From NCBI GenBank assembly GCA_041640655.1, contig JBEPZV010000001.1, forward strand, positions 64,001-128,000: DNA of 64,000 bases, in the 5' to 3' direction. Source of the DNA: a bacterium (GTDB lineage Bacteria > Acidobacteriota > Blastocatellia > HR10). Positions 1 through 64,000 of the stretch are shown piece after piece (positions within the stretch are counted from its first letter, which is position 1; every line of letters begins with the position of its first letter). The notes below the pieces were generated by a model. It was not told where the DNA came from. It made no database searches and saw nothing but the letters and a program-made list of their open reading frames with translations. A program made the position numbers and the translations under genes.

Positions 1-1812
1 GGACGCGCCCGAGACGAAGCCCGACGTTCGGCTGGTCACGTTGAACGTTTGGCTCACGTCGTTGAGAAAGCCGCCGAGAATGGCCAGGATCGAGGAGGCG
101 TTGTTGAAATCGTTGGTGGAAATGCCCCCCGGGAACGCGCTCCGACTGAGCGGATTGGGGTTGCCCGTTTGATTGAAGCCGAGCGTGAAGATCGGGATGA
201 TCCCCGCGTCGTTGAACGAGTCCACATGCACGCGGCGCCACTGACCGCCGAAGCGGAAGCTGTGGTTGTCCTTGACCCAGGTGGCATTGTCAATCCACTC
301 AAAAACCGGCGAGTTGCGCCCCTGATTGAGGAAATTTTGTACCGGGTCGGTGACCAGAGGGAAGTCCAAGCGGAAGCCGGAAGCAAACGGCTCCCGGTTG
401 ATGAACGCGACCGGTGCCCGCTGGAAGCCCCAGCGAAACTCGTTATTCAACGTTGCCCGTGGTGTCCACCGCCAGGCGAAGGATCCCAGTTGGCGCAGCG
501 ACCTCTGACCGCCGCCCGGCAAACCGGGGAAGGGCTCGCCAATGTCATTGAACGTGTCATTGGGAAACCGCGAATGAAACTGACTGAAGACCGCTTCGAA
601 TTGATGGTTCGCCAGCGGGTGATAGTCCACCCGAAAGCCCCAGAGATCGTTATCATTGATGACACCGCTGTTGAAGCGAAAGCCGGCGAAGTTCAACCGG
701 TCGCCGGTGGTGAAGTCGTTGGGCGTTGGGGTCAGGCCGATGAGTCGAGTCGTGACCGGATCAGGCGTCACGCCGCCCAATTGCAGCAGGTTGACCGTCT
801 GGAGCTGCCCATTATCCTGCCGCCGGTAGGTGAACAGCCCTTGCCGTGCCGGTCCCGTCAGGACGGTGCGCAGGAGCGCGCTCGCACTTCGTTCCCGGAA
901 TCCCCTGTAGTATCCGAAGAAGAAGAGTTTGTCGCGGAAAACCGGCCCGCTCGCGCTGACGCCGAACTCGTTGCGGATGAGCTTCTCCCGCGGCAATCCA
1001 ATGGCGTTGTTGAAGAAGGTGTTAGCATCCAGCGACGTGTTGCGGTGGAACCAGAAGGCGCTGCCGTGATACTCGTTGCCGCCTGACGGCGTCACCAGCT
1101 TCACCTGCGCCACGCCGAAGCCATCCACCGAACTCACGTTCTGGGTGGTGATGCTGAACTCGGCCACGTTTTCCACATTGGGCGCTGTGAGGCCAAAGAA
1201 GCCATCGGTGCGCACGAAGTTATCCTGAATATTGATCCCATCCTGCGTGATGTTGTTGAACGAGCCACGCAGTCCGTTGACGACCGAGGTGCGCACGCCG
1301 GCGTTGCCGGCCACGCCCGCCTGCAGTCCCGCTAGTTGCAGCGGATTGCGGCCATTGAGCGGCAGATCCAGAATTTGCCGCCGGGTGATGATCGTGTTCA
1401 GCTCGGCGCTGACGGTGTTGATCACCGTTTGACCCTCGCTGGCCGTCACCTCTACGCTTTCTGTGATCGCCCCCACCTCCAGCGTGAAATTCACCGTCGT
1501 GGGGATGCCGACGTCTACTTTCACATTCTCGACCGCTGTCTTCTTGAACCCCGAGGCTTCCGCTATCACGCGGTACAGCCCGCTGCGCACCTGCGGGAAG
1601 ACAAAGAGCCCTTGCTCGTTGGTCGTGGTGGTGATCGTTTCATTGGTCGTGACATTGGTCAGCGTAACCGTGGCTCCAAAGATGGCGGCGCCGGTCTGAT
1701 CCTTGACGCTACCATCGAGCCGCGAGGTGGTTGTTTGAGACATTGCGGCGCTACACAAAACCAGCGCCACGGGGAGTGCGAGGAACCCTGTTCTCCGGTT
1801 CATAAACCTCAT
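1..1812 (-). CDS. Oar-like TonB-dependent receptor with carboxypeptidase regulatory-like N-terminal domain (runs off the left edge)
   Basis: Manual translation: MRFMNRRTGFLALPVALVLCSAAMSQ signal, GSVKDQTGAAI, LPLNGRN, TPSGGNEYHGSAFWFHRN; RBS GGGAGGAG about 10 nt upstream. Confidence 0.9.
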   Translation of the reverse strand, partial: MRFMNRRTGFLALPVALVLCSAAMSQTTTSRLDGSVKDQTGAAIFGATVTLTNVTTNETITTTTNEQGLFVFPQVRSGLYRVIAEASGFKKTAVENVKVDVGIPTTVNFTLEVGAITESVEVTASEGQTVINTVSAELNTIITRRQILDLPLNGRNPLQLAGLQAGVAGNAGVRTSVVNGLRGSFNNITQDGINIQDNFVRTDGFFGLTAPNVENVAEFSITTQNVSSVDGFGVAQVKLVTPSGGNEYHGSAFWFHRNTSLDANTFFNNAIGLPREKLIRNEFGVSASGPVFRDKLFFFGYYRGFRERSASALLRTVLTGPARQGLFTYRRQDNGQLQTVNLLQLGGVTPDPVTTRLIGLTPTPNDFTTGDRLNFAGFRFNSGVINDNDLWGFRVDYHPLANHQFEAVFSQFHSRFPNDTFNDIGEPFPGLPGGGQRSLRQLGSFAWRWTPRATLNNEFRWGFQRAPVAFINREPFASGFRLDFPLVTDPVQNFLNQGRNSPVFEWIDNATWVKDNHSFRFGGQWRRVHVDSFNDAGIIPIFTLGFNQTGNPNPLSRSAFPGGISTNDFNNASSILAILGGFLNDVSQTFNVTSRTSGFVSGAS

Positions 1813-1897
1813 GATGGTGCATCTCCTCCCTCGGATGAGGGCCTTCAGGACCGGCACCCGTGCTTTCCAGCCTCGAGGCCCTCATCCGTGATTTAAG

Positions 1898-1946
1898 AAA
1901 CCAGCGCGAGGAAAGCAGCGGATATTCCTTTCCTCCCCGCCGGTTT
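1898..1946 (-). terminator. Intergenic hairpin between the two TBDR genes (terminator or mRNA stabiliser)
   Basis: Imperfect inverted repeat aaacc..gcg..gaggaaag / ctttcctc..cgc..ggttt. Confidence 0.4.
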
Positions 1947-1963
1947 AGTTGAACGGTTTCACA

Positions 1964-4900
1964 TCAGAACGAGACGCGCAGCCCAAACTGGATATTGCGC
2001 GGGATGCCCTGAGCGAAACTGCCCGAACCGATGCCGCGCCGCTGTCGCCGCGCTTGACCGTTGATATCGGTGGGAGCCCCGCCGAGTTCGCCCGAGATCG
2101 TCTCGAAGTTAGCGATGTTGAAGAGATTGAAGATTTCCACCATCGGCTCTACCGCGATGTGCTCGTCGTAGAAGGTGAACTTCTTGGCGATGCGCACGTC
2201 CGTCGTAATGAATGAATCGTTCATCGGATTGTTCGTCGGCGCCAACGCCAATGAGGGAACGACCGCCCCCAGACGCCTCAATTGATCCGCCGTGAACAAC
2301 CCCGCGTTGATCAGTTGTTGCGCCGCCGGCGTGAACTTCCCTGCCACTTGACTGTTGAACTGCGTGATGAGGCGGTTCAACTCTTCAATGCTCCCGACGT
2401 CGCGCCCGAACGAGCCGCGGTTCGTTCCGGGCAGGAATTGCACGCGCCGCCCATCTCCCTCTAGATCAATGGTGAAGATGTCGGTATTCCCGCCAAAGAC
2501 GGCCGGCAGCGTGAGCGATTCCGGAAAGGCCGTGGCCACGCGCCAGATGCTGGAGATCGTCCACCCGCGCGGAAAATCCAGGATGGAGTTGATCACCAGT
2601 TGATGCGTCCGATCGCCGGCCGAGATGGCTCCGGTCAGGATGCTCCTTGATCCCGCAGGTCCATTGGCAAAGAGAATGTTGTCGTTGTTGACCGGCCGAT
2701 TCAAGAAATCAATGTCGCCCGCTGTGGCCGTGTAGCGCGATAGCGCGTACGAGACGCCCAAGTACAGGTTCTTCACCACGGACGAGAGATTCGTCAGCCG
2801 CCCATCGAGCTTGAATTGCAGCGCATTGTATTTGGACTGCCCAGACGTCTGCGTCTCCCACACATTGGCGAAGGTGGGATCCACGCCCGGGAAAGCGCGG
2901 AAGAGCCCGAAATCGGCGATCGTCGCCCCGCGGGCGATCGCTTCATCAATGGTGTTCACCCCAAAGCGAGCAAGCGTCCGCCGAATCTGCGCCTCAGCCC
3001 GCACTCGATCAAATGTATCGGCAGCGAACCGCCGATTGGCATCGCGAGTCAGGTAGAAGTGAACACCTCGACTGCGCACATAATCAATCGAGAAGACCAG
3101 GCCCGGTCGGATCTCCCGCTGAACGCCGACGTTCAGGTGGAACGAGTAGGGTTGCGAATACCGGTTGGTGAAGAAGCCCACCGCGAAGCGATTGGTCAAA
3201 AACTGCGGATCGCCATTGGGATCGAATCGCACACCCGACCAGGCGGCTTGCAGCGCGTCGTGCAATCGTCGCAGCGTTCCAACCACTTCCCGCAGCGGCC
3301 GCCCCGCCAGCGAAGAATACTCCCCTGTCGGGAAGCCACCAATGTCAATCGGCCGCCCATCCGGCCCGACAAAGGGCGTGAAGAGGTCAAAGTCGATCTC
3401 CCCAATGCCCGCCGGGATCAGGTCGTTGCGCTCAAAGAGCGTGTTGTTCAGGATGTTGGTGTCATAGAAGATGCCCGCGCCCAGGCGAATCGCCGTCTTC
3501 CCGCCACCAATCGGATCCCACGCGATGCCAACCGTGGGGCCGAAGTTATTATCATCCTGACTCACCTTCAGTCCGGCGGGTCCAAAGAAGCGATCCAACC
3601 CGGCCTTCCGCCGCTGCTGATTGATGAACTCATCATCATTGACCTGGCCCGACTCCAGATCGTAGCGCACGCCATAGTTAATCGTGATATTCTTCCCCTC
3701 ACCGTAAGCCTTACGCCAGGTGTCGCCCACATACCAGGCGAACCTGAGGTTGTTCTTCCCCCCGAACGGTCGCCCATTGTTGGCGATTTCGGAGAAGAAC
3801 CCGAGGCCATTAGCGATGGTGGCATCGGCCAGCGGATACTCCAAAGGATCGAAGGGATCGCCGCCCCGAGCAATGACCTGCCGCCTCAGATCCTCATTGA
3901 ACTCACCAATGATGAGCGGCGCATTGCCGAAGAACGCGGCAAAGACGTTCATGCGAATCTGGTTGAACTCGACGCCGAACCGCAGTGTATGGTTGCCAAA
4001 GACATAGCTGCCATCCCCCTTGAACTGATCCGACGTCTGGAACGTCCGCTGCGGAGCCAGCAGATCAGGACCGATTTCCAGGTCGCCCACGCTGAGGAGG
4101 AGAGGTTTGCCGCCAACTTTGAAGAAATTGATGCCGGCCACTTCGCTGGCATCAATGTGATTGTCAAAGCTCGTGTGACCGTACCGTCCGGAAAAGGCCC
4201 ACCGACCGCGGGTTCCATCCACGCCCAGGGCTGTGACATTGGTGATGTTTTGGTTGCTGAAGGGCGATTGATTCCCGCCGCCGATGTCGGCGATCCCTTT
4301 ATTCCAGTTGTGGCTGAAGCGGGCGAACGCTCGAACGCTCGATGTGATATTCCAATCTACCCGCCCCAGGAACATGCGGTCATCGAACGGAGCTGCCGCC
4401 GGCCCGCGGAACTGCGGGAAGTCGAAACTCGACAGCGATCGCGTATCATCCTGATTGTTCCGCTCGTAGTTCAAGAAGAAGAAGGCCTTGTCCTTGACGA
4501 ACGGTCCACCGCCCCGGAAGCCAATCTGCTCGCGGTCAAATTCCGGACTCGGATTCTCGGGATCCCGGGTCGTTCCGGGGAAAGCCGCCACCTCTTCGTC
4601 GCGGAAGAAGAAGAAGCCGCTGCCATGAAACTCATTGGTCCCGCTGCGCGTCAGCACATTCACCGCTCCAGAAGACGTCAAGGTGGTGGAGGGATCGAAG
4701 GTGCTCCGGCTCAATTGAAATTCTTGCAGCGCATCCTGCGAGATATTCTGCGTCGTCGTCCCGACGACCTCATCGGTGATGTCAATGCCGTCCACCTGAA
4801 TGCGAGTCGTTCGACCCGAGCGCCCGCCGACGCCAATGCCGCTCAAGCCGTTCTTGGTGGGATCGAACCCGCCCGCGTCCACCACCTGAACGCCTGGCTC

Positions 4901-5392
4901 CAGTTGCGCCAGGTCCAGATAGTTGCGCCCATTGAGCGGCAGCTCATCAATCTGTCGGGACGTGATGGCACCTTCAATCGTCGACCGAACCGTGTTGACC
5001 TGAACGTCCTCCGCCTCAATGGTGACCACTTCAGTGGGTGTTCCGACTTCGAGTTTCAGGTCCCCGACCGCCGTCGTTCCCACGACGACCGTGACTTTGC
5101 GAACCCCGGTCTTAAATCCAGGCGCTTCCACCCTCACCTCGTACTCACCGGGTGGAAGGAACCGCACCGCATAAACACCACCCCGACCGGTCGTGGTGAT
5201 GAAGACGCGGCCGGTGGCTACCTGCCTCACAGTCACGGTCGCATCGGGGATAACCGCCCCCGTGGGATCGGTCACCGTCCCTTCAATGCTGCCGGCAGAC
5301 TCTTGGGCCCTCGAGGCCGCCGGCGCCGCCGCGATCAATATAAACGCCAGAGCTAGCAGCAGTGGTGTCCAGCTCCTCCTCTCTTTCCTCAT
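1964..5392 (-). CDS. Oar-like TonB-dependent receptor
   Basis: Signal peptide, GTVTDPTGAVIP, LPLNGRN, TRSGTNEFHGS, C-terminal IQFGLRVSF. Confidence 0.93.
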   Translation of the reverse strand: MRKERRSWTPLLLALAFILIAAAPAASRAQESAGSIEGTVTDPTGAVIPDATVTVRQVATGRVFITTTGRGGVYAVRFLPPGEYEVRVEAPGFKTGVRKVTVVVGTTAVGDLKLEVGTPTEVVTIEAEDVQVNTVRSTIEGAITSRQIDELPLNGRNYLDLAQLEPGVQVVDAGGFDPTKNGLSGIGVGGRSGRTTRIQVDGIDITDEVVGTTTQNISQDALQEFQLSRSTFDPSTTLTSSGAVNVLTRSGTNEFHGSGFFFFRDEEVAAFPGTTRDPENPSPEFDREQIGFRGGGPFVKDKAFFFLNYERNNQDDTRSLSSFDFPQFRGPAAAPFDDRMFLGRVDWNITSSVRAFARFSHNWNKGIADIGGGNQSPFSNQNITNVTALGVDGTRGRWAFSGRYGHTSFDNHIDASEVAGINFFKVGGKPLLLSVGDLEIGPDLLAPQRTFQTSDQFKGDGSYVFGNHTLRFGVEFNQIRMNVFAAFFGNAPLIIGEFNEDLRRQVIARGGDPFDPLEYPLADATIANGLGFFSEIANNGRPFGGKNNLRFAWYVGDTWRKAYGEGKNITINYGVRYDLESGQVNDDEFINQQRRKAGLDRFFGPAGLKVSQDDNNFGPTVGIAWDPIGGGKTAIRLGAGIFYDTNILNNTLFERNDLIPAGIGEIDFDLFTPFVGPDGRPIDIGGFPTGEYSSLAGRPLREVVGTLRRLHDALQAAWSGVRFDPNGDPQFLTNRFAVGFFTNRYSQPYSFHLNVGVQREIRPGLVFSIDYVRSRGVHFYLTRDANRRFAADTFDRVRAEAQIRRTLARFGVNTIDEAIARGATIADFGLFRAFPGVDPTFANVWETQTSGQSKYNALQFKLDGRLTNLSSVVKNLYLGVSYALSRYTATAGDIDFLNRPVNNDNILFANGPAGSRSILTGAISAGDRTHQLVINSILDFPRGWTISSIWRVATAFPESLTLPAVFGGNTDIFTIDLEGDGRRVQFLPGTNRGSFGRDVGSIEELNRLITQFNSQVAGKFTPAAQQLINAGLFTADQLRRLGAVVPSLALAPTNNPMNDSFITTDVRIAKKFTFYDEHIAVEPMVEIFNLFNIANFETISGELGGAPTDINGQARRQRRGIGSGSFAQGIPRNIQFGLRVSF

Positions 5393-5452
5393 ATGTGCCG
5401 TCCTCCTTGTCGCTTTGTCGTCCCCCCCGCCTCAACCCCAGCAGCCGAGAAA

Positions 5453-5469
5453 CGCAACTCCCATGCCGG
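5453..5469 (-). promoter_or_regulatory. sigma54 (-24/-12) promoter of the TBDR genes
   Basis: CCGGCATGGGAGTTGCG = GG-N10-GC with GGCA and TTGC cores, about 60 nt upstream of the ATG. Confidence 0.65.
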
Positions 5470-5476
5470 TTGAATT

Positions 5477-5513
5477 CGCCGAAAATCCGACGCCTCGTGC
5501 CGAAATCGCGACA
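5477..5513. promoter_or_regulatory. Tandem palindromic operator pair
   Basis: CGCCG-N6-CGACG (5477-5492) and TGCCG-N6-CGACA (5498-5513), 21-bp offset. Confidence 0.45.
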
Positions 5514-5681
5514 TGGGTCGGTCTCCTTCTTCTCCATGGCTTTGCATCATATAGCGTGTGAAAGTAAGTCCTCTCACACTACACCATCCGGCAAAAATCC
5601 CCCGGAAAGGGATCCGAGAAATCCGAAGAACCTTCCAGGATTTCGGAAAGCAATGGGCTCGCGGCAATGGCTGATGGTTGA

Positions 5682-6725
5682 TCACTTGAATGATGCCCCC
5701 TTGATCCCATAGCGTTTGAGCTTTGTGTTGAGAGTGGTCCGTTTGAGACCGAGCAATTCGGCGGCTTTCGTTTGCCGGCCCTGAGATTGTCGCAGGGCCG
5801 CACACAAAAGCGACTTCTCCAATCGCTCCAGCTCCTCGCTCAGGTTGATCCCCGAGGCGGGCAGGGAGCTGTCGTCAACCTTCAAGGGATCGAGCAGGTG
5901 GGCGGGCAGCAGCGAGGGGTCGAGGCAAGGCGGTTTCGATCGTCGAACCATATCCTCGACGACCTTCTTTAGCTCACCGACATTGCCCGGCCAATCATAC
6001 CGGCGCAACCGGGCGAGCGTATCAGGTGAAATGTCCCTCGATTCCCTCCCCAACTGCTGACACGCCTCCTCAACGAAGTGTCGGCTCAGCGGCTCAATGT
6101 CGGCTTGCCTTTGACGCAATGGAGGAATAACCAAAATGTCACGGAGGGTCAGAGCCGTGCTTTCCAAGGCCCACGACATTCTCGAACTCGATGGTGAGGT
6201 CGGCGTAGAACCGAGGATCACCCGCACATCCGCCGTCTCCAGCAGACCGTCTCCCTGGCGACGAAACTCCTGATACCGAACCAATCGGGCAATCTCGGTC
6301 TTCAACAGAGGCGAGAGCATGGAGATCCCGCTGATATAGAGCGTCCCGCCCTTGGCCCTTTCGACCAGCCCTCTTTGCGTGCGATTGCCTCCGGACGGCA
6401 ACTCACGGATCGAACCGAACAACGCGGCTTCGATTGATTCTTCGGAGAGCGAATCGCAGGAGAGAGCGACGAAGGGCCCGTGACGGCGGGCGCTGCACTC
6501 ATGAATCAAGCGGGCCACGAACTCCTTCCCCGTTCCCGGCTCCCCTTCGATCAGGATCGGATGATCATGAGCGGCATGAGCCGCCACCGCCGCCCGCGCC
6601 TCGGTCGCCCATCGGCTGACTCCAATGAGACGCTCTTTAATCATTTGGGTCACATCGCCCTCATCACTGCGCCTGAGCACGGACTCGTAAGCGATGAGAC
6701 GACTCTCAACGACCTTCCCTGACAT
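5682..6725 (-). CDS. Atypical sigma54-interaction-domain/Fis-HTH regulator with degenerate GAFTGA and Walker B
   Basis: GEPGTGKE Walker A, WPGNVGEL, C-terminal KAAELLGLKRTTL; no sensor domain; start placed at MSGKVV by RBS. Confidence 0.85.
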   Translation of the reverse strand: MSGKVVESRLIAYESVLRRSDEGDVTQMIKERLIGVSRWATEARAAVAAHAAHDHPILIEGEPGTGKEFVARLIHECSARRHGPFVALSCDSLSEESIEAALFGSIRELPSGGNRTQRGLVERAKGGTLYISGISMLSPLLKTEIARLVRYQEFRRQGDGLLETADVRVILGSTPTSPSSSRMSWALESTALTLRDILVIPPLRQRQADIEPLSRHFVEEACQQLGRESRDISPDTLARLRRYDWPGNVGELKKVVEDMVRRSKPPCLDPSLLPAHLLDPLKVDDSSLPASGINLSEELERLEKSLLCAALRQSQGRQTKAAELLGLKRTTLNTKLKRYGIKGASFK

Positions 6726-6818
6726 ACCGTTTTTCCTCCCTTCCTTCTGACGAGACCTCTCGAGCAATCAATGGAGATGGGACCGTGCTCCCCATCTCGC
6801 CTCGTCGGAGACCGATTT

Positions 6819-7454
6819 TTACACTCCGCCCCGGATCACTTCCTCTTCATTCGCAAAGAGAGACCCTCCGGGTTGGCCGCGCAGCGAGTGACCGGATGCA
6901 CTTGCCCCCAATAGCTCGCGCAATTTCATCCGGGCTTTATGCAATTGAGACTTGGTCGTCCCGACGGTGATACCTAAAAGGCGAGCGATCTCGTCGTGCT
7001 CGTATCCTTCGACATCGTGGAGCAGGAAGACCGCGCGATAACCGGGCGGGAGACGACGAATCGCTCGCTCCAAATCAATCCTGTCAAGGATGGAGCCATC
7101 CCGCCGTGGCCGCTTCATCGCCTCCGTTTGCGCGATCTCCTCACCCTCGTGGAGCTGTCCCTCTTGCTGTCGGCGATGGGTTCTCACATACATCAACACT
7201 CGGTTCACCGTCAGCCGATAGAGCCAGGTACTCAAGGCCGCTGCCCCTTTGAAGGTCCCGATCTTGCGATAGAGCTGCAGGAAGACCTCCTGGGTGAGGT
7301 CCTCGGCATCCGGCACATTGCCCAGCATCCGCAGGCACAGACTATAGACTTTCCGCCGATGGCGCCGGTACAGCTCCTCAAACGCGGACACATCCCCCGC
7401 CGCCGACGCCTGAGCCAACTCCACATCTGTGAGTGCGTCTGTACGTGATGTCAT
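6819..7454 (-). CDS. ECF sigma-70 factor (RpoE-like)
   Basis: [52 protein letters not shown]. Confidence 0.93.
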
Positions 7455-7600
7455 ACTCGGTTCTTTGCCTCCCTCCTGTCCGTCTTGCTCCTCAAGCGGC
7501 CCCAGACGTTCACCAGGAAGCGGCTAATGAGCAGCAGCCCGAGGCTCGCCTGGAAGAAGAAGAAGACGAAGAACAGGAGAATGAGGTCCCTGATCTCCAT
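7451..7600 (-). CDS. Small hydrophobic membrane protein (49 aa)
   Basis: [37 protein letters not shown]; stop overlaps the sigma ATG (ATGA). Confidence 0.55.
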
Positions 7601-7699
7601 AACCTCTCGCTCCTCATGTTGAACTCCGACGAGCAGTGGATGAAGTCCAGTCTCCTGGCCCATTGCGCCAACCGGCGAAGAGTGGCCGCCGGCAGGCAT

Positions 7700-7975
7700 T
7701 CATGGGCGCACAGCATCGCGCCTGTGAGCGTCATCTTGGCCATCGTTCACCGCAGATCGGGCACTCCAACCGATCTCAAGATCGGCCGGAGACTCCTGTG
7801 GCTGAGATCGAATTAACCACTCGGCGTCAAATTCATGGCCGCACTGTCGGCACCGGACTGTGGGAAGGCATTCCGCATAGCCCAGGTCACAGCGAAGTCT
7901 GAGGTCGAAATTCCGCGTCGAGCAAAGGGGACATCCAAGCGTGGCCAACACTCGTTCGATGTCTTCGAGCTTCAT
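7700..7975 (-). CDS. Small Cys-rich, Zn-ribbon-like protein
   Basis: CPLC...C...C...CRQC; GGAGGAG RBS before MKLEDIE. Confidence 0.65.
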   Translation of the reverse strand: MKLEDIERVLATLGCPLCSTRNFDLRLRCDLGYAECLPTVRCRQCGHEFDAEWLIRSQPQESPADLEIGWSARSAVNDGQDDAHRRDAVRP

Positions 7976-8025
7976 ATTGGCTTTCTCCTCCACCGGCCAC
8001 TATACGCGATGCCGAGGAGAGAGAA

Positions 8026-8041
8026 TATGAACGATGTCACA
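8026..8041. promoter_or_regulatory. Crp/Fnr-type box upstream of the Zn-ribbon/ECF cluster
   Basis: TATGA-ACGATG-TCACA versus TGTGA-N6-TCACA. Confidence 0.6.
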
Positions 8042-8087
8042 ATCCTCAAACTCCAACCTCAAAACTCCCATGAAGGCGTTTTCAGAT

Positions 8088-9863
8088 TCACTTCAACTTG
8101 GACAACCACTCGACGATTTGCCTCCGGTCCTCATCCGAAAGCTGCGGAAAGCGGGCGGGCATCGGGTCTTTCAGGCCATAGGCGCGCGGATCCACAAGCA
8201 GGTTGAGCAGGTCCTCCGGGCGGCGATGGGGCTTTTCGATAACGCCGATCAATCGCGGGCCGATATTCCCTTCGCCACGCGGGCCGTGACAGAACGCGCA
8301 ATGGGCGGTGAAGGCGGCCGGAGGAGGCAGCGCAGCGCGTTCGGCCGCTTCCGGTTGAACGACCCGCTTCACCATCTTGATCTTCTTGGCAGGTGGTGTT
8401 GAGACAGCCACCGTTTGAGGCTTCGGCGCTTGGATCGGTTGATCAAGCGTCAGGAGCCACTCGGCGATGGCTTCTCGGTCCTCGGGCGCGAGCTGCTTGA
8501 ACTTCGGCATAGAGCCAGGTGACGGCTCTCGTTGGTGACCCACGAGATAATCAATCAGGAAGGATTTACTCAGATGCCGATTCCTGGCCAGCTTCACCAG
8601 GGCTGGAGCCATCGCCCCACCCATGGCGTCCGCGCCATGGCAGTTGGCGCAGTTGGCGAAGTAGATCTTGAGCACCCGCGACCCGACAACCGGAGGATTC
8701 TTCACGACCGGCGGGTTGACCGGGATCGAACGACCGATCTCCTGCGGGACAAATGGAGCTTTTATGAACGCTCGCGCCTCTTCCTCTTGAGCGCGAAGCT
8801 TGGCGCTGAATTCGGGATGCGTCGCATCCTGGTATTTCGACAGCGCTCCGAGTGCGACACTGCCTCCCAGCGCCAACGCCAACGCACTGACGGCGATGGG
8901 CCGACGAAGCGGGTGTCGCTCCGGTCGGCGATCAATGAACGGGAGCAGAAAGAGCACCCCAAAGAGCACCGTCGGCAGACCTACTGTCGGGATCAGAGCG
9001 AGCTTTCCCGGAAAATACTTGAGCAGTTGAAAGAGCGGGAGGAAGTACCATGGGGGCCGGGCGAGATAATCCGATGTCGGATCGGCCTGCGGCCCCAGCC
9101 GCGCCGGGAACTTCACCGCCAGGATCAAAAGGACGAGGAAGACGATGAAGATGAAGAGCATGTCTTTGAAGAGCTGATACGGATAGAACGGTTCGACCTT
9201 CGCATCATCCCGATGATGATACGGTCCGGCTGCGCCCGCCCGCCGAAAGAAGTAGAGGTGAAGCACAACGAGCAGCAGGAGCGCCAGCGGCAGCAAGAGA
9301 ATATGCGTGACAAAAAACCGCGACAGCGTCAGCGTCGTCAGATCATGGCCGCCGAGCAAGATGCGCTGCATCACCTCGCCAACGACCGGGACTTCACCGG
9401 CGACGCTCGTGCCCACCTTGGTGCCGAAGTACGCTTCCTGATCCCACGGCAGCAAATAGCCGGTGAAGGCAAAACCGAGCACGACAAGCATCATGACCAC
9501 GCCTACCATCCAGAGCAACTCGCGCCGCTGTTTATACGCGCCGAAGAGGTACGTTTGTGCCAGGTGGGCAATCAGAATGATGATCATGGCGCTGGCCCCA
9601 TAGGAATGGAGTCCGCGAATGATCCCTCCCATCGGCACGACCTTCTGGATATAGGCAACGCTCGCGTGCGCGTGGTCGGCCGACGGCACGTAGTACATCG
9701 TCAGGAAAATACCCGTGGCCGCCTGAAGCAAAAAGAGAAAAATGAGCGCGCTGCCAAACACATAAGCGAAGCGCGCCCCGCCGCGAATCGGCTCATCCAG
9801 GATAGCGCGTGAAATCTTCTTGACGCCCGTCCGCTCATCAATCCAATCGTAAAGACTCGCCAT
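8088..9863 (-). CDS. Cytochrome b of a Rieske/cytb complex fused to two c-type heme domains
   Basis: GLHSYGAS, AHLAQ, GYLLPWDQ, RFFVTH, Qo motif PPWY, CANCH and CAFCH. Confidence 0.92.
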   Translation of the reverse strand: MASLYDWIDERTGVKKISRAILDEPIRGGARFAYVFGSALIFLFLLQAATGIFLTMYYVPSADHAHASVAYIQKVVPMGGIIRGLHSYGASAMIIILIAHLAQTYLFGAYKQRRELLWMVGVVMMLVVLGFAFTGYLLPWDQEAYFGTKVGTSVAGEVPVVGEVMQRILLGGHDLTTLTLSRFFVTHILLLPLALLLLVVLHLYFFRRAGAAGPYHHRDDAKVEPFYPYQLFKDMLFIFIVFLVLLILAVKFPARLGPQADPTSDYLARPPWYFLPLFQLLKYFPGKLALIPTVGLPTVLFGVLFLLPFIDRRPERHPLRRPIAVSALALALGGSVALGALSKYQDATHPEFSAKLRAQEEEARAFIKAPFVPQEIGRSIPVNPPVVKNPPVVGSRVLKIYFANCANCHGADAMGGAMAPALVKLARNRHLSKSFLIDYLVGHQREPSPGSMPKFKQLAPEDREAIAEWLLTLDQPIQAPKPQTVAVSTPPAKKIKMVKRVVQPEAAERAALPPPAAFTAHCAFCHGPRGEGNIGPRLIGVIEKPHRRPEDLLNLLVDPRAYGLKDPMPARFPQLSDEDRRQIVEWLSKLK

Positions 9864-9873
9864 GCTGCTCTCC

Positions 9874-10467
9874 TCACGCGATGACGTGCTTATCTGGCAC
9901 GCCTTGCCGGAAAAACCGGTATCTCACCTGAAGCAGGCCATCCTTCACTCGATGCTCCAGCGTATCCATCCCGCGCGGCGTCGGCCCGCCGAGTTTGCGG
10001 CCATCGCGGGCCCAGGCGCTGCCGTGACACGGGCAGATAAACCCGCTGTCCGCCGCATTGATGGTGCAACCAAGATGAGGACAGATGGCCGAGTAGACCA
10101 CCAGATGGTCACCGTTTTTCACGATCCAGACAAGCTGCTGTGTGTTGAAACGCCCCCAGCCGCCGTCTTGCGAGATGACGACCGCCCTTTTGACCGGCTC
10201 CCCATCGGGGATGTCGTCAACCGGAGCGACGTCGGTCCAATCCTCCTCGATCGAGAACTTCTTGAACGCCGGAAAGAGGCTGAACCCGGCCAACAGCACG
10301 CTCATCACACCGCCGATGGTGGCGGCCATCAGACCGATCATCAGGCCGAGGAACGATCGCCGCGGAGCCACATTCCGAATCGGTTGGGCCGACGACGCTC
10401 CGTGTTCGATTTTTGATGTCTCCGGCTGTCGCTGAGGAGATGGCGAGACCTTTTGCTCGTGATTCAT
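9874..10467 (-). CDS. Rieske [2Fe-2S] subunit with Tat signal
   Basis: RRSFL, CPHLGC, CPCHGS. Confidence 0.93.
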   Translation of the reverse strand: MNHEQKVSPSPQRQPETSKIEHGASSAQPIRNVAPRRSFLGLMIGLMAATIGGVMSVLLAGFSLFPAFKKFSIEEDWTDVAPVDDIPDGEPVKRAVVISQDGGWGRFNTQQLVWIVKNGDHLVVYSAICPHLGCTINAADSGFICPCHGSAWARDGRKLGGPTPRGMDTLEHRVKDGLLQVRYRFFRQGVPDKHVIA

Positions 10468-10524
10468 AGCTGCGCCGTTCTCCGTCGCCGGCGAACTCGA
10501 TGGTTCGCGTGGCGGCTTTTCTCT

Positions 10525-10995
10525 TCACGATGTTTGGAGGTTCGCCGTTGGTTCCCCGCCAGACATCTGACCCAGGATCGCGCCGTAGATGATATGTCCC
10601 ATCAGGCTCCCGGCGACCGTCATCATCGGCTGCGGAGCATGACTGGAGAAGAATCCGGCGCCCATCATCGGCATGACCACGGCCTGAGAGACCAACCAGA
10701 GCATCAGCCCCCAGATGAGGCCTTTGCGCCACGGTGCGCCGGGCAAACGGTCGTAGAGCAAAAAAGCGAAGATCAACGGAAAAATCACCGACCCGTTCAC
10801 AAAATGAAGAACCATGCCCATGAGCCACGCGCCACTCATGGGCTCGGGCATCGTCTGGCTCATCATGCCGCCGAGCATGGCGGCCACGTCCATCTTCGGC
10901 ATCCCCATGAGCGGAGCCAGATACATGATCACGGTCATCACCAGCGTGGCGACGAATCCGCCGAGGATCGCTTTCTCAACGTTCTTGCGCTCCAT
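10525..10995 (-). CDS. Met-rich four-TM membrane protein (DUF6789/DUF2938-like)
   Basis: AILGGFVATLVMT, MGMPKMDVAAMLG, HFVNG, GHIIYGAILG; GGAGG RBS. Confidence 0.75.
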   Translation of the reverse strand: MERKNVEKAILGGFVATLVMTVIMYLAPLMGMPKMDVAAMLGGMMSQTMPEPMSGAWLMGMVLHFVNGSVIFPLIFAFLLYDRLPGAPWRKGLIWGLMLWLVSQAVVMPMMGAGFFSSHAPQPMMTVAGSLMGHIIYGAILGQMSGGEPTANLQTS

Positions 10996-11054
10996 GACGC
11001 CCTCCTGACTCTGAGTTTTCAGGCCGCATTGTGTCACGGCCTCGGCGAGGAAGC

Positions 11055-11118
11055 CGTAATTTCGATTACAAAGCCCGAACGTTCGTCGGCGAACTTTCGG
11101 ACGGTGATCCACATTACT
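11055..11118. promoter_or_regulatory. Two Crp/Fnr-like boxes in the divergent promoter region
   Basis: CGTAA-N6-TTACA (11055-11070) and GGTGA-N6-TTACT (11103-11118). Confidence 0.55.
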
Positions 11119-11187
11119 GAACTCGAAGGGAGGGAGGGCTACACTGGCCGCTGTCTGTCGGACAGATTTTCGAAAAGGAGGACAAAA

Positions 11188-11898
11188 ATGACGGATCGGA
11201 CGAAACGGATAGCGAAGGCGCTCGCGGTGGTCGCCTTCGCCGCCAGCTCAAGCTATCTGCTTCTCGGCAGCGGTCGGTCGGATGCGGCCCGCATCGAAAA
11301 CCGTCTCGCGCCGGAATCGCGCGCCCAGGCCCAAAACCCGTGCAATCCCTGTCGAGACAAAGCCCGCCAGCGCGCGCAGAATCCCTGCAATCCTTGCGCC
11401 CAGAAGAAAAAGGCGCAAAATCCCTGCAATCCCTGCGCCGGAAAGATGCCGGCCACGGGGAAGGTCTATCAAGATGCGACAACCTATCGGAGTTGGGCGA
11501 AGCTGACAGAGCCCACACTGAGCGTGGGTCACGGCGGCAAGTACGTCGTCACCTACGCGAACTCGTCCGCCGAGGCGACGATCAAAAGCGGCCGGTTCCC
11601 GTTCAAAAGCGGGGCCAAATTGATCAAGGAAGGGTACGAGGACGCCGGCGGCAAGCCGGGCGAGCTGACGACCCTCTACGTGATGGAGAAACGCGGTCGC
11701 GATTGGTACTACGCCATGACCGACCTTCAGGGCAACATCCAGATGGAGGGGATGAGCAAGCAAGCCCAGATGTGCTCAAGTTGTCACACCGGAGCCAAGA
11801 AAACGGATTACGTCTTCACGGCGGCGCAGCTCAAGGGCCAATCCCCGACCATGCCCGCTAATCCCTGCAATCCGTGCGCCAAAAAGAAGAAAGGCTGA
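11188..11898 (+). CDS. Secreted cytochrome P460/c'-beta family protein with four NPCNPC repeats
   Basis: AAGGAGG RBS; signal peptide; YRSW, HGGKYVVTYAN, LIKEGY, YVMEK, WYYA, C-terminal CSSCH..DYVF. Confidence 0.8.
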   Translation: MTDRTKRIAKALAVVAFAASSSYLLLGSGRSDAARIENRLAPESRAQAQNPCNPCRDKARQRAQNPCNPCAQKKKAQNPCNPCAGKMPATGKVYQDATTYRSWAKLTEPTLSVGHGGKYVVTYANSSAEATIKSGRFPFKSGAKLIKEGYEDAGGKPGELTTLYVMEKRGRDWYYAMTDLQGNIQMEGMSKQAQMCSSCHTGAKKTDYVFTAAQLKGQSPTMPANPCNPCAKKKKG

Positions 11899-11957
11899 GA
11901 CCCCGGCAATCCCTGCGGGGTGAAGGCGACCCTCGCCAGGGGAGAAATTTCGCCCAA

Positions 11958-11973
11958 CGTAAGGAAGATTACA
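11958..11973. promoter_or_regulatory. Crp/Fnr-like box upstream of the DUF5818-like gene
   Basis: CGTAA-GGAAGA-TTACA, same arms as 11055-11070. Confidence 0.6.
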
Positions 11974-12034
11974 GTGGCCTGTCAGAGCAAAGCATAGAAT
12001 GTTCGGTGCACATTCAACATACGGGAGGAAAAGC

Positions 12035-12403
12035 ATGAAGAAACTGTCTGCGGTTGGATGTCTCGTCGCTCTTTCATTTGTCGCCGCCTTTGCTCAACAG
12101 CGGACCTTCGTCGGCAAGATCGGCGATAGCCAATGTGGTTTGAAGCATGCGATGGGCATGGGCAGCGACAAGGAGTGCACGCTCAAATGCGTCCAGGCGG
12201 GCGGGAAATTCATCCTGGCCGACCTGAAGAACAACACCGTCTACCAGCTCGATGACCAGAAGACGCCGGAGAAATTCGCCGGGCAGATGGTGAAGGTCAC
12301 GGGCACGCTCGACCGAAAGACCAAGACCATCAAGGTCGCGAGCATTGAGCCGGCTCCGGAAAACCCGTGCAACCCCTGCGCGAAGAAGCCGGGGAAGTCG
12401 TAA
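12035..12403 (+). CDS. Secreted DUF5818-like protein with C-terminal NPCNPC
   Basis: Signal peptide; GKIGDSQCGLKH, ECTLKCV, FAGQMVKVTGTLD. Confidence 0.75.
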   Translation: MKKLSAVGCLVALSFVAAFAQQRTFVGKIGDSQCGLKHAMGMGSDKECTLKCVQAGGKFILADLKNNTVYQLDDQKTPEKFAGQMVKVTGTLDRKTKTIKVASIEPAPENPCNPCAKKPGKS

Positions 12404-12532
12404 AACCCCTGCAATCCGTGCGGGAAGAAAAAGCCCGAGAGCCGGACCTGAGTACAGAGCTTCTGCCGAGAGCGCGACCGACCGTGAACTCTCAGCACGA
12501 CTACGGCCGGTCGCAAGGAGGATAGGCGCCTC

Positions 12533-13555
12533 ATGAGAGCCGAACACAAACGATCGCATCAGGCTCACGGGCTGCTTATCCTCGCCGGCCTTCTTGGGCT
12601 GACGACGGTGATCTGGATCGGGCTCTCGCCGCGCCTGCGGCAAGCCATGTCAGGAGGGCAGCAGAGCCGACAGCCCACCGCTCCTCCGGCGATGAAGCTT
12701 TTACCCGGCGGTCGCTTCGAGATGGGGAGCCCACCGGCGGAAGCGCACCAGGCGATCCACAATCGCGCTGACACGACCGGCGCTCCCGACCCCGCTCATG
12801 AGATTTATGAAGACGAAGGCCCGGTTCACGAGGTCGCGCTCTCACCCTTTTTCATTGACCTTCACGAGGTGACCAATGCGGAGTTCGCGCTGTTTGTTCA
12901 AGCCACCGGGTACAAGACGGATGCCGAGCGCAAAGGGGCATCCTGGGTCTTTCGCCAGGGCGCCAGGGATTGGGAGTTCATCCGAGGCGCCGACTGGCGC
13001 CATCCCCTCGGACCCGACGACTCCATTGCCGATCGAATGAATCATCCGGTCGTACACGTCTCCTGGAACGATGCTCTCGCCTATTGCCGATGGGCGGGCA
13101 AACGACTGCCGACCGAAGCCGAATGGGAATATGCCGCCCGCGCCGGCCATCGGGGTCAGACTTATCCTTGGGGCAATGAGCTGAAACCCGGAGGCAAGCT
13201 CATGGCCAATTTCTGGCAGGGGCACTGGCCCGACAGGAATCTGCTCGAAGACGGCTACTACTACACGGCGCCGGTCTGTTCCTTCCCGCCGAACGATTTC
13301 GGCCTCTGCGACATGGTGGGAAACGTCTGGGAATGGACAGCCGACTGGTATGCCGAGGATTACTACGCCCACAGCCCCGTTGCGAACCCCCAGGGTCCGT
13401 CATCGGGAGAGATGCGCGTGGCGCGAGGAGGATCGTGGTTTTGCTCGCCCAATTACTGCGGAGCCTATCGCGTGGCTTTCCGCGGCAAGAGCCCGCCCGA
13501 CGCGAGCTTCAACAACGTGGGATTTCGCTGCGCCAAAGATGCCAAAGCGCCTTAA
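12533..13555 (+). CDS. Formylglycine-generating enzyme (FGE-sulfatase/SUMF1) family protein with N-terminal hydrophobic anchor
   Basis: FEMGS, HEVTNAEF, RLPTEAEWEYAAR, GNVWEW, RGGSWFCSPNYC, GFRC. Confidence 0.9.
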   Translation: MRAEHKRSHQAHGLLILAGLLGLTTVIWIGLSPRLRQAMSGGQQSRQPTAPPAMKLLPGGRFEMGSPPAEAHQAIHNRADTTGAPDPAHEIYEDEGPVHEVALSPFFIDLHEVTNAEFALFVQATGYKTDAERKGASWVFRQGARDWEFIRGADWRHPLGPDDSIADRMNHPVVHVSWNDALAYCRWAGKRLPTEAEWEYAARAGHRGQTYPWGNELKPGGKLMANFWQGHWPDRNLLEDGYYYTAPVCSFPPNDFGLCDMVGNVWEWTADWYAEDYYAHSPVANPQGPSSGEMRVARGGSWFCSPNYCGAYRVAFRGKSPPDASFNNVGFRCAKDAKAP

Positions 13556-13856
13556 TGCCGATAATCGCGAGAGTGGTTCCGTTGGTGTTCCCCTGCTCCA
13601 GGTCTACGTGGCGCGTCACTGCCCCAGTTGTGAAGAAGCCCGGCGACTGGCCCATCTGGCGGATTCGCTTTTCCCCGCCCTCACCGTGCACGTTATTGAT
13701 CTGGACGAATCGCCAGCCGATGGGGTGGATGTCTTCGCCGTCCCCACCTATGTGTTCAACGGCCGAGTGTGCTTCCTCGGCAACCCATCGGAGGAAGAAC
13801 TGTGCGAAGTACTCGATCGCTTGCTTGAATCCTCCCTCGAAGATGCGGTAGAGTGA
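13539..13856 (+). CDS. Thioredoxin/glutaredoxin-like protein (start uncertain)
   Basis: VYVARHCPSC, AVPTYVFNG, FLGNPS. Confidence 0.7.
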   Translation: MPKRLNADNRESGSVGVPLLQVYVARHCPSCEEARRLAHLADSLFPALTVHVIDLDESPADGVDVFAVPTYVFNGRVCFLGNPSEEELCEVLDRLLESSLEDAVE

Positions 13857-13888
13857 AGCCCAGCTCTTTGAGAAAGGAGGATCACGCC

Positions 13889-14656
13889 ATGCCGTCAAAT
13901 CCCTTCGCCTCCATCGCCAGAAGGATGACCGGTCAACGTCGCGCCTCGCCCACTGCCGCAGCCGCCGACGATCACCCGGCGCGAGAGCGATTGAGCGAAA
14001 AGCTCGGATACTTATCGGCGATGAAGATCTTTCAGGACCTCAGCCGCGAGGAGCTGATGGCCATCGAGCGGGCTACGACGATGATCACGTGCCCGGCCGG
14101 TCGCGTGTTCTACATCCCGGGAGAAACCGGCGAGGTTCTTTTCCTGCTCAAGCGGGGGCGAGTTCAGATCTATTGTCTCTCGCCGGATGGGCGCAAACTG
14201 ACGGTGAAGATCCTGGAGCCGATGACGTTTTTCGGGGAGATGGCCATTCTCGGCCAGGGGATGTATGACACGTTCGCCGAGGCGATGGATGATTGCGTGA
14301 TTTGCGTCATGAGCCGCCAGGATGTCGTCCGGCTTCTTCTCAGCAAGCCGCCGGTGGCCGCGCGCATCTGTGAGGAGCTGGCGCGTCGGGTGATGGAGAC
14401 CGAGCAGCGATTGGAAGAGCTGGCCTTCAAGGGCGTGGACTCACGGCTGGCCGGCTTGCTGATTCGCCTCGCCGGCCAGGGAGACGAACTCGTCGGTTAT
14501 AGCCACCAGGAGCTGGCGGAACTCCTCGGCGTCTATCGCGAGACGGTCACCCTGACCTTGGACCGGTTCAAGGCCCGAGGGCTGATCGAGATCGGGCGCC
14601 GGCGCCTCAAGCTGCTGAACCGCGCTGCGTTGGCCGAGATCGCCAAGTCCCCGTGA
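13889..14656 (+). CDS. Crp/Fnr family transcriptional regulator
   Basis: FFGEMA, HQELAELLGVYRETVT; AAGGAGG RBS. Confidence 0.92.
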   Translation: MPSNPFASIARRMTGQRRASPTAAAADDHPARERLSEKLGYLSAMKIFQDLSREELMAIERATTMITCPAGRVFYIPGETGEVLFLLKRGRVQIYCLSPDGRKLTVKILEPMTFFGEMAILGQGMYDTFAEAMDDCVICVMSRQDVVRLLLSKPPVAARICEELARRVMETEQRLEELAFKGVDSRLAGLLIRLAGQGDELVGYSHQELAELLGVYRETVTLTLDRFKARGLIEIGRRRLKLLNRAALAEIAKSP

Positions 14657-14826
14657 AGTTCCTTTGAGCACGCGACGGGGGAGCATCTCGCACCGCCCCT
14701 CTACAGAAGCGTTCGCCAAACTGGCGCGCCGACCGAAAGCGACCGGATCAACGCCTCCCCCAAGCCGCGCCAACATCGTGTCCACCGCCGAGCTGGACGT
14801 CGCCCGGATCCACCACTTGCCCGAAC

Positions 14827-16242
14827 TCAACCTCCCCGCGAAGGCTCCTCGGCGCGGACGGGGGCCACGGCAGCGTCCGAACGAGCCGGGACATGCGCGG
14901 TGCCGCCCATCCCCGGCGAGAGGAAGTTGTACGCGACCTCACCGTGCAGCACCAGATCCAATCCCGCGATCTCTTCCTCTTCGGTGACGCGGAGCGGAGT
15001 CATCCGGGCGACCACCTTGAGGATGAGGAAGGTCATCGCAGCAGCCAAAGCCCAGGTCGCGACCACGCCGATGAGCTGAACGAGCAGCTGCCCGGGATTG
15101 CCGAAGAGCGCCCCATCGGCGCCTATGGGGTTCACGGCGCGACTGGCGAAGAGCCCCGTTGCCAGAGCCCCCCATGTCCCGCACAGGCCGTGAACGCCGA
15201 AGACATCCAGGGAATCATCGTAGCCCAAGCGCGGCTTGAGGATGTTGACGCCCCAGTATCCGATCACCCCAGCTCCGATCCCGATCGCGAGGGCTGAGAG
15301 GGCCGAGACATACCCGGAAGCAGGGGTGATCGCGACCAATCCGGCGACAACTCCGGTCGCCGTCCCCAAGACCGTCGGCTTGCCACGGTGCCCCCACTCG
15401 ATGAAGGCCCACGTGAGACCGGCCACGGCCGCCGCCGCATGCGTCACGGTGAAGGCCACCGCGGCCAAACCGTTGGCAGCCAGAGCGCTCCCGGCATTAA
15501 ACCCGAACCATCCAAACCAGAGCAGCGCCGCCCCCAGGATCGTCAGCGGCAAGTTGTGAGGAGGGAGGACCTTCTCCGGATACCCCTGGCGCCGACCGAT
15601 GACCAGCGCTGCCACCAAAGCTGAGACGCCGGAGCTGATGTGAACGACCGTCCCACCGGCGAAGTCCAAAGCACCCAGCTTCCCGAGCCATCCCCCGCCC
15701 CACACCCAGTGCGCCAGCGGATCATACACCAGAGTCGCCCACATCACCGCGAACAACACAAACGCGGTGAAACGAATCCGCTCGACGAATGTCCCCGTGA
15801 TGAGTGCCACGGTGATGACGGCGAACATCCCCTGGAACATGACGAAGGCCAGATGCGGAACGTTCATCCCCGCGTTGGGCTCCCCGCCGACCCCCTTGAG
15901 CCCCCAATACGTCAAGCGACCGATGATCCCCCCAAGATCGGGGCCGAACGAGAGGCTGTATCCCAACACCACCCATTGCACGCTGATCAGACACAGGAGG
16001 AAGAAACTGTGCATGAGCGTCGAGAGCACATTGCGCTGACTGACCAATCCCCCGTAGAAGAGCGCCAATCCCGGCGCCGTCATCAGCATCACCAGCGCAC
16101 TTGCCGTGAGCACCCACGCCGTATCGCCGGCATCCACCGTCGGTGTCGAGGTGGCTTGCGCCCAGACCGTTGGCCCCACAAGCAGCGAGAGGCCAATCCC
16201 CCACAAAAGCTCACGACTCCATCGCCGATGCGGTCTCCTCAT
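14827..16242 (-). CDS. amtB: Ammonium transporter
   Basis: GDTAW, DFAGGTVVH, WFGWFGFNAGS, DDSLDVFGVHG. Confidence 0.96.
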   Translation of the reverse strand: MRRPHRRWSRELLWGIGLSLLVGPTVWAQATSTPTVDAGDTAWVLTASALVMLMTAPGLALFYGGLVSQRNVLSTLMHSFFLLCLISVQWVVLGYSLSFGPDLGGIIGRLTYWGLKGVGGEPNAGMNVPHLAFVMFQGMFAVITVALITGTFVERIRFTAFVLFAVMWATLVYDPLAHWVWGGGWLGKLGALDFAGGTVVHISSGVSALVAALVIGRRQGYPEKVLPPHNLPLTILGAALLWFGWFGFNAGSALAANGLAAVAFTVTHAAAAVAGLTWAFIEWGHRGKPTVLGTATGVVAGLVAITPASGYVSALSALAIGIGAGVIGYWGVNILKPRLGYDDSLDVFGVHGLCGTWGALATGLFASRAVNPIGADGALFGNPGQLLVQLIGVVATWALAAAMTFLILKVVARMTPLRVTEEEEIAGLDLVLHGEVAYNFLSPGMGGTAHVPARSDAAVAPVRAEEPSRGG

Positions 16243-16279
16243 CGCCATCCCTCCTTGCAGGAAGATCCTCAGCGCCCGT

Positions 16280-16675
<396 letters not shown>

Positions 16676-19378
16676 TCATCCGACGGAGAGCGCCTCGGCG
16701 AGCGCGCGCTCGACCTCGGCGATGAACGCCGGTGCGAGCTTTCGCCCCTCGGCATCGGTGATGTAAAAGACATCGAGCGCCAGACTCTTCTCCGTCGTCA
16801 CCTTCGCCAGGACGATCGTGAGGCCAAGAGCTTGAAGCGTGCTCGCGATCCAATACGCGAGCCCGGGCTCATCTTCGGCCACGACCTCGAGGACCGTGCT
16901 CGTGAGGGAGGCGGCATTGTCGCACCGGATGAGCGGAGCTTGGCGATCGCGCGCCCGATGTCGAAGACTTCGCCTCCGCCACCTGGCGACGGCGCGAGCG
17001 ACATCGTAACGGCCCTCCACGGCAGCCCTCACGTCCGCTTCGATCGCCGCCCACCGCTCGGGGGAGACGGGACACGCCGACCCGATCTCGCAGACCCGAA
17101 ACGTGTCAATGATGATCCCATCCGCGCGCGTATAGGCCTCGGCGCTGAGGATATTGAGGCCGTGCGCCCAGAGCGTCCCCGCAATGCGCGCGAACAATCC
17201 CGGCTGATCGAAGGTGCTGAGGGTCAGCTCCGTGCAGTCCCCCTCGCGAACGGTGCGCCAGTGGAGGACGACGAACTCCTCGGGCACGCGACGAACCAGA
17301 CGCAGGTGCTCGGCGATCTGCTCCGGCAGCGTCGCACGCCCATAGCGCGGGGGCAGCTCGACCAGATGGCGCTCGATCTCCGACCGGGAGAATTCCCCAT
17401 CCAGCGCGCGCGCGACCTCCTCAATCGGCAGCCGCTCCCCCTCCCCCTGACGCGTGAGCCAGCGGCGCGCCCGCTCGTACAGCTCCCACAGCAGAAGGCC
17501 CTTCCATTGGGTCCACACGCCCGGCCCCACGCCCGCTGTATCCGCATAGGTGAGCAGCAGCAACATATTGAGGCGCTCAAGCCGATCGCCCTCACCGAGA
17601 GCGGCCACAAGTTCCGCGATCACCCCCTCTTCGGTCACATCGCGCCGCCAGGCCAGATGCGACATGAGCAGATGGCGCGCGACGAGGAAAAGGACCGCCT
17701 GCTGCCGCTGCGGCCCCAGCCCCAGGCGCCTCAGAGCTCGACGGGCCAAGCGCACGCTGCGCGGCACATGGCCGTGACCTCGCCCCTTCCCGAGATCGTG
17801 AAACAGCAGACCGAGATAAAGGGGGACGACATCGGTGATCTCGCTGAAGACCTGACGGAGGCGCGCCTGTTGCGCATCGTCGGGGTTCTGCCAAATCCGA
17901 TCCAACGCCTCAAGAGCCTGGAACGTATGCTCATCCACCGTATAGGCGTGATCCGGATCGTGCTGCACCAGAAAGGTGAGACGTCCGAACTCCGGAAGGA
18001 AACGCCCCAAAACCCCGGTCTCATGCATCAGGCGGAGCATGCGGGCGACCTCGCCGCGATGGCCGACGATCTGCAGGAAGAGATGGCGCGCTTCCGGCCT
18101 CTGGCGCAGGATCCGACCGAGCGCCGGAGCGTGTTCCCGAATCGTCCGCCGCAGCTCCTCGCTCAGCGTGACGCGCTCGGTTTGAGCCACCCGAAAGGCC
18201 TCCACAAGCAGAAGCAGATCCCAGGCGGGCGACACATCGAGCCGCCCTCTCTCCTCTCTGAGAAAGAGCTTCCCGTCCGCGATCTCAAAAGCCCCAAGGC
18301 GCCGACGCTCTCGAAATGCCCACAAGCGCCTGCGCGTGGTGGCCCCCCAGGCGCGCGCCAGAAAGCTGCGGGCGATCTCGTGCAGGCCGTGCGCCTGATG
18401 ATAATACTCCCGCATGAAGACCTCAGAAGCATGCAATCCGCGCCGGGGCATATACCCGAGATGAGCGGCCAGCATCGGTTGGAGATCCACGGTCAACTGA
18501 TCCGTCTTCCGCCCCGTCAGGAAGTGCAACCCGTTCCGCACGCGAAGCAGGAAATCGTGAGCGGAACGGAGCACGGCGTACTCGGCGCTGCTCACATGGC
18601 CCTCCGCACAGAGGGCCTCCACGCCCGCACTCCCATACTGGGCGTGCCCCACCCATCGAATCGTGTGGAGATCGCGAAGTCCTCCGGCACCTTCCTTCAC
18701 ATGAGGCTCTTGCACACCGATGATCCCCCCCATCCGAGCATATCGTCGTTCCCACTCACGGCGCAGGGCCTCGAGAAACAGCAGCCTCTGCCGCCGATCC
18801 TCATAAAGGGCGGCCTGGAGAGACTCGCGGAGTTGGCGGACAATCGCCGGACTGCCCCACAAGTACCGGGTCTCCTGAAGCGCCGTAGCGACGCGCGGGT
18901 CCTCGCGCGCCACGCGAACGGATTCGCCAATGGAACGAACACTGTGCCCGATCACAAGACCACCATCCCAGAGGAGCCGTAAGACCTGCTCGATGAACGC
19001 GCGAAGCTCTTCCGGAGCCCGATCCCCGTGGACGAAGGCCAGATCCACATCCGAGAAAGGAGCCAATTCGCACCGTCCGTATCCTCCCACGGCCACGAGA
19101 GCACAGGCTCGAGCGACCTCCGCCCGAGCGTCCACGCGCGCGCTCACCCACTCCGCCACCTGACAGACGATCAGATCCACAATAGCGCTCCACCGATGAA
19201 CGACCTCGCTTCCGCGAGCACAACGACGGTGATGCCGCAGAAGCCGCTCCCTCTCAATGACGATGAAAGCCCGGATGCCACGAAGCAGCTCCTCCTGATC
19301 GAGGTTCGACCCTCCGACTCCGAGCCGCTCCCCCGCATGAGCCACCGTCTTCTCCCACGCTCTCAACATCAGCCTCAC
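16676..19378 (-). CDS. glnD: [Protein-PII] uridylyltransferase
   Basis: AVGGYGR..SDVDL, KEGAGGLRD, HAYTVDEH, HDLGKG, two C-terminal ACT domains. Confidence 0.94.
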   Translation of the reverse strand: MRLMLRAWEKTVAHAGERLGVGGSNLDQEELLRGIRAFIVIERERLLRHHRRCARGSEVVHRWSAIVDLIVCQVAEWVSARVDARAEVARACALVAVGGYGRCELAPFSDVDLAFVHGDRAPEELRAFIEQVLRLLWDGGLVIGHSVRSIGESVRVAREDPRVATALQETRYLWGSPAIVRQLRESLQAALYEDRRQRLLFLEALRREWERRYARMGGIIGVQEPHVKEGAGGLRDLHTIRWVGHAQYGSAGVEALCAEGHVSSAEYAVLRSAHDFLLRVRNGLHFLTGRKTDQLTVDLQPMLAAHLGYMPRRGLHASEVFMREYYHQAHGLHEIARSFLARAWGATTRRRLWAFRERRRLGAFEIADGKLFLREERGRLDVSPAWDLLLLVEAFRVAQTERVTLSEELRRTIREHAPALGRILRQRPEARHLFLQIVGHRGEVARMLRLMHETGVLGRFLPEFGRLTFLVQHDPDHAYTVDEHTFQALEALDRIWQNPDDAQQARLRQVFSEITDVVPLYLGLLFHDLGKGRGHGHVPRSVRLARRALRRLGLGPQRQQAVLFLVARHLLMSHLAWRRDVTEEGVIAELVAALGEGDRLERLNMLLLLTYADTAGVGPGVWTQWKGLLLWELYERARRWLTRQGEGERLPIEEVARALDGEFSRSEIERHLVELPPRYGRATLPEQIAEHLRLVRRVPEEFVVLHWRTVREGDCTELTLSTFDQPGLFARIAGTLWAHGLNILSAEAYTRADGIIIDTFRVCEIGSACPVSPERWAAIEADVRAAVEGRYDVARAVARWRRRSLRHRARDRQAPLIRCDNAASLTSTVLEVVAEDEPGLAYWIASTLQALGLTIVLAKVTTEKSLALDVFYITDAEGRKLAPAFIAEVERALAEALSVG

Positions 19379-19408
19379 CTCGCCCTCACGAGGTCGGTAC
19401 TAAGGAGA

Positions 19409-19424
19409 TGCAAGCGGCATGCCG
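19409..19424 (-). promoter_or_regulatory. sigma54 promoter of glnD-glnK-amtB
   Basis: CGGCATGCCGCTTGCA (GG-N10-GC). Confidence 0.7.
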
Positions 19425-19892
19425 AGGCCAAAAAGGTGCCGGCGCAAAGCGCACATCTCTTTTCTGGGCCGAGACTTACGTTTTGATGGGGCTCAAAAGG
19501 GGCGTGGTTCAATATGCGACATCTTCGTATCGCTAGACAGAAGATTTCACAATAAAGTCACACGATTCGGGCCTAGTCTTTACAATTTCCGGTCACATAT
19601 GACGTAGCATCTTCATTGAATTTCGACAATATCGTAACGATTTTCACAAAATTCGCCAATTCTGGTGCCAAGAGGAAGAAACAAAAGTGCGGGGAGCATC
19701 AGGACAGCACCCGGCAGCCCGGGTGCCGGGGAAGCTCACGTGCCATTGTCGAAGGTGAGAGAATGGAGCGACCGGGCAGCCGCCCCTTCGTCTCGCGGAG
19801 CAATGGAGGGTCTCAGGTAAGGAGTAACCCTCGACAACGCCTCAACGGCCAGTTCATGAAGACGTCAGCTCGAAGGCATGCGCTCTGATTAA

Positions 19893-19973
19893 CAGGGTGC
19901 GGCTGAAGCGCTCGAGAACGGCGTCTTGTTTGGGCGAGCAAGGGTGGAGGGCGAAGTGCCCTAGGCCTTCGCC
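19893..19973 (-). mobile_element. Short integrase-core (IS481/IS3-like) transposase scar
   Basis: Translates GEGLGHFALHPCSPKQDAVLERFSRTL, which aligns with GPTHYWTYPKSPKMNAHAERFNRTI of the IS at 33 kb. Confidence 0.55.
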
Positions 19974-20398
19974 GCCCGTGAGCCTGGCCCCTGGCCGACC
20001 TCCAATGTGACAGCGAGGGTCGCCGTGAAGCCAGCACTGATCACAATGCCTTTCTGGACATAGGTCTTGAAGCCGGGCGCTGTGACGATCATCTCATAGG
20101 TGCCGATCGGGAGTTGGTCGATCAGGAAAGAACCATCCGCTTGTGCCGTGACAGTGCGCGTGGCCATCAGTGCCGGCCCCTGCACGGTGATGGTGGCCTG
20201 AGGGACTGCCGCGCCGGAGGTATCGGTGACCAGGCCGGTGATCTTCCCCGTGATGGCCACCTGCCCGGCGACGATGATCGGAGAGGAGATGAGCCAGAGG
20301 GATAGAGGGATCCATCGTCGGGCCCTCCCCCCGCCTTCGGATTCGGCCTGGCAAATGCGCTCGCATGATGTGTCGCACACCCTGTTAACGTGCATCAT
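19961..20398 (-). pseudogene. Truncated TBDR: signal peptide and carboxypeptidase-like domain only
   Basis: GKITGLVTDTSGAAVP...TLEVGQ, then an abrupt end at the IS scar. Confidence 0.75.
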
Positions 20399-21389
20399 CG
20401 CACCATCCTCCTTTTTCGACTTCGTTCTGTGTACCCATCATGGGCCCTAACGTTTCGATCGTCTCCATGACATTCCCGATCGGAGCCACGATGGGAAGCC
20501 GGACGCCCGCCGCGCGGTAAGCATGAAGGCGTTGTTGGCACTGCTCCGGTGTTCCAGCCACGACCAGATGATCGAGGATCTCATCGGAGACGGCGAGAGC
20601 GCCATTCGAACGCATGCGCTCGAGCGTCTCACTAGGGAGTTCGGTTTCCCGTGCGATGTGAGGGAAGTTCGAGAGGTAAGCTGCCACCATGGGGCGGATT
20701 CGATCCCGAGCGCGGCGGCCGTCGGTATCACATGAGGTCACAAGCATCATAGCGATCTCAAGGGCTCCGAGAGAGGGTGGACGGCGGGCAGCTCCGAGAG
20801 CCAATCGGTCGAGGGCGCGGCGGACGTACCCGGTTGGGAGAAAGCCGTTCAGCAAAACGCCATCGGCGATTTCTCCGGCCAGCTCCAAGGCGCGCGGCCC
20901 GGTCACTCCGAGGTAGATGGGCAGCGCGCGCGAGGGGATGACTTCTAGACGAGCGTCTCTCAGCGAGATCGAGCGCCCTTCGAAGGTCACGCGTTCGCCG
21001 GCCAGCAGCGCTCGAAGGACAAAGACGCACTCGCGAAGTCGCGTGAGGGGTCTCACAAACTCCACACCCTGTTGGGCGAGAACTCCGGGTGAGCCTGTCC
21101 CCAAGCCAATGATCGTCCGGCCGGGCGCGAGCTCCTCGAGCGTGGCGAAGCTGATGGCAATGAGCGTGGGATTTCGCGTATAGACGTTGATGATCCCTGT
21201 GCCCAGGCGCGACCGTATCGTCGCGGTCGCCATAGCGGCCAGGGGGATGAGCCCATCGCGGGTGAGGCGCGTCTCGGCCACCCAGATCGAATCGAATCCT
21301 CGCTGCTCGGCCCGCTGAGCGCAGCGAATCATCTCCAGCACTGAAGGCCCCCCCAGGAAGGCAAGCCCAATGCGGACGTCGGTCATCAC
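20385..21389 (-). CDS. LLM-class flavin/F420-dependent oxidoreductase (Mer-like)
   Basis: AEQRGFDSIWVAE, LGTGIIN, GPRALELAGEIADG. Confidence 0.88.
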   Translation of the reverse strand: MMTDVRIGLAFLGGPSVLEMIRCAQRAEQRGFDSIWVAETRLTRDGLIPLAAMATATIRSRLGTGIINVYTRNPTLIAISFATLEELAPGRTIIGLGTGSPGVLAQQGVEFVRPLTRLRECVFVLRALLAGERVTFEGRSISLRDARLEVIPSRALPIYLGVTGPRALELAGEIADGVLLNGFLPTGYVRRALDRLALGAARRPPSLGALEIAMMLVTSCDTDGRRARDRIRPMVAAYLSNFPHIARETELPSETLERMRSNGALAVSDEILDHLVVAGTPEQCQQRLHAYRAAGVRLPIVAPIGNVMETIETLGPMMGTQNEVEKGGWCDDAR

Positions 21390-22840
21390 GTCCTCTCCTC
21401 ACTCAATTTTCGTTGAAGGAATCGGCCGCGCCCCGGCTCCCCCCGAAAGACTCCTCGATCGATCACGACATCGCCGCGAGCGATCACCGAGACGACCCTC
21501 CCGCGAAGGACTCGACCGGTATAGGGCGACCAATCGGCGCGCATGTGAAGGTGCTCCGGAGCAACGGTCCATTGAGCATCCGGATCGAAGATGACGAGGT
21601 CCGCATCCGCGCCGGGTAGGAGCGATCCCTTCTGCGGATACAGGCCCCAAATTTTGGCGAGAGAGGTGCTCAGGAGATCAACGAGCTGAGGGAGAGAGAG
21701 ACGGCCCGTCAGTACCCCCTCCGTATAGAGCATGGGAAGTCGCAGCTCGACCCCCGGCATTCCATGAGGAATATGGAGGTAAGAGCCCTGACCGAGTTGC
21801 TTCTGCGCCAGGCTCCAGGCCGTATGATCCGAAGTCACTGCCGAGATGACGCCCTCTTGAAGACCGCGCCAGAGGGCTTCGACGTCGGCCGCGGTTCGCA
21901 ATGGCGGACTGCACACGTAGTTCACCCCATCGGGCCGCCGGTACACCTCCTCGGTCAGGACGAGGTAATGGGTGCAGGTCTCAGTGAAGACAGGAAGTCC
22001 GGCGCGGCGCGCCTGTCGAAATTCTTCGACCCCCTCAGCGATGGTCAGATGAAAACCGTAGTACCGAACTCCCGCGAGCCGGGCCAGGAACAAGGCCCGA
22101 CGAATGGCTTCGTGTTCCGCGTAGCGAGGTCGCGTTTCCGGGTAATAGGCAGCGACGATTTTACCGCTCCGCGTGTATTCTTCGGTCAGGTGCTCCACGA
22201 TGTCGTTGTTCTCCGTATGCACGGCGATGATTCCATTATGCCGGGCGACACGGTGCATGATCGCCAACAGCGCGCCATCGTTGATCCGGAGCCCCTCTTG
22301 ATCGAAGGCCATGAATACCTTGATCGAGGGCAGGCCTGCGGCGATGACCTCCCCGATTTGCTCGAGAACGGGAGGAGTCGGATCGGTCACGACCACATGG
22401 AGCGCATAATCGAGGACCGTGTGGGGATCGGCCTCCGCCCGACGCTCCGCGATGACCGAGAGCAGGTCTCGTCCTTTCGGCTGAAACGCGAAGTCAATAT
22501 AGGTGGTCACGCCTCCGAAGGCAGCCGCTCTTGATCCCGCATAAAAGTCCTCCTGCGTCACCGCCCCGCGAAATGGGGTTCGGAAGTGGACGTGAGAGTC
22601 GATGAGGCCGGGCAGTATGAGCATCCCTTCGGCGTCGAGGACGGTACGCGCCGGGGGCACCACCGGAGGGGCTCCAAGAGCGACGATCTTCCCATCGTGG
22701 ACGAGGATATCCGCCCGGACGGTTCCATCGGGGAGGACGACGCGCCCTCCACGCACCACCATATCGATGGAAGGCTGCCAGGGCGTCGTGACCCCGAGGA
22801 TCGCCCCGGATGTCGCGGTCATGAACTCGCGCCGGTTCAT
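21386..22840 (-). CDS. hydA: Dihydropyrimidinase/D-hydantoinase with Tat-like N-terminus
   Basis: PGLIDSHVH, SIKVFM, VHTEN, CSPPLR, SDH; MNRREFM. Confidence 0.88.
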   Translation of the reverse strand: MNRREFMTATSGAILGVTTPWQPSIDMVVRGGRVVLPDGTVRADILVHDGKIVALGAPPVVPPARTVLDAEGMLILPGLIDSHVHFRTPFRGAVTQEDFYAGSRAAAFGGVTTYIDFAFQPKGRDLLSVIAERRAEADPHTVLDYALHVVVTDPTPPVLEQIGEVIAAGLPSIKVFMAFDQEGLRINDGALLAIMHRVARHNGIIAVHTENNDIVEHLTEEYTRSGKIVAAYYPETRPRYAEHEAIRRALFLARLAGVRYYGFHLTIAEGVEEFRQARRAGLPVFTETCTHYLVLTEEVYRRPDGVNYVCSPPLRTAADVEALWRGLQEGVISAVTSDHTAWSLAQKQLGQGSYLHIPHGMPGVELRLPMLYTEGVLTGRLSLPQLVDLLSTSLAKIWGLYPQKGSLLPGADADLVIFDPDAQWTVAPEHLHMRADWSPYTGRVLRGRVVSVIARGDVVIDRGVFRGEPGRGRFLQRKLSEERT

Positions 22841-24630
22841 CGCCGAGTGCGCAATTCGGCGCGCAGTCGCTCGGTAGCGACGAGATCCAGAGTGAGATCT
22901 TCCGTGATGACCACCCCATATTGGGTGTGCGCGGCCTCTCGAGTGATCAGCTCGTCCAGGACGTCATCGAGCACTTTCTGGGGATCGCGCTCTAGAGGAT
23001 CTCCATAGCCACCACCGACGGCGCTCACCGTGCGAAAGACATCCCCCTTTTTCGCCCGAATGTTGCTGATTTTAGATGGCAAGGCTTTCTCATGAGGAGT
23101 GTCCGGATTCAAAATCAATGCCCCCGGGACGCCCGGATGTCCTCCGAAGATCCCCCAGGGAGCGAACTTATGCCCATCCCCCTCCACGGACGCCTGCCCA
23201 TCGGTGGTGAACATCACGTCACGGATTGACCCGAAGCCCCCACGCCATTTCCCCGCGCCATGGGCATTCTCGCGCAATTCGTAGCGCAAGACGCGCAAGG
23301 GATAATGCGACTCGATATCCTCAATCGGATTGTTTCGGGTATTCGCATAGAGCGTATCGACGCAGTCGAGGCCGTCTTTCCCGTATCGGCCTCCGTATGC
23401 CCCTTCCGTGATATCCATGTAGACCCAATATTTTTCACCCACTAATCCGCTATACGCGATGACCTTGAGGTTCCCCACTCCAGCGCTCACGCGTTCGGGG
23501 ACGACTTGAGCGAGCGCATGCATGATCGTATCGGCGACAATATTCCCCGGGCAGAAGCGGGCGATCGTCGGCGCCGGGAATATAGGGTTGCAGATCGAGC
23601 CTGGAGGGGCGTAGACGTGAATGGGGCGCGTGAACCCGGAGTTTTGAGGAACGTACTCATGGTCCTCCGTATCCAGCAAGATGGAACGGAGGATGAGGTA
23701 GACAGCCACGCAGACGGTTCCCTCAAAGGGCATATTGATGGGACGATCATCAACCTGAGGGGATGATCCCGTGAAGTCGACATAGAGGTCGCTCCCCTTG
23801 ATGGTCAGCGTGACGGCGATCTTCAGATCCTTCTTCGTCGGATCCGGACTGTCCAAGTACCCGTCGAAGTATCCCTCGGCGGAGTATGTGCCATCGGGGA
23901 GCTTCTCGATCTCCTGCCGCAACATAGTCTCGGAGTAATTCATCAAGTATTCGCCCGCGGCGCGCACGGTCTCGAGTCCGTACTCTCTCACCAATTCGAC
24001 ATACCGCTCCGCACCGATCCGACACGCGGCGATTTGCGCCTCCATATCGCCGATAACCATATCGGCGGCTCGCACGTTATCGGCCAGAAAGGTCCAAAAC
24101 GCATGATTCTTCACTCCGCGATCGTACACCTTGATGGCCTTGAACTGGAGTCCTTCCGCGTAGGCATCCACGGCATCCACGATGCCACAGCTTCCCGGCA
24201 CGTGAGCGCCGATATCCAGGTGATGAGCCGTCGTCACGGAGAATCCAATGAGCTCGTCCTGGTAGAAGACGGGCACGCAGAAAGCGACATCGGGTCCGTG
24301 CGAAGCACCGTAATAGGGGGAGTTATGGATGATCACATCGCCCGGGTGGAACGTCTCTCCCCTCATCTCGAAGAGCCGTTTGATCCCGCGGACGTATCCG
24401 GAGATCGGTCCCAGTTGAAGTGGGGTGCTGAAGACCGATTCGCAGAGCTGTTGGCCGTCGGCATCGATGAGCGCGGCGCCGAAGTCTTCCGACTCGCGGA
24501 TGATACTCGAATAGGACATGCGCGTGAGTTTATGGCCCATTTCGATCGCGATGTTCTCCAGAGCGCCCCAGATGACCTGGGCGGTGATGGGATCGATTCG
24601 GGAGGCGACTTGTCCGAGGTGACGATTCAT
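22837..24630 (-). CDS. hyuB: ATP-dependent hydantoinase subunit B
   Basis: DPIT, SSIIRESEDF, HHLDIG, GGGYGDP; resembles Pseudomonas NS671 HyuB from memory. Confidence 0.9.
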   Translation of the reverse strand: MNRHLGQVASRIDPITAQVIWGALENIAIEMGHKLTRMSYSSIIRESEDFGAALIDADGQQLCESVFSTPLQLGPISGYVRGIKRLFEMRGETFHPGDVIIHNSPYYGASHGPDVAFCVPVFYQDELIGFSVTTAHHLDIGAHVPGSCGIVDAVDAYAEGLQFKAIKVYDRGVKNHAFWTFLADNVRAADMVIGDMEAQIAACRIGAERYVELVREYGLETVRAAGEYLMNYSETMLRQEIEKLPDGTYSAEGYFDGYLDSPDPTKKDLKIAVTLTIKGSDLYVDFTGSSPQVDDRPINMPFEGTVCVAVYLILRSILLDTEDHEYVPQNSGFTRPIHVYAPPGSICNPIFPAPTIARFCPGNIVADTIMHALAQVVPERVSAGVGNLKVIAYSGLVGEKYWVYMDITEGAYGGRYGKDGLDCVDTLYANTRNNPIEDIESHYPLRVLRYELRENAHGAGKWRGGFGSIRDVMFTTDGQASVEGDGHKFAPWGIFGGHPGVPGALILNPDTPHEKALPSKISNIRAKKGDVFRTVSAVGGGYGDPLERDPQKVLDDVLDELITREAAHTQYGVVITEDLTLDLVATERLRAELRTRR

Positions 24631-26747
24631 ATGCTCCCTCCTTGAACGACGTTATCCCGCTCCCCTTGGGTCCCCGAGGCGGTGGTGATCAGGAGATTCC
24701 CGAAGGGATCCACTGTCGCCTCAGATCCCGGCGGCAGGACAGTGGTCGAATCTTTTTGAAGGATCACAGCCGGTCCAGGGATCCTGGCGCCTACGGGAAG
24801 CAGAGCACGCTCGAAAAACTCGGTCCGCATCCGATGCAGTTTTCCTCCGACGCGGAAGAAGGTCTCCGCGCTTTTCACCCTCGCTTCCTCCAAGCGGCGA
24901 TGTGCGGCGTCCAGCCGAGGGGGTTTCAGTGAGGGCATGCGTCCGATCCCGGTGACGCGAAGGTGGACCAGTTCGATGGGATTCTCCGGGAAGTGATGCC
25001 CGTATTCGATGTGATGCTGGTGATGGAACGCTCTCCAGAGCTCGCGGATGAGGGCTTCATCCAGGGGTCCGGGCGGCAGAGGGATCTGCAGCTCGTAACC
25101 TTGCCCCAAATACCTCAGGCTGGCGCTGCGCAGCAACTCGATGCGATCCTCGGGGAGGCCGTCGCGCCGCAATTGTTCGCGTGCCTCACATTCGAGTTCC
25201 TCGAGATCTCGGCGCAGCTTCTGCAGGGAAAGCGAGGTCGAGAGCATGAACTCCGTGCGGAGGAAGTCGTATTTGAGGTCCGTCGCGAGCAAGCCCAAAG
25301 CCGACGTGATCCCTGGGTAGAGCGGCACGATCACTTCCGGGACCTTCAAATATCGGGCGACCTCGACGGCCACCATAGGACCGGCTCCACCGAAGGCCAC
25401 GAGGGCGAACCGGCGCGGATCGTGCCCCTTTTGCACGGTGCGGGAGCGAATCGCATTCGCCATGTTGCTGACGAGGATCGTATTGACGCCTTCGGCTGCC
25501 TCGTACACGTCCATTCCGAGCTGAGCGGCCAAGCGTTCGAGAGCGGCGAAAGCCAGATCAGGGTAGATGGGCATCGCGCCGCCGAGGAAATGGTCTTTAT
25601 CGAGGCGCCCGAGCACCACATAAGCATCCGTCACGGTGGGCTCGGTTCCGCCCAAGCCGTAGCATGCCGGTCCGGGCATAGAGCCGGCACTTCGTGGCCC
25701 CACTCGGAAGGCCCCACCGGCATCCACATACGCGATGCTTCCCCCACCGGCGCCGATGCTCTGAACGTCAATCATCGGGATGAGCACAGGATAGCCCGCG
25801 ATCTTGGTATCGCGAGCGGAGGCCTCCAGAATCCCACGCGGCGTGATCAATCCGATATCCGCGCTCGTTCCTCCGACGTCGAGCGTGATCACATGGGAGC
25901 GTCCCGTCAACCGGGCGATCCACTCGCCTCCGAGCACGCCAGCGGCCGGCCCCGACAGGAGCGTGAAGACGGGTTTCTCGGAGACGGTGCGGGTCGTCGC
26001 GACGCCTCCGTTGGAGAGCATGATATGCAGCTCCGTTCGAGCTCCGGCTTCTTTCAGGCGCTGCGACAGATGATCGATATACGTCTTAACCTTGGGTCCG
26101 ATGAAGGCATTGAGGCAAGCGGTGGTGAAGCGCTCGAACTCCCGGAACTGCGGGGAGACTTCGGCTGACGTGGTCACGAACGCCTCCGGGAATTCCTCGC
26201 GGACCAGCTGTTTGACGCGATTCTCATGGGCCGGATTGAGATAGGAGAAGAGAAAGCAGCAGGCGATGGACTCCACGCCCGCGCGCTTCAAGGCCCGAAT
26301 CTGCTCGCGCGCTTCGTCTTCATCGAGGGGGATCAGCACCTCACCCAGCGGAGGGATGATCCGTTCGCTCACGACCTTTCGATAGCGCCGGCGCACCAGA
26401 GGTCGCACCTGCCACGGAATATCCTGCTGAATGGAATAATTCTGCGGTCGTTGGTGCCGACCGATATGGATGATGTCTCGAAACCCCTTGGTCGTGATCA
26501 TTCCGGTGCGCGCACCTTTGTATTCCAGAACGGCATTGGTCGCGACCGTCGTCCCGTGGAAGATATGATCCACGGTCTCAAGCGGAGCGCCCACCTGCGC
26601 GCACAGTTGCTGTATTCCCTCCACCATGCCGGTAGATGGATCCGGCGAGGTGGTCGGGACCTTATGGACGGCAAACGTCTTCTGCTCTGTATTGACGAGA
26701 ATGAGGTCCGTGAAGGTACCACCGATATCGACGCCGATCAGGATCAT
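24627..26747 (-). CDS. hyuA: ATP-dependent hydantoinase subunit A
   Basis: GVDIGGTFTD, HGTTVATN, SGPAAG, DVGGTSAD, GAGGGS. Confidence 0.92.
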   Translation of the reverse strand: MILIGVDIGGTFTDLILVNTEQKTFAVHKVPTTSPDPSTGMVEGIQQLCAQVGAPLETVDHIFHGTTVATNAVLEYKGARTGMITTKGFRDIIHIGRHQRPQNYSIQQDIPWQVRPLVRRRYRKVVSERIIPPLGEVLIPLDEDEAREQIRALKRAGVESIACCFLFSYLNPAHENRVKQLVREEFPEAFVTTSAEVSPQFREFERFTTACLNAFIGPKVKTYIDHLSQRLKEAGARTELHIMLSNGGVATTRTVSEKPVFTLLSGPAAGVLGGEWIARLTGRSHVITLDVGGTSADIGLITPRGILEASARDTKIAGYPVLIPMIDVQSIGAGGGSIAYVDAGGAFRVGPRSAGSMPGPACYGLGGTEPTVTDAYVVLGRLDKDHFLGGAMPIYPDLAFAALERLAAQLGMDVYEAAEGVNTILVSNMANAIRSRTVQKGHDPRRFALVAFGGAGPMVAVEVARYLKVPEVIVPLYPGITSALGLLATDLKYDFLRTEFMLSTSLSLQKLRRDLEELECEAREQLRRDGLPEDRIELLRSASLRYLGQGYELQIPLPPGPLDEALIRELWRAFHHQHHIEYGHHFPENPIELVHLRVTGIGRMPSLKPPRLDAAHRRLEEARVKSAETFFRVGGKLHRMRTEFFERALLPVGARIPGPAVILQKDSTTVLPPGSEATVDPFGNLLITTASGTQGERDNVVQGGSI

Positions 26748-26768
26748 ATGCTGCTCCTCCGGTGAGGA

Positions 26769-27500
26769 TCAGGGCGTGGGGCCGACAGGTGCACAAACCC
26801 GCTTTTTGGGTCGCGGATAGGAGTATGCCCTTCGACTGTGGCTCAGCCCGAGCGCATGGAGGACCTCCAACATCTTGACGCCAGCCGTGACGGGATCCAC
26901 CACCGGGACGCCCACGCGTTGAGAGACCTCGCGCGCAGCTTCGGACATGCCGGCGCATCCGAGCACAATGGTATCAGCCCGATCCTCCAGGATCGCCCTG
27001 TGCGACTCCGCGGAGAGCGCTTCGACCATGCGCTCGTGGTCCTTCTCGAGATCGAGGACGGGGATATTCACGGACCGTACGGATGCGCACCGCCGCTCTA
27101 ATCCGAGCACGAGGATCTTCTCCTCCAGCAGCGGGATCGCGTCATCCAAGACCGTCACCACAGAGAATCTTCGTCCCAATAGGCACGCCAGATACACGGC
27201 TGATTCGAAGATGCCCACGACAGGAATATTGAGCACGTCTCGGGCGGCTCCCACAGCTGGGTCTCCGGCGCAGAGGACCGTGGCGGCGTCATACCCCTCC
27301 TGCTCCGCCGTCTCCAGAGACTGGATGATGAAGAATTGGCTCAGCTGCTCATCGTATGTATTCTCGATAGACTCGACGCCACCTCGGACGAATTCGAAGG
27401 TGACCTCGGTCTCGGGCGCTTTCACGGCGGCGATGCTCGCCCGAAAGATCCGCTCCAGGGTTTCGACCCCATAGTTCGGAATCACAGCTTTGATCCTCAT
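26769..27500 (-). CDS. Hydantoin racemase (Asp/Glu racemase family)
   Basis: LCAGDP, PVVGIFE, VLGCAGM, PVVDPV; ATGA coupling to the upstream gene. Confidence 0.88.
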   Translation of the reverse strand: MRIKAVIPNYGVETLERIFRASIAAVKAPETEVTFEFVRGGVESIENTYDEQLSQFFIIQSLETAEQEGYDAATVLCAGDPAVGAARDVLNIPVVGIFESAVYLACLLGRRFSVVTVLDDAIPLLEEKILVLGLERRCASVRSVNIPVLDLEKDHERMVEALSAESHRAILEDRADTIVLGCAGMSEAAREVSQRVGVPVVDPVTAGVKMLEVLHALGLSHSRRAYSYPRPKKRVCAPVGPTP

Positions 27501-28738
27501 AGATCCCCCCATGTATCCAGATAAAGGATGGTCTGGAGCAGGACATTGGCCCCATTGACGCAATCTTCAAGGGCAGTGAACTCACGCTCGGAGTGACTGA
27601 TGCCCCCGGCGCTGGGGACGAAAATCATTCCCATGGGGGCTATGCGAGCCATCATCTGCGCATCGTGACCGGCTCCGCTCGGCATGCGGTGAAAAGGGAA
27701 CCCGAGCGCCGTCGCCGCCGCCTCGATGGCCCGCATGACCCGCGCATCTGCACGAGCGGGCTTGAATCGTTCCCCCTCGCGGATTTCGATCTGCACGCCA
27801 TACGCGAGGGCTATATCTTCGGCCTGCCGCCGGAGATGCTCCCACGCGCGCGTGATGCGCTCTTCCTCCACATCGCGCAGCTCCAGCGTCAGGCGCACCT
27901 CTCCGGGGATGACGTTCCGAGCGTTGGGGATGACCTCGAGCTGGCCGATAGTGCCCGTCATGCAGAACGCGCCGCTTCGGATCGTCTCATGCACCAGGAG
28001 GATGAAGCGCGCGGCGGCCAGGAGCGCATCACGTCGCCAGGTCATTGGGGTTGTCCCCGAATGATTGGCCTCTCCGAGGATGCGGACGGAGCTGTAGAGA
28101 ATGCCGGTGATGCCTTCCACGATGCCGATGGGGACGCCCAAGCGTTCCAAAGTGCCTCCCTGCTCCACGTGCAGTTCCACATACGCCAAGATCTCCTCCG
28201 GACGGCGCGCGGCCTCGCGAATTCGTCGCGGGTCTCCACCGATCGCCTCGATCGCTTGAGCGAATGTTCGTCCTCTCGCATCGACGAGGAGCAATTCGGC
28301 GGGATCGAGCTCCCCGACCATCGCGCGACTTCCGGAGAGTCCGGGAAACGCGTGACCTTCCTCGTTGGCGAAGACGATCACCTCCAACGGATGTTCCGTC
28401 CTGATCCCCGCCTCCTGCAACGTCCGCAGGCATTCGATCCCGGCCACGCATCCGAGGACGCCGTCGTATCGTCCGCCACTGGGAACGGTATCCAGATGTG
28501 ATCCGAATGCAATCGCGGGAGCCGCCGTCCGTCCGTCACGACGACCGATGATGTTCCCCGCCGGATCAACGGTGACCGTCAGGCCGGCTTCGCGCATCAG
28601 CTCCATGGCGATCTCCCGCCCGAGGCGATCGGCTTCGGAGAAGGCCACTCGCGTCGTCCCCACCTGGGCCAGTCGCTCCATCGCGCGCGCCAAGCGATCG
28701 GCATTGATGCGGATATGCGAATGCTCGCTCCGTCTCAT
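27497..28738 (-). CDS. N-carbamoyl-L-amino acid amidohydrolase (M20, HyuC-like)
   Basis: GSHLDTV, GRYDG, NEEG, ELHVEQG, SGAGHDA, GISHS. Confidence 0.92.
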   Translation of the reverse strand: MRRSEHSHIRINADRLARAMERLAQVGTTRVAFSEADRLGREIAMELMREAGLTVTVDPAGNIIGRRDGRTAAPAIAFGSHLDTVPSGGRYDGVLGCVAGIECLRTLQEAGIRTEHPLEVIVFANEEGHAFPGLSGSRAMVGELDPAELLLVDARGRTFAQAIEAIGGDPRRIREAARRPEEILAYVELHVEQGGTLERLGVPIGIVEGITGILYSSVRILGEANHSGTTPMTWRRDALLAAARFILLVHETIRSGAFCMTGTIGQLEVIPNARNVIPGEVRLTLELRDVEEERITRAWEHLRRQAEDIALAYGVQIEIREGERFKPARADARVMRAIEAAATALGFPFHRMPSGAGHDAQMMARIAPMGMIFVPSAGGISHSEREFTALEDCVNGANVLLQTILYLDTWGDL

Positions 28739-28754
28739 CGAACTCCACCCTCAT

Positions 28755-31700
28755 TCAGAAGATGTACTTCAACCCGAACTGGATCTGGCGCGAGAAGTGC
28801 GCGCCAAAGATGCGTCCGAAATTCGGCGAATCGAAGACCCGATTAGGGAGTTTGAAATTGGTATTATTGAGGAAGTTGAAGAATTCCGCTCGAAACTGCA
28901 CCTGATGCGTCTCCCGAATTCGGAGATTCTTCAGCACGGCGAAATCCCAGTTTCGGAAGGGCGGCCCGATGACTGTGTTGCGACCGGCGTTGCCGAAGAA
29001 GGATGGGGGCTGTCGCCGAAAGCATTCGGTTCGAAACCACTTCTCCGGCCGACGCGGGGCGTTCTCGTTGGGATCGCAGACCTGATCGGGGCGCGTGAAG
29101 GTGTATCCGGTGCCACTCGGATCAACTTGGAACGAAGGCGTGAGCGGTTGTCCGCTCTGAAGCGTGAGCACGCCTGAGAGCTGCCATCCGCCCAGCAGAT
29201 GGTCCACGAGAGCTGGCGCGTTGGTCAAGAACCGTCGCCCGCGCCCAAGGGGAAGCTCATAGACATAGCTGAGCACGAAGCGATGCTTCGCGTGGAAATT
29301 CGAGAGGCCGCGCTCGCACCGATTCGGGCAATAGCTATCCTGAGGCGGCGCGTTCACTCCGCCCGACTCGAAGCCATTGGAGACCGTATCGATAGAGCGA
29401 GAGAAGGTGTAACTGGCGACGAAGGAGAACCCTTTCGCGAACCGCTGCTCCGCCTTGAGCGCGAGCGCCTCATAATGCGAATTCCCGCCGCCTCCGAAAA
29501 GGATGAAGTCCCCGAGCTGAGGGAACGGACGGGGGGGATTAGGATCCCCACGCCCAGCGATCCGCTGATTACCGCGCAGGATTCGATCCAGCTTATGCCC
29601 CACCGAGCCGATATAGCCGATCTCGAGGGCCAAAGAACCGGTCAGCTGATGTTGCAGATTCAGACTCCACTGATAGACATCTCCGAGGGGGAAATGGCGC
29701 TCCGTCGTATTACCGGCATTGGGGACACTGATCGCCGTGAAGGCGTTCTCCCACGAGAGCGTCGGGAGGAGCGCAGCTCCCACCAAACCTCCAACCCCCA
29801 GGTTGACTGCCGCCGATGTCCCATAGAACGGGATATTCGCCTGTGTTTGTGCGTGAGTTCCAGCGAGCGTTCGCGTGGCGAAGAACCAGCCAGCTCCGCC
29901 CCGGAGGACCGTTCGTCCCTTTCCCGTCAGGTCATACGCGAATCCGAATCGGGGGCCCCAATTATCCTTATCCGAATCGACGAGCGTGCGCGGCCATCCC
30001 GCCTCGCGGAAGGTCGCAAACCGGATACCCTGTGCCCGGAACCGATCCAGACCTGGCGGGAGTTGGTCGCGGTTGATGATGAGCGTTCCCGTCCTGAAAT
30101 CGACGGCGGCCCGCGGCTCTCGCGTCAGCGGAGGTCGCCAGAATTCGTAGCGCAAGCCGAGGTTCATGGTCAATCGAGGTGTGACTTTCCAGTCATCATG
30201 GATGTAGAAGTTCGTCGCCCAGATGAAGCTATGTCCTCGCGTGTTTCCGCCGACGGAGCCGATGTTGAGCGTGGGAATGCCGAGCAGGAAGTCGGCGAAG
30301 CCGTTCCCCGTATTCGCCGGGTTCCGTGGGTCGGCGGTGAAGCCTCCGGAGAATTGGAACCATCCGCGGATGAAGAGGTCGAACGTGTGGTAGAACTGCT
30401 GCCGCCAGACATCCACCCCGAACTTGAACGTATGCGTCCCGCGCGTCCAGGCCAGATTATCCGTCCACTGGAAGTGATTCGTCAGGAAGTCGAAGGGGGA
30501 GGCGATATCCGTATCGCCGAAATCGCTGAATCCGGCCACGGAGATCGGAGGCAGCCCGAAGTCGCGCGGCTCGCGCGAGGTGCCTGGGATTTTGAACATC
30601 CCGAAGAAGTCGACGTCGCGGTGCTCAGGGCGACGCACGGTGTTCGCGCGATTGAATCCGAACCGGAACTCATTCACGAGGTTCGGGGTGAAGACGTGTG
30701 TCTCGCTGATGGCAAGATTTCGGCTGAAGGCATCGAAGAAGATACCGAAGCCCGGTGGAGCTGGAGGAGCCGCGCTCAGAAAGTTCGGAGCGAAGGGTTC
30801 CTGCGTCCTCGTATCGGAGAGGGTGAAGCGCACAAATAGGCTATCTTTCTCCGAGAGTCGGTGATCGACGCGGATCGTGAACTGATCGCGATCGTTGCGT
30901 CGCGTTCCGACACTGATGAAGTTTTGCACCCCCGCCTGTTGAACCCTCGGCAAGAGGGAGGCTAAGAAGGCGGAAGCCGGATGGATGCGTTCCCTCGGGA
31001 TGATGTTCCCGGGGAAAGGATCGCGAATGATCCGGGAGGGGTCATTGGGATCGCGTCGCGTCGTCAGGGGATCGAAGATGGGGGGGAGCCCGGAGAAGTC
31101 TCCTCGCAACATGCGCTCGGTCGGGAGGGTGGACGTTTCGGTGAGAGATTGGCGGATTCGCAATCCCTCGTAGTTTCCGAAGAAGAACGTGCGGTCCTTG
31201 ATGAGGCGACCTCCGAGGGAGAAGCCGAACTGGTTCTGCCGGAACGGCGGGACCTTCTTGGGATCGAAGAAGTTGCGGGCATCTAAGGCGTCGTTTCGGA
31301 GGAACTCGAAGGCAGCTCCATGGAACTCATTGGATCCGGACTTGGTCGAGACACTGATTTGTCCTCCCGAGAGATTGCCATATTCGGCGCTATAGAGCGA
31401 CCCTTTGACCTTGAACTCCTGAATGGCCTCGACGGAGATCGGGATGTTCATGTTGTTGAACGACGGATCCGCATTCGACACGCCGTCAATGAGATATCCG
31501 TTTTGGTCATCCCGCCCACCATTGATGTTGACCGTGAGCCCTCCACCGGAGACGGTGAATCGGGAAGCACCGGTCTCTTGAGCGGCCGCCACAGCTCCCG
31601 GGGCCAACAGGGCGAGCTGGAGAAAGTTTCGGGCGTTCAGAGGGAGCTCCGTCACCCGACGTTCTTCAATGACCGATCCCACCTCCGACGTCCCTGTTTG

Positions 31701-32078
31701 TATGAGTGGCGCAGCGGCGGTGACTTCGACAACATCTTGGAGCTCTCCGATCTGAAGCTCCAGATCAACGTGGACCCGCTCATCGACCTCCAAAACGACC
31801 CGTGACGCGATGGCTTTCTTGAAGCCCGGGTGCTCGGCCGTCACTTCGTAGATCCCGACCGGGAGCAAGCTGATCACGAAGTTCCCCATCTCATCGGTGC
31901 GGGTTTGGCGGATCAGCCCAGTCGCCGTATTGCGCACGACCACGAGGACGTTAGGGACAACGGCTCCACTCGGATCTCGAACCGTTCCGGTGATGGCTCC
32001 CCGAGCCTGAGCGTGGACGATCCCGGTTACTCCAAAAGTTAAAAGCAGGAACGACAGAATCCATGCTGACCTTCTCAT
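28755..32078 (-). CDS. Oar-like TonB-dependent receptor
   Basis: Signal, GTVRDPSGA, LPLNARN, TKSGSNEFHG, RQIQFGLKYIF. Confidence 0.93.
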   Translation of the reverse strand: MRRSAWILSFLLLTFGVTGIVHAQARGAITGTVRDPSGAVVPNVLVVVRNTATGLIRQTRTDEMGNFVISLLPVGIYEVTAEHPGFKKAIASRVVLEVDERVHVDLELQIGELQDVVEVTAAAPLIQTGTSEVGSVIEERRVTELPLNARNFLQLALLAPGAVAAAQETGASRFTVSGGGLTVNINGGRDDQNGYLIDGVSNADPSFNNMNIPISVEAIQEFKVKGSLYSAEYGNLSGGQISVSTKSGSNEFHGAAFEFLRNDALDARNFFDPKKVPPFRQNQFGFSLGGRLIKDRTFFFGNYEGLRIRQSLTETSTLPTERMLRGDFSGLPPIFDPLTTRRDPNDPSRIIRDPFPGNIIPRERIHPASAFLASLLPRVQQAGVQNFISVGTRRNDRDQFTIRVDHRLSEKDSLFVRFTLSDTRTQEPFAPNFLSAAPPAPPGFGIFFDAFSRNLAISETHVFTPNLVNEFRFGFNRANTVRRPEHRDVDFFGMFKIPGTSREPRDFGLPPISVAGFSDFGDTDIASPFDFLTNHFQWTDNLAWTRGTHTFKFGVDVWRQQFYHTFDLFIRGWFQFSGGFTADPRNPANTGNGFADFLLGIPTLNIGSVGGNTRGHSFIWATNFYIHDDWKVTPRLTMNLGLRYEFWRPPLTREPRAAVDFRTGTLIINRDQLPPGLDRFRAQGIRFATFREAGWPRTLVDSDKDNWGPRFGFAYDLTGKGRTVLRGGAGWFFATRTLAGTHAQTQANIPFYGTSAAVNLGVGGLVGAALLPTLSWENAFTAISVPNAGNTTERHFPLGDVYQWSLNLQHQLTGSLALEIGYIGSVGHKLDRILRGNQRIAGRGDPNPPRPFPQLGDFILFGGGGNSHYEALALKAEQRFAKGFSFVASYTFSRSIDTVSNGFESGGVNAPPQDSYCPNRCERGLSNFHAKHRFVLSYVYELPLGRGRRFLTNAPALVDHLLGGWQLSGVLTLQSGQPLTPSFQVDPSGTGYTFTRPDQVCDPNENAPRRPEKWFRTECFRRQPPSFFGNAGRNTVIGPPFRNWDFAVLKNLRIRETHQVQFRAEFFNFLNNTNFKLPNRVFDSPNFGRIFGAHFSRQIQFGLKYIF

Positions 32079-32105
32079 TGTGACCTCCTGAAGGTAAGGA
32101 TCAAC

Positions 32106-32846
32106 TCACGGTCTGTCGGACACAGAGGCCGCCCCGAAAGTCTCGCGCAGGTTGGCCTCCACGATCTCTTTCAGATTGGCCGCCTCCAGAGCATCCTCCA
32201 ACATCTTTTGGTATGCTCGCTCAGGATCACGACGTCGAATCGCCTCAAAGATCTCGCGGTGATGCCGGAGAACACGCTCGTTATGCTCTCTCGGAGGAAG
32301 GATCTTCACAATCTGTTCGGTCAGGAGCACACGCGTCGATTCGGAGATGAGCGCCAGCACGCGATTCTTCGAGGCTCGAGCGACCAAATCGTGGAATTTG
32401 CTGCTCTCGACCACCGTGAGCGCGCTTTCGGTCGCCGCCTCTGCTTGCAAAAGGGATTGCTCCATCTCTGCTATTTCCTCTTCGGTGGCATACCGAGCCG
32501 CCAGCTCGGCCAGGGGTGGTTCAATGATCTGCCACGTCTGCACGAGCTCATCAAAGGAGATCTGACGCAGGATGAACATACTCGCGATGGAGGTCTTGAT
32601 GTGATCTGTTCCCGGCAAGCGAACATAAGCCCCACCCCTAGGACCCAATCTGCGCTCGATGAATTGAAGGGTTTCCAAGGATCGCAGGGCTTCTCGCACT
32701 GCGACGCGGCTGACGCCAAACATCTTCGCCAACTCCCGTTCCGGAGGAAGCCGTTCCCCCGGCTTGATCTTACCTGAAAGGATCGCGTACCGAATTTGAT
32801 CGGCCACGAGTAGGTAAACGTCCTTTATGGTAATTTTCTCAAACAT
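32106..32846 (-). CDS. GntR/FadR-family regulator (wHTH + FCD)
   Basis: LPPERELAKMFGVSRVAVREAL, FHDLV..N, HREIFEAI; alternative start at 32864. Confidence 0.92.
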   Translation of the reverse strand: MFEKITIKDVYLLVADQIRYAILSGKIKPGERLPPERELAKMFGVSRVAVREALRSLETLQFIERRLGPRGGAYVRLPGTDHIKTSIASMFILRQISFDELVQTWQIIEPPLAELAARYATEEEIAEMEQSLLQAEAATESALTVVESSKFHDLVARASKNRVLALISESTRVLLTEQIVKILPPREHNERVLRHHREIFEAIRRRDPERAYQKMLEDALEAANLKEIVEANLRETFGAASVSDRP

Positions 32847-32852
32847 ATTGTT

Positions 32853-32863
32853 TGGTCCTACCA
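32853..32863. promoter_or_regulatory. FadR-type operator
   Basis: TGGT-CCT-ACCA palindrome just downstream of the -10 box. Confidence 0.7.
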
Positions 32864-32875
32864 TAATCCGGTAGT

Positions 32876-32905
32876 ATTATAATCCGAGCAGATCGAAGTT
32901 GTCAA
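32876..32905 (-). promoter_or_regulatory. Consensus sigma70 promoter of the first hydantoin operon
   Basis: TTGACA-N18-TATAAT on the minus strand. Confidence 0.8.
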
Positions 32906-32910
32906 GCCCC

Positions 32911-34000
32911 TGCATTCGTCCAGTACCTTTGGCACTCGGGATGATAAATGAGGAGTCATTTTACCGGAGGCATGAGGCCGAGTCGATGGTGAGGGATGAG
33001 GGTGTTGTAAGCGATGAGCCAATCGGCGAGGTTCTTGTTGAAGAGGGTGAGGTCGGGAAAGATCCTCGTGTCAGTCGATGAACTGTTCCTGGATGGTGCG
33101 GTTGAAGCGCTCGGCATGGGCATTCATCTTCGGGCTTTTTGGGTAAGTCCAGTAGTGGGTCGGTCCCAGGTGTTGGAGGATCTGGTCGAAGGCCCCCTTG
33201 AACTCGGAGCCGTTGTCCGACAGGAACAGGATCTGGCGGGCAGTATCCTGGGTAAGTCCGGCCACGAGCGCCTCGGCCGCGCGGGCGGTGTGGCGGGCGT
33301 GTTTGCTGGGAAGGGCCACGGCGAAGGCGATAGCCAAGACGGGGTCGATGGCGGTGAGCACAGAGCGCCGGATGCCATCGCGCACTCGTTCGATAGTGTC
33401 TACGGCCCACAGGGTGAGCGGTGGGGCTTTGAGATCTTCTGGCTTTCTGGCCTTGCGTTCTTGGCGCAGGGGTTTTGGTCGGCCCCGGGCATCCAGGCGC
33501 TCTTGGCAAAAGCGCATTTTGCCTGGCGCGCGGGCCATGATCCGGCCGATCGTGCAGACCGAGGGCCGTGCCACGCCCTGCGCCTTACCCCAAGGGGCGA
33601 GCAGGACATGGAGGTTTTCCTTTCCCAGGTTGGGATAAAGGGTGCGCAGCCGTCGGATCTCAGCCACGAGCCGTGGGTCGGTTTGAGGCGCCCGGCGTCG
33701 CTTGGGCGCCGAGGACTTCGCGGCCAGCGCCGCAGGGTTGCCTCCGGCAGCATGCAGCGCTCTTTTCCAGCGGGAGAGGGTTCTTCGGGAAACCCCAAAG
33801 GCATCTACCGTCGCAGCCAGGCCGTGCTTGTCAAAGAACTGGAGGATTCTGAGTCGTTCCTGGGCATCTTTGGGGGTCATCTCCCAAAGATGTCCCAAAG
33901 AGGCCACCTGGTAACCCCCCGGACTCGGTACCCAACCCGATGAGCTTGCATGGCACTCCCCCCTCTCCAAAGGAGTGCCAAAGGTTTCTGAACTTATGCA
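32911..34000 (-). mobile_element. IS481-like insertion sequence, about 1.09 kb
   Basis: Imperfect terminal inverted repeats TGCATTCGTCCAGTACCTTTGGCACTC (32911-32937) and GAGTGCCAAAGGTTTCTGAACTTATGCA (33973-34000); no clear target duplication. Confidence 0.8.
33071..33970 (-). pseudogene. rve/DDE transposase, frameshifted near the C-terminus
   Basis: HTH FGVSRRTL, AVDT, SDNGSEF, ERFNRT; C-terminus FNKNLADWLIAYN continues in another frame and contains a stop. Confidence 0.85.
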
Positions 34001-34016
34001 TTGGTCAAGTAAACGG

Positions 34017-34059
34017 TGTCAACGCCTTGTCAACGCCCTGTCAACGCTCTGCCAAAAAG
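34017..34059. repeat. Three and a half 11-bp tandem direct repeats (TGTCAACGCnn)
   Basis: TGTCAACGCCT / TGTCAACGCCC / TGTCAACGCTC / TGCCAAAAAG. Confidence 0.8.
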
Positions 34060-34199
34060 TGAAAAATGTGAAGCACACAGAAATCCGCCCGCCTCCTAAC
34101 CCATTGAACACCAATGACTTCACAATTCCACCCCAAGCCCTCCAAAATCATCCTGATTCTTTTTGCCCATGTCACACAAAACAAAAAAAAGGAGGAAGT

Positions 34200-34800
34200 C
34201 TATAGAGGAGGAACGGTGGGCCATCGCCGGTTCCGGCAGTGGGTGCGAACCGGAGTGCTGGAACTGATCCTCCAAACCTTGGCGCAAGATCTTAAAGAGC
34301 GCGGCTGGCTGAACCTGGAGGAGTGCTTCATCAACAGCACCTTCATATCCGCAAAAAAAAGGGCGAGGATTGGCGCGACCAAGCGGGGCAAGGGTTCGAA
34401 GGTCATAGCAGTGGCAAACCGCGCTGGTCTTCCTCTCGCCACTTGGGTTGCAAGCGCTTCGCCGCGTGAGGCCATACTCATGGAGCCGACCCTGCAAGCC
34501 CGCGGGGAGGTGCCCCAGCGCGTGATCGGCGACCGCGCCTATCAGAGCGATCCGCTGGACGAGCGCTTGGCCGCCCAAGGGATCGCGATGATCGCCCCAC
34601 ATCGCCGAAACCGCACGAAGCCCCAAGATGGCCGACCGCTGCGGCAGTGCCGACGCCGCTCGCAAGGTGGAGCGGCCCCTTCGCCCGGGTGGCAGACTTC
34701 CCGTCCTCTTCTGGTCCGCTACGAACGCCATCTGGCACACTACCTCGGCTTTGTCCATGTGGACTGCATCATCCACGGAGTTTTTGAGCTGACTTCTTAA
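34200..34800 (+). pseudogene. Decayed IS5-family transposase, 5' truncated
   Basis: HRRFRQWVRTG, ECFINSTF, TKRGKGSK, GDRAY.SD, LLVRYER; A-run at about 34353; probable catalytic Asp replaced by Asn. Confidence 0.8.
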
Positions 34801-34906
34801 ACACTCTTAGTCTGCCAGATCCCGTAAGCTTACCTTGGGATCCTTGATTCTCTCTCACCATAGCGCTACATTTTTTCACCTCGAAGCCAAAGAATGGGGG
34901 GATCCA

Positions 34907-35875
34907 ATGCCACTTAAATTCTACATCGAACCGCATAGCCCAATTCCGCTCCACGCACAGATCATCGACCGTATTCGACTCGCCCTGTTGACAGGAGAGC
35001 TGCGACCTGGTGACACGCTACCCTCTATCCGAGATGTCGAAAGAGAGTGTGGAGCGAGCCGCAATATTGTGCGGCGGGCGTATTTGGAGCTAGAAGCTTA
35101 CGGGCTCTTAAAGCTTAAACATGGCAAGGGAGTCATCGTCCACGACGATCTTCCTCACTTAACGAACAAGGTACTCGCCCACCGTAGTCAGAAACTTTGC
35201 CAAGAGGTACTATCTAAGGTCAAGGCCATCGGCCTCGTCGGATCCTCCTTCGCTCGCATGTTGTACCACGTTGCTTTGGCAGATGAACGGTCGCGGCAGC
35301 AGTTTTTTTACGTGGACATCACGGGACCATTGGCCCAAGAGCGCGCCGCTCAGATCAGTCGCGCTTGGCAAATCACTATTGTTGGATTGGCTATTAAGGA
35401 TATAGGTGTGTTGGAGCAAATCAGGCGGGAGACCCCTCTCAAGGTCTTCACTAACTTCTATAGATATGGTGAAGTGGCCAAACTCCTCAGCTATCCCAAT
35501 GTAGATCTCATCCCAGTCGCCTTGAAGTTCAGCAAGGAGATGGAAGCAGAGATTGACCGTCTTCGCGAAGGCTCGATCGTGGAGATCGTCCTTGATGAAC
35601 GGGACTTTTCCAGCTATGGAGGGTTGATCCTAGAGAACTATCAGCACGCCTTTGCTTCTAAGAAGCTATTCTTCAGGGTCAGAGCAATGACAACCATCGC
35701 TGATCTGAAAAATAGATTGAGATCGGGGAATTGCCACATGCTCATCATCAGCAATCGGCTGTGGGATCAACTGCCGGAAGACGTGAAACGCTTGAGGATG
35801 GTCACCTACCCTAAGATGGAGTTCGATGCTCGCGCTTCAGAACCTGCTCGACTTCGAGCAGGAATTATACTCTAA
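34907..35875 (+). CDS. GntR-family regulator (YtrA-like wHTH with extended C-terminal domain)
   Basis: SPIPLHAQI, LRPGDTLPSIRD, VRRAYLEL, HGKGV. Confidence 0.85.
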   Translation: MPLKFYIEPHSPIPLHAQIIDRIRLALLTGELRPGDTLPSIRDVERECGASRNIVRRAYLELEAYGLLKLKHGKGVIVHDDLPHLTNKVLAHRSQKLCQEVLSKVKAIGLVGSSFARMLYHVALADERSRQQFFYVDITGPLAQERAAQISRAWQITIVGLAIKDIGVLEQIRRETPLKVFTNFYRYGEVAKLLSYPNVDLIPVALKFSKEMEAEIDRLREGSIVEIVLDERDFSSYGGLILENYQHAFASKKLFFRVRAMTTIADLKNRLRSGNCHMLIISNRLWDQLPEDVKRLRMVTYPKMEFDARASEPARLRAGIIL

Positions 35876-35942
35876 TATGCTCGCTTGACTTCAAGGAGCG
35901 CGCAGTATCGCGCCTCACATTGCTTGGCCTCACTCAAGTGAT

Positions 35943-36365
35943 TTAAATTAACACATTTTCCCCACTCATATACACCTCCACTCGCTTGAACTTTCCCTGC
36001 TCGAGGTAGAAGAAATTGCAGTTGCTCATATTGACCTGACGACCGTCCGTTCCTACAAGGACGACGTTGAATTGCGCCGCACATCTCTCGCGCTCAGTAT
36101 CCACCACATGGGAGAAGTCCTTATGGACCATGAAGTTATAGTTATTGAAGAGGTTCTCGAACATCCGCTTGATCCCCGTATCGCGACCCACGTGAGTCGT
36201 AACAGCCAGTTGAGGGCGCCCCTCCTGCATGGCCACCGATCGGATTATGAACACAGCATCCGGACAAAAGCACTCCAACGTGGCAGCCAAATCCCTGCGA
36301 TCTACGCTTCCGAAATACTTCTCTTCTACCATCTGAACGTAATATTCGTAAGGATAACTTCCCAT
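35943..36365 (-). CDS. SnoaL/NTF2-like protein
   Basis: YFGSVD...FCPDA, HVGRD.GI, NCNFF, FKRVEVY; GGAGG RBS. Confidence 0.75.
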   Translation of the reverse strand: MGSYPYEYYVQMVEEKYFGSVDRRDLAATLECFCPDAVFIIRSVAMQEGRPQLAVTTHVGRDTGIKRMFENLFNNYNFMVHKDFSHVVDTERERCAAQFNVVLVGTDGRQVNMSNCNFFYLEQGKFKRVEVYMSGENVLI

Positions 36366-36496
36366 ATAAGCCACCTCCTGGCGAGGGTATCTCCATTATT
36401 GGGCCTCACAAAGAGCTCGTAACAGAGAAAGAGCCCATCGCACGCAGAGATGCTTCCTACTGAGCGTTTCGCGTTTCATCAACTCTGTGAGGCTCA

Positions 36497-37381
36497 TTAA
36501 GACGTCACCATCATCTCCCGTGCCAAAATGGTTCGTGCCAGTTCAGCGCAGGCGAGCAATCGCTCATAATCAATCCCGGTTCGAATCCCCATCTCATGAA
36601 ACATCAGCACAAGCTTCTCGGTGGCGACATTCCCGGTCGCGCCTGGACTAAAGGGACAACCGCCAAGCCCACCAATGGAGGCATCAAAAATCGTAATGCC
36701 CGCCTGGAGGGCAGCATAGGCGTTTACTAACGCCATGTGTCGCGTATCATGAAAATGCACCGATAACGCTCGAGCTGGCCACCGCTGACAAGCACGGGTT
36801 AACAGGTCACCAGTCTGCACCGGATTCGCACATCCAATTGTATCTGCGAATGTCACCTCATCGCTTCCCATGTCAAAAAGTGTCTCGGCGATCTCCATCA
36901 CACGCCCCACGGGGACTCGCCCCTCATAAGGACAACCAAAGGACGCACTGATTATCCCACGAACCCAGAGCCCATCTGCTTTGGCCCTCGCGATAATCAG
37001 CTCAAACTGGCGGAGCGATTCCACAACAGACATGCCAACGTTCTTTTGATTGAGCGCCTCAGTTGCAGCGACCACCAGCGTGATATCCGTGAGGGCCGGG
37101 CACCGCCGGGCTCGTTCATAGCCCTTCTCGTTCGGGATGAGGGCCATGAGCCTCGTGCCCTCCGGAACCTCAAGACGCGAGAGCACCTCCTCGGCGTCCT
37201 TCAACTGTGGGATCACCTTCGGATGCACGAATGACGTCACTTCGATCCTTCGGATACCAGCCCATATAAGCTTGTGGATCAACTCAACCTTCTGCGACGT
37301 CGGCACTTCCACAGCTAAGTTCTGCAGTCCATCACGAGGACCTACGTCCACAATCTCTACTGCTTCTGGCAATGGGTTCAT
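36497..37381 (-). CDS. HMG-CoA lyase family protein
   Basis: VGPRDGLQN, FGCPYEG, DTIG, HFHDT, GLGGCPF..GATGNVATE. Confidence 0.92.
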   Translation of the reverse strand: MNPLPEAVEIVDVGPRDGLQNLAVEVPTSQKVELIHKLIWAGIRRIEVTSFVHPKVIPQLKDAEEVLSRLEVPEGTRLMALIPNEKGYERARRCPALTDITLVVAATEALNQKNVGMSVVESLRQFELIIARAKADGLWVRGIISASFGCPYEGRVPVGRVMEIAETLFDMGSDEVTFADTIGCANPVQTGDLLTRACQRWPARALSVHFHDTRHMALVNAYAALQAGITIFDASIGGLGGCPFSPGATGNVATEKLVLMFHEMGIRTGIDYERLLACAELARTILAREMMVTS

Positions 37382-38586
37382 CAAATCACCCCCTCCTCAT
37401 GTAAGGTGTTCAACTCTTTGTCACTTAATCCTAACAGGCCTCTGAAGATCTCCTCATTGTGCGCTCCTATCGGCGGGCCAATCCATTTCGTAACCCCAGG
37501 CGTCTCACTCAAGAAAGGAAGAATCCGCGGAATTTTCAACGGCTCTCCGTCCGGAAGAACTACCTCCTCGAACAAGCCGCGTGCAATGAAATGCGGATCT
37601 CTGACGATCTCAGCAATGCTGTAGATGGGCCCACACGGAACACCTGCTACTTCCAGCGTTTCAAAAACCTCCTGGAAAGTGTGCTCCCGGGTCCATTCCT
37701 CGATCGCCCGATCTATCATCTCCTCATGTTCGACGCGCCCGTCATTGTGCGCGAGCTTCGGATCTTCAGCCAAATCTGCTCTCCCTATGGCGTACATCAA
37801 CCGCTTGAAAATCGTATCTCCATTACCGCCGATCACGATGTACTTGCCATCCCCACATCTGTAAGTGTTCGTTGGAACGATTCCAGATAGTTTAGCTCCC
37901 TCTCGCTCACGAACATATCCCAGCTTATCATACTCCGGTAATAAGCTCTCCATCACGTTAAAGACCGCTTCATAAATGGCGACGTCCACCATCTGTCCCC
38001 GTCCGCTACCGATAACGTCCCTGTAGTAAACCGCTATCAGAGCTCCCAAGGCCGCATGCAAACCCGCCAGCGTGTCCCCGAGACTCAGATTCGGACGCAC
38101 CGGAGGGCGATCAGGATAACCGGTCACGTATCGAAGCCCCCCCATCGCTTCAGCCACGCTGGCATATCCCGGCCGATGCGAATACGGTCCTGTTTGTCCC
38201 CACCCAGAAACCCGAACCATAATCAATCGCGGATTCAGCGCTCGCAAATGTTCCCACCCCAATCCCCACTTCTCCAACGTCCCCGGTTTGAAGTTCTCCA
38301 CGAGAATGTCCACGCGCTGAGCGAGTCGGCGAGCGATTTCCTGCCCTTTAGGATGTCGCAGATTCAACGTGATGCACTTCTTATTGCGCCCGAGGATGTA
38401 CCACCACAGCGCTGTCCCCTTATACACCTTCCGCCACCGTCGAAGCGGATCTCCAATCCCCGGCGGCTCGATCTTGATCACCTCGGCCCCAAAGGCGGCC
38501 AGGATAACACCCGCAAAAGGACCGGCCAGTAATTGACCCATCTCCAAAACCTTCAATCCCTGAAGGGGCATTCGCCTCTCGTCCAT
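37381..38586 (-). CDS. Family III (CaiB/BaiF) CoA-transferase
   Basis: LAGPF, VIKIE, RNKK, ENFKPG, GDTLAG. Confidence 0.93.
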   Translation of the reverse strand: MDERRMPLQGLKVLEMGQLLAGPFAGVILAAFGAEVIKIEPPGIGDPLRRWRKVYKGTALWWYILGRNKKCITLNLRHPKGQEIARRLAQRVDILVENFKPGTLEKWGLGWEHLRALNPRLIMVRVSGWGQTGPYSHRPGYASVAEAMGGLRYVTGYPDRPPVRPNLSLGDTLAGLHAALGALIAVYYRDVIGSGRGQMVDVAIYEAVFNVMESLLPEYDKLGYVREREGAKLSGIVPTNTYRCGDGKYIVIGGNGDTIFKRLMYAIGRADLAEDPKLAHNDGRVEHEEMIDRAIEEWTREHTFQEVFETLEVAGVPCGPIYSIAEIVRDPHFIARGLFEEVVLPDGEPLKIPRILPFLSETPGVTKWIGPPIGAHNEEIFRGLLGLSDKELNTLHEEGVI

Positions 38587-38616
38587 AGGGACACCCTCTC
38601 CGCAAACGCTCGTCCT

Positions 38617-39261
38617 TTAACGCTCCACCCCCGGCAATCCCATCAAGTACTCGAGCACCTCACCGAGAGAAACCACATCACCATATTTCGCATCGATGTC
38701 AAAGAGATTGGCCTCATGAGGACCAGGTGCTCGATCTCCAACCGCTTCGCGAACGACGATCGTGCGAAATCCGTGCTGGCAGCTGTCCACGGCCGAGGCA
38801 CGCACGCACCCGCTCGTCGTGCATCCCCCGATCACCACCGTGTCGCACCGAAGCGCCGTCAGGGTCGAAGTCAATGACGTCCCGAAAAACGCGCTCGCGT
38901 ATTTCTTCACAATCACATGCTCCCCGGGCTTGGGGGCAAGTCGTTCGTCAATTGCCGTCATGCGCGATCCTTTCTTCAATATGCTCAAGGATGGCACCTT
39001 CATCAGAAACACCCCCGCGTCCCGAAGGTCCTCTTCGTACTCCACTGTGGTGAAAAAAATAGGGACTCCCTTCCCCCGCGCCGCCATCAACAATTCTCGC
39101 GCCGCTTCCACTTCCGCGTCATAATTGGAGGCTAACGGCGAACTCGGATCCGTGAACGCCACAATGAAGTCCACGATCAATAGGGCCGGTCGCTCCCCAA
39201 AGCCAACCCGTCGCGCGAACCCCCGTTGCTCATAAAACCGACGAATCTCCACATCTCCCAT
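38617..39261 (-). CDS. Isochorismatase-family amidase (N-carbamoylsarcosine/maleamate amidase-like)
   Basis: ALLIVDF, KKYASAFFGT, TTSGCVRAS; alternative start at 39291. Confidence 0.9.
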   Translation of the reverse strand: MGDVEIRRFYEQRGFARRVGFGERPALLIVDFIVAFTDPSSPLASNYDAEVEAARELLMAARGKGVPIFFTTVEYEEDLRDAGVFLMKVPSLSILKKGSRMTAIDERLAPKPGEHVIVKKYASAFFGTSLTSTLTALRCDTVVIGGCTTSGCVRASAVDSCQHGFRTIVVREAVGDRAPGPHEANLFDIDAKYGDVVSLGEVLEYLMGLPGVER

Positions 39262-39294
39262 GAATGAGCTACCCTCCCTCCCCAAGACCATAAT

Positions 39295-41121
39295 CTAAGG
39301 ATCTGCCACCATCTCCTGCGGCACGCCTTCGACACGCCCCGCCTTGATCCCAATCGGCTCTGGTACCGGACCGAACGTGAAGATCGGAACAGGTCCTCGC
39401 CGCTGCCGCTTCTCCGCCCGAAGCTTCTCCGTCGTCTCCCAATCGATCTCAAATGTCACTGGGTCCAAGACCACCCCATAGTCCCGCTCCGCCTTCTCCC
39501 TGGAAACCAACCCGCGAATTACATCCATCCGTACCCGCTCGGCCGGACGATCTAGAGGATCCTTCCACCCCCCACCTCCAGCTGTTTGATAGATCAAGAT
39601 GTCCCCCTTACGCACAGGTACCTGACTGACCTTCGAAGGAAGAGGCACTCGCTCTCCTGTCGTCCGAATCAAAAGCTTGCGAGAACACTCTCCGGGAAGT
39701 CCCCCCAGAATCCCCCACGGCTTCGAACGCTCACGATCATCGTGAATGGCGATCTCTCCATCCGCCTCAAAGCGATAGACCTTATGCACCCCATTGCCTC
39801 CACGGTGGAACCCAGCTCCTCCCGAATCGATCAAAGAACCATATTCCAGAACCGTCAGTGGATAATAGTTCTCCAAATACTCTGTCGGAATGTTCTCAAA
39901 GAGCGGCCACCACGAATGCGCATCCAACCCATCATCCACCGGTCTCCCGGGGATCCCGCCGAAGGTGATCTCCATCAAATGGAAGAACTCCCCCCGCTCA
40001 TCGTAACCGTTATAGAGCAAGTATGGACTCGTCCCGTAGCCAGCCGCCGTTGACAGCTCCGGAGCATTTACTCCCAATGCCCCTCCGAGGACATCGAAGA
40101 GCCGCGCCAAGGCGTGCGTCCGACAGCCGAGCGCCGCTGGGAATTTAGGCCTCAACAAGGACCCCTCCGGCAAGATGATGTGCAAGAGCGGATAGAATCC
40201 ATCGTTGAACAGGATCTGCGGATCATAGACCATGATCAGATAGACGCCGATGAACATCTTGAACATTTCTTCGCTCAAGTAGAAGTTAATTGGCCCTGGT
40301 GCTTGCGGATCTGTCCCTGTCCAATCGAAATACCCATGATCCCCCTCGCGCCAAATGGTCAGCTTCATCTTATAGGGCCCATTGCCACGTCCATCATCGT
40401 CTACATAGTCCTCAAAACTCACCGGCTCCTCGGGTAAGTTCTTCACAATCAGCGCGCTCATCGCTCGATACGTTCGATCTAGCAACGCTTCGAATGCTTC
40501 CAGCACGACGTCCTTGCCAAAGCGATCACATAGTTCCTGCACGCGCTTCTCAGCCGTCCGACACCCGGCCACGATCGCCATCAGATCGAAATAGTTCATC
40601 GTCGGCGTCCGCGTGTTGTTCAGGATCAGATCGAGCACATCCTCATTGAGCTTCCCCTCCTCGAAGAGCTTCACCGGAGGAATCCGAACCCCCTCGCCGA
40701 AAATCGTCGTCGCATCCGTCGGCAAACTCCCCGGCACCGGCCCCCCCACGTCAAGCGTATGCCCGAATTGCGAAGCCCATCCTACGAGCTCACCATCATA
40801 GAAGATCGGCAGAAGCACCAACCAGTCATTGATATGCGAGATAGCGGCCTGGCATTTATATGGATCGCTCGTCAGGAAGATGTCACCCGGCCTGATCCCC
40901 CGCTTCCAATCCCGAATGAACCCAGCAATATATGAACCGAATTGTCCCACCACCATCCGCCCATCCGGCGTGCACACCATAGGGAACGCATCATGCTGTT
41001 CGCGGATCACAGGTGACATCGCCGAGCGAAAGACGACAGCATCCATCTCATACCGAATGTTCCGTAACGCATTTTCGATGATATCCAGCGTTATTGGATC
41101 AAGCTGGACCCTCGCCTTCAT
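39295..41121 (-). CDS. Hydantoinase B/oxoprolinase subunit
   Basis: DPITLDIIEN, SPVIREQHD, AGGGGW. Confidence 0.92.
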   Translation of the reverse strand: MKARVQLDPITLDIIENALRNIRYEMDAVVFRSAMSPVIREQHDAFPMVCTPDGRMVVGQFGSYIAGFIRDWKRGIRPGDIFLTSDPYKCQAAISHINDWLVLLPIFYDGELVGWASQFGHTLDVGGPVPGSLPTDATTIFGEGVRIPPVKLFEEGKLNEDVLDLILNNTRTPTMNYFDLMAIVAGCRTAEKRVQELCDRFGKDVVLEAFEALLDRTYRAMSALIVKNLPEEPVSFEDYVDDDGRGNGPYKMKLTIWREGDHGYFDWTGTDPQAPGPINFYLSEEMFKMFIGVYLIMVYDPQILFNDGFYPLLHIILPEGSLLRPKFPAALGCRTHALARLFDVLGGALGVNAPELSTAAGYGTSPYLLYNGYDERGEFFHLMEITFGGIPGRPVDDGLDAHSWWPLFENIPTEYLENYYPLTVLEYGSLIDSGGAGFHRGGNGVHKVYRFEADGEIAIHDDRERSKPWGILGGLPGECSRKLLIRTTGERVPLPSKVSQVPVRKGDILIYQTAGGGGWKDPLDRPAERVRMDVIRGLVSREKAERDYGVVLDPVTFEIDWETTEKLRAEKRQRRGPVPIFTFGPVPEPIGIKAGRVEGVPQEMVADP

Positions 41122-41135
41122 AATTTTCCTCCCAT

Positions 41136-43223
41136 CTACGAACTCTCTTGCGCGTGGCCCTCTGGCCAAATCAGGATATTCAGATATTCGTCAACCTCTC
41201 CATAATGCCCGGGAAGGATCACCACCGTTGAATCTATTTGCGTGATTACTGCGGGACCGTGGATCACATTCCCGGGACGAAGCCGACTCCGATCGTAGAT
41301 CGCCGTGTCCAGGAAACCGCCTTGAAAGTAGATCTGATGATGATCCACCATCGCGTGCCGACTGTCGCTCCCCTCCCGCTCAAACCGAGGCAACTCGAGC
41401 TTCCGCACCATACCGACGCCGATGGCACGCACATTCACGACCTCAATCATCGAGTCGATGTTAAAGCCGTAGTTCTGCTGATGTACCCGCTTGAAGTCCG
41501 CCACGAGCTGCTCGAATCCGATAGCGTCAAGATCCACAACGCTGACAGGGATCGGGAACTCATAGCCTTGACGGTAGTAACGAACATCAACCTCATACTC
41601 GATATGCTGTCGTTCCGGAGGGATGCCCTCTCTCTGCAACCATTGGCGCGCTTCCTCGGCCAGTTTGAGCAGCAGGGTCTTGATCTCTGTGGGGGACGTT
41701 TGATCCAACGTCCGAATATATGTACGCGCGAATTCATTCTTGATGTCAGAATGTAAAAATCCAAGTGCTGAGAACACTCCGGGCATGAGCGGGACGATCA
41801 CCGGCCATGAGCCCGTCAGCCGCGCTAGCGCATTCGCATGCAGAGGGCCAGCCCCTCCAAAAGCCACTAAACAAAAATCACGGGGATCAAGTCCGCGTTG
41901 CACAGTGACCAATCGGATCGCCCCGAACATATTTTCATTGACAATATCGAGGATCCCCTGTGCAGCTCCGTAGAGATCTAACCCCAGTGCATCAGCGATC
42001 TTTTGCACGGCCCGACGCGCGGCTTCCACATCCAGCATCATCTCACCACCCAGCAGCTTCGGGGGGAGATGTCCGAGGATCACATTGGCGTCGGTCACCG
42101 TAGGTTCTTCCCCCCCTAAACTATAACAAGCCGGCCCTGGTTCTGCTCCCGCCGACTGTGGGCCAACCCGCAACGCCCCTGTAATCGGCACGTGCGCGAT
42201 CGAGCCCCCCCCCGCTCCAATCGATCGCACATCCACCGAGCGAACCTTCACCGGATAGTATCCAAGGCGTGTCTCCCGAGCCAGATAAGGACGCCCCCCA
42301 AAACTCACCGCCACATCCGTTGAAGTCCCTCCCATATCGAAGGAAATAACATTAGCGTATCCACAAAGCTGTCCAACATAACTGGCAGCGATAACTCCTC
42401 CCGATGGTCCCGACATCAAGGTATTCACCGGCTTATCGCTCGCCGCTTCCAAGCTCATCACTCCTCCATCAGAACGAAGGATGTTCACAACCGGTGCCAG
42501 CCCCTCCGCTTCCAACTTCTCCCGAATCCCACGCAAATATCCACTCATCCGCGGCCGCACGTAGGCGTTCATCACCGCCGTCAGCGTACGCTCATACTCC
42601 CGGAACTCCGGCAGGATGTCGCTGGAGATCGTCACTGATAAATCCCCACTCTCCCGCTCGATGATCCGTTTCACCTCCTGCTCGTGCATCGGATTCACAT
42701 ACGAATGCAGCAATGAGACCGCCAACGCTTCGACCTTCCTCCCATATAACCGTTGTGCCCAATTCTGGATCTCCAATAACGCTGCACGCACCTCGCCAAC
42801 ATCTAACGGGACCAACTCCTCGCCACGTGCGTTGATGCGTGCCGAAATCCCTCGCGTCAACTCCAACGGTGCCATCGGATCTGGCTTAATCATGATGATC
42901 CAGCCGGCCAATGGTCCCGGCGTCTGTCCACGCGCGACATGCAGAATCTGCTCGAACCCCTTATTTGTGATCAATCCCACGAGCGCCCCCTTCCCCTCTA
43001 ACACCGTGTTTGTAGCCACCGTCGTCCCATGCAAGATCAATTGGATATCCCGCGGTGAGATCCCCGCTATCTCGGCAATCTTTCGAATCCCATTGAGTAC
43101 GCCGATGGAAGGATCCGATGGTGTGGAGGGGACCTTGGTCAGGAACAGCCTCCCCGTCTCCTCATTGAAAAGCACGAGGTCCGTGAATGTTCCTCCAACG
43201 TCAATCCCCAAGCGATAGTTCAT
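41136..43223 (-). CDS. Hydantoinase A/oxoprolinase subunit
   Basis: GIDVGGTFTD, HGTTVATN, SGPSGG, DMGGTSTD. Confidence 0.93.
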   Translation of the reverse strand: MNYRLGIDVGGTFTDLVLFNEETGRLFLTKVPSTPSDPSIGVLNGIRKIAEIAGISPRDIQLILHGTTVATNTVLEGKGALVGLITNKGFEQILHVARGQTPGPLAGWIIMIKPDPMAPLELTRGISARINARGEELVPLDVGEVRAALLEIQNWAQRLYGRKVEALAVSLLHSYVNPMHEQEVKRIIERESGDLSVTISSDILPEFREYERTLTAVMNAYVRPRMSGYLRGIREKLEAEGLAPVVNILRSDGGVMSLEAASDKPVNTLMSGPSGGVIAASYVGQLCGYANVISFDMGGTSTDVAVSFGGRPYLARETRLGYYPVKVRSVDVRSIGAGGGSIAHVPITGALRVGPQSAGAEPGPACYSLGGEEPTVTDANVILGHLPPKLLGGEMMLDVEAARRAVQKIADALGLDLYGAAQGILDIVNENMFGAIRLVTVQRGLDPRDFCLVAFGGAGPLHANALARLTGSWPVIVPLMPGVFSALGFLHSDIKNEFARTYIRTLDQTSPTEIKTLLLKLAEEARQWLQREGIPPERQHIEYEVDVRYYRQGYEFPIPVSVVDLDAIGFEQLVADFKRVHQQNYGFNIDSMIEVVNVRAIGVGMVRKLELPRFEREGSDSRHAMVDHHQIYFQGGFLDTAIYDRSRLRPGNVIHGPAVITQIDSTVVILPGHYGEVDEYLNILIWPEGHAQESS

Positions 43224-43232
43224 AGACCATCC

Positions 43233-46200
43233 TCAGAAGACTAACTTCAAGCCAAACTGAATCTGCCGCGAGTTTTTCGCGCTTGTGATTGTCCCAAAGT
43301 TGGGATTCACGTTGCGCCCATCCGGGCCGGGAACGAACACGCGATCAGGAAGATTGAAGTTCGGGCGATTGAAGAGATTGAAGAATTCAGCGCGGAACTG
43401 CAAATTGATCTCCTCGGAGACTTTCGTCGTTTTCTGCAGGATTGCATCAACTTGCGCAAATCCCGGCCCATCTATAATGTTCCGTCCGGCTGTCCCTGGC
43501 AGAGCCTCGAACCCAGCCGGCGTCAAAAAGCCCAGCGGCGCCGTAAATACCGAGGTGTCGAACCAACGATGGGGACGCCGTTGATCAGAAGGCAGATTCG
43601 GATTCCCCCTCACATCCGGCCGCGGGAAGCGAAAGCCCGGCGGACTCCCTGTCGGATGCTGCGGTGTCAACGGTTGCCCCGAATGCAATGTGACGATCCC
43701 TCCAATCTGCCACCCCTCGCTCACCTTACCCCACGCCCCCCTCACCGAACGCCCAAACGGTAGCTCGTAGAGGAAACTCCCCACGAACCGATGGCGAACA
43801 TCAAAGTTCGCCCGCCCACGCTCGCAACGCAAACACCGTGGATCCTGCTCCCGTGTCGGCGCCCCTCCTTCCTCACGCGCCGAAGAGACCGTGTCGATCG
43901 CCTTTGCCAACGTATAGGAGGCAACAAACGAAAGGCCTCGCGAAAGCCGCCGCTCCAATCGAATGTACCCACTATGATAGGTGCTGGTAGCCCCACTGGC
44001 CTCCATAATGTAGAAGCTGAAATTCGGTACTGGCCGAGCCCCCGTCCTGAAATCCTCTGGATTCCCCGTGGTTAAACGATTCAAGTTGATACCCGTCGAC
44101 CCGACATAGGCGACCTCCACCATCGTATTCGCCGTCAACTGTTGCTGCACGTTCAGCGTATAGCTCTGGACATACCCGATAGGGAGATCAACCTGAGGGC
44201 TAATGCCACTGATCGGGATATTATGAGGATCAGAGAGCGGCCCATATGCGTCCGCATATCGGAGCGGCGGAAGTGGGGCTCCAAACCGAGCGAAGTCAAC
44301 GAGCACGAGCTGTGCCGTGAACGGCAACAAATTGCGCGAATCCGAAGAAGCCGACCAGTCACGCAGAGCGTTGTAAATCCCATATCCGGCCCGCACCACA
44401 GTTCGACCCGTTCCGAAGATGTCCCAGACGAGACCGAACCGTGGAGCCAGATTGCGAAAGTCAGTCTTTGTAACCGAACGCCCGAGCCCGCGCGACTTCG
44501 AAGTCACGAAACGAACCGGCGGTAATCCAAGATTCCGCAGGAGCGTATTATACTCAGTCACCAAACGGCCGTTGACCTCCGGTGGAAGCCGATCACCTGC
44601 AATGATGATCTCTCCCGTGAATTGGTCGAACACGGCGAGTCGATTGTTCACCTCATAGATCGGTGGAAAGACCTCATAGCGCAATCCGTAGTTCAATGTC
44701 ACACGAGGAGTCACACGATACTCATCGTGAAAAAAGACTCCGAATAGATTGGTGCGAAAGTTACCCGTCGTATCTCCTTGCAGCTTGACGATGCTCGCTG
44801 GACGATCCAATAGAAAGTCCGCCCGGGGATCACCAGTCACCAATACCGGAGATGCGAACGAGACGAATCCCCGAGTGAAGAAATTCGAGAGCGTATCAAA
44901 ACGCACGTGGTGATAGTCGCCACCGAACTTCAACACGTGTCGTCCCCTCGTCCAAACCAGGTTATTCCGGATGACATATTCGTTGTTCTTGCGAAAGAGC
45001 GGATTGAAGACATCCGAGTCTCCGAATTGCGAAAGCCCGGGCACCGTGTAGGCCGGGAACCCACGATCGCGTCGAGCGATTTCCTGATTCACCCCATTAA
45101 GCCGAGCGAAGTTGACGTCCTGATTGGCCGCCAGACGCTTTCCATCATAAAAGCTCCAGCCTATGCGAAGCTCGTTGATCACATTGTCCCTCAGAGTTGA
45201 AGTCAACCCAATGGCCAGATTCTGCGTGTCGTCTTCGATCGGCGTTGGAAACCCAGGCGGAGGCGGCGGATCAAAAGTCAGGATATTGTCCCCGAACGGT
45301 AAACTCTGATCACCCCGAGCCAAAATATAACGGGCAAAAAATTGCTGGCGAGGGCTGAATTGGTGATCGAAGCGCGCCACCACTTGATCCCGATCCTCAA
45401 TCCGTTTGGCGACCGAGACGTGATTGAGCCCGCGCTCGCTCGGCCTCAGGTTCGGCACAGGGAAGAACCGGTCAATGATCGCTCGAGCGATGGGACCAAT
45501 AGGCACCTGGTAGAAGGTCTTCCCCCCAATGGTAACAGTCGGAAATGGTCGCCCCGTCTCTGGATTGATGACCGGATTCTCGAAGAGCCCCTTCCGCTCG
45601 TTCTCCGTGAGAAGAGCCGAGAGAACCGTCTCCTCCTTCCGGATGCGCAGCCCCTCATAGGTGAAGAAAAAGAAGGTACGATCCTTCACAATCGGGCCAC
45701 CGAAACTCCCCCCCAAATTGTTCTGTCGGAAGGCCGGGATAGGGCGATCCGGGAGGTCAAAGAAGTTCTTCGCATCGAACTTATCGTTCCGCACGAACTC
45801 AAAGAGCGAACCATGAAAATTATTCGCGCCCGACCTCGTGAGGATGTAGACCTGTCCCCCACCGAACATCCCCGCCTCCGTCGAATATGAAGCTTGTAGG
45901 ACACGGAACTCTTGAATCGCCTCAATAGATGGCGTGACCGTGGGGACATTGAAGTAATGATCAATCGCCGGAATTCCATCAATAAGGTAATTATTCTGAT
46001 CATTGCGAGCGCCACTAGCAATGAACCCCACATTCCCTGTACTCGCTGTGTCGAAGCCACCGTTCCCCCCCTGCTCCTGCGGAGCGACATTCGGAGAGAG
46101 CAAGGCCAATTGTATGAAGTTGCGGCCATTAAGCGGAAGATCAACGACCCTCCGGTTCTCGATGATCTCTCCAATGGTCGTCGTCGTCGTATCCGTCAAC

Positions 46201-46595
46201 GGCGGTGCGGCCGTTACAGTGACAACCTCGGTCACTGTCCCCACACGCAATTCTATATCCAGCCGGAGAGTTTGATCGATCCGCAACATGATATCTCGGC
46301 GCACTTCCCTCTGAAATCCTGGAGCTTCAATGATGATCTCATAGGAGCCGACGGGCAAGAATTGAAGCGCGTAAAACCCACGCTCATTTGTCAACACCGA
46401 GCGCTCCAGGTTCGTCTCTGTATTCCGTGCCGTCACCTTAGCTCCTGCAACGGCCGCTCCCTGCTGATCGGTCACTAAGCCTTCAATATTCGCCGTCGTC
46501 CTCTGCCCGAGGGCACCGCTATCAAGTAATACAAGCGCCCCCAAAATAAAGAGAACCCAGGACTGCCTCAGCTTAGCGAATCGCCCCGCCATCAC
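43233..46595 (-). CDS. Oar-like TonB-dependent receptor
   Basis: Signal, GLVTDQQGA, LPLNGRN, TRSGANNFHGS, RQIQFGLKLVF. Confidence 0.93.
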   Translation of the reverse strand: MMAGRFAKLRQSWVLFILGALVLLDSGALGQRTTANIEGLVTDQQGAAVAGAKVTARNTETNLERSVLTNERGFYALQFLPVGSYEIIIEAPGFQREVRRDIMLRIDQTLRLDIELRVGTVTEVVTVTAAPPLTDTTTTTIGEIIENRRVVDLPLNGRNFIQLALLSPNVAPQEQGGNGGFDTASTGNVGFIASGARNDQNNYLIDGIPAIDHYFNVPTVTPSIEAIQEFRVLQASYSTEAGMFGGGQVYILTRSGANNFHGSLFEFVRNDKFDAKNFFDLPDRPIPAFRQNNLGGSFGGPIVKDRTFFFFTYEGLRIRKEETVLSALLTENERKGLFENPVINPETGRPFPTVTIGGKTFYQVPIGPIARAIIDRFFPVPNLRPSERGLNHVSVAKRIEDRDQVVARFDHQFSPRQQFFARYILARGDQSLPFGDNILTFDPPPPPGFPTPIEDDTQNLAIGLTSTLRDNVINELRIGWSFYDGKRLAANQDVNFARLNGVNQEIARRDRGFPAYTVPGLSQFGDSDVFNPLFRKNNEYVIRNNLVWTRGRHVLKFGGDYHHVRFDTLSNFFTRGFVSFASPVLVTGDPRADFLLDRPASIVKLQGDTTGNFRTNLFGVFFHDEYRVTPRVTLNYGLRYEVFPPIYEVNNRLAVFDQFTGEIIIAGDRLPPEVNGRLVTEYNTLLRNLGLPPVRFVTSKSRGLGRSVTKTDFRNLAPRFGLVWDIFGTGRTVVRAGYGIYNALRDWSASSDSRNLLPFTAQLVLVDFARFGAPLPPLRYADAYGPLSDPHNIPISGISPQVDLPIGYVQSYTLNVQQQLTANTMVEVAYVGSTGINLNRLTTGNPEDFRTGARPVPNFSFYIMEASGATSTYHSGYIRLERRLSRGLSFVASYTLAKAIDTVSSAREEGGAPTREQDPRCLRCERGRANFDVRHRFVGSFLYELPFGRSVRGAWGKVSEGWQIGGIVTLHSGQPLTPQHPTGSPPGFRFPRPDVRGNPNLPSDQRRPHRWFDTSVFTAPLGFLTPAGFEALPGTAGRNIIDGPGFAQVDAILQKTTKVSEEINLQFRAEFFNLFNRPNFNLPDRVFVPGPDGRNVNPNFGTITSAKNSRQIQFGLKLVF

Positions 46596-46651
46596 AGTGA
46601 CCTCCCTATTTATTTTTCAAAACAACTGTCTTGTTTTTAAAACAGCTCTTC

Positions 46652-46709
46652 TATATAGCACGGGGTCCCTGTTTTGTCAATAGCTATAATTTCATTATAG
46701 TATTGTCAA
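46652..46709 (-). promoter_or_regulatory. sigma70 promoter with upstream palindromic operator
   Basis: TTGACA-N17-TATATA (46680-46652); palindrome CTATAAT-N3-ATTATAG at 46684-46700. Confidence 0.65.
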
Positions 46710-47859
46710 TTCCACCTGATCCAGACAGCCATCCAAAGACAAAGATATGGAGGCTCAGGGGGGGGAGAATCATACAGCGCACCTCTTCGATGCTACAAGG
46801 CTGGCAGAGGCAGTGGGAGCCGGGGGAGGCCGGAGATGGGCGGTGAAGCTCGGGGATGGCGCCATGGTAGATGAGTCGCAGCCAGAGGCTCCCCCGGAGG
46901 CGGGTGCAGAGATAGTCTTCGAGCATGCGCAGAGCGAGGCCGACGGCGGCCTGGTTCAGGGAGCGAAGGCTTCCCCGCCGTTCGCTCTGCCAACGGCGAT
47001 GCCGCCGATGGGCGTGCTCCCGCAGGGCACCTTCCCGGACGACGGCCACATGCTGCTCTTGCGCCAGACTGCCCAAGCAGAGCAGGCAGTGCTCCCCGGG
47101 TACGATCCAGCGCAGATCGGCGCCGAGAAGCAGGTCGTCACCTTCGGCGGGCAACACGCCCGTGCCCACATCCAGAAGCGGCTTCAGATACAGGGCGGCG
47201 AGCACGCCGCAGGCCCAGCGGGCGCCGTCGTGATCCACGGCGCAGAGGAGCACATCGGCGGCTTTGAGGGCGGAGAGGGCCGCCACTTCGGTCACCGAGC
47301 CGACGAGCGCGTGGATGTCCGCCCTCGGATTGAGGGTGTGCAGGCTCTCGGCCAGAGCCTGAGCCTTTGGCCGTCCCACATGCTCGGGCCGGAAGCCGTC
47401 GCCATCCAGGTTGTGCTCCTCCACATGGTCGGGATCCACGAGGGTGAGGCGTCGGACGCCGCTGCGCACGAGGGTATTGGCCAGAAGCGAACCGGTGCGG
47501 CCGCAGCCGATCAGGGCGTAGTGGAGCGCGCACAGGCGCTGCCAGCCGTATTCGCCCAGGGCGCCGGCGATGCGGGAGTGGCGTTCACCGGGTTCGGGAA
47601 AGGTTTCGGGCGCGAGGTCGTGGTCTGTGATCTCCGGCAGGCCCGGGGCGATGAGGCGCAGGGTCACCGGTTCTCGCCGGCCGTCGGGGCGCAGGAGATG
47701 GGCTGCGGGGAAGCCCGCTCGCGGCACGTGAGCGATGATGATCGGGGCCGCCCGCAGGCCATGCAAGACGGGCAGCGGCATCAACAGAACGCCCGTTTCC
47801 CTGCCCTGCTCCCTCCCGCACCTGATTCTTCCGCTCGCGTCCAGAGCGACGCCAACCAT
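46684..47859 (-). pseudogene. ThiF/MoeB (E1-like) adenylyltransferase, probably truncated
   Basis: IGCGRTGS, LVDPDHVE..NL, GRPKA, CAVDH.GAR, CLLC; ORF tail runs into the AT-rich TBDR promoter. Confidence 0.7.
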
Positions 47860-47981
47860 GTGCGAAGCAAGAGATTGAGGTGCTGGAAGACACCGGCGAG
47901 GTCAAAGGACTGCGATACCGAGTGCATGCGGATATCGGCCGGTGACCTCCGATGACTCAAGAGAGTGAAGAATTCTTCGCA

Positions 47982-48031
47982 TTGACTGAAACACGAAATC
48001 ACATATAATAACGCATCGAAACGTTTTTCGA
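47982..48031 (+). promoter_or_regulatory. sigma70 promoter and operator of the HTH-parA-rep operon
   Basis: TTGACT-N16-TATAAT; palindrome TCGAAA-CGTT-TTTCGA at 48016-48031. Confidence 0.65.
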
Positions 48032-48044
48032 GGGAGTTCTGACG

Positions 48045-48287
48045 ATGGTGGCAAAAGTCGAGGTTCTTCCCATCGGCGAGGCGGCCGAGTACTTGGGCGT
48101 CTCGCGGCGCAAGATCTGGCAGTTGGTGAAACGAGGGGAGCTCCCCAGCCGACCCGATCCCCTCGATCGGAGGCGGAAGCTCGTGCGGGTGGAGGACTTA
48201 GACAAACTCCGGGAGGGATCCTATGTTCGCTACGATCGGCATCGCCAATCAGAAAGGAGGCGTCGGCAAGACAACAACGGCCGTTAA
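48045..48287 (+). CDS. Excisionase-like HTH_17 DNA-binding protein
   Basis: IGEAAEYLGVSRRKIWQLVKRGELP; overlaps parA. Confidence 0.8.
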   Translation: MVAKVEVLPIGEAAEYLGVSRRKIWQLVKRGELPSRPDPLDRRRKLVRVEDLDKLREGSYVRYDRHRQSERRRRQDNNGR

Positions 48288-49017
48288 TCTCTCGGCCTGT
48301 CTGGCCCGAATGGGACGACGGGTGCTGCTGGTGGACCTGGATGCGCAGGCGAATGCGACAAACCATGTGGGCGTGGATCCCCCGCAGGACGAGATGCTGA
48401 GCTCATACGCCCTGCTGGTGGATAAGTCGCCCAATGTGCGAGCGATTCTCACCTCCGTCTCTCCCAACCTCCAGCTCGTCCCAGGACATATCGCCCTGGC
48501 CGAAGTGGATATCAAACTCTTCTCGACGATCAACCGGGAGACGCGGCTGCAACGGGCGCTGGCGCGGCTTCGGGAGGATTTCGATTACATCGTGCTCGAT
48601 TGTCCGCCATCGCTGGGCATCGCCACGATCAACGCCTTTTGCGCGGCGACGCACCTGATCATCTGCATCCAGACGAACTGGTTCGCCTACGAGGCATTGA
48701 AACGGTTGATGTCCATTGTCGAAGACGTCATGGAGGAGACCAACCCCAATCTGGTGGTCTATGCGCTGGCGACCCTGCATCGGCCGAACGTGAACATCCA
48801 TCGAGATGTGCTCGTGAAGATCCAGGAGACCTTCGAGCACTTCGCCCTCTCGTCGGTCATCCGACACACGGCCACATTGGCCGAGGCTTCGGCGGCTCGA
48901 CAGACGATCGTCGAGTATGCGCATGGGAGTCGGGGTCACATGGACTATCAAAATCTCGCCGAGGAGATCATCAACCGTGTCGAACGAAAAGCTCTCAAGA
49001 TCGCGCAAGCACTATGA
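48223..49017 (+). CDS. parA: ParA/Soj family ATPase
   Basis: NQKGGVGKTTT, VDLDAQAN, DCPPSLG. Confidence 0.93.
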   Translation: MFATIGIANQKGGVGKTTTAVNLSACLARMGRRVLLVDLDAQANATNHVGVDPPQDEMLSSYALLVDKSPNVRAILTSVSPNLQLVPGHIALAEVDIKLFSTINRETRLQRALARLREDFDYIVLDCPPSLGIATINAFCAATHLIICIQTNWFAYEALKRLMSIVEDVMEETNPNLVVYALATLHRPNVNIHRDVLVKIQETFEHFALSSVIRHTATLAEASAARQTIVEYAHGSRGHMDYQNLAEEIINRVERKALKIAQAL

Positions 49018-50236
49018 GATCCCGGATCTGCGGATCTCAGACGAGGAGTCGGCAGCCATCAAGCAGATCATGCGGCGGTTGAGGGGGAAGCCCGAGGACG
49101 TCTCGAGTCCTCCAGTGGGGACTCCCCCTGAGGCCTCCCTCCCACCCCAGGAACCGCAGCCCGAAGGTGGCTCAAAACGAGCCAGCTCAAAAAGAGCCAG
49201 CTCAATGAGCCAGCTCAAAACAAGCCAGCTCAAAAAGAGCCAGCTCAATTTGAGCCAGCTCGAATTGAGCCAGCTCACAGAGAGCCAGCTCTCGATGAGC
49301 CAGCTTGACGAAAATATTGCTTTGAATTGGCGAACGATCGAGCACACGCGGATCCCGCAAGTGGTCTTCGACGAGATCCTGCCCACACTGCCGGTGGCCG
49401 CACAAGGGATCTATCTGCAGCTTCTGCGGCTGACACTGGGGTTTCATCGGCCGGTGTGTCATATCAGCCTGGAAGCCCTTAAGTCTCGATGTAATCAGAG
49501 CTTAGCTAGCGTGAAGCGCCACCTGGAGCTTTTGATCCGGCGTGGCCTAGTCCGTAAAGTGGGCGTGAGATTCGGCGGATCCGACCGCGGGAGTTATCTC
49601 ATGCCGGTCATCCCCGGAGTGTTCAATGAGGAACCAAAGCCTGAAACAAGCCAGCTCAATATGAGCCAGCTCAATACGAGCCAGCTCATAGAGAGCCAGC
49701 TCTCGATGAGCCAGCTCACAGAGAGCCAGGTCAATTCGAGCCAGCTCTCCATGAGCCAGCTCAATATGAGCCACAAGAAATATGATGATGATGATCTTGA
49801 AATAAAAAGTCATCATCAGACTGAAAAGGCGGACGACGATGACTCGCCTCATTTGAAGAAGGTCAAGGAGATCTACGCTCGGTTGACGGGGAACACGTGG
49901 ACGGTTTCGGATACGCGGGCCTACCGGGAACACGGCATCCAGCAGTACCGACTGGAGCACGTGGAGGCGATCATGGAGGCCGTGGCCGAACGAGCGCCCG
50001 AACGCATCAACAGCTTCAACTACTTCGTGCGGGAGATCGTCACCGCCGCCCGCCCCGAGAGCCGAGGCGCCCGCCGCCGCCGCCTGGAGCAGATCGTCCG
50101 ACGCCTTCAGCAGCTGCACGTGGGAGCCGCCCAGTACGGCATCGCCGACCTGGCCGAGGACGTCAAACGCGCCTGCGCCCGCGAGGGCATCCCCTTCGAC
50201 CCCGACCTCTTCAACGAAATCATCGGTTTGGGATAG
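48977..50236 (+). CDS. Putative replication initiator or centromere-binding wHTH protein with SQLxx repeats
   Basis: GTG start after GAGGAG; central IYLQLLRLTLGF..CHISLEALKSRCNQSLASVKRHLELLIRRGLV wHTH-like region; helical C-terminus (INSFNYF). Confidence 0.65.
   Translation: MSNEKLSRSRKHYEIPDLRISDEESAAIKQIMRRLRGKPEDVSSPPVGTPPEASLPPQEPQPEGGSKRASSKRASSMSQLKTSQLKKSQLNLSQLELSQLTESQLSMSQLDENIALNWRTIEHTRIPQVVFDEILPTLPVAAQGIYLQLLRLTLGFHRPVCHISLEALKSRCNQSLASVKRHLELLIRRGLVRKVGVRFGGSDRGSYLMPVIPGVFNEEPKPETSQLNMSQLNTSQLIESQLSMSQLTESQVNSSQLSMSQLNMSHKKYDDDDLEIKSHHQTEKADDDDSPHLKKVKEIYARLTGNTWTVSDTRAYREHGIQQYRLEHVEAIMEAVAERAPERINSFNYFVREIVTAARPESRGARRRRLEQIVRRLQQLHVGAAQYGIADLAEDVKRACAREGIPFDPDLFNEIIGLG
49179..49306 (+). 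repeat. Array 1: nine copies of RAGCCAGCTY, period 15 bp (one 13 bp)
   Basis: Cores start at 49179, 49194, 49207, 49222, 49237, 49252, 49267, 49282, 49297. Confidence 0.95.
49648..49773 (+). repeat. Array 2: eight copies plus one partial of RAGCCAGSTC, period 15 bp
   Basis: Cores start at 49648, 49663, 49678, 49693, 49708, 49723, 49738, 49753 and (partial) 49768. Confidence 0.95.
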
Positions 50237-50403
50237 GGAAGGGAAGCCTGCCGCCTGAAATCGGCCCCTTGCGGCAGACGCTATGCCATCGCCGGACGCT
50301 TCAGGGAGAGGTCAGGACGGGTCAATGATGATGGCTCGGCAATTTCGGGATCATATCGGGCGTCGCAGCGGCACGGCCCGACCCCTCGTGGGCATCGTCC
50401 GGG

Positions 50404-50429
50404 TCGTCATCGAGAACCGGCGGGAGGGA
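50404..50429 (+). repeat. 26-bp direct repeat, copy 1
   Basis: TCGTCATCGAGAACCGGCGGGAGGGA, identical at 56907-56932. Confidence 0.9.
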
Positions 50430-50653
50430 TACGGAAACGATGCCCGAATGGGAATGGCTCGCCCAACAGATTGAAGGGCAATTCCTGAAGCGCAAAAGCT
50501 GCTCTGAGCGACGCCCGAGTGCCCTACAACTGCGTTCCATCCAGGATGCAGTCTGGGATGTGAACTTGTCAACCGCTCTTGCGGTTTTATCAATCCGTCT
50601 CAGCAAATTTGCTTCGATACGAGAGCGTTTGATATTGTCAAAGGAGGATCGCC

Positions 50654-50695
50654 ATGTCCAAGTACTTCCTGATTGAAACTGCGCTACCTCTCAGG
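50654..50695 (+). pseudogene. DUF1156-like methyltransferase 5' stub 1
   Basis: AAGGAGG RBS + MSKYFLIETALPLR. Confidence 0.55.
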
Positions 50696-50763
50696 GATCC
50701 CCTTTCCCTTCAGCAGACAACCAACTCGTCCAGCATGTCAATGACGACATTTGAGGTTCCGTC

Positions 50764-52047
50764 ATGATTCGCAGAGTATTCGTGGACGGATATAAGTCGC
50801 TGAAGGACGTGGGTTTGGAATTACAGCCGCTGACCGTTATCGTCGGTCCGAACGCGGCGGGGAAGAGCAATCTCTTTGATGCCCTGCGGCTTGTCAGCCG
50901 CATCGCAACGAGCCGCTCCCTGCAGGATGCCTTCGATGACCATCGGGGCGATCCATTGGAAGCCTTTGATTACAGCGAAAGGGGCATTGCCGGGCTTTTA
51001 GAGCACGAGCGGGCGCAGTTCACCATAGAAGTAGATGTCGAGTTGAGCGATAAAACGGTAGAAGGTGCCGAGCGGCTGATCCAGATGCATCGTGCTTTCG
51101 GTGGACAGGGAAACCATAGGGGCAAGCTTCGGAAAATAACGGAGCGCTTCTTACGTTACCGCATCACCATAGAGATTACTCCGAAGACGGGCGTCTTGCG
51201 TGTTGTGGACGAACGCCTTGAGGCATTGACCCGGACTCCCGAAGGGAAACTGCGCCCCGATGAGAGGCGACGATCATTTCTGGAAAAGGTAGGGGAGCGC
51301 CTCCGATTACGGATGGAGGGACAGGCGCGTCCCACGGAGTACGAGACCGGGCTAAACTACGCCATCATCTCCCAACCGGTTTATCCGCCACACTATCCGC
51401 ATCTGGTCGCCTTCCGGGAAGAGTTGTCCGGGTGGCAGTTTTACTACTTCGAGCCACGCATCATGCGGGAAGAGTCGGCTGTCAAGGAAGTCAACCGATT
51501 GCCTTCTTCCGGTGGGGATCTGGCAGCGTTTTACTATACGCTCAAGCAAAAGAGTCCGCAGCAGTTTGAAAACCTTCAACGCACTCTAAGGTCGCTTGTT
51601 CCGACTGTAGAGGGGATTGACGCCGAGTTGACCAAAGAAGGCAAGGTGCGGCTGAAGGTCAAGGAAAGAGGTGTGGAGTTTTCTGCGAAAGTGGTCTCCG
51701 AGGGAACGCTACGCATCCTGGGGCTGATGGCGATTGTGGGTCCAACCAATCCCGCCACCGTGATTGGCTTTGAGGAGCCAGAAAACGGCGTCCATCCCCG
51801 GCGGCTCAAACTCATCGCCGACTTGCTCCGCAACGCCGCCACACACCGTCAGATCCTCGTCAACACCCACTCACCTCTTTTGCCCGATTATCTGCAGGAC
51901 GCCTACCTTGTGCAGGTCCGCAAGAGGGAGGATGGGCATAGCGAGTTTGTGCCCCTTGCGGAGGCTGGTGGTCTACAGGTAGAGAAAGCGCTGGAGGAAG
52001 AAGTGGTACCTATATCGCAACACATCCTGAGAGGGGATTGGGAATGA
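50764..52047 (+). CDS. AAA_21/ABC-type ATPase
   Basis: GYKSL, GPNAAGKSN, SEGTLR, FEEPENGVHP, NTHSP. Confidence 0.9.
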   Translation: MIRRVFVDGYKSLKDVGLELQPLTVIVGPNAAGKSNLFDALRLVSRIATSRSLQDAFDDHRGDPLEAFDYSERGIAGLLEHERAQFTIEVDVELSDKTVEGAERLIQMHRAFGGQGNHRGKLRKITERFLRYRITIEITPKTGVLRVVDERLEALTRTPEGKLRPDERRRSFLEKVGERLRLRMEGQARPTEYETGLNYAIISQPVYPPHYPHLVAFREELSGWQFYYFEPRIMREESAVKEVNRLPSSGGDLAAFYYTLKQKSPQQFENLQRTLRSLVPTVEGIDAELTKEGKVRLKVKERGVEFSAKVVSEGTLRILGLMAIVGPTNPATVIGFEEPENGVHPRRLKLIADLLRNAATHRQILVNTHSPLLPDYLQDAYLVQVRKREDGHSEFVPLAEAGGLQVEKALEEEVVPISQHILRGDWE

Positions 52048-52637
52048 GCCGCACGCGTCAGGTTGTCTGCTTTTGTGAGGACATCGCTCATGAGAGGTTT
52101 ATTAAGGCTCTCATCCAGCGGGCAGGAGCAGAGAAAAATGTCGCCGTGCAAATCAAAGTGCTCAACGCCACGCACGGAAGTAAGGTGTGGAACGAGTTTC
52201 GGCAATACTTGCGAGAACTCAAGGCAGGAACGGCGTCCCTGCTCGATATTTTGGTCGTGGTGATGGATGGTAACTGCCAAACAGCAGCAAAAGTTCGGAA
52301 AGATATTGAGGAGGAGGTTATGAAGGTGGGCTTGACCATTCCCCATCTCATCTGTGCCGTTCCCGATCCCCATATTGAGCGATGGTACCTGGAAGACCAG
52401 CACGCATTCAAAAAGGTCTTGCCCAAAGTGCAGCCGCGAAAACTCCGCTACAAGTGCGAGCGCGACCGATACAAGAGAGCGCTCGTAGAAGCCATACGAG
52501 CGGCAGATATCGAGCCTCTGCTTGGAGGCGCAGAATACGGGGAAGAGATCGCCCAAGATTTAGACCCGGCCAAGCTTGATCGCTCGTTTCGAGCCTTTTG
52601 GAAAGACCTTGGTGCTGCGTTAGGAGAACACTCGTAA
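52044..52637 (+). CDS. DUF4276/RloB-like TOPRIM-type partner protein
   Basis: FCED..HE, VVVMDGN, VPDPHIERWYL; ATGA coupling to the ATPase. Confidence 0.7.
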   Translation: MSRTRQVVCFCEDIAHERFIKALIQRAGAEKNVAVQIKVLNATHGSKVWNEFRQYLRELKAGTASLLDILVVVMDGNCQTAAKVRKDIEEEVMKVGLTIPHLICAVPDPHIERWYLEDQHAFKKVLPKVQPRKLRYKCERDRYKRALVEAIRAADIEPLLGGAEYGEEIAQDLDPAKLDRSFRAFWKDLGAALGEHS

Positions 52638-52709
52638 ATATGAGCGACGAGAATTTTTCCAACGCAGACTCTGCGAGAAAATGGAGAATTGTATGAGAGG
52701 AGGGAAGCG

Positions 52710-52805
52710 ACGCCCCAGCGCTTTCTGGTTGAAACCGCACTGCCTCTCAAGGGGCTTTCCAAACAGGCCCGGCGTGAGAAGGCCATCCGCCACGGGCATA
52801 TGTCA
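52710..52805 (+). pseudogene. DUF1156-like methyltransferase 5' stub 2
   Basis: GAGGAGG RBS, ACG in place of ATG, PQRFLVETALPLKGLSKQARREKAIRHGHMS. Confidence 0.75.
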
Positions 52806-52836
52806 GGATATACTGTAAAAGTCAGGAGGCTTTAAA

Positions 52837-55572
52837 ATGCAGAAGCGCAGTGCGAGCAAATTTGCCAAAGCTCGCTGGATACGAACAGACCTCCATCTCC
52901 ATTCGCCTGGGATCCATAGCTTTAAATTCCCCCGAGAATGGAGCGATCAACAGCAGGACCAGGTGATTGCAGAGTATATTCAGCAGCTAAAAAACCAGGG
53001 AATCCAAGCGTGTGCCATTACCGATTACCAGCAAATCCGTGAAGAGTGGTTCAACGCCATTCGAAGACAGGCCCACGAGGAGGGGATCTTCGTCTATCCC
53101 GGTGTCGAACTCTCCTTTGGGGGGACGCCCTCCGGAAAATACGGCTTACATGTTCTGGCCATCTTTCCATACGAGATGCAACCTGCTGACATCAACAGAA
53201 CGATCCAGAATCTGGATGACTGCCCAAAAGAGCCGCTGATTGGCACAGATGGAACACACCGGGATATTGTTCCAAAGGGGCGTATAGAAGAATGCCTGAT
53301 TCGTCTCCGTCAGGAAACCGGTTGCATTCTGATTTTCGCCCACTCGAATGATGACAACGGTCTGTTCAAAGCCTATCAATCCCAACAAGCCGCCGAGCTT
53401 CTCCGTCAAGTTCGGCCGGAAGCGGTGGAAAACCTCAGCGACAAGGACCGCGAGCGACTGTTGAGTACGGGCAGGCTGGACGAAGCGCTTTTGCGTCGTA
53501 TTGCCACCATCTACAACAGCGACAACCACAGTATTGACGAAATCGGCACAAAAACCCTGCCCGATGGCACCCGCCGGGCCACCTATCTGAAACTGAGCGC
53601 GCCCGACCAAATTCAGGCCATCCGTCTGGCGCTTCGGGATTGGGAGGTCCTCGTTCGCCTGAGCGAGAAGCCGGAACCCATCCATACCCGCATCGAGACG
53701 CTGGAGGTGGACGGCAAGGGCTTCCTGGGAAACTTCCGTCTGGCTTTCAGCCCCGATCTCAACGTGCTCATTGGCGGCCGTGGCGTGGGGAAATCGGCCG
53801 TGCTGGAGGTGATCCGCTATGTCCTGGACCTTCCGGTGTATGGGCCTGCGGAATACCGGGAGGGCCTGGTTCGATACGCCCTGGGAAGTGGGGGAAAGGC
53901 CATCCTCTTCCTGCACCAGGTGGTAAAACCCGGTGTCGAACGCCGCTATCGGGTGGAACGAGTCTGGGGTGAGAAACCCCGGGTCTTTGAACTCACAGAG
54001 CAGGGCGAACGCCCCATCGAATTGCTCCCTCAGGATCTCTTTACCGAAGCTGACCAGCCTCTCTTCTTCGGTCAGCGGGAGATTTACGAGATCACTCAGT
54101 CCACCCGTCTGCGGCGGAAGCTGCTCGATGACCTCATCGGCCGCCCGGCCCGCGAGCAACTTCGGGAAGTGGAAAAAATCCGCCAGGAACTGCGCCGCAA
54201 TGCCCGGGATCTTCTTGAATACCGCCGTTACGAAGAACGGATGGAGGAGGTGGAAAAACGCCTCAAGGAAATCGAACATGAGATCCGCCTTTACGAATCG
54301 CAGGGTATCGCGGAAAAGCTCAGGGAAGAAACCGCCCTCACCCGCGACGAGGAACGCTTGAAGCGCCTGGAAGAACACCGGCAGCAGTACGAACAAGAAT
54401 GGGAAGAGCTGCGTAGGCGCTGGCGGGAGCGCTGGGAGACCACGCTGGCCGACCTGGCGCAAGCGGCAAGCCGACAGAAGGACCTCATACAGGAAGCAGC
54501 TCAGGCCTTGCAAGAACTACGGAGCGCTTTTGAAACCCTCTTTTCCCAGGGTGAGGAGGCCTTGTATACATTCCGGCAGCAACTGCATTCCTTGCGGCGC
54601 CGCTGGCAGGAATCCCGGCGAGCGCTGGACGAGGAGCTGCGGCAGCTCCGCCAGCAACTGGGAGACACGGCACTGGATCCCGATCGTCTCGCCAAACTCA
54701 CCGCCGAACAAGCACGGTTAAAATACGAGCTCGAGCTGTTTCAGAAAAAGGCCGAGGAGGCGCAAAAGGCTCGCGAGGAACGGAAAGCCCTCCTTCAACG
54801 GCTCCGCGATGCCCAGCGCGAAGCGTTTCGGCTGCGCCAAAAATGGGCGGAACAAATCACCGAGCAAATTAAGGATCGAGTGCGCGTAGAGATCATTTAT
54901 CGTGGCCAGCGGAAAGAATACGCCAACCGCTTGAAGGACTTTTTCAGCGGCTCACGAGTGCCAAGCAAAGACCTGGAAAGCCTGGCTCAAAATGAAAAAA
55001 TACCCGATGGACTGGCGCTGGCGGAGCGTGCCCGCAAGGGCAAAGAGACGCTCTCCCAGGAATCGGGGCTGAGCGAGGCCCGAGCCCAGCAGCTGATTGA
55101 TTTCCTCAATCAGGATGAAAGCCGGTGGTTTGAACTGGAGTTGCTAACGCCGGATGACGAAGTGCGGGTCTCGTTGAAGGTGAACGAACGCTGGGGGATT
55201 CTGGATACACTGTCCGCTGGCCAGCGGGCCACCGCCATGCTCCTCATTCTCCTGACCCAGGCTCCTCGGCCGCTCCTGGTGGACCAGCCCGAGGATGACC
55301 TGGACAACCGCTTTATCTTCGAGGATGTGGTCCAGCTCCTGCGCCGTCAAAAGGACCGCCGCCAGCTGATCATGGCCACCCACAATGCCAACATCCCGGT
55401 GCTCGCCCATGGGGAGCTCATCGTCGCCCTGGAAGCGGAAGCGGAAAGGGCGCGCATCGCCGTTCAGGGAGGATTGGATCGTCCTGATGTGCAAGATATA
55501 GTGCGCCGGGTGATGGAGGGCGGCGAGGAAGCCTTCCGTCGGCGCGCGGAGAAATACGGACTGGAGGTTTAA
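52837..55572 (+). CDS. PHP domain fused to coiled-coil ABC ATPase (Ppl/TrlF-like)
   Basis: DLHLHS, AITDY, GVEL, FAH, NSDNH; GGRGVGKS, long coiled coil, LSAGQR, VDQPEDDLD, ATHN. Confidence 0.85.
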   Translation: MQKRSASKFAKARWIRTDLHLHSPGIHSFKFPREWSDQQQDQVIAEYIQQLKNQGIQACAITDYQQIREEWFNAIRRQAHEEGIFVYPGVELSFGGTPSGKYGLHVLAIFPYEMQPADINRTIQNLDDCPKEPLIGTDGTHRDIVPKGRIEECLIRLRQETGCILIFAHSNDDNGLFKAYQSQQAAELLRQVRPEAVENLSDKDRERLLSTGRLDEALLRRIATIYNSDNHSIDEIGTKTLPDGTRRATYLKLSAPDQIQAIRLALRDWEVLVRLSEKPEPIHTRIETLEVDGKGFLGNFRLAFSPDLNVLIGGRGVGKSAVLEVIRYVLDLPVYGPAEYREGLVRYALGSGGKAILFLHQVVKPGVERRYRVERVWGEKPRVFELTEQGERPIELLPQDLFTEADQPLFFGQREIYEITQSTRLRRKLLDDLIGRPAREQLREVEKIRQELRRNARDLLEYRRYEERMEEVEKRLKEIEHEIRLYESQGIAEKLREETALTRDEERLKRLEEHRQQYEQEWEELRRRWRERWETTLADLAQAASRQKDLIQEAAQALQELRSAFETLFSQGEEALYTFRQQLHSLRRRWQESRRALDEELRQLRQQLGDTALDPDRLAKLTAEQARLKYELELFQKKAEEAQKAREERKALLQRLRDAQREAFRLRQKWAEQITEQIKDRVRVEIIYRGQRKEYANRLKDFFSGSRVPSKDLESLAQNEKIPDGLALAERARKGKETLSQESGLSEARAQQLIDFLNQDESRWFELELLTPDDEVRVSLKVNERWGILDTLSAGQRATAMLLILLTQAPRPLLVDQPEDDLDNRFIFEDVVQLLRRQKDRRQLIMATHNANIPVLAHGELIVALEAEAERARIAVQGGLDRPDVQDIVRRVMEGGEEAFRRRAEKYGLEV

Positions 55573-55575
55573 GCG

Positions 55576-56748
55576 ATGAACGAGCTGGAACTCCTGGAAC
55601 GTATCCAACGAGGAGAAAATCTGCACACAGAATTTAAACGGGAAGATGCGCAGTCCGATGACATCGCCGCCTCCCTGGTGGCCTTCGCTAACACGGACGG
55701 CGGCCAGCTGATCTTCGGCGTGACCGACGATGGACAGATTGTGGGTGTCCCGGATCCCGACCGCCTGATGCAGCGGGTAGACCAGATCGCCTACCAGAAC
55801 TGCGAGCCGCCCATCACCGTGCTTCAGGAAACCGTGCGCACCGGGAGGGGCACCGTGGTGGTGGTTCACATCCCCAAAGGCGACCAGCGTCCCTATCGCA
55901 CGAACCGGGGGGACTTCTTCATCCGCACCAGCTCGGGACGACGTCGTGCTTCCCGTCAGGAACTCCTGCGTCTCTTCCAGTCGGTGGAGAGTCTCTACTA
56001 CGACGAAACCCTCGTGCTAAGGGCGGATCTGGCTGATTTGGATCTGGATCATTTCAAGCGGTTCTTCGCCCGCGCTTACCCTGACCAGGCGCTCTCCGAA
56101 GAGAACCTGCTTCCTGTATTGCAAAACATGAAGCTGGTGGGCCAGCACCAGCACCGCTGGGTCCCCACCGTGGCCAGCCTCCTCTGTTTCGGTAAGGACC
56201 CCCAGCGTTTCCTTCCCGGCGCTGAGATTCGAGCCGCGCGTCTCCCCGGAACCACGCTCGCTGCCGAGCCCGGCGACGCCAAATCCATAGGCGGCAACCT
56301 CTTCGACATGCTGGAGGACGCCATGCGTTTCCTCCACATTCACTTGCCTGTTGTCCATCGAATCCGTGGACTGGAGCCGGAAAGGCATCCCATGATTCCT
56401 GATGAAGCCCTACGGGAGCTTCTGGTGAACGCGCTGGTGCACCGCGACTACACCATTACCGCTCCCGTTCGCGTGTTGCTCTTCGACGATCGACTGGAGA
56501 TCCGCACACCGGGACAGTTGCCGAACACGGTAACCGTGGAGGCTATCCTTCTTGGAGCAGCCCACGTATTGCGGAATCCCACCATCTACCTGATGTTTTA
56601 CCGCGCCGGCTTGGTTACTCACCTCGGAAGCGGCGTCCTGCGGGCCAAACAGGCGCTCGAGCGTAGCGGCAAGAGGCTGCAAATGCAGCAGTCCGAAACG
56701 GAATTCATCTCCACGATTCTCTGGGAACAGGATGGAGGTCTGCCATGA
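55576..56748 (+). CDS. Schlafen AlbA_2 + HATPase_c_4-like protein
   Basis: GENLHTEFK, VAFANTDGGQLIFGV.DDG, ALRELLVNALVHRDY, LEIRTPG, LGSG. Confidence 0.88.
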   Translation: MNELELLERIQRGENLHTEFKREDAQSDDIAASLVAFANTDGGQLIFGVTDDGQIVGVPDPDRLMQRVDQIAYQNCEPPITVLQETVRTGRGTVVVVHIPKGDQRPYRTNRGDFFIRTSSGRRRASRQELLRLFQSVESLYYDETLVLRADLADLDLDHFKRFFARAYPDQALSEENLLPVLQNMKLVGQHQHRWVPTVASLLCFGKDPQRFLPGAEIRAARLPGTTLAAEPGDAKSIGGNLFDMLEDAMRFLHIHLPVVHRIRGLEPERHPMIPDEALRELLVNALVHRDYTITAPVRVLLFDDRLEIRTPGQLPNTVTVEAILLGAAHVLRNPTIYLMFYRAGLVTHLGSGVLRAKQALERSGKRLQMQQSETEFISTILWEQDGGLP

Positions 56749-56784
56749 TAGGTAACATCGAAGCAAAAACGGAGGGCATGAGCC

Positions 56785-57312
56785 ATGGCTTCTGACCGCC
56801 TCCTCATCGAATCCACCCTTCCGCTGCGAGCGCTTTCCGAAGAGGCGCACCATCCAGAACCCGACCGCTCATCTCAAAGCGCAGCCCATTGTGGGTGTGG
56901 TCAAGCTCGTCATCGAGAACCGGCGGGAGGGAGGCCGGCCATAAGCCCAAACCGCCTGCGCGAACTCATCAGGCTGGGAAACAATACTTTCTTGGTTCTG
57001 GGTGGATATGGCGGCGCGGGACTCTCTATTGCCCATTTCCTTCTTCAAGAAACGAATGTCCGGCTAATTCTTGCCGGGCGAAGCCGGGAGAAGGCGGGAG
57101 AGATAGCAGAGCAATTGAATGCTGAATTCCGAGGGGGCAGGGTTCAGTGGCGCTATGCCGATGCTGCCGATGTGCAAAGCCTGACCACTGCGCTTGAGGG
57201 ATCGGATCTGTTGCTTGTTTGCTCTACGACTACGCGGTATGCGGAGCAGATTGCCAGAACTGCGCTCCTGGCTGGCTTGGACTACATGGACATCATTAAC
57301 CAGGAGATATAA
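56785..57312 (+). pseudogene. Chimeric ORF: DUF1156 stub 3, helicase tail (other frame), AlbA_2 start and saccharopine-dehydrogenase-like Rossmann fragment
   Basis: MASDRLLIESTLPLRALSEEA; IQNPTAHLKAQPIVGVVKLVIENRREG; SPNRLRELIRLG; VLGGYGGAG..LAGRS..LDYMDI. Confidence 0.6.
56907..56932 (+). repeat. 26-bp direct repeat, copy 2
   Basis: Identical to 50404-50429. Confidence 0.9.
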
Positions 57313-57315
57313 GCG

Positions 57316-58824
57316 ATGAAAAAGCCATGGTCGAATTTTATCGTTGGGATCATGCTGACGCTGACGGCGTGCAACTTGAATCAAACAGCGTCTCTCCAAT
57401 CGCCGTCGTCTGCGCAGAATCAACCTCATCCCACATTCGTGGAAATTCGAGTGAACGGCGCGCTCCGATATCAAACCTTCGAAGGCTTCGGCGGGACCGT
57501 TACCATCTTTGAGGATGAGGGCATTTACCATCGCCACGATCCCTCGCAACCGGTCAAGACCACGGCAACACAAGCGCAACGGGCGGACATCGCCAAACTG
57601 CTTTTTTCAGATCTCGGTATCACCCGCGCCCGCGTCTTCCCCATCAACCACGAGCCCTCCAACGACAACGCCGATCCATTTACCCTCGAGCCAGCCGCAT
57701 TCGACTGGTACCTCACCGACGCGTTGATTGACTTTGTGAAATTATCGCGCCCCTACGGTTTGAAGAACTGGTGGGCGTCCTTTGCCGTGGACGGCGGTCA
57801 CCAACAGGCATGGCTGCGAAAAGCGGGGAGCCCCTGCGCCCTTGACCCCACCATGATTGACGAAGATGTGGAATGGATCCTGGCAGCCGCCCTGCGCTTC
57901 CGCGACGCGGGACAGGAACTTCCCTATCTCACCATCAACAATGAGCCCGATCTATGCCCGCCCGGCTACAAGATCGAGATTGGCGATTACGTAACGATCG
58001 TCAAACGCCTCGGCGCGCGCCTGCGGGCGGAAGGGCTTTCCACGATGATAGTCGTCTCCGACGGCTGGATACCGCAAAACGCTTTGCTGTACATGCAAGC
58101 CGCGCTCGCCGACCCCGCGGCGCGTCAATATGTCGGCGCGCTCGCGTATCACGCCTATGCGGATGGATACGATGACCCGAACACCTTATTGAACTCATCG
58201 GCGGTGAGCCAGCCTCCTCAAGCCGCCGTTGAAATTCGCCGGAAGATTCGCGAACTCGGCGCGCAATACAACCTGCCGATCTGGATGACCGAAGTCTGTT
58301 ATTGCGTTCCCAGGCCATTCAGCGATTTCGACCTGATCCGCGCCAGGCTCAACCATCTTCACGATGAGTTGACCTATGGGAATGTTGCCGCGTTCGATGT
58401 CATGAATCTCTTTTTTCTCAAGCGCCCCCATGTCAGGGATGAATTGGTGGAAATCAACTTCAACCCGCAGGGTGCGCTCGAAAGTTACGCGATCTCCGCG
58501 TACGGATATTTGCTCGGGCACTACTCCCGCTTCATCGTTCCCGGTTCGACTCGCTTGGACGCCTCCTCCAGTGATCCACGCCTGCGCGTGGTGGCGTTTG
58601 AAAGACCCGATGGAAAAGTTGTCATCGTCGCCATTAACAACAATCCGTACGGTGTCACGGTCAACGTGAATCTGGCAGGCTTGCGTCAAATGCCAACCTC
58701 CATGAGCGTGCTGACCAGCCGCGCAGGGGCAATATGGGAGAGCATCCCCGACATAACCATCAACGGCTCAACCGCTGCTGTTGCGCTATCGCCGCTAAGC
58801 GTGACCACAATAACGGGCAAGTAG
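57316..58824 (+). CDS. GH30-like glycoside hydrolase lipoprotein
   Basis: LTAC lipobox, YQTFEGFGG, NNEP, AYHAY, WMTE, HYSRFIVPG, C-terminal beta sandwich. Confidence 0.82.
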   Translation: MKKPWSNFIVGIMLTLTACNLNQTASLQSPSSAQNQPHPTFVEIRVNGALRYQTFEGFGGTVTIFEDEGIYHRHDPSQPVKTTATQAQRADIAKLLFSDLGITRARVFPINHEPSNDNADPFTLEPAAFDWYLTDALIDFVKLSRPYGLKNWWASFAVDGGHQQAWLRKAGSPCALDPTMIDEDVEWILAAALRFRDAGQELPYLTINNEPDLCPPGYKIEIGDYVTIVKRLGARLRAEGLSTMIVVSDGWIPQNALLYMQAALADPAARQYVGALAYHAYADGYDDPNTLLNSSAVSQPPQAAVEIRRKIRELGAQYNLPIWMTEVCYCVPRPFSDFDLIRARLNHLHDELTYGNVAAFDVMNLFFLKRPHVRDELVEINFNPQGALESYAISAYGYLLGHYSRFIVPGSTRLDASSSDPRLRVVAFERPDGKVVIVAINNNPYGVTVNVNLAGLRQMPTSMSVLTSRAGAIWESIPDITINGSTAAVALSPLSVTTITGK

Positions 58825-59103
58825 GTTCAATAAATGGCGAAAAACGATTCACCGCTCATATATCTTGCGGCAGGAATCTGCCCCAGGAGGGATTGCGGGC
58901 TGCTCGGGGTGGTTTGCCTGCGGTGGAGCGTGCGCGAGGCAGCGCGGGTCGGCTGTATCGGCTTGCATGGCAGGCGATTGAGCGGTCATTGAATCTTGCC
59001 TGTAAGTTTGTGATAGTGTCGGTGAGTGGTATGGTCATGGCGCTTTGCAAGCAGAGAGAAGGGCGTCTTTGGGGCAGGGAGTCCTGCTCCAGCCTGCGAT
59101 TGC

Positions 59104-59229
59104 GCCCAACACCGTTTGCAGCGGACAGCGGCTTCGCCGCTGAGGGTATGCGCCGCGAGCCAGCCGAGCCGTTTTTGAGCGCAGGAATCTTGCCAGCCCC
59201 GCCGCTGCCGCTAAAACCAACCGTTAGCC
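59104..59229 (+). other. Integron attC-like recombination site
   Basis: GCCCAAC (RYYYAAC) ... GTTAGCC; inner arms TTGCAGCGGACAGCGGC and GCCGCTGCCGCTAAA pair with extrahelical bases; 126 bp. Confidence 0.7.
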
Positions 59230-59331
59230 TGCTTATCACAATCATAGTGGCTTGTTACCTGCTCGTAGCGGGCAAGAGGCGAATAATGAGCGGTGCCGCC
59301 CATCAACATATTAGCGAGAGGAGGAGTGACG

Positions 59332-60906
59332 ATGTCTCAATCAGATAAACTCAACCGCAGAGACTTTTTACGCTTATCGGGCCTCGGGGTGGCGACTCTG
59401 TTCGCCGGTCCCCTCCTGAGCGGATGTACCTCCGCTGAACAGGGCACAGCCATCCCCACGGCAACCACTGCCGAGCTGGAGATCGCCCTGCAAGCGATGC
59501 GGGGAGAAGTATCCATCCTCCCCGGCAAAGCCACGCGTGTCTGGAGATACCAGGGTCAGGTGACCAAAGGCGACCCTGCCAGCCTGCAAACCCTGGATTC
59601 CTATCTTGGGCCGATTTTGCGGGTGCGAAGGGGGCAAAGAGTGCGCATCGTCTTCACTAATAACCTGTCTGAACAATCCATTGTGCATTGGCACGGTCTG
59701 CACGTACCGGACGATATGGACGGACATCCGCGCCATGCCATCGGACCCGGTCAGACCTATGTCTACGAGTTCCAGGTCCTCAACCGTGCCGGTACATACT
59801 GGTTCCATCCCCATCCCCATAAGATCACTGGCCCCCAAGTGTACAAGGGCCTGGCCGGCTTGTTCTTGGTCTCTGATGACGAGGAAATGGCCGCCGGCCT
59901 GCCCTCTGGGGAGTATGATATCCCACTGATCATTCAAGACCGCACCTTCGACGCCGACAACCAACTGCTCTATCTTCCAGGCGGGATGATGGATCAGATG
60001 ATGGGGTTCCTGGGAGACCGTATCCTGGTCAACGGGCAACCCGACTTTGTGCTGCCGGTGGCGACGCGGCCTTATCGTCTACGTCTGCTCAACGGTTCCA
60101 ACTCCCGCATCTACAAACTCGGTTGGGAGGACGGCACTCCTTTGATGGTCATTGCCACTGACGGCGGCCTGCTGGAAAAGCCGGTGCAACGCAGCTACGT
60201 GGTTCTCGCCCCTGGCGAGAGAGTTGAGCTGTGGGTTGATTTTAGCGGGCGTCCCCTGGGTAGCGAACTGCGCCTACAAAGCCTGGCTTTTGCTGGTGCT
60301 GAAGCCACAAGGATGATGATGGGTCGTGCACCAGCGTTACCCAACGGGTCGGAGTTTACCGTGATGCGCGTACGCGTGGAGCGGGAATCCGAAGAAAAAC
60401 AGGCGCTGCCTGAACGCCTCTCCACCATCCCGCGCTACCGGTTGGAAGATGCAGTCAACCGCGAGAAGCCGCGTGCCTTCACCCTCACCATGCAGCAAAT
60501 GCTTTGGACGATCAATGGCCGCACTTTCGAGATGGAAAGCGTGGCCAAGGACGAAGTGGTCAAATTGAACACCATAGAGGTGTGGGAGTTCGTCAATCAG
60601 CCGGGCAGCATGGGTATGGGTATGATGGGCGGTATGGTGGAAGAGATGGCCCACCCCATGCACATCCACGGGCTGCAATTCCAGGTCATAAAGCGTGAGG
60701 TGCGCCCAGAGATGACTGCCAACTGGGAAACCGTAAGCGCCGGCTACGTGGATGAGGGCTGGAAGGATACGGTACTGGTAATGCCAGGCGAACGAGTCAG
60801 GCTTCTGCTCAAGTTCGAGGACTTTACCGGCCTGTACCTTTACCACTGCCACAACTTGGAACACGAAGACCTGGGGATGATGCGCAATTACCGAGTAACT
60901 GCGTAA
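59332..60906 (+). CDS. Three-domain multicopper oxidase (CueO-like) with Tat signal and lipobox
   Basis: RRDFLR, LSGC, HWHG, WFHPH, HPMHIH, HCHNLEHEDLGMM; Met-rich loops. Confidence 0.93.
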   Translation: MSQSDKLNRRDFLRLSGLGVATLFAGPLLSGCTSAEQGTAIPTATTAELEIALQAMRGEVSILPGKATRVWRYQGQVTKGDPASLQTLDSYLGPILRVRRGQRVRIVFTNNLSEQSIVHWHGLHVPDDMDGHPRHAIGPGQTYVYEFQVLNRAGTYWFHPHPHKITGPQVYKGLAGLFLVSDDEEMAAGLPSGEYDIPLIIQDRTFDADNQLLYLPGGMMDQMMGFLGDRILVNGQPDFVLPVATRPYRLRLLNGSNSRIYKLGWEDGTPLMVIATDGGLLEKPVQRSYVVLAPGERVELWVDFSGRPLGSELRLQSLAFAGAEATRMMMGRAPALPNGSEFTVMRVRVERESEEKQALPERLSTIPRYRLEDAVNREKPRAFTLTMQQMLWTINGRTFEMESVAKDEVVKLNTIEVWEFVNQPGSMGMGMMGGMVEEMAHPMHIHGLQFQVIKREVRPEMTANWETVSAGYVDEGWKDTVLVMPGERVRLLLKFEDFTGLYLYHCHNLEHEDLGMMRNYRVTA

Positions 60907-61591
60907 TTCGACGGCACCGGCATGTGTGTATAGAACGTCAAGCGCGAGAGAAGGTTAGCAAGGCCCGAGCAGGTATATATTTTCCAGCCAGCAATCCCCA
61001 TTCTCCTTTCTCCTTCACGACCAACCGGGGACCAAAGTCGGTGGACCCATGCCAGCGGTTGACTCAGGGTGGGCAGTCGGTGATATACTGGCGGCGACTT
61101 GTGGTGGTGTGAAAGCGGGTCGGCGAGGGAGCGTTCCCGTGTTGGAGCAGAAGAGGGTTGAGGGCTCGGACTTCGAGATCGCGCCTGATGGGCACACCGA
61201 CGTCCGTCGCATGTATGGCTCCCGCTGTGCGCGCGCCGCAGTCCGGGCGGCTCCAACAGGTGCGTCGGGCGCTCTGGGCGCGGCATGACCGTCGCCAAGC
61301 GGAAGAGGGGGATGGGGAGCAGGCGGTTCATCATCTTCCACAAGGTCTGTCTCGGCCACAAAGCCGTGCGGACGGCGGTGGTCTACATGCATGTGTTGAA
61401 CCGGCGCGGTCCAGGTGTCCCGAGCCCGGCTGATGCATTGTGAGCGATGCGCGTGGGACGGAAACCGTATCACAGGACGAGGACATAAAGTGAGGGGACA
61501 TGATGGAAACAAACCGCTTGGCGATCAAGGCGCCGATGCGTCTTCTGCCAAGACACCGCCAAGATCTGGGGGATGCCAGGCGGGAACCGAG

Positions 61592-61670
61592 CATGTCAGC
61601 TGGCCGAACAGGGTGGAGATGAGGTTCTCTATCTTGAGGCGCCAATGCTTGTGCCACCACTTGCCCAACC
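61592..61670 (+). mobile_element. IS630-family transposase scar
   Basis: HVSWPNRVEMRFSILRRQCL resembles the HxSWLNxxExxFSxLxRQCL motif. Confidence 0.55.
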
Positions 61671-61870
61671 GGTGCGTCGGGAAGTAGAGGGGCAGCCGCT
61701 CGGGCGACGGTGGCTTGGCGTCTTGCCACAGCGCATGCGCGGCAAAAATGGCATCGCCACTACGCGAAGGCCAACAGGTGATTGCCAAATGTAATGTGGT
61801 CGAGTACGCGCATCAGGCAACACACAGGGAAGTGATCGGTGTGCTCGCGAGGCATCTTTGGGGGGGCCTG

Positions 61871-62527
61871 ATGGTGTTCGTGGGGATGGCGCGCACCCCG
61901 TGGGGAGTGTTGGCACAGAAGCCGCTGGCCGAGAAGCTGCATGATCCCACGACGGACCGCGCCTATCCCGTGGTGCGCGACCCTCGGTTGAACTACGTGG
62001 TGAGCGCGCTGGAGCTCACCGGCGATTTCTACCGGTTGCGCTTCAAGCAGGCGTTCGTCTCCTTCGGGGTGACCGAGCGCGGGACGACGGAAGTCGTGAT
62101 CATCGGCTGGACGCCCCAACGGGAGGCCCCCTCAGGGGAGCTGATCCTGACGCCTTCGCCCGACGTGAAAAAGCTGGAGGCTGTGCTCTCACCCGGAGGT
62201 GCGCCCGAGCCCACACGGCCGATCGAGAGCGTTCCCGAGCGCCGTCGTGTGACCAGGGTCTACCTCCGTCTGCATCCCGGCGACCCGTTCCTGAACATCC
62301 CTGCAGAGCGGTTGCGTTCCGAGCCGGATCCCGCACGACATGATGAGGCCGAAGCCGTCCGGCGATCGCGGTTCCCGTTGTACCTCAACGAAGGACCCTC
62401 ACAGGCGATCATTCCACCTCCCGGCGTGCGCGTGCTCGATGCGGAGACGACATCAGGGGACCGGATCGTGGTGCTCGATGGGCCGAACGTTCCCCGGAGC
62501 ATCACCCGATTGATCGTGAGGCGTTGA
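61871..62527 (+). CDS. Hypothetical protein (start uncertain)
   Basis: Long ORF with protein-like composition, no recognised motif. Confidence 0.5.
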   Translation: MVFVGMARTPWGVLAQKPLAEKLHDPTTDRAYPVVRDPRLNYVVSALELTGDFYRLRFKQAFVSFGVTERGTTEVVIIGWTPQREAPSGELILTPSPDVKKLEAVLSPGGAPEPTRPIESVPERRRVTRVYLRLHPGDPFLNIPAERLRSEPDPARHDEAEAVRRSRFPLYLNEGPSQAIIPPPGVRVLDAETTSGDRIVVLDGPNVPRSITRLIVRR

Positions 62528-62679
62528 ATCGGGGGAAGACCCGCCGAAGAGCGGCTCACCGGAATGCCCCCGGGTCGGTCGCGCTCCCACCGGGGTCCTC
62601 TCCGCCGCATCAGATCAGCATATCACCCGCGTTCGTGGCGAAGACAAGGGGTCCGGCACGCCTCCCCACCGCCTGTGAA

Positions 62680-63384
62680 TCAGCCGAGAGGGACGTCAAC
62701 GGGGACAGCGCTTCTCACGAGAATGCGCCCCGAGGTGACCGAACACGCATAGGCGCACAGCACCACACCGGCGTGCAACGCCTCGCGCCCGGCTTCGACC
62801 AGCTCCGGATCCGCCCGAACATCGAGTCGCAGCCGGCGCGCATCATCCCGCTGGATGAACCAGATCATGGCCGCGCGCATTCCCCGTCGAACCGCGCGCG
62901 CGAGCGCTCGCAAGTGCCGGGCACCGCGGGCCGTGGGGGCGTCCGGGAAGAGCGCGACACGATCCTCCACGCGATTGCACGACTTCGTCTCCACAAGCCA
63001 CACCCCGTCAGCCGCCTGCACGCGAAAGTCCAGGCGTTCGCCCTCATAGGAGACCTCTCGTTCCCACCCGAGGACGCCGCAAACGGGCGGAAGACCGCCG
63101 GTTCGAAGCGCGGTCTCCCAGAGGCGGTTCGGCACCTGGCTGTCCACGCCCACCCATCGGCCACAATGATGCACCAGAAGCAGCGTCCCCCACGTCCGAC
63201 CATGCCCAGTGGGGTGCACGCGCACCAGGACTCCGGGGATCAACAGTTCCGAGAGGCGACCGGAATTGGGCAGATGGACATATCGGTGCTGACCCGCGAC
63301 CACGACCTCCGCGGCGAAGCGGTTCACGCGCTGCACGAATCGGCCCGCGAGAAGGGGGCGAGGGAGTCGAAGCTCCACGCGCAT
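62680..63384 (-). CDS. sfsA: Sugar fermentation stimulation protein (DNA-binding/nuclease fold)
   Basis: RVNRF, HLPNSGRL.EL, RLDF, VETKSC, FPDAPTARGARHL. Confidence 0.92.
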   Translation of the reverse strand: MRVELRLPRPLLAGRFVQRVNRFAAEVVVAGQHRYVHLPNSGRLSELLIPGVLVRVHPTGHGRTWGTLLLVHHCGRWVGVDSQVPNRLWETALRTGGLPPVCGVLGWEREVSYEGERLDFRVQAADGVWLVETKSCNRVEDRVALFPDAPTARGARHLRALARAVRRGMRAAMIWFIQRDDARRLRLDVRADPELVEAGREALHAGVVLCAYACSVTSGRILVRSAVPVDVPLG

Positions 63385-63528
63385 CCTGACATCATAGCGC
63401 ACCACTGGCGCACCGCTCCACACATCGCGGTCTCTCGGGTCACGCCCCTGGACTTTCCCGGCTCTTTCGTGTACCCTCTCGCATCAAACAAGCGTTTGGT
63501 CCGATGCATCTCGCGGAGGAGAGTGAGG

Positions 63529-64000
63529 ATGCCGACACGAGAGGTCTATTGGAACATCCACCACGTCTGGATCATGTATGCGCTGCTTGTACCCACCCTG
63601 CTCATCTTCGGATACGGGGTGTACCGTCGCCTCCGACTCTGGCGGCGGGGGCGGCCCTATCCGGTTCAGTGGAAGGAGGCGCTCCCACGCGCGAAGGCCA
63701 TCGCCATAGACGTTCTCGCTCATCGGCGAATGCTTCGAGAGGCTTATTCCGGACTCGCGCATCTGGCCCTCTTCGCCGGATTCCTCATCCTCTTCATCGG
63801 GACGCTCGTCGTGATGGTCCACGAGGATTTCAAGATGCGGATCATGCAGGGGGCGTTCTATCTCTATTTCCAATCGCTCACTCTCGATCTCTTCGGCCTG
63901 CTGGCGATCTTGGGCATCGCGATGCTCGCCGCGAAACGTTATCTCATGAGGCCCGCCCGGCTGCATGTGAACGTTCCCGAACGAGAGGGCGCCTCGCGGC
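63529..64000 (+). CDS. FadF/Hdr-like membrane Fe-S oxidoreductase N-terminus (runs off the right edge)
   Basis: MPTREVYWNI..MY, GLAHLALFAGFLILFIGT, FYLYF..LDLFG. Confidence 0.7.
   Translation, partial: MPTREVYWNIHHVWIMYALLVPTLLIFGYGVYRRLRLWRRGRPYPVQWKEALPRAKAIAIDVLAHRRMLREAYSGLAHLALFAGFLILFIGTLVVMVHEDFKMRIMQGAFYLYFQSLTLDLFGLLAILGIAMLAAKRYLMRPARLHVNVPEREGASR

Follow-up and report, generated by a model that had tools for sequence, protein, structure and literature searches.

To our knowledge, formylglycine-generating enzymes (FGEs) have one job only, the maturation of sulfatases. They are used in biotechnology to install aldehyde tags, and NirV is an FGE-family gene adjoining copper nitrite reductase genes. 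Cys/Lys-rich sequence marks metallothioneins, Met/His-rich sequence marks periplasmic Cu(I) proteins, and the carrier arm of SoxY serves as a comparison for swinging cysteine arms. The active-site residues listed in PMC2459300 for the S. coelicolor FGE are C272/C277, S269 and W234, and in the mechanism as outlined in PMC12123546 the substrate cysteine enters a bis-thiolate Cu(I) site.

We analysed a 64,000-nt stretch of bacterial DNA (hereafter, the window), in which an FGE gene follows the genes of two exported proteins with cysteine-rich tails (Table 1). The host genome (3.1 Mb, 89.8% complete) was compared with 61 relatives, including five congeners. Taken together, the features of the locus point to one version of an undescribed periplasmic (cell-envelope) module. 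A literature search on the tag sequence, on formylglycine with P460 and on copper or non-sulfatase FGEs found no paper describing such a tag/FGE module, and a search on DUF6789 found nothing related. A preliminary description of this DNA had reported an NPCNPC repeat common to two unrelated exported folds (four copies and one copy), an FGE-family gene with the Cys pair and an N-terminal anchor after the tagged genes, a CPSC redoxin gene and then a Crp/Fnr gene 3' of it, and no sulfatase in the window; coordinates, Pfam matches and aligned residues agree with each of these points.

Table 1. Coordinates, strand and supporting matches of the features of the locus
Feature	Coordinates	Strand	Evidence
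Cytochrome b fused to two c-type haem domains	8088-9863	-	PF00033 161.6 bits; PF13442 and PF00034, two each
Rieske 2Fe-2S protein	9874-10467	-	PF00355 42.1 bits
DUF6789 membrane protein	10525-10995	-	PF20587 71.6 bits
P460-family haem protein gene	11188-11898	+	PF16694 48.2 bits (cut-off 27)
Decayed remnant of second C-terminal repeat	11899-11925	+	3' of P460-gene TGA stop
DUF5818 gene	12035-12403	+	PF19135 33.8 bits (cut-off 27)
Orphan in-frame repeat NPCNPCGKKKPESRT	12404-12451	+	3' of DUF5818-gene TAA stop
FGE gene	12533-13555	+	PF03781 288.8 bits (cut-off 23.3; profile positions 3-255 of 255)
Thioredoxin-like CPSC gene	13539-13856	+	PF13192 24.6 bits (cut-off 24.8)
Crp/Fnr-family regulator gene	13853-14656	+	PF00027 63.3 bits; PF13545 57 bits

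The FGE carries the sequence RGGSWFCSPNYC and a hydrophobic anchor at its N-terminus, and aligns with the S. coelicolor FGE 6muj (E 2.4e-84) and with the human FGE 1y1e (5.6e-82). The catalytic Ser and the Cys pair correspond to Ser301, Cys304 and Cys309, with GGSWFCSPNYC in the window protein opposite GGSYLCHDSYC in 6muj, and VWEW is retained. In every testable respect the protein appears, by its sequence, to be a membrane-anchored, near-canonical copper-type formylglycine-generating enzyme. With the aerobic Cu-dependent FGEs (SUMF1/FGE; 6muj, 2q17, 1y1e) it has in common the fold, the family, the Cys pair, the Ser, the Trp and export; it differs from them in its signal-anchor, and the P460-linked subgroup adds a His-rich insertion before the catalytic domain. 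The likeness to NirV lies in the pairing of an FGE-family gene with a periplasmic nitrogen-cycle-type redox protein, and not with a sulfatase; by description the two are set apart, as there is no nirK here and the partner is a Cys-tagged haem protein. The only other FGE-family gene in the host genome is without the Cys pair, its domain begins at about residue 306 of a 561-residue open frame, and it is taken to be a putative EgtB-like gene.

No PF00884 match over the cut-off was found in the whole host genome, at its 89.8% completeness. The five congeners have only partial PF00884 matches (profile positions 204-298), present also in the three congeners that lack the FGE, and no credible sulfatase was found in any of the six genomes of the genus (the host and its five congeners). 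These searches support the view that the FGE would have no sulfatase to serve in this genus. Unlike the aerobic FGEs of type I sulfatases, it belongs to a genus without a credible sulfatase, and its gene travels with NPC tags.

The P460 protein has a signal peptide, after which NPCNPC is encoded at 11335-11352, 11380-11397 and 11419-11436, a domain above the PF16694 cut-off, a CSSCH haem motif (the C-terminal CxxCH) and a C-terminal NPCNPC copy at 11860-11877. In the predicted model the core (residues 88-190) is confident, the tags have pLDDT <50 and the haem-binding end is of low confidence; a Foldseek search with this model matched the beta-sheet core to 7ead (4.1e-5) and 6hiu (1.1e-4) with probability 1.00. 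The domain, the C-terminal CxxCH and the core fold are common to cytochrome P460 and c'-beta (PF16694; 7ead, 6hiu, 7s5o, 2je2), but the window protein is only ~22-25% identical to these structures and has disordered Cys/Lys tails at both ends, and, in contrast to cytochrome P460, its gene adjoins Rieske/cytochrome b genes and not ammonia-oxidation genes. The sequence behind its TGA stop reads DPGNPCGVK; at this position G002 and G005 encode one more repeat, QNPCNPC(R/G)(R/K)KKP, and we read the window version as the decayed remnant of a second C-terminal repeat. An inverted repeat upstream of the gene (CTGTC-N5-GACAG) was considered as a Crp site and dropped, since it is not conserved in G005.

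The DUF5818 protein is exported, lies above the PF19135 cut-off and has one C-terminal NPCNPC (12362-12379) ahead of its TAA stop (12401-12403). Its predicted model has pLDDT 78, and no fold match reached E<=0.001, weak OB-fold similarities being all that the search returned. All 43 homologues compared keep C34, C48 and C52, and nearly all keep H38; 144 homologues were found at E<=0.001, and 10 of the best 120 of these 144 bear tags. A sixth NPCNPC copy, absent from the preliminary description, lies in frame immediately 3' of the TAA (12404-12421). At the position of the window's TAA, G002 has a Gln codon (CAA), and there the DUF5818 frame continues through two more repeats. The window tail is also one repeat shorter than that of G002, by a deletion, and a 98% identical homologue of 146 aa (P0121) has three repeats. 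The window itself is an example of freshly truncated tags.

The degenerate DNA pattern for NPCNPC gave six matches in the window against 0.00 expected (100 shuffles): four in the P460 protein, one in the DUF5818 protein and one behind the DUF5818 stop. All six matches of the 3.1 Mb genome fall in the window. The tag codons differ synonymously between copies and between species, while the encoded Cys, Asn and Pro never change. We conclude that the tag is genuine, maintained by selection on the protein and confined to this one locus in the host genome.

A tag search returned 415 proteins at E<=0.01, and among the best 120 of these the carriers include PF16694, PF21342/PF03150, PF04264 and PF20587 proteins and proteins without any Pfam match. 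Most carriers among the matches listed are haem proteins (P460-type or SoxA/TsdA-like monohaem c); YceI, DUF5818, DUF6789 and tag-only proteins are the non-haem ones. No Pfam or NCBIfam model covers the tag in the seven repeat-rich proteins scanned. The spacers between NPC units (4709 residues, best 120 of 415 proteins) are 38% Ala and 27% Lys, with Asp+Glu at 1.2% and aromatics almost absent, and in 17 of the best 120 of 415 proteins at least 20% of the spacer residues are Met+His. The tag is a portable, widespread, disordered, strongly basic Cys/Lys-rich module on unrelated exported carriers. Its conserved unit is Asn-Pro-Cys, not Cys-x-Pro, and the lone NPC-A-A-K units have no Pro at +2. 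The first repeat had been taken for an exact CxPxR; it does read C-N-P-C-R, but the Arg is a genus peculiarity and the agreement with the motif a coincidence. Precisely, in 970 repeats from the best 120 of 415 proteins NPCNPC is followed by Ala (644), Gly (173), Asn (103), Ser (40) or, in two cases, Arg, which follows one of the six window copies. The tags hence have the Cys and Pro of the CxPxR core and nearly always miss the Arg at +4, and in this the candidate substrate differs from the canonical FGE substrate.

Of the 61 relatives, exactly seven have a full-length FGE orthologue (E<=1e-139), and these are the same seven that encode a multi-copy-tagged P460 protein, with the two genes adjacent in 7/7; this count does not represent seven independent events, because these relatives are kin. 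The next FGE tier in the relatives comprises three genes (E ~1e-90) with lipoprotein-type signals, two of which adjoin genes whose N-termini are sulfatase-like by eye. In G006, a congener that is 97% complete, the P460 protein is 76% identical and untagged at both ends, and no FGE-family match was found at E<=1e-20; an FGE neighbour is present for none of the five untagged P460-like genes. In other members of the phylum (G160, G379, L048, L077) a tag-bearing DUF6789 gene has the same FGE type (CSxxYC[GS]AYRPGFRGKSP) as its direct neighbour, downstream in the two loci where gene order was read (G160 and G379); therefore the FGE travels with the tag and not with the carrier. Near the YceI-type carriers of the phylum (G067, G383), on contigs that are short or cut, no FGE was found.

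For a neighbourhood survey, in which the P460 and DUF5818 HMMs were built without tags, we considered 54 tag loci from many phyla. Within 1.5 kb of tag genes (146 kb in all) there are 15 FGE-family ORFs, against none in the 596 kb beyond, and 39 of the 54 loci have no FGE-family gene in the DNA examined. Eleven of the 15, together with one at the cut locus L052, fall into a distinct proteobacterial FGE-like clade (11 tree rows, support 100/99), in which the Cys pair is spaced differently, CG[VI]C; the twelfth locus, L072, is without this pair and was omitted from the tree (which omits X_L074, X_L060 and TAGprot_L072). Two distinct FGE clades are thus each seen beside tags. The tag-linked acidobacterial FGEs were also considered as a clade of their own; the tree does not separate them from sulfatase-adjacent FGEs, with which they form a polytomy. 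In all five proteobacterial genomes with a tag locus but no FGE-family gene nearby, an FGE-like gene sits elsewhere, with no gene of at least three NPC units within 1.5 kb of it. The preliminary description had proposed to look for neighbourhood co-occurrence of the tag with FGE, which is far beyond chance both in the relatives and in the survey, and with Rieske/cytochrome b, which accompanies the tagged P460 protein in 7/7 genomes. The FGE is inherited together with the tails, irrespective of the carrier domain and of sulfatases.

The DUF6789 protein of the window (start set at MERKN, following G005) is untagged and has four hydrophobic segments and 21 Met in 156 residues (13.5%, against 1.8% in 10 other window proteins); in other lineages the third loop of the family holds NPC repeats, with the same FGE type encoded immediately downstream. 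A cytochrome b/c gene is present in 7/7 tagged-P460 loci of the relatives, where a Rieske gene adjoins cytochrome b. The CPSC gene overlaps both the FGE stop and the Crp start, and its product also matches TIGR00411 at 37.2 bits, under the cut-off; its homologues score 31.8 (G009), 27.7 (G046) and 26.6 (G016) with PF13192. Such homologues adjoin Crp in G002, G009 and G046, and that of G016, at the start of its contig, has no visible Crp neighbour. Inspection of the CPSC protein revealed neither a signal peptide nor a membrane segment, and it is probably cytoplasmic; without an export signal it cannot itself hold periplasmic tags reduced, so the role first proposed for it was not borne out. A membrane-anchored TlpA-like redoxin (WCGPC) is encoded 3' of the FGE in more distant relatives; its gene is absent from the window and was not located in the host genome, and it was rejected as a Sco-type copper chaperone on account of its WCGPC site. 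A Crp gene is found in the G002, G005, G009, G046 and G032 loci. The window protein matches both the cNMP-binding domain and the Crp-type HTH, and its sequence has no Fnr-type N-terminal Cys cluster. A MerT-HMA gene adjoins the G009 module.

That the FGE acts on the tag cysteines is, in our judgement, somewhat short of an even chance. Its exposed domain would take these cysteines into the Cu(I) bis-thiolate site, as with sulfatase cysteines, and we infer that it may oxidise some of them to formylglycine. The Cys/Lys tails would then become aldehyde/Lys tails, able to form imine links or to trap nucleophiles. A TlpA-like WCGPC protein, as seen in relatives, could supply the periplasmic thiol reductant, the Crp regulator and its thioredoxin-like partner would control expression, and the tagged haem protein may exchange electrons with the adjacent Rieske/cytochrome b complex. 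Against action of the FGE on the tags stand the lack of the canonical CxPxR motif, with Arg at +4 in 2/970 repeats, the lone NPC units without Pro at +2, the 39/54 tag loci with no FGE-family gene in the DNA examined, the 5/5 proteobacterial genomes with a distant FGE-like gene, the YceI-type carriers, and the polytomy of tag-linked and sulfatase-adjacent acidobacterial FGEs; a predicted complex of FGE 45-340 with the P460 tag region 44-92 (score 0.27, mark 0.32) counts neither way. Rather unlikely as a whole is the fuller proposal of a copper-type FGE with a natural non-sulfatase substrate class, in which Cys of NPC/Lys tails on periplasmic haem or membrane proteins would be converted to aldehydes, giving reactive poly-aldehyde/poly-amine tails that would cross-link the proteins or capture nucleophiles (e.g. 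hydroxylamine) at a P460-type haem wired to Rieske/cytochrome b.

The main rival, somewhat less probable and compatible with the FGE acting on the tags, is a metallothionein-like role for the tails in binding or buffering soft metals, namely Cu(I) and perhaps Hg(II)/Ag(I), with the FGE adjacent for its Cu(I) need or for copper handling and DUF6789 as a Met-rich membrane partner. The tags are like metallothioneins and periplasmic Cys/Met/His-rich copper proteins in their Cys/Lys content, in having almost no aromatic or acidic residues, in predicted disorder when free of metal and in their Met/His-rich variants. The Met content of DUF6789 and its tags in other lineages, the His-rich insertion of the P460-linked FGEs, the conserved Cys, His, Cys, Cys set of DUF5818 and the MerA-like genes (HMA + pyridine-nucleotide disulfide reductase) in 5/54 tag loci, with MerT-HMA at G009, are consistent with this. 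The tags differ from metallothioneins in being a strict Asn-Pro-Cys unit, in forming tails on folded exported proteins and in their linkage to an FGE-fold enzyme, and metal binding here is putative. Moreover, by the names inspected, the window's module has no copper-export, copper-oxidase or CopZ-type gene, the CNPC pairs may be disulfides because the periplasm is oxidising, and soft-metal binding leaves unexplained why a catalytically complete FGE, not a simple chaperone, is kept and co-lost with the tags.

The tails could instead act as swinging cysteine arms, delivering sulfane sulfur or redox equivalents to the attached haem domains, with electrons passing via Rieske/cytochrome b and the FGE-fold protein processing or regenerating the arms. 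The predominance of haem proteins among the carriers listed, the Rieske/cytochrome b genes of the tagged-P460 loci, and the YeeE-type sulfur transporter genes (6/54) and c-type cytochromes (8/54) of the tag loci would suit such arms. We consider them improbable, however: non-haem carriers exist, no Sox, Dsr, rhodanese or sulfide:quinone reductase was seen among the gene names of the window (the Pfam scan covering the module), and DUF6789-FGE pairs occur without a cytochrome or Rieske gene in the DNA examined. If the adjacency were meaningless, the tails would serve as basic low-complexity linkers or bind membranes, with the FGE maturing a sulfatase or another canonical substrate from a different part of the genome; in favour are the many tag loci that lack a nearby FGE, and a sulfatase could be missing from the assembly because of its incompleteness. 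This is very improbable and already largely contradicted by the lack of a credible sulfatase in 6/6 genomes of the genus, the joint presence or absence of FGE orthologues and tags in 61 relatives, the density of FGEs near tags, the invariance of Cys, Asn and Pro despite codon variation and the two distinct FGE clades beside tags.

A complete FGE is retained in a sulfatase-less genus, and is gained and lost with a cysteine-repeat tail; within the genus, G000, G002 and G005 (tagged, with FGE) can be compared with G006 (untagged, without FGE). If the FGE acts with the tails, they would be its second class of natural substrate, or it would take on a new role in copper/thiol handling. Across many phyla the tag is borne by hundreds of exported proteins (haem, lipocalin-like and membrane), and an understanding of its function would account for a feature that recurs, mis-annotated, in environmental genomes.

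In the window the NPCNPC pattern, a doubled Asn-Pro-Cys (NPC) unit, has six matches at the DNA level, all on the + strand and in frame, where none was expected from 100 shuffles; the whole 3.1 Mb genome holds no match beyond these six. Four copies belong to the P460 protein (three after the signal peptide, one near the C-terminus) and one ends the DUF5818 protein, as had been counted in the preliminary description of the two secreted folds, which missed the sixth copy, in frame after the TAA stop of the DUF5818 gene. Precisely, at 12401-12451 an in-frame TAA stands where a congener (G002) has CAA, and an intact NPCNPCGKKKP follows, up to a TGA. Relative to G002, the gene has undergone the CAA to TAA change, the deletion of one repeat and the loss of the old stop, so that an orphan repeat now stands intact after the new stop; a database protein 98% identical to the DUF5818 protein carries three repeats. 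The TAA at 12401 may mark a recent truncation, be polymorphic or stem from an error in the assembly. Behind the TGA of the P460 gene (11896-11925) there is a decayed second C-terminal repeat (DPGNPCGVK), still encoded in G002 and in a further congener, G005. The latter, which is without the DUF5818 gene, appears to have undergone a deletion from the tag repeats of one gene to those of the other: the 3′ end of its P460 gene (fetched locus L037, about 9400-9560) matches that of the DUF5818 gene in the window. In G002 about 6 kb are inserted between the two tagged genes (locus L036, 9084-15037), with an ABC transporter, an amidohydrolase fusion and unannotated ORFs. Recombination sites are what the tag repeats seem to be.

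Since the Asn, Pro and Cys codons differ among copies and species and the residues stay constant, the repeat is, on this codon evidence, a selected protein module and not a DNA repeat. A search with the repeat region, run among proteins of 129-413 residues, returned 415 proteins at E<=0.01, 21 of which we inspected. Among the best 120 of the 415 there are up to 39 NPC units per protein (median 16), the array is found at the N-terminus only in 47, at the C-terminus only in 9 and at both ends in 64, and the spacers are 38% Ala and 27% Lys, with Asp plus Glu at 1.2%. The carriers are mutually unrelated: P460-type proteins, SoxA/TsdA-like monohaem cytochromes c (PF21342/PF03150), YceI (PF04264), DUF5818-like proteins, a DUF6789 loop and proteins without a Pfam domain. 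Within the DUF5818 family, tags are confined to the 10 closest among the best 120 homologues listed. A scan for NPCNPCA, with one genome per species, gave at least 124 stretches, assigned by record titles to Alpha-, Gamma- and Zetaproteobacteria, Acidobacteriota, Gemmatimonadota, Nitrospinota and others; isolates of Pelagibius, Hwanghaeella and Rosettibacter are examples of carriers in culture. No Pfam or NCBIfam model matched the repeat in seven repeat-rich proteins, and in the literature searched we found neither NPCNPC as a protein feature nor formylglycine linked with P460. An identical 18-mer, AATCCGTGTAATCCGTGT, found as single copies on separate contigs in four genomes (G407, G411, G349 and G384), is probably an unrelated dispersed DNA repeat and not a tag array.

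Genes of the module in the window, with strand and supporting match or arrangement
Feature	Coordinates	Strand	Match or arrangement
Cytochrome P460-family protein, exported	11188-11898	+	PF16694, 48.2 bits
DUF5818 protein, exported	12035-12403	+	PF19135, 33.8 bits
Formylglycine-generating enzyme (FGE), N-terminal hydrophobic anchor	12533-13555	+	PF03781, 288.8 bits
Small thioredoxin-fold protein, CPSC	13539-13856	+	PF13192, 24.6 bits (cut-off 24.8)
Crp-family regulator	13853-14656	+	Part of five-gene + strand set
DUF6789 membrane protein	10525-10995	-	Divergent from + strand set
Rieske protein	9874-10467	-	Divergent from + strand set
Cytochrome b fused to two c-type haem domains	8088-9863	-	Divergent from + strand set

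The tags are carried on proteins marked as exported by their sequences and are predicted to be disordered; in the AlphaFold model the P460 core has pLDDT values of 76-92 and the tails values below 50. This core matches cytochrome c′-beta (7ead, 4.1e-5) and P460 (6hiu, 1.1e-4) about equally. The DUF5818 model shows a small beta-barrel into which a helix is inserted, with weak OB-fold matches only; across 43 homologues (alignment A4) C34, C48 and C52 do not vary and H38 hardly varies, with Met residues nearby, and this set looks like a metal or cofactor site. The DUF6789 protein has four hydrophobic segments. Of its 156 residues 21 are Met (13.5%, compared with 1.8% in ten other proteins of the window), and these cluster in the loops that join the segments. 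By the positive-inside rule, these loops, and the loop that is tagged in other lineages, would face the periplasm. The gene of the CPSC protein begins before the FGE stop and runs past the Crp start. We found neither a signal peptide nor a membrane segment in this protein, which tells against the earlier proposal that it keeps the tags reduced; we read it as a putative cytoplasmic partner of the Crp regulator rather than as the tag reductant. Between cytochrome b and an ECF sigma gene are two short ORFs that contain Cys (77 and 97 aa; 7510-7993, - strand), and their counterparts in G002 are kept at 79 and 84 aa, with no Pfam match there. Directly downstream of the module (14827-19378, - strand) are an ammonium transporter, a PII protein and a long ORF, which we take by eye to be a GlnD uridylyltransferase; the transporter and PII are also downstream in G002, and this adjacency was not seen in other families.

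The FGE of the window matches the Streptomyces coelicolor enzyme (6muj, 2.4e-84) and human FGE (1y1e, 5.6e-82), and its Ser301, Cys304, Cys309 and the Trp of VWEW align with the FGE active-site residues, as these are named in PMC2459300. The catalytic Cys pair is therefore kept, as first described, and by alignment the enzyme is a genuine FGE. A second FGE-family gene of the same genome (contig C68:1440-2231, locus L009) is without the Cys pair; its FGE-family domain begins near residue 306 and makes up the C-terminal end of an open frame of 561 residues, and we read it as putatively EgtB-like, of the sulfoxide-synthase type. The absence of a sulfatase, initially stated for the window, extends to the genome (89.8% complete), in which no PF00884 sulfatase was found over the cut-off. 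Matches to PF00884 in five congeners are partial only (profile positions 204-298; the proteins have 525-999 residues), and they occur equally in the three congeners without FGE. As far as the genome sequence goes, the window FGE has no sulfatase to serve.

Clustered tags were present in 7 of 61 same-class relatives (G000, the window's own genome, and G002, G005, G009, G016, G032 and G046), in each case on a P460-type protein. Full-length FGE orthologues (E<=1e-139, 61-100% identity) occurred in exactly these seven genomes, each next to the tagged P460 gene, except that in G000 and G002 the DUF5818 gene intervenes. The next-best FGEs (E about 1e-90; G009 contig 12, G044 and G034) have lipoprotein-type signals, and are likely of the ordinary kind, because those of G044 and G009 contig 12 adjoin genes with N-termini that are sulfatase-like by eye. 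In G006, of the same genus and 97% complete, the P460 orthologue (76% core identity) is untagged at both ends, and no FGE-family match was found at E<=1e-20. None of five untagged P460-like genes (G006, G012 twice, G017, G043) had an FGE neighbour.

Of 401 genomes sampled across the phylum, few had clustered motifs (G000, G016, G067, G160, G379 and G383). G160 and G379 have the tags in the third loop of a DUF6789 protein, and the next gene encodes an FGE of the same type, its signature being CSxxYCGAYRPGFRGKSP; this arrangement recurs at L048 and L077, two acidobacterial loci of the broad scan. The neighbourhood linkage of NPCNPC and FGE, which the preliminary description had proposed to look for, is thus found in the tagged P460 relatives and the DUF6789 pairs alike, and since these pairs exist, FGE follows the tag rather than the carrier. 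No FGE was seen beside the YceI carriers of G067 and G383, on cut or short contigs. Near the active site there is a consistent difference: tag-linked FGEs read GAYRxGFRGKSP and NFWQGxWP, against xNYRPAARSxATP and NWWQGxFP in three sulfatase-adjacent FGEs. A predicted catalytically complete FGE is, by its distribution among genomes, co-inherited with the tags and not with sulfatases.

At P460-type loci of other families (G046, G032, G016), FGE is followed by a membrane-anchored WCGPC redoxin and then by Rieske and cytochrome b/c genes, with no Rieske gene called in G046. A Trx_3-like gene and Crp are near in G009 and G046, Crp only in G032, and the Trx_3-like gene only in G016, at a contig start. 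In the genus of the window the WCGPC gene is absent from the locus, and DUF6789 occupies the place between P460 and Rieske. Beside the G009 module (locus L038, 2586-4728) are a MerT-HMA fusion, a thioredoxin-fold gene and a short HMA/reductase fragment.

The broad sample comprised 54 loci that had no fewer than two motifs and 3 kb or more of DNA. Within 1.5 kb of tag genes, over 146 kb in all, there are 15 FGE-family ORFs, 14 of them no more than 161 bp away, and in the 596 kb further out there are 0. A separate FGE-like clade of Proteobacteria, with the Cys pair spaced CG[VI]C (11 rows in the tree, support 100/99), takes in eleven of the 15 and also one at a cut locus (L052); a twelfth locus, L072, is without this pair and was left out of the tree. 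Because this clade is separate from the acidobacterial type, two different FGE-fold lineages are, on the tree, found beside NPC tags. What speaks against the link is that no FGE was found in the DNA fetched at 39 of the 54 loci. Five genomes without FGE at the tag locus have an FGE-like gene elsewhere, with no gene of three or more NPC units within 1.5 kb of it. The commonest neighbour at proteobacterial tag loci (L045-L123) is DUF6969 (22/54), which was not found in the window's genome, in a search that gave no signal in the control genomes either. Other neighbours are histidine kinases (11/54), a 146-aa exported protein without Pfam match (8/54), cytochrome c (8/54), YeeE-type transporters (6/54) and MerA-like reductases (5/54).

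The FGE would, in the reading we favour, act on the tag cysteines, a proposal that we hold tentatively, at somewhat less than an even chance. FGE accepts substrates of this sort, namely flexible exported peptides with Cys-x-Pro. In the account of PMC12123546 FGE chemistry starts when the substrate cysteine thiolate joins a bis-thiolate Cu(I) site. The first repeat had been described as an exact CxPxR, the sulfatase motif for FGE, and this does not hold for the repeats generally: the Arg is present in 2 of 970 repeats and the conserved unit is Asn-Pro-Cys, and therefore activity on the tags would need an altered specificity. In the main rival, possible though doubtful, the tails are metallothionein-like and have a soft-metal role. 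The tag composition speaks for it, as do Met/His-rich tag variants in 17 proteins (among the best 120 of 415), the Met-rich DUF6789, a His-rich insertion in FGE, the MerA-like neighbours and the MerT-HMA gene adjoining the G009 module. This role and FGE action on the tags are mutually compatible.

That the tails serve instead as carrier arms for sulfur or redox is a third option, which we regard as unlikely. Coincidence as the source of the adjacency of FGE and tag we hold to be very improbable, and the remaining probability belongs to something not yet thought of. As for what is new here, it is an FGE close to canonical in a genus without sulfatases, a congener in which tags and FGE are missing together, and the DUF6789-tag-FGE pairs, which place the enzyme with the tag and not with the carrier.

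Follow-up and report, generated by a model that had tools for sequence, protein, structure and literature searches.

Within the window, by which we mean the whole 64-kb stretch of DNA that was analysed (64,000 nucleotides of an acidobacterial genome), positions 47960-50238 hold a 2.3-kb cassette of three genes that encode a small HTH regulator, a ParA ATPase and an initiator, Rep. The initial annotation, made from the letters of the sequence, had described an HTH-ParA-Rep-like module, and profile searches agree with it: the products are an HTH_17/excisionase-type protein, a ParA of the AAA_31 family, and a Rep-like protein with a winged-helix (wHTH) domain of lambda-O/HTH_36 type. The features of the cassette are as follows.

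47982..48009, plus strand: sigma-70-like promoter, TTGACT-16-TATAAT (agrees with the consensus at 11 of 12 positions; without variation in a three-genome alignment)
48016..48031, no strand assigned: palindrome TCGAAACGTTTTTCGA, 3' of the -10 box and 5' of the first gene (read from the sequence; one variable position in three genomes)
48045..48287, plus strand: small HTH_17/excisionase-family gene, ORF of 80 aa (HTH_17, 5e-11; TIGR01764, 1.9e-8)
48223..49017, plus strand: parA, 264 aa, Walker A KGGVGKT (AAA_31, 3.7e-54; phrog_164, 1.7e-62)
48977..50236, plus strand: rep, 419 aa, GTG start at 48977 (phrog_678 'replication initiation O-like', 1.1e-10; homologues; structure model)
49040..49081, plus strand: N-terminal amphipathic helix of Rep, residues 22-35, with AAIKQIMRRLRGK (predicted helix, pLDDT 74-80)
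49164..49306, plus strand: array 1, nine cores with a 15-bp period and one 13-bp step, plus a degenerate inverted-like unit (repeat search, TRF, alignment)
49337..49612, plus strand: winged-helix DNA-binding domain of Rep, residues 121-212 (pLDDT >90; HTH_36, 2.4e-4; Phage_rep_O, 2.3e-3)
49648..49774, plus strand: array 2, eight cores with a 15-bp period, followed by an incomplete ninth (GAGCCAC, 49768-49774) (repeat search, TRF, alignment)
49779..49818, no strand assigned: tract of 75% A+T with 9-bp inverted arms, encoding YDDDDLEIKSHHQ, 5 bp 3' of array 2
49844..50233, plus strand: all-helical C-terminal domain of Rep, residues 290-419 (structure model, pLDDT 90)

Conservation between genomes sets in at about 47960, and the rep stop codon is the 3' limit of the conserved block. 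What the window has in common with genomes G002 (93% nucleotide identity) and G005 (90%) is 47949-50238 only, with unrelated flanks, and the three genes are intact and near-identical in three genomes. The upstream part of the block has just the promoter and the palindrome, which may be the operator of the HTH protein. The 3' end of the HTH gene overlaps parA by 65 nt, and parA overlaps rep by 41 nt; the start of rep, whose ORF is open from 48917, was placed by homologues and is thus a predicted one. ParA is of the short type with a deviant Walker A (NQKGGVGKTT) and has no N-terminal HTH domain; it is 99.5-99.6% identical in G002 and G005, and the HTH protein shows 100% identity to its G002 counterpart over 61 aa. 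An Rfam scan of 47000-51000 gave only chance miRNA-like matches on palindromic repeats, and terminator-like matches on the minus strand of array 1 proved to be the repeats themselves. DnaA boxes form no cluster; a single box with one mismatch, at 48417, lies inside parA and was rejected as an origin feature, and there are none near the arrays. Candidate defence genes lie directly right of the cassette.

The core of the arrays, GAGCCAGCTC, is a 10-bp near-palindrome. It has 24 matches with at most one mismatch in the 64-kb window, a number reached in 0 of 100 shuffles (shuffle mean 7.35). Seventeen of them, all on the plus strand, form two blocks at 49179-49306 and 49648-49762, so that the 17 copies in two 15-bp arrays around the wHTH region described initially are recovered. 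Block 1 comprises nine copies (at 49179, 49194, 49207, 49222, 49237, 49252, 49267, 49282 and 49297), and block 2 has eight, from 49648 to 49753 in 15-bp steps; TRF gave a period of 15 with 9.2 and 8.3 copies. The degenerate unit at 49164-49173 is inverted-like, with two mismatches. The 13-bp unit pointed out before is real as a single step from 49194 to 49207, and because of it the first two copies are in another reading frame, giving KRASS twice and then SQL or SQV 15 times. Counting both strands, the complete 3.13-Mb assembly contains 38 exact copies of the 10-mer, of which 13 fall within the 700 bp of the arrays, and a search of the same assembly found no second cluster of cores. The arrays are the sole repeat cluster of the conserved block, the DNA outside its genes is free of repeat blocks, and both arrays encode segments predicted by AF2 to be disordered.

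As judged from the sequences, these repeats are under selection at the DNA level. Third-codon sites vary at 1 of 66 positions in the cores and at 112 of 316 (35%) in the remainder of the gene (three genomes), in keeping with the near-invariant synonymous positions first noticed; of all core sites, 1 in 170 varies. The spacers had been reported to vary, and they do so at 26 of 73 sites, with free, non-synonymous changes. These variable spacers argue against slippage or conversion as the source of the homogeneity of the arrays, to which either process could contribute. In a homologue with 41-49% identity, AGCCAGCT is kept against the gene's own codon usage, the motif codon being CAG in 6 of 6 cases versus CAA 24 : CAG 9 elsewhere; an SQL peptide conserved with free synonymous sites, the outcome that would have spoken for selection on the protein, is thus not what is seen.

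The contrary reading sees in them peptide repeats, pentapeptide-like or serving as a flexible spacer, on which selection acts through the protein and which have no function as DNA. It can point to weak Pentapeptide_4 and NCBIfam pentapeptide matches (E 0.007-0.023, far under the cut-offs), to one source that names a homologue 'pentapeptide repeats', and to SQL being kept in 21 of the 104 representatives with a repeat on both wHTH sides (128 examined). It is already largely refuted by the third-codon invariance, the codon bias and the 16-17-bp periods of relatives, which cycle through the three frames. The same DNA is read as KRASS and as SQL, which had been taken from the start as a sign of DNA-level selection, the additional unit in G002 carries an inverted core, spacer residues vary freely, and AF2 predicts disorder and no beta-helix. 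We consider this reading hardly tenable.

The layout holds throughout the family, which comprises 491 clusters at 50% identity, nearly all from Acidobacteriota. It consists of an array, a lambda-O-type wHTH, a second array with an AT-rich/Asp-His tract, and a helical C-domain. Whether homologues keep arrays with different cores had been put forward as a check, and 32 loci have 26 distinct top 8-mers; copies lie on both sides of the wHTH in 25 of these loci at the DNA level, and in 13 the copies are read in two or more frames, the steps being 13, 16 or 17 bp long. Array periods in the family range from 12 to 33 bp, and those of 16-17 bp run through every reading frame. At the protein level, 104 of 128 two-domain representatives have one tripeptide repeated on both sides of the wHTH (8-16 in shuffles), and 52 of 128 have at least two copies on each side (shuffles, 0-1). 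Source names of the homologues are all 'hypothetical' or a pentapeptide-repeat misnomer. By tblastn (E <= 1e-3) Rep had no match in 72,556 plasmid records (PLSDB) or in 50,697 phage records (INPHARED), and our literature search found no description of the Rep family or of the two-array layout. The description of this replicon as little-described therefore holds within the plasmid and phage records and the literature searched.

The AT-rich tract with inverted arms noted behind array 2 is confirmed as a hairpin-forming element at 49779-49818. Its A+T content is in the top 0.04% of the window's 40-mers, only two 60-mers are less stable, and the arms TGATGATGA/TCATCATCA fold with -8.1 kcal/mol (z -3.0), equalled by 1 of 200 shuffles. 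Four of 59 sites vary in three genomes. In 18 of 32 loci the linker holds the most AT-rich 40-mer of the ORF, and an Asp/His run stands ahead of the C-domain in 77 of 128 relatives. We consider the tract a candidate DNA-unwinding element.

Rep itself is modeled as two well-predicted domains (pLDDT > 90) and low-confidence linkers: pLDDT is below 50 at residues 74-116, 239-253 and 260-270, and the mean over 10-residue blocks is at most 58 across residues 221 to 290. In the window protein the Pfam matches of the wHTH are under the curated cut-offs (HTH_36, 21.3 versus 25 bits; Phage_rep_O, 18.9 versus 28.7), and Phage_rep_O (PF04492) is found in 57 of 66 aligned relatives (E <= 0.01, best 8.6e-12), reaching 32.0 bits in one relative. 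The structure comparison suggested earlier does not single out one family for the wHTH: RepA_N N-terminal domains give the best Foldseek rows (4pql, 4pt7 and 5kbj; E 0.02-0.09, TMt 0.47-0.49) and a VIA match to 4pta_D (Z 8.4, rmsd 2.7, 81 aligned) that stands among many generic wHTH proteins at Z 8-9.6. A PDB profile search with Rep returned just generic wHTH regulators (E >= 2e-3); PF06970 (RepA_N) has no match in the window Rep at E <= 1 and is absent among 25 of 27 families listed (E <= 0.01) for 66 relatives. For the C-domain the comparison gave no significant match to a solved structure, Foldseek with this domain alone finding nothing under E 1.6, and Pfam has no match in the window protein or among the families listed for 66 relatives. 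Weak VIA matches, all below Z 8, are to the DnaD-domain structure 2i5u_A (Z 6.1, rmsd 2.6, 65 aligned), 2zc2_B (Z 5.7) and SPP1 G39P, 1no1 (Z 6.2); Atlas features place the C-domain with DnaB_2 clusters (0.89-0.91), a lead only, with just 85-92 shared features. In one relative DnaA_N replaces the C-domain, which is a candidate helicase/primosome recruiter.

The reading we favor, with a probability of about 0.8, is that window 47960-50238 is a self-contained cassette for replication and partition, of plasmid type and with a single promoter, and that it constitutes an iteron-type theta replicon with its origin inside rep, like ori-lambda or pSK41. The 17 cores and the AT tract stand in cis with rep. 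The case is drawn from sequence and comparison: the anatomy, the constraint at the DNA level, the covariation across the family, the linkage to ParA, and a skew and strand switch at the cassette. Rep consists of a basic N-terminal tail, the lambda-O-type wHTH (121-212), two disordered linkers and the helical C-domain, and we infer that the wHTH binds the 10-bp core. At array 2, whose eight sites abut the 40-bp tract of 75% A+T, loading of Rep would melt the tract, and the C-domain would bring in the host helicase or primosome, as at ori-lambda and pSK41. Array 1 would be a second Rep-binding block of nine sites, about 340 bp upstream across the wHTH-coding segment, its likeliest roles being copy-number control by pairing, an aid to origin wrapping, or a centromere. 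Sites are presumably tolerated inside the ORF because the array segments encode disordered peptide, and the SQL repeats and the DDDD and HH runs would be the protein 'shadow' of DNA signals.

The principle of an origin inside the initiator gene is already known (phage lambda, some plasmids; pSK41-type RepA_N), and the parallel first drawn with lambda O and repC is apt: ori-lambda lies within O and the p42d oriV within repC. As described in PMC7466680, ori-lambda sits in the middle of O, with iterons and an AT-rich tract in the part coding for the inter-domain linker. The Rep family likewise has an N-terminal DNA-binding domain that matches Phage_rep_O in 57 of 66 relatives and, as a likeness of anatomy only, iterons and an AT-rich tract in the initiator gene 3' of the part coding for that domain; changes in iteron number add residues to the protein or remove them, as in Stx phages. 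Unlike lambda O, the cassette has no phage context, its neighbours being ParA, in the same operon, and candidate defence genes. It also has no gene for a P-like loader, its C-domain is unrelated by sequence, and a second array stands upstream of the part coding for the DNA-binding domain. Its 17 sites are short (10-bp core, 15-bp period), whereas lambda has 4-6 iterons of about 19 bp.

For RepA_N plasmids we rely on PMC5703833 and PMC7145576. In the former, the wHTH N-terminal domain of pSK41 binds Rep boxes centrally within rep, the origin-encoded linker is dispensable as protein, and the C-terminal domain of RepA_N recruits a host replication protein. The Firmicutes plasmids pSK41 and pTZ2162 thus share with the cassette an origin in the central, linker-coding part of rep, and RepA_N N-terminal domains head the Foldseek rows of the window Rep, yet not above generic wHTH proteins. 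The cassette differs in its phylum, in the absence of a RepA_N Pfam match in the window Rep, in having two arrays rather than one, and in showing no sign of the antisense-RNA control described for RepA_N (nothing relevant in Rfam). In the iteron plasmids P1 and F, two iteron blocks bracket the initiator gene, one a part of the origin and the other serving copy control by pairing, with partition genes nearby; those blocks flank the gene from outside, and it encodes an initiator of Rep_3/RepE type. Both blocks of the cassette lie inside the ORF and bracket just the part coding for the DNA-binding domain.

The partner of ParA is a separate question. The initial annotation stated that no ParB is present; this stands for the contig that carries the cassette (C1), which has no ParB_N gene, and not for the genome, which has two ParB_N matches, on C3 and C6. 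A small centromere binder other than ParB_N may be encoded on C1. That Rep is the partner is suggested by two things, the gene order and its basic N-terminal tail. The helix at residues 22-35, which comes after this tail, is a candidate ParA-contact motif, and relatives have a similar K/R-rich tail with x-[RK]-[LF]-L-G-[KR] motifs. The predicted complex of two ParA, two ATP and Rep 1-60 has a score of 0.09 and a mark of 0.32, which speaks neither for nor against binding. Type Ib systems likewise have a short ParA with Walker A KGGVGKT and no N-terminal HTH, and a small DNA-binding gene in the operon. In contrast to them, the gene after parA in the cassette encodes an initiator of 419 aa where they have a small centromere binder, the HTH gene precedes parA, with its family varying among relatives (HTH_17, MerR_1 or Xre genes), and no repeat block lies outside the cassette genes. 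As in repABC of Alphaproteobacteria, one operon holds a ParA-type ATPase and an initiator gene containing the origin, and there are several cassettes of differing specificity in one genome; rhizobia carry several repABC replicons. The cassette has no RepB/ParB gene, its Rep has no RepC-type Pfam match, and its ParA scores 111 bits against TIGR03453, for which the cut-off is 348 bits. According to PMC3155836, repC of p42d contains oriV near an A+T-rich region and has no iterons, whereas iterons dominate here.

Could Rep be mainly a ParB-like adaptor that binds the arrays as a ParA centromere, with replication starting elsewhere? Such a role would fit the position of parA directly upstream of rep, with overlap, in 30 of 38 loci and in 7 of 9 distant loci, the lack of a ParB_N gene on C1, the arrays as the only repeat cluster of the conserved block, and the basic tail and short helix of Rep. 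We judge it improbable: the DNA-binding domain belongs to the lambda-O family, the AT-rich tract is conserved beside array 2, one relative has DnaA_N instead of the C-domain, a search next to the cassette gave no other initiator, and the relatives L030, L031 and L097, which have no ParA, retain the arrays. An extension of the intragenic origin that we offer quite tentatively gives Rep both roles, that of initiator and that of an adaptor which binds the centromere: the origin would be formed by array 2 with the AT tract, array 1 would be a centromere and/or copy-control block, and the basic tail would activate ParA instead of a ParB. On this view Acidobacteriota would rely mainly on ParA-Rep cassettes, each with its own core, for their plasmids and secondary replicons.

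The genomic setting bears on whether the cassette is a working origin. The assembly has 128 contigs and is 90% complete; the DnaA gene is on C3, where there is a skew minimum at 66 kb, and not on C1, which also has no tRNA gene. Because the G+C of C1 is lower (0.61 versus 0.626-0.647) and the assembly is of this kind, mis-binning of C1 is possible. The ends of C1 do not overlap; a 225-bp repeat (97.8%) is present at its head and again about 0.7 kb short of its tail, which is no firm sign that C1 is circular. A check of GC skew had been proposed, and both GC skew and gene strand switch at the cassette on C1 and on three further large contigs. At the cassette the 20-kb skew, right minus left, makes a step in the top 2.2% of positions of C1, and ORF strands switch from 24 plus and 56 minus on the left to 52 plus and 22 minus on the right; the skew trough is broad (110-150 kb), and its formal minimum lies 35 kb from the cassette. 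Similar signals occur on G010:C71 (5 kb) and on G039:C4, where the cumulative skew is lowest 178 bp beyond the cassette. With seven contigs combined, a skew or strand switch at the cassette has p 0.006, two of the seven having no switch and two more being ambiguous. A prophage or satellite reading of the window copy was rejected on the scan of 47 window ORFs, which found no phage genes and no integrase; the sole recombinase-like match was an rve transposase 14 kb away.

Some relatives are tandem integrated copies, so the copy in the window may not be an active origin. A 1.96-Mb contig has five same-strand tandem ParA-Rep cassettes, 13-22 kb apart within 80 kb, two of them broken; G043:C50 has three copies in 23 kb, G041 has 14 strong matches over 12 contigs, and tyrosine integrases lie directly upstream of or near the relatives L032, L034, L092 and L113. 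Four of six genomes of the same genus have no cassette. The cassette could thus be a module of a silent integrated mobile element, or a captured plasmid fragment, which fires only after excision or never and is not the working origin of C1. The excisionase family of the first gene, the restriction of the segment common with G002 and G005 to 2.3 kb, the candidate defence genes on the right and a skew that is flat for about 36 kb rightward of the cassette are consistent with it. Against this stand the lack of an integrase in the 47 scanned ORFs, the coincidence of the skew step and gene-strand switch with the cassette, the lack of tRNA and DnaA genes on C1, and the intact genes in three genomes. 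We regard it as a real possibility, if a doubtful one, and prefer the cassette as an iteron-type replicon.

In summary, the cassette belongs to a large replicon family, nearly confined to Acidobacteriota, of which we found no description in the literature searched. The skew minima seen at the cassette where contigs of 120-270 kb have no DnaA point to large secondary replicons in this phylum, and were such cassettes the main basis of its plasmids and secondary replicons, genomes holding as many as about 14 of them would be accounted for. A single ORF would carry both an unwinding element and site arrays, whose periods are in some cases not divisible by three, making unusually clear natural overlapping codes; their place in disorder-encoding segments suggests that 'pentapeptide repeat' and Asp/His low-complexity annotations are shadows of DNA signals. 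The constant pairing of ParA and Rep without a ParB makes an initiator that doubles as partition adaptor directly testable. To our knowledge, plasmids and vectors for Acidobacteriota are scarce. The 2.3-kb cassette with its intragenic origin suggests itself as a candidate backbone for shuttle vectors, and should Rep have both roles, it would be a ready vector backbone for Acidobacteriota.

The cassette (about 47960-50238) is made up of three overlapping genes behind one strong promoter, and the third of these, rep, carries within its coding sequence two blocks of a 10-bp core and an AT-rich tract. The start of rep was placed at GTG 48977 because its homologues begin there.

47982-48009: strong sigma-70-like promoter ahead of the three genes (11/12 consensus matches)
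48045-48287: HTH_17/excisionase-family gene (HTH_17 5e-11; TIGR01764)
48223-49017: parA, 264 aa (AAA_31 3.7e-54; phrog_164 1.7e-62)
From 48977: rep, 419 aa
49179-49306, + strand: array 1, nine cores
49648-49762, + strand: array 2, eight cores
49779-49818: AT-rich tract, 5 bases past array 2 (75% A+T; surroundings about 58% G+C)

The repeats had been described in the initial annotation as 17 cores in two arrays of 15-bp period, with a 13-bp frame-shifting unit and an AT-rich tract with inverted arms, and every detail was confirmed. The core GAGCCAGCTC has 24 matches at up to one mismatch in the 64-kb window, a count reached in 0 of 100 shuffles, and the 17 + strand cores lie on either side of the part of rep encoding the winged-helix DNA-binding domain (wHTH). 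TRF assigned both arrays a period of 15 bp, at 9.2 and 8.3 copies. A single 13-bp step within array 1 (49194 to 49207) causes copies 1-2 to be read as KRASS and the remaining 15 as SQL or SQV. Across the 3.13-Mb assembly there are 38 exact copies of the 10-mer, 13 of them in the rep arrays, and no second cluster. The AT-rich tract ranks in the top 0.04% of 40-mers in the window, and its 9-bp inverted arms fold at -8.1 kcal/mol (z -3.0). No repeat blocks were found outside the cassette genes; upstream of them, nothing was seen besides the promoter and a single palindrome of 16 bp.

Two genomes of the same genus, G002 and G005, encode Rep at 91-93% protein identity. In the three-way alignment with the source genome, 1 of 170 core sites is variable, and among third-codon sites 1 of 66 in the cores compared with 112 of 316 in the remainder of rep. 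Spacers vary at 26 of 73 sites, by non-synonymous substitutions (K/N/L/T/E), and the AT tract at 4 of 59; G002 has one additional unit of 15 bp carrying the core in reverse complement. The homologue in genome G039 (41-49% identity) has S-Q/R-L motifs in which Gln is CAG in 6/6 (CAA 24, CAG 9 in the rest of that gene), Ser is AGC in 9/10 (12/40 in the rest) and Leu is CTC/CTA in 9/9 (TTA/TTG 23/48 in the rest). Had the SQL peptide been the conserved entity, synonymous sites should vary freely; core invariance and codon bias therefore uphold the earlier proposal of DNA-level selection, and selection as peptide repeats is virtually excluded.

The peptides encoded by the arrays are disordered. In an AlphaFold2 model built on a 66-row alignment, pLDDT is below 50 at residues 74-116 (array 1) and, in the linker, at 239-253 and 260-270 (array 2 and an Asp-rich run), with 10-residue block means of 58 or less throughout 221-290. 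A short helix is modeled at residues 22-35, and the wHTH (121-212) and a helical C-terminal domain (290-419) each exceed 90. Pfam gave only sub-threshold HTH_36 (2.4e-4) and Phage_rep_O (2.3e-3) matches at residues 124-200, and PHROGs gave 'replication initiation O-like' (1.1e-10); among the 66 aligned relatives, Phage_rep_O was found in 57 (best 8.6e-12) and HTH_36 in 44, and no family covered the C-terminal domain. The modeled wHTH matches many winged helices. RepA_N initiator N-terminal domains are the top Foldseek rows (E 0.02-0.09, TMt 0.47-0.49), and in VIA 4pta_D (Z 8.4) falls within generic rows of Z 8-9.6; this resemblance appears to be that of a common fold and is no proof of kinship. 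The C-terminal domain modeled alone (pLDDT 90) had no Foldseek match. Weak VIA rows (SPP1 G39P, Z 6.2; DnaD-domain 2i5u, Z 6.1; 2zc2, Z 5.7; for its second half cullin WHB, Z 7.0) and the DnaB_2 clusters that rank first in the protein atlas (0.89-0.91, few features shared) are leads only.

A profile-free exhaustive search with Rep returned 491 representative clusters at E <=1e-3, of which 180 reach <=1e-10; the 24 closer proteins are unnamed, except one misnamed 'pentapeptide repeats'. We examined 128 representatives that have both domains. In 104 of these a single tripeptide occurs three or more times, with copies flanking the wHTH on both sides (8-16 in 20 shuffles); each side has two or more copies in 52 (shuffles 0-1). 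At least 60 distinct tripeptides are repeated, and an Asp/His run immediately precedes the C-terminal domain in 77. At the DNA level, 12 loci of relatives contain in-ORF arrays of 12, 15, 18 or 33 bp with unrelated cores, and in two of them an identical 12-mer encodes IERS as well as LNVQ. Whether homologues keep arrays with different cores had been posed as a check, and 32 further loci gave 26 differing top 8-mers. Copies of the top 8-mer lie on both sides of the wHTH in 25 of these loci, are missing from the flanks in 26 and, in 13, fall into two or more reading frames, with steps of 13, 16 or 17 bp. In 18 loci the linker contains the 40-mer richest in A+T within the ORF. This shared layout therefore defines the family signature: array, wHTH, array plus AT tract, C-terminal domain. 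The cores co-vary with the Rep protein, as expected for initiator/iteron pairs.

A sister clade that shares the SQL core (41-47% identity) has a conserved, zinc-ribbon-like ORF of about 68 aa (CPxC...CGxC), without a Pfam match, directly 3' of rep; this ORF is missing from the window cassette.

L027:6595-6804(-)
L100:2611-2826
L102:2085-2330
L103:2885-3124
L107:2910-3116
L110:2890-3093
L111:2930-3136

Of 9 distant loci, 7 have parA directly 5' of rep; the same holds for 30 of 38 loci from the genome collection, and a contig end truncates five of the other eight. A small HTH gene of varying family (HTH_17, MerR_1, Xre) precedes parA in 4 of the 7 distant loci with parA and in at least 11 of 29. 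In two relatives (L030:8136-8825(-), L031:5701-6573) an AAA_22 ATPase gene replaces parA directly upstream of rep; BREX genes (BrxL, PglZ) adjoin one of these loci. In another (L034:7165-8571, contig G040:C27) DnaA_N (PF11638, 1.9e-11) replaces the usual Rep C-terminal domain, the arrays and a Phage_rep_O-type wHTH being kept; an HTH_17 gene is directly ahead of parA, with a gene for a tyrosine integrase some 1.2 kb further upstream. Nucleotide homology of the source genome with G002 and G005 is confined to 47949-50238, starting just 5' of the promoter and ending with the stop codon of rep, with unrelated flanks; ParA is 99.5-99.6% and the HTH protein 100% identical.

The question then is whether the cassette is a working origin on C1, the contig containing the window (224 kb, G+C 0.61, no tRNA genes). 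DnaA and one ParB of the source genome are both on contig C3, with its cumulative GC skew minimum at 66 kb. C1 has a second V-shaped profile: skew is -0.069 on the left side of the cassette, stays flat over roughly 36 kb to its right and then turns positive. The C1 ORFs of at least 150 aa switch from 24+/56- on the left to 52+/22- on the right. Scored as right minus left over 20 kb, the skew step at the cassette ranks among the top 2.2% of C1 positions. It ranks equally high on G039:C4, a 270-kb contig whose cumulative minimum falls 178 bp beyond the cassette, reaches the top 3.8% on G010:C71 and 9.8% on G039:C18, and is unremarkable on G041:C13 (26%), G039:C15 and G040:C27 (seven contigs combined, Fisher p 0.006). 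DnaA is on contigs other than that of the cassette in G039, G010, G002 and G040. Synteny of window positions 1-20000 is found only in G002 and G005, and partially in G006, and rep is missing from 4 of 6 same-genus genomes; C1 therefore looks accessory.

Members of the family clearly occur in integrated form too, and tyrosine integrases adjoin some relatives' copies. Near one end of a 1.96-Mb contig (G042:C14:15000-80100, L116-L119), five same-strand ParA-Rep cassettes at 13-22 kb spacing, two with split genes and one preceded by an integrase fragment (L092), look like tandem integrated elements. G041 has 14 strong matches over 12 contigs and G039 three (C4, C15, C18), with differing cores, which are either co-resident replicons or integrated elements, or else reflect mixed bins. 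These copies, and a formal skew minimum of C1 that lies 35 kb from the cassette in a broad trough, speak for caution over a working origin on C1; we consider an integrated cassette that does not fire there less likely than not.

A 225-bp direct repeat (97.8%; C1:1-225 and about 223324-223548, some 0.7 kb from the C1 tail) is insufficient for calling C1 circular. A second ParB_N gene (C6:40877-41146) with adjoining parA-like DNA, in a region at about 36-42 kb of C6, lies at a cumulative skew maximum (inverted V), opposite to dnaA on C3 and the cassette on C1. The sole recombinase-like gene found in the window is a transposase-like ORF (33071-33970, - strand; HTH_23 and rve integrase core). Two mutually similar cargo blocks (22837-32078 and 39295-46595) each have hydantoinase A and B genes beside a large CarboxypepD_reg/OMP_b-brl_4 outer-membrane protein, with a GntR regulator near. 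The cassette is adjoined on the left by a ThiF/E1-like gene and directly on the right by a run of candidate defence genes.

46684-47859, - strand: ThiF/E1-like gene (ThiF 7e-28; PADLOC E1-E2 models about 1e-16)
Within 50764-56748: AAA_21 ATPase and DUF4276 (PADLOC HEC-01A 3.8e-67, HEC-01B 9e-8)
Within 50764-56748: SMC-like ATPase, 911 aa (Ppl 6.3e-46)
Within 50764-56748: Schlafen AlbA_2/HATPase_c_4 protein

By analogy with the lambda and pSK41 paradigms, the wHTH of Rep would bind each core, and melting of the AT tract would follow from a nucleoprotein complex built on the eight array 2 sites that abut it. The C-terminal domain may recruit a helicase or primosome, which fits the DnaA_N swap in one relative, since domain I of DnaA makes the helicase contact. 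Array 1 would be a second binding block; as in P1 and F plasmids, it may pair with array 2 or other copies in copy control, or be a centromere. Repression of the operon probably falls to the HTH protein, acting at the 16-bp palindrome. That Rep may replace ParB is suggested by gene order, by the lack of repeat blocks other than the arrays and by the basic tail of Rep, which in many relatives includes a motif resembling x-[RK]-[LF]-L-G-[KR].

Placement of the origin within the linker-coding part of the initiator gene has precedents in lambda O, RepA_N plasmids, pT181 and repC (PMC7466680, PMC5703833, PMC3155836); the lambda O and repC precedents cited in the initial annotation are among these (PMC7466680, PMC3155836). 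By sequence the Rep cassette is not a member of RepA_N or repABC, whereas membership of its DNA-binding domain in Phage_rep_O (lambda-O type) holds at the family level, in a context that is not phage. The description as a little-described replicon is apt: tblastn (E <=1e-3) gave no match in PLSDB or INPHARED plasmid and phage records, and our literature search found nothing on the family. What is new is the Rep family itself, its two arrays on either side of the segment encoding the DNA-binding domain, the indifference of these arrays to reading frame, a fixed ParA-Rep pairing without ParB, and an association with large DnaA-less contigs in Acidobacteriota.
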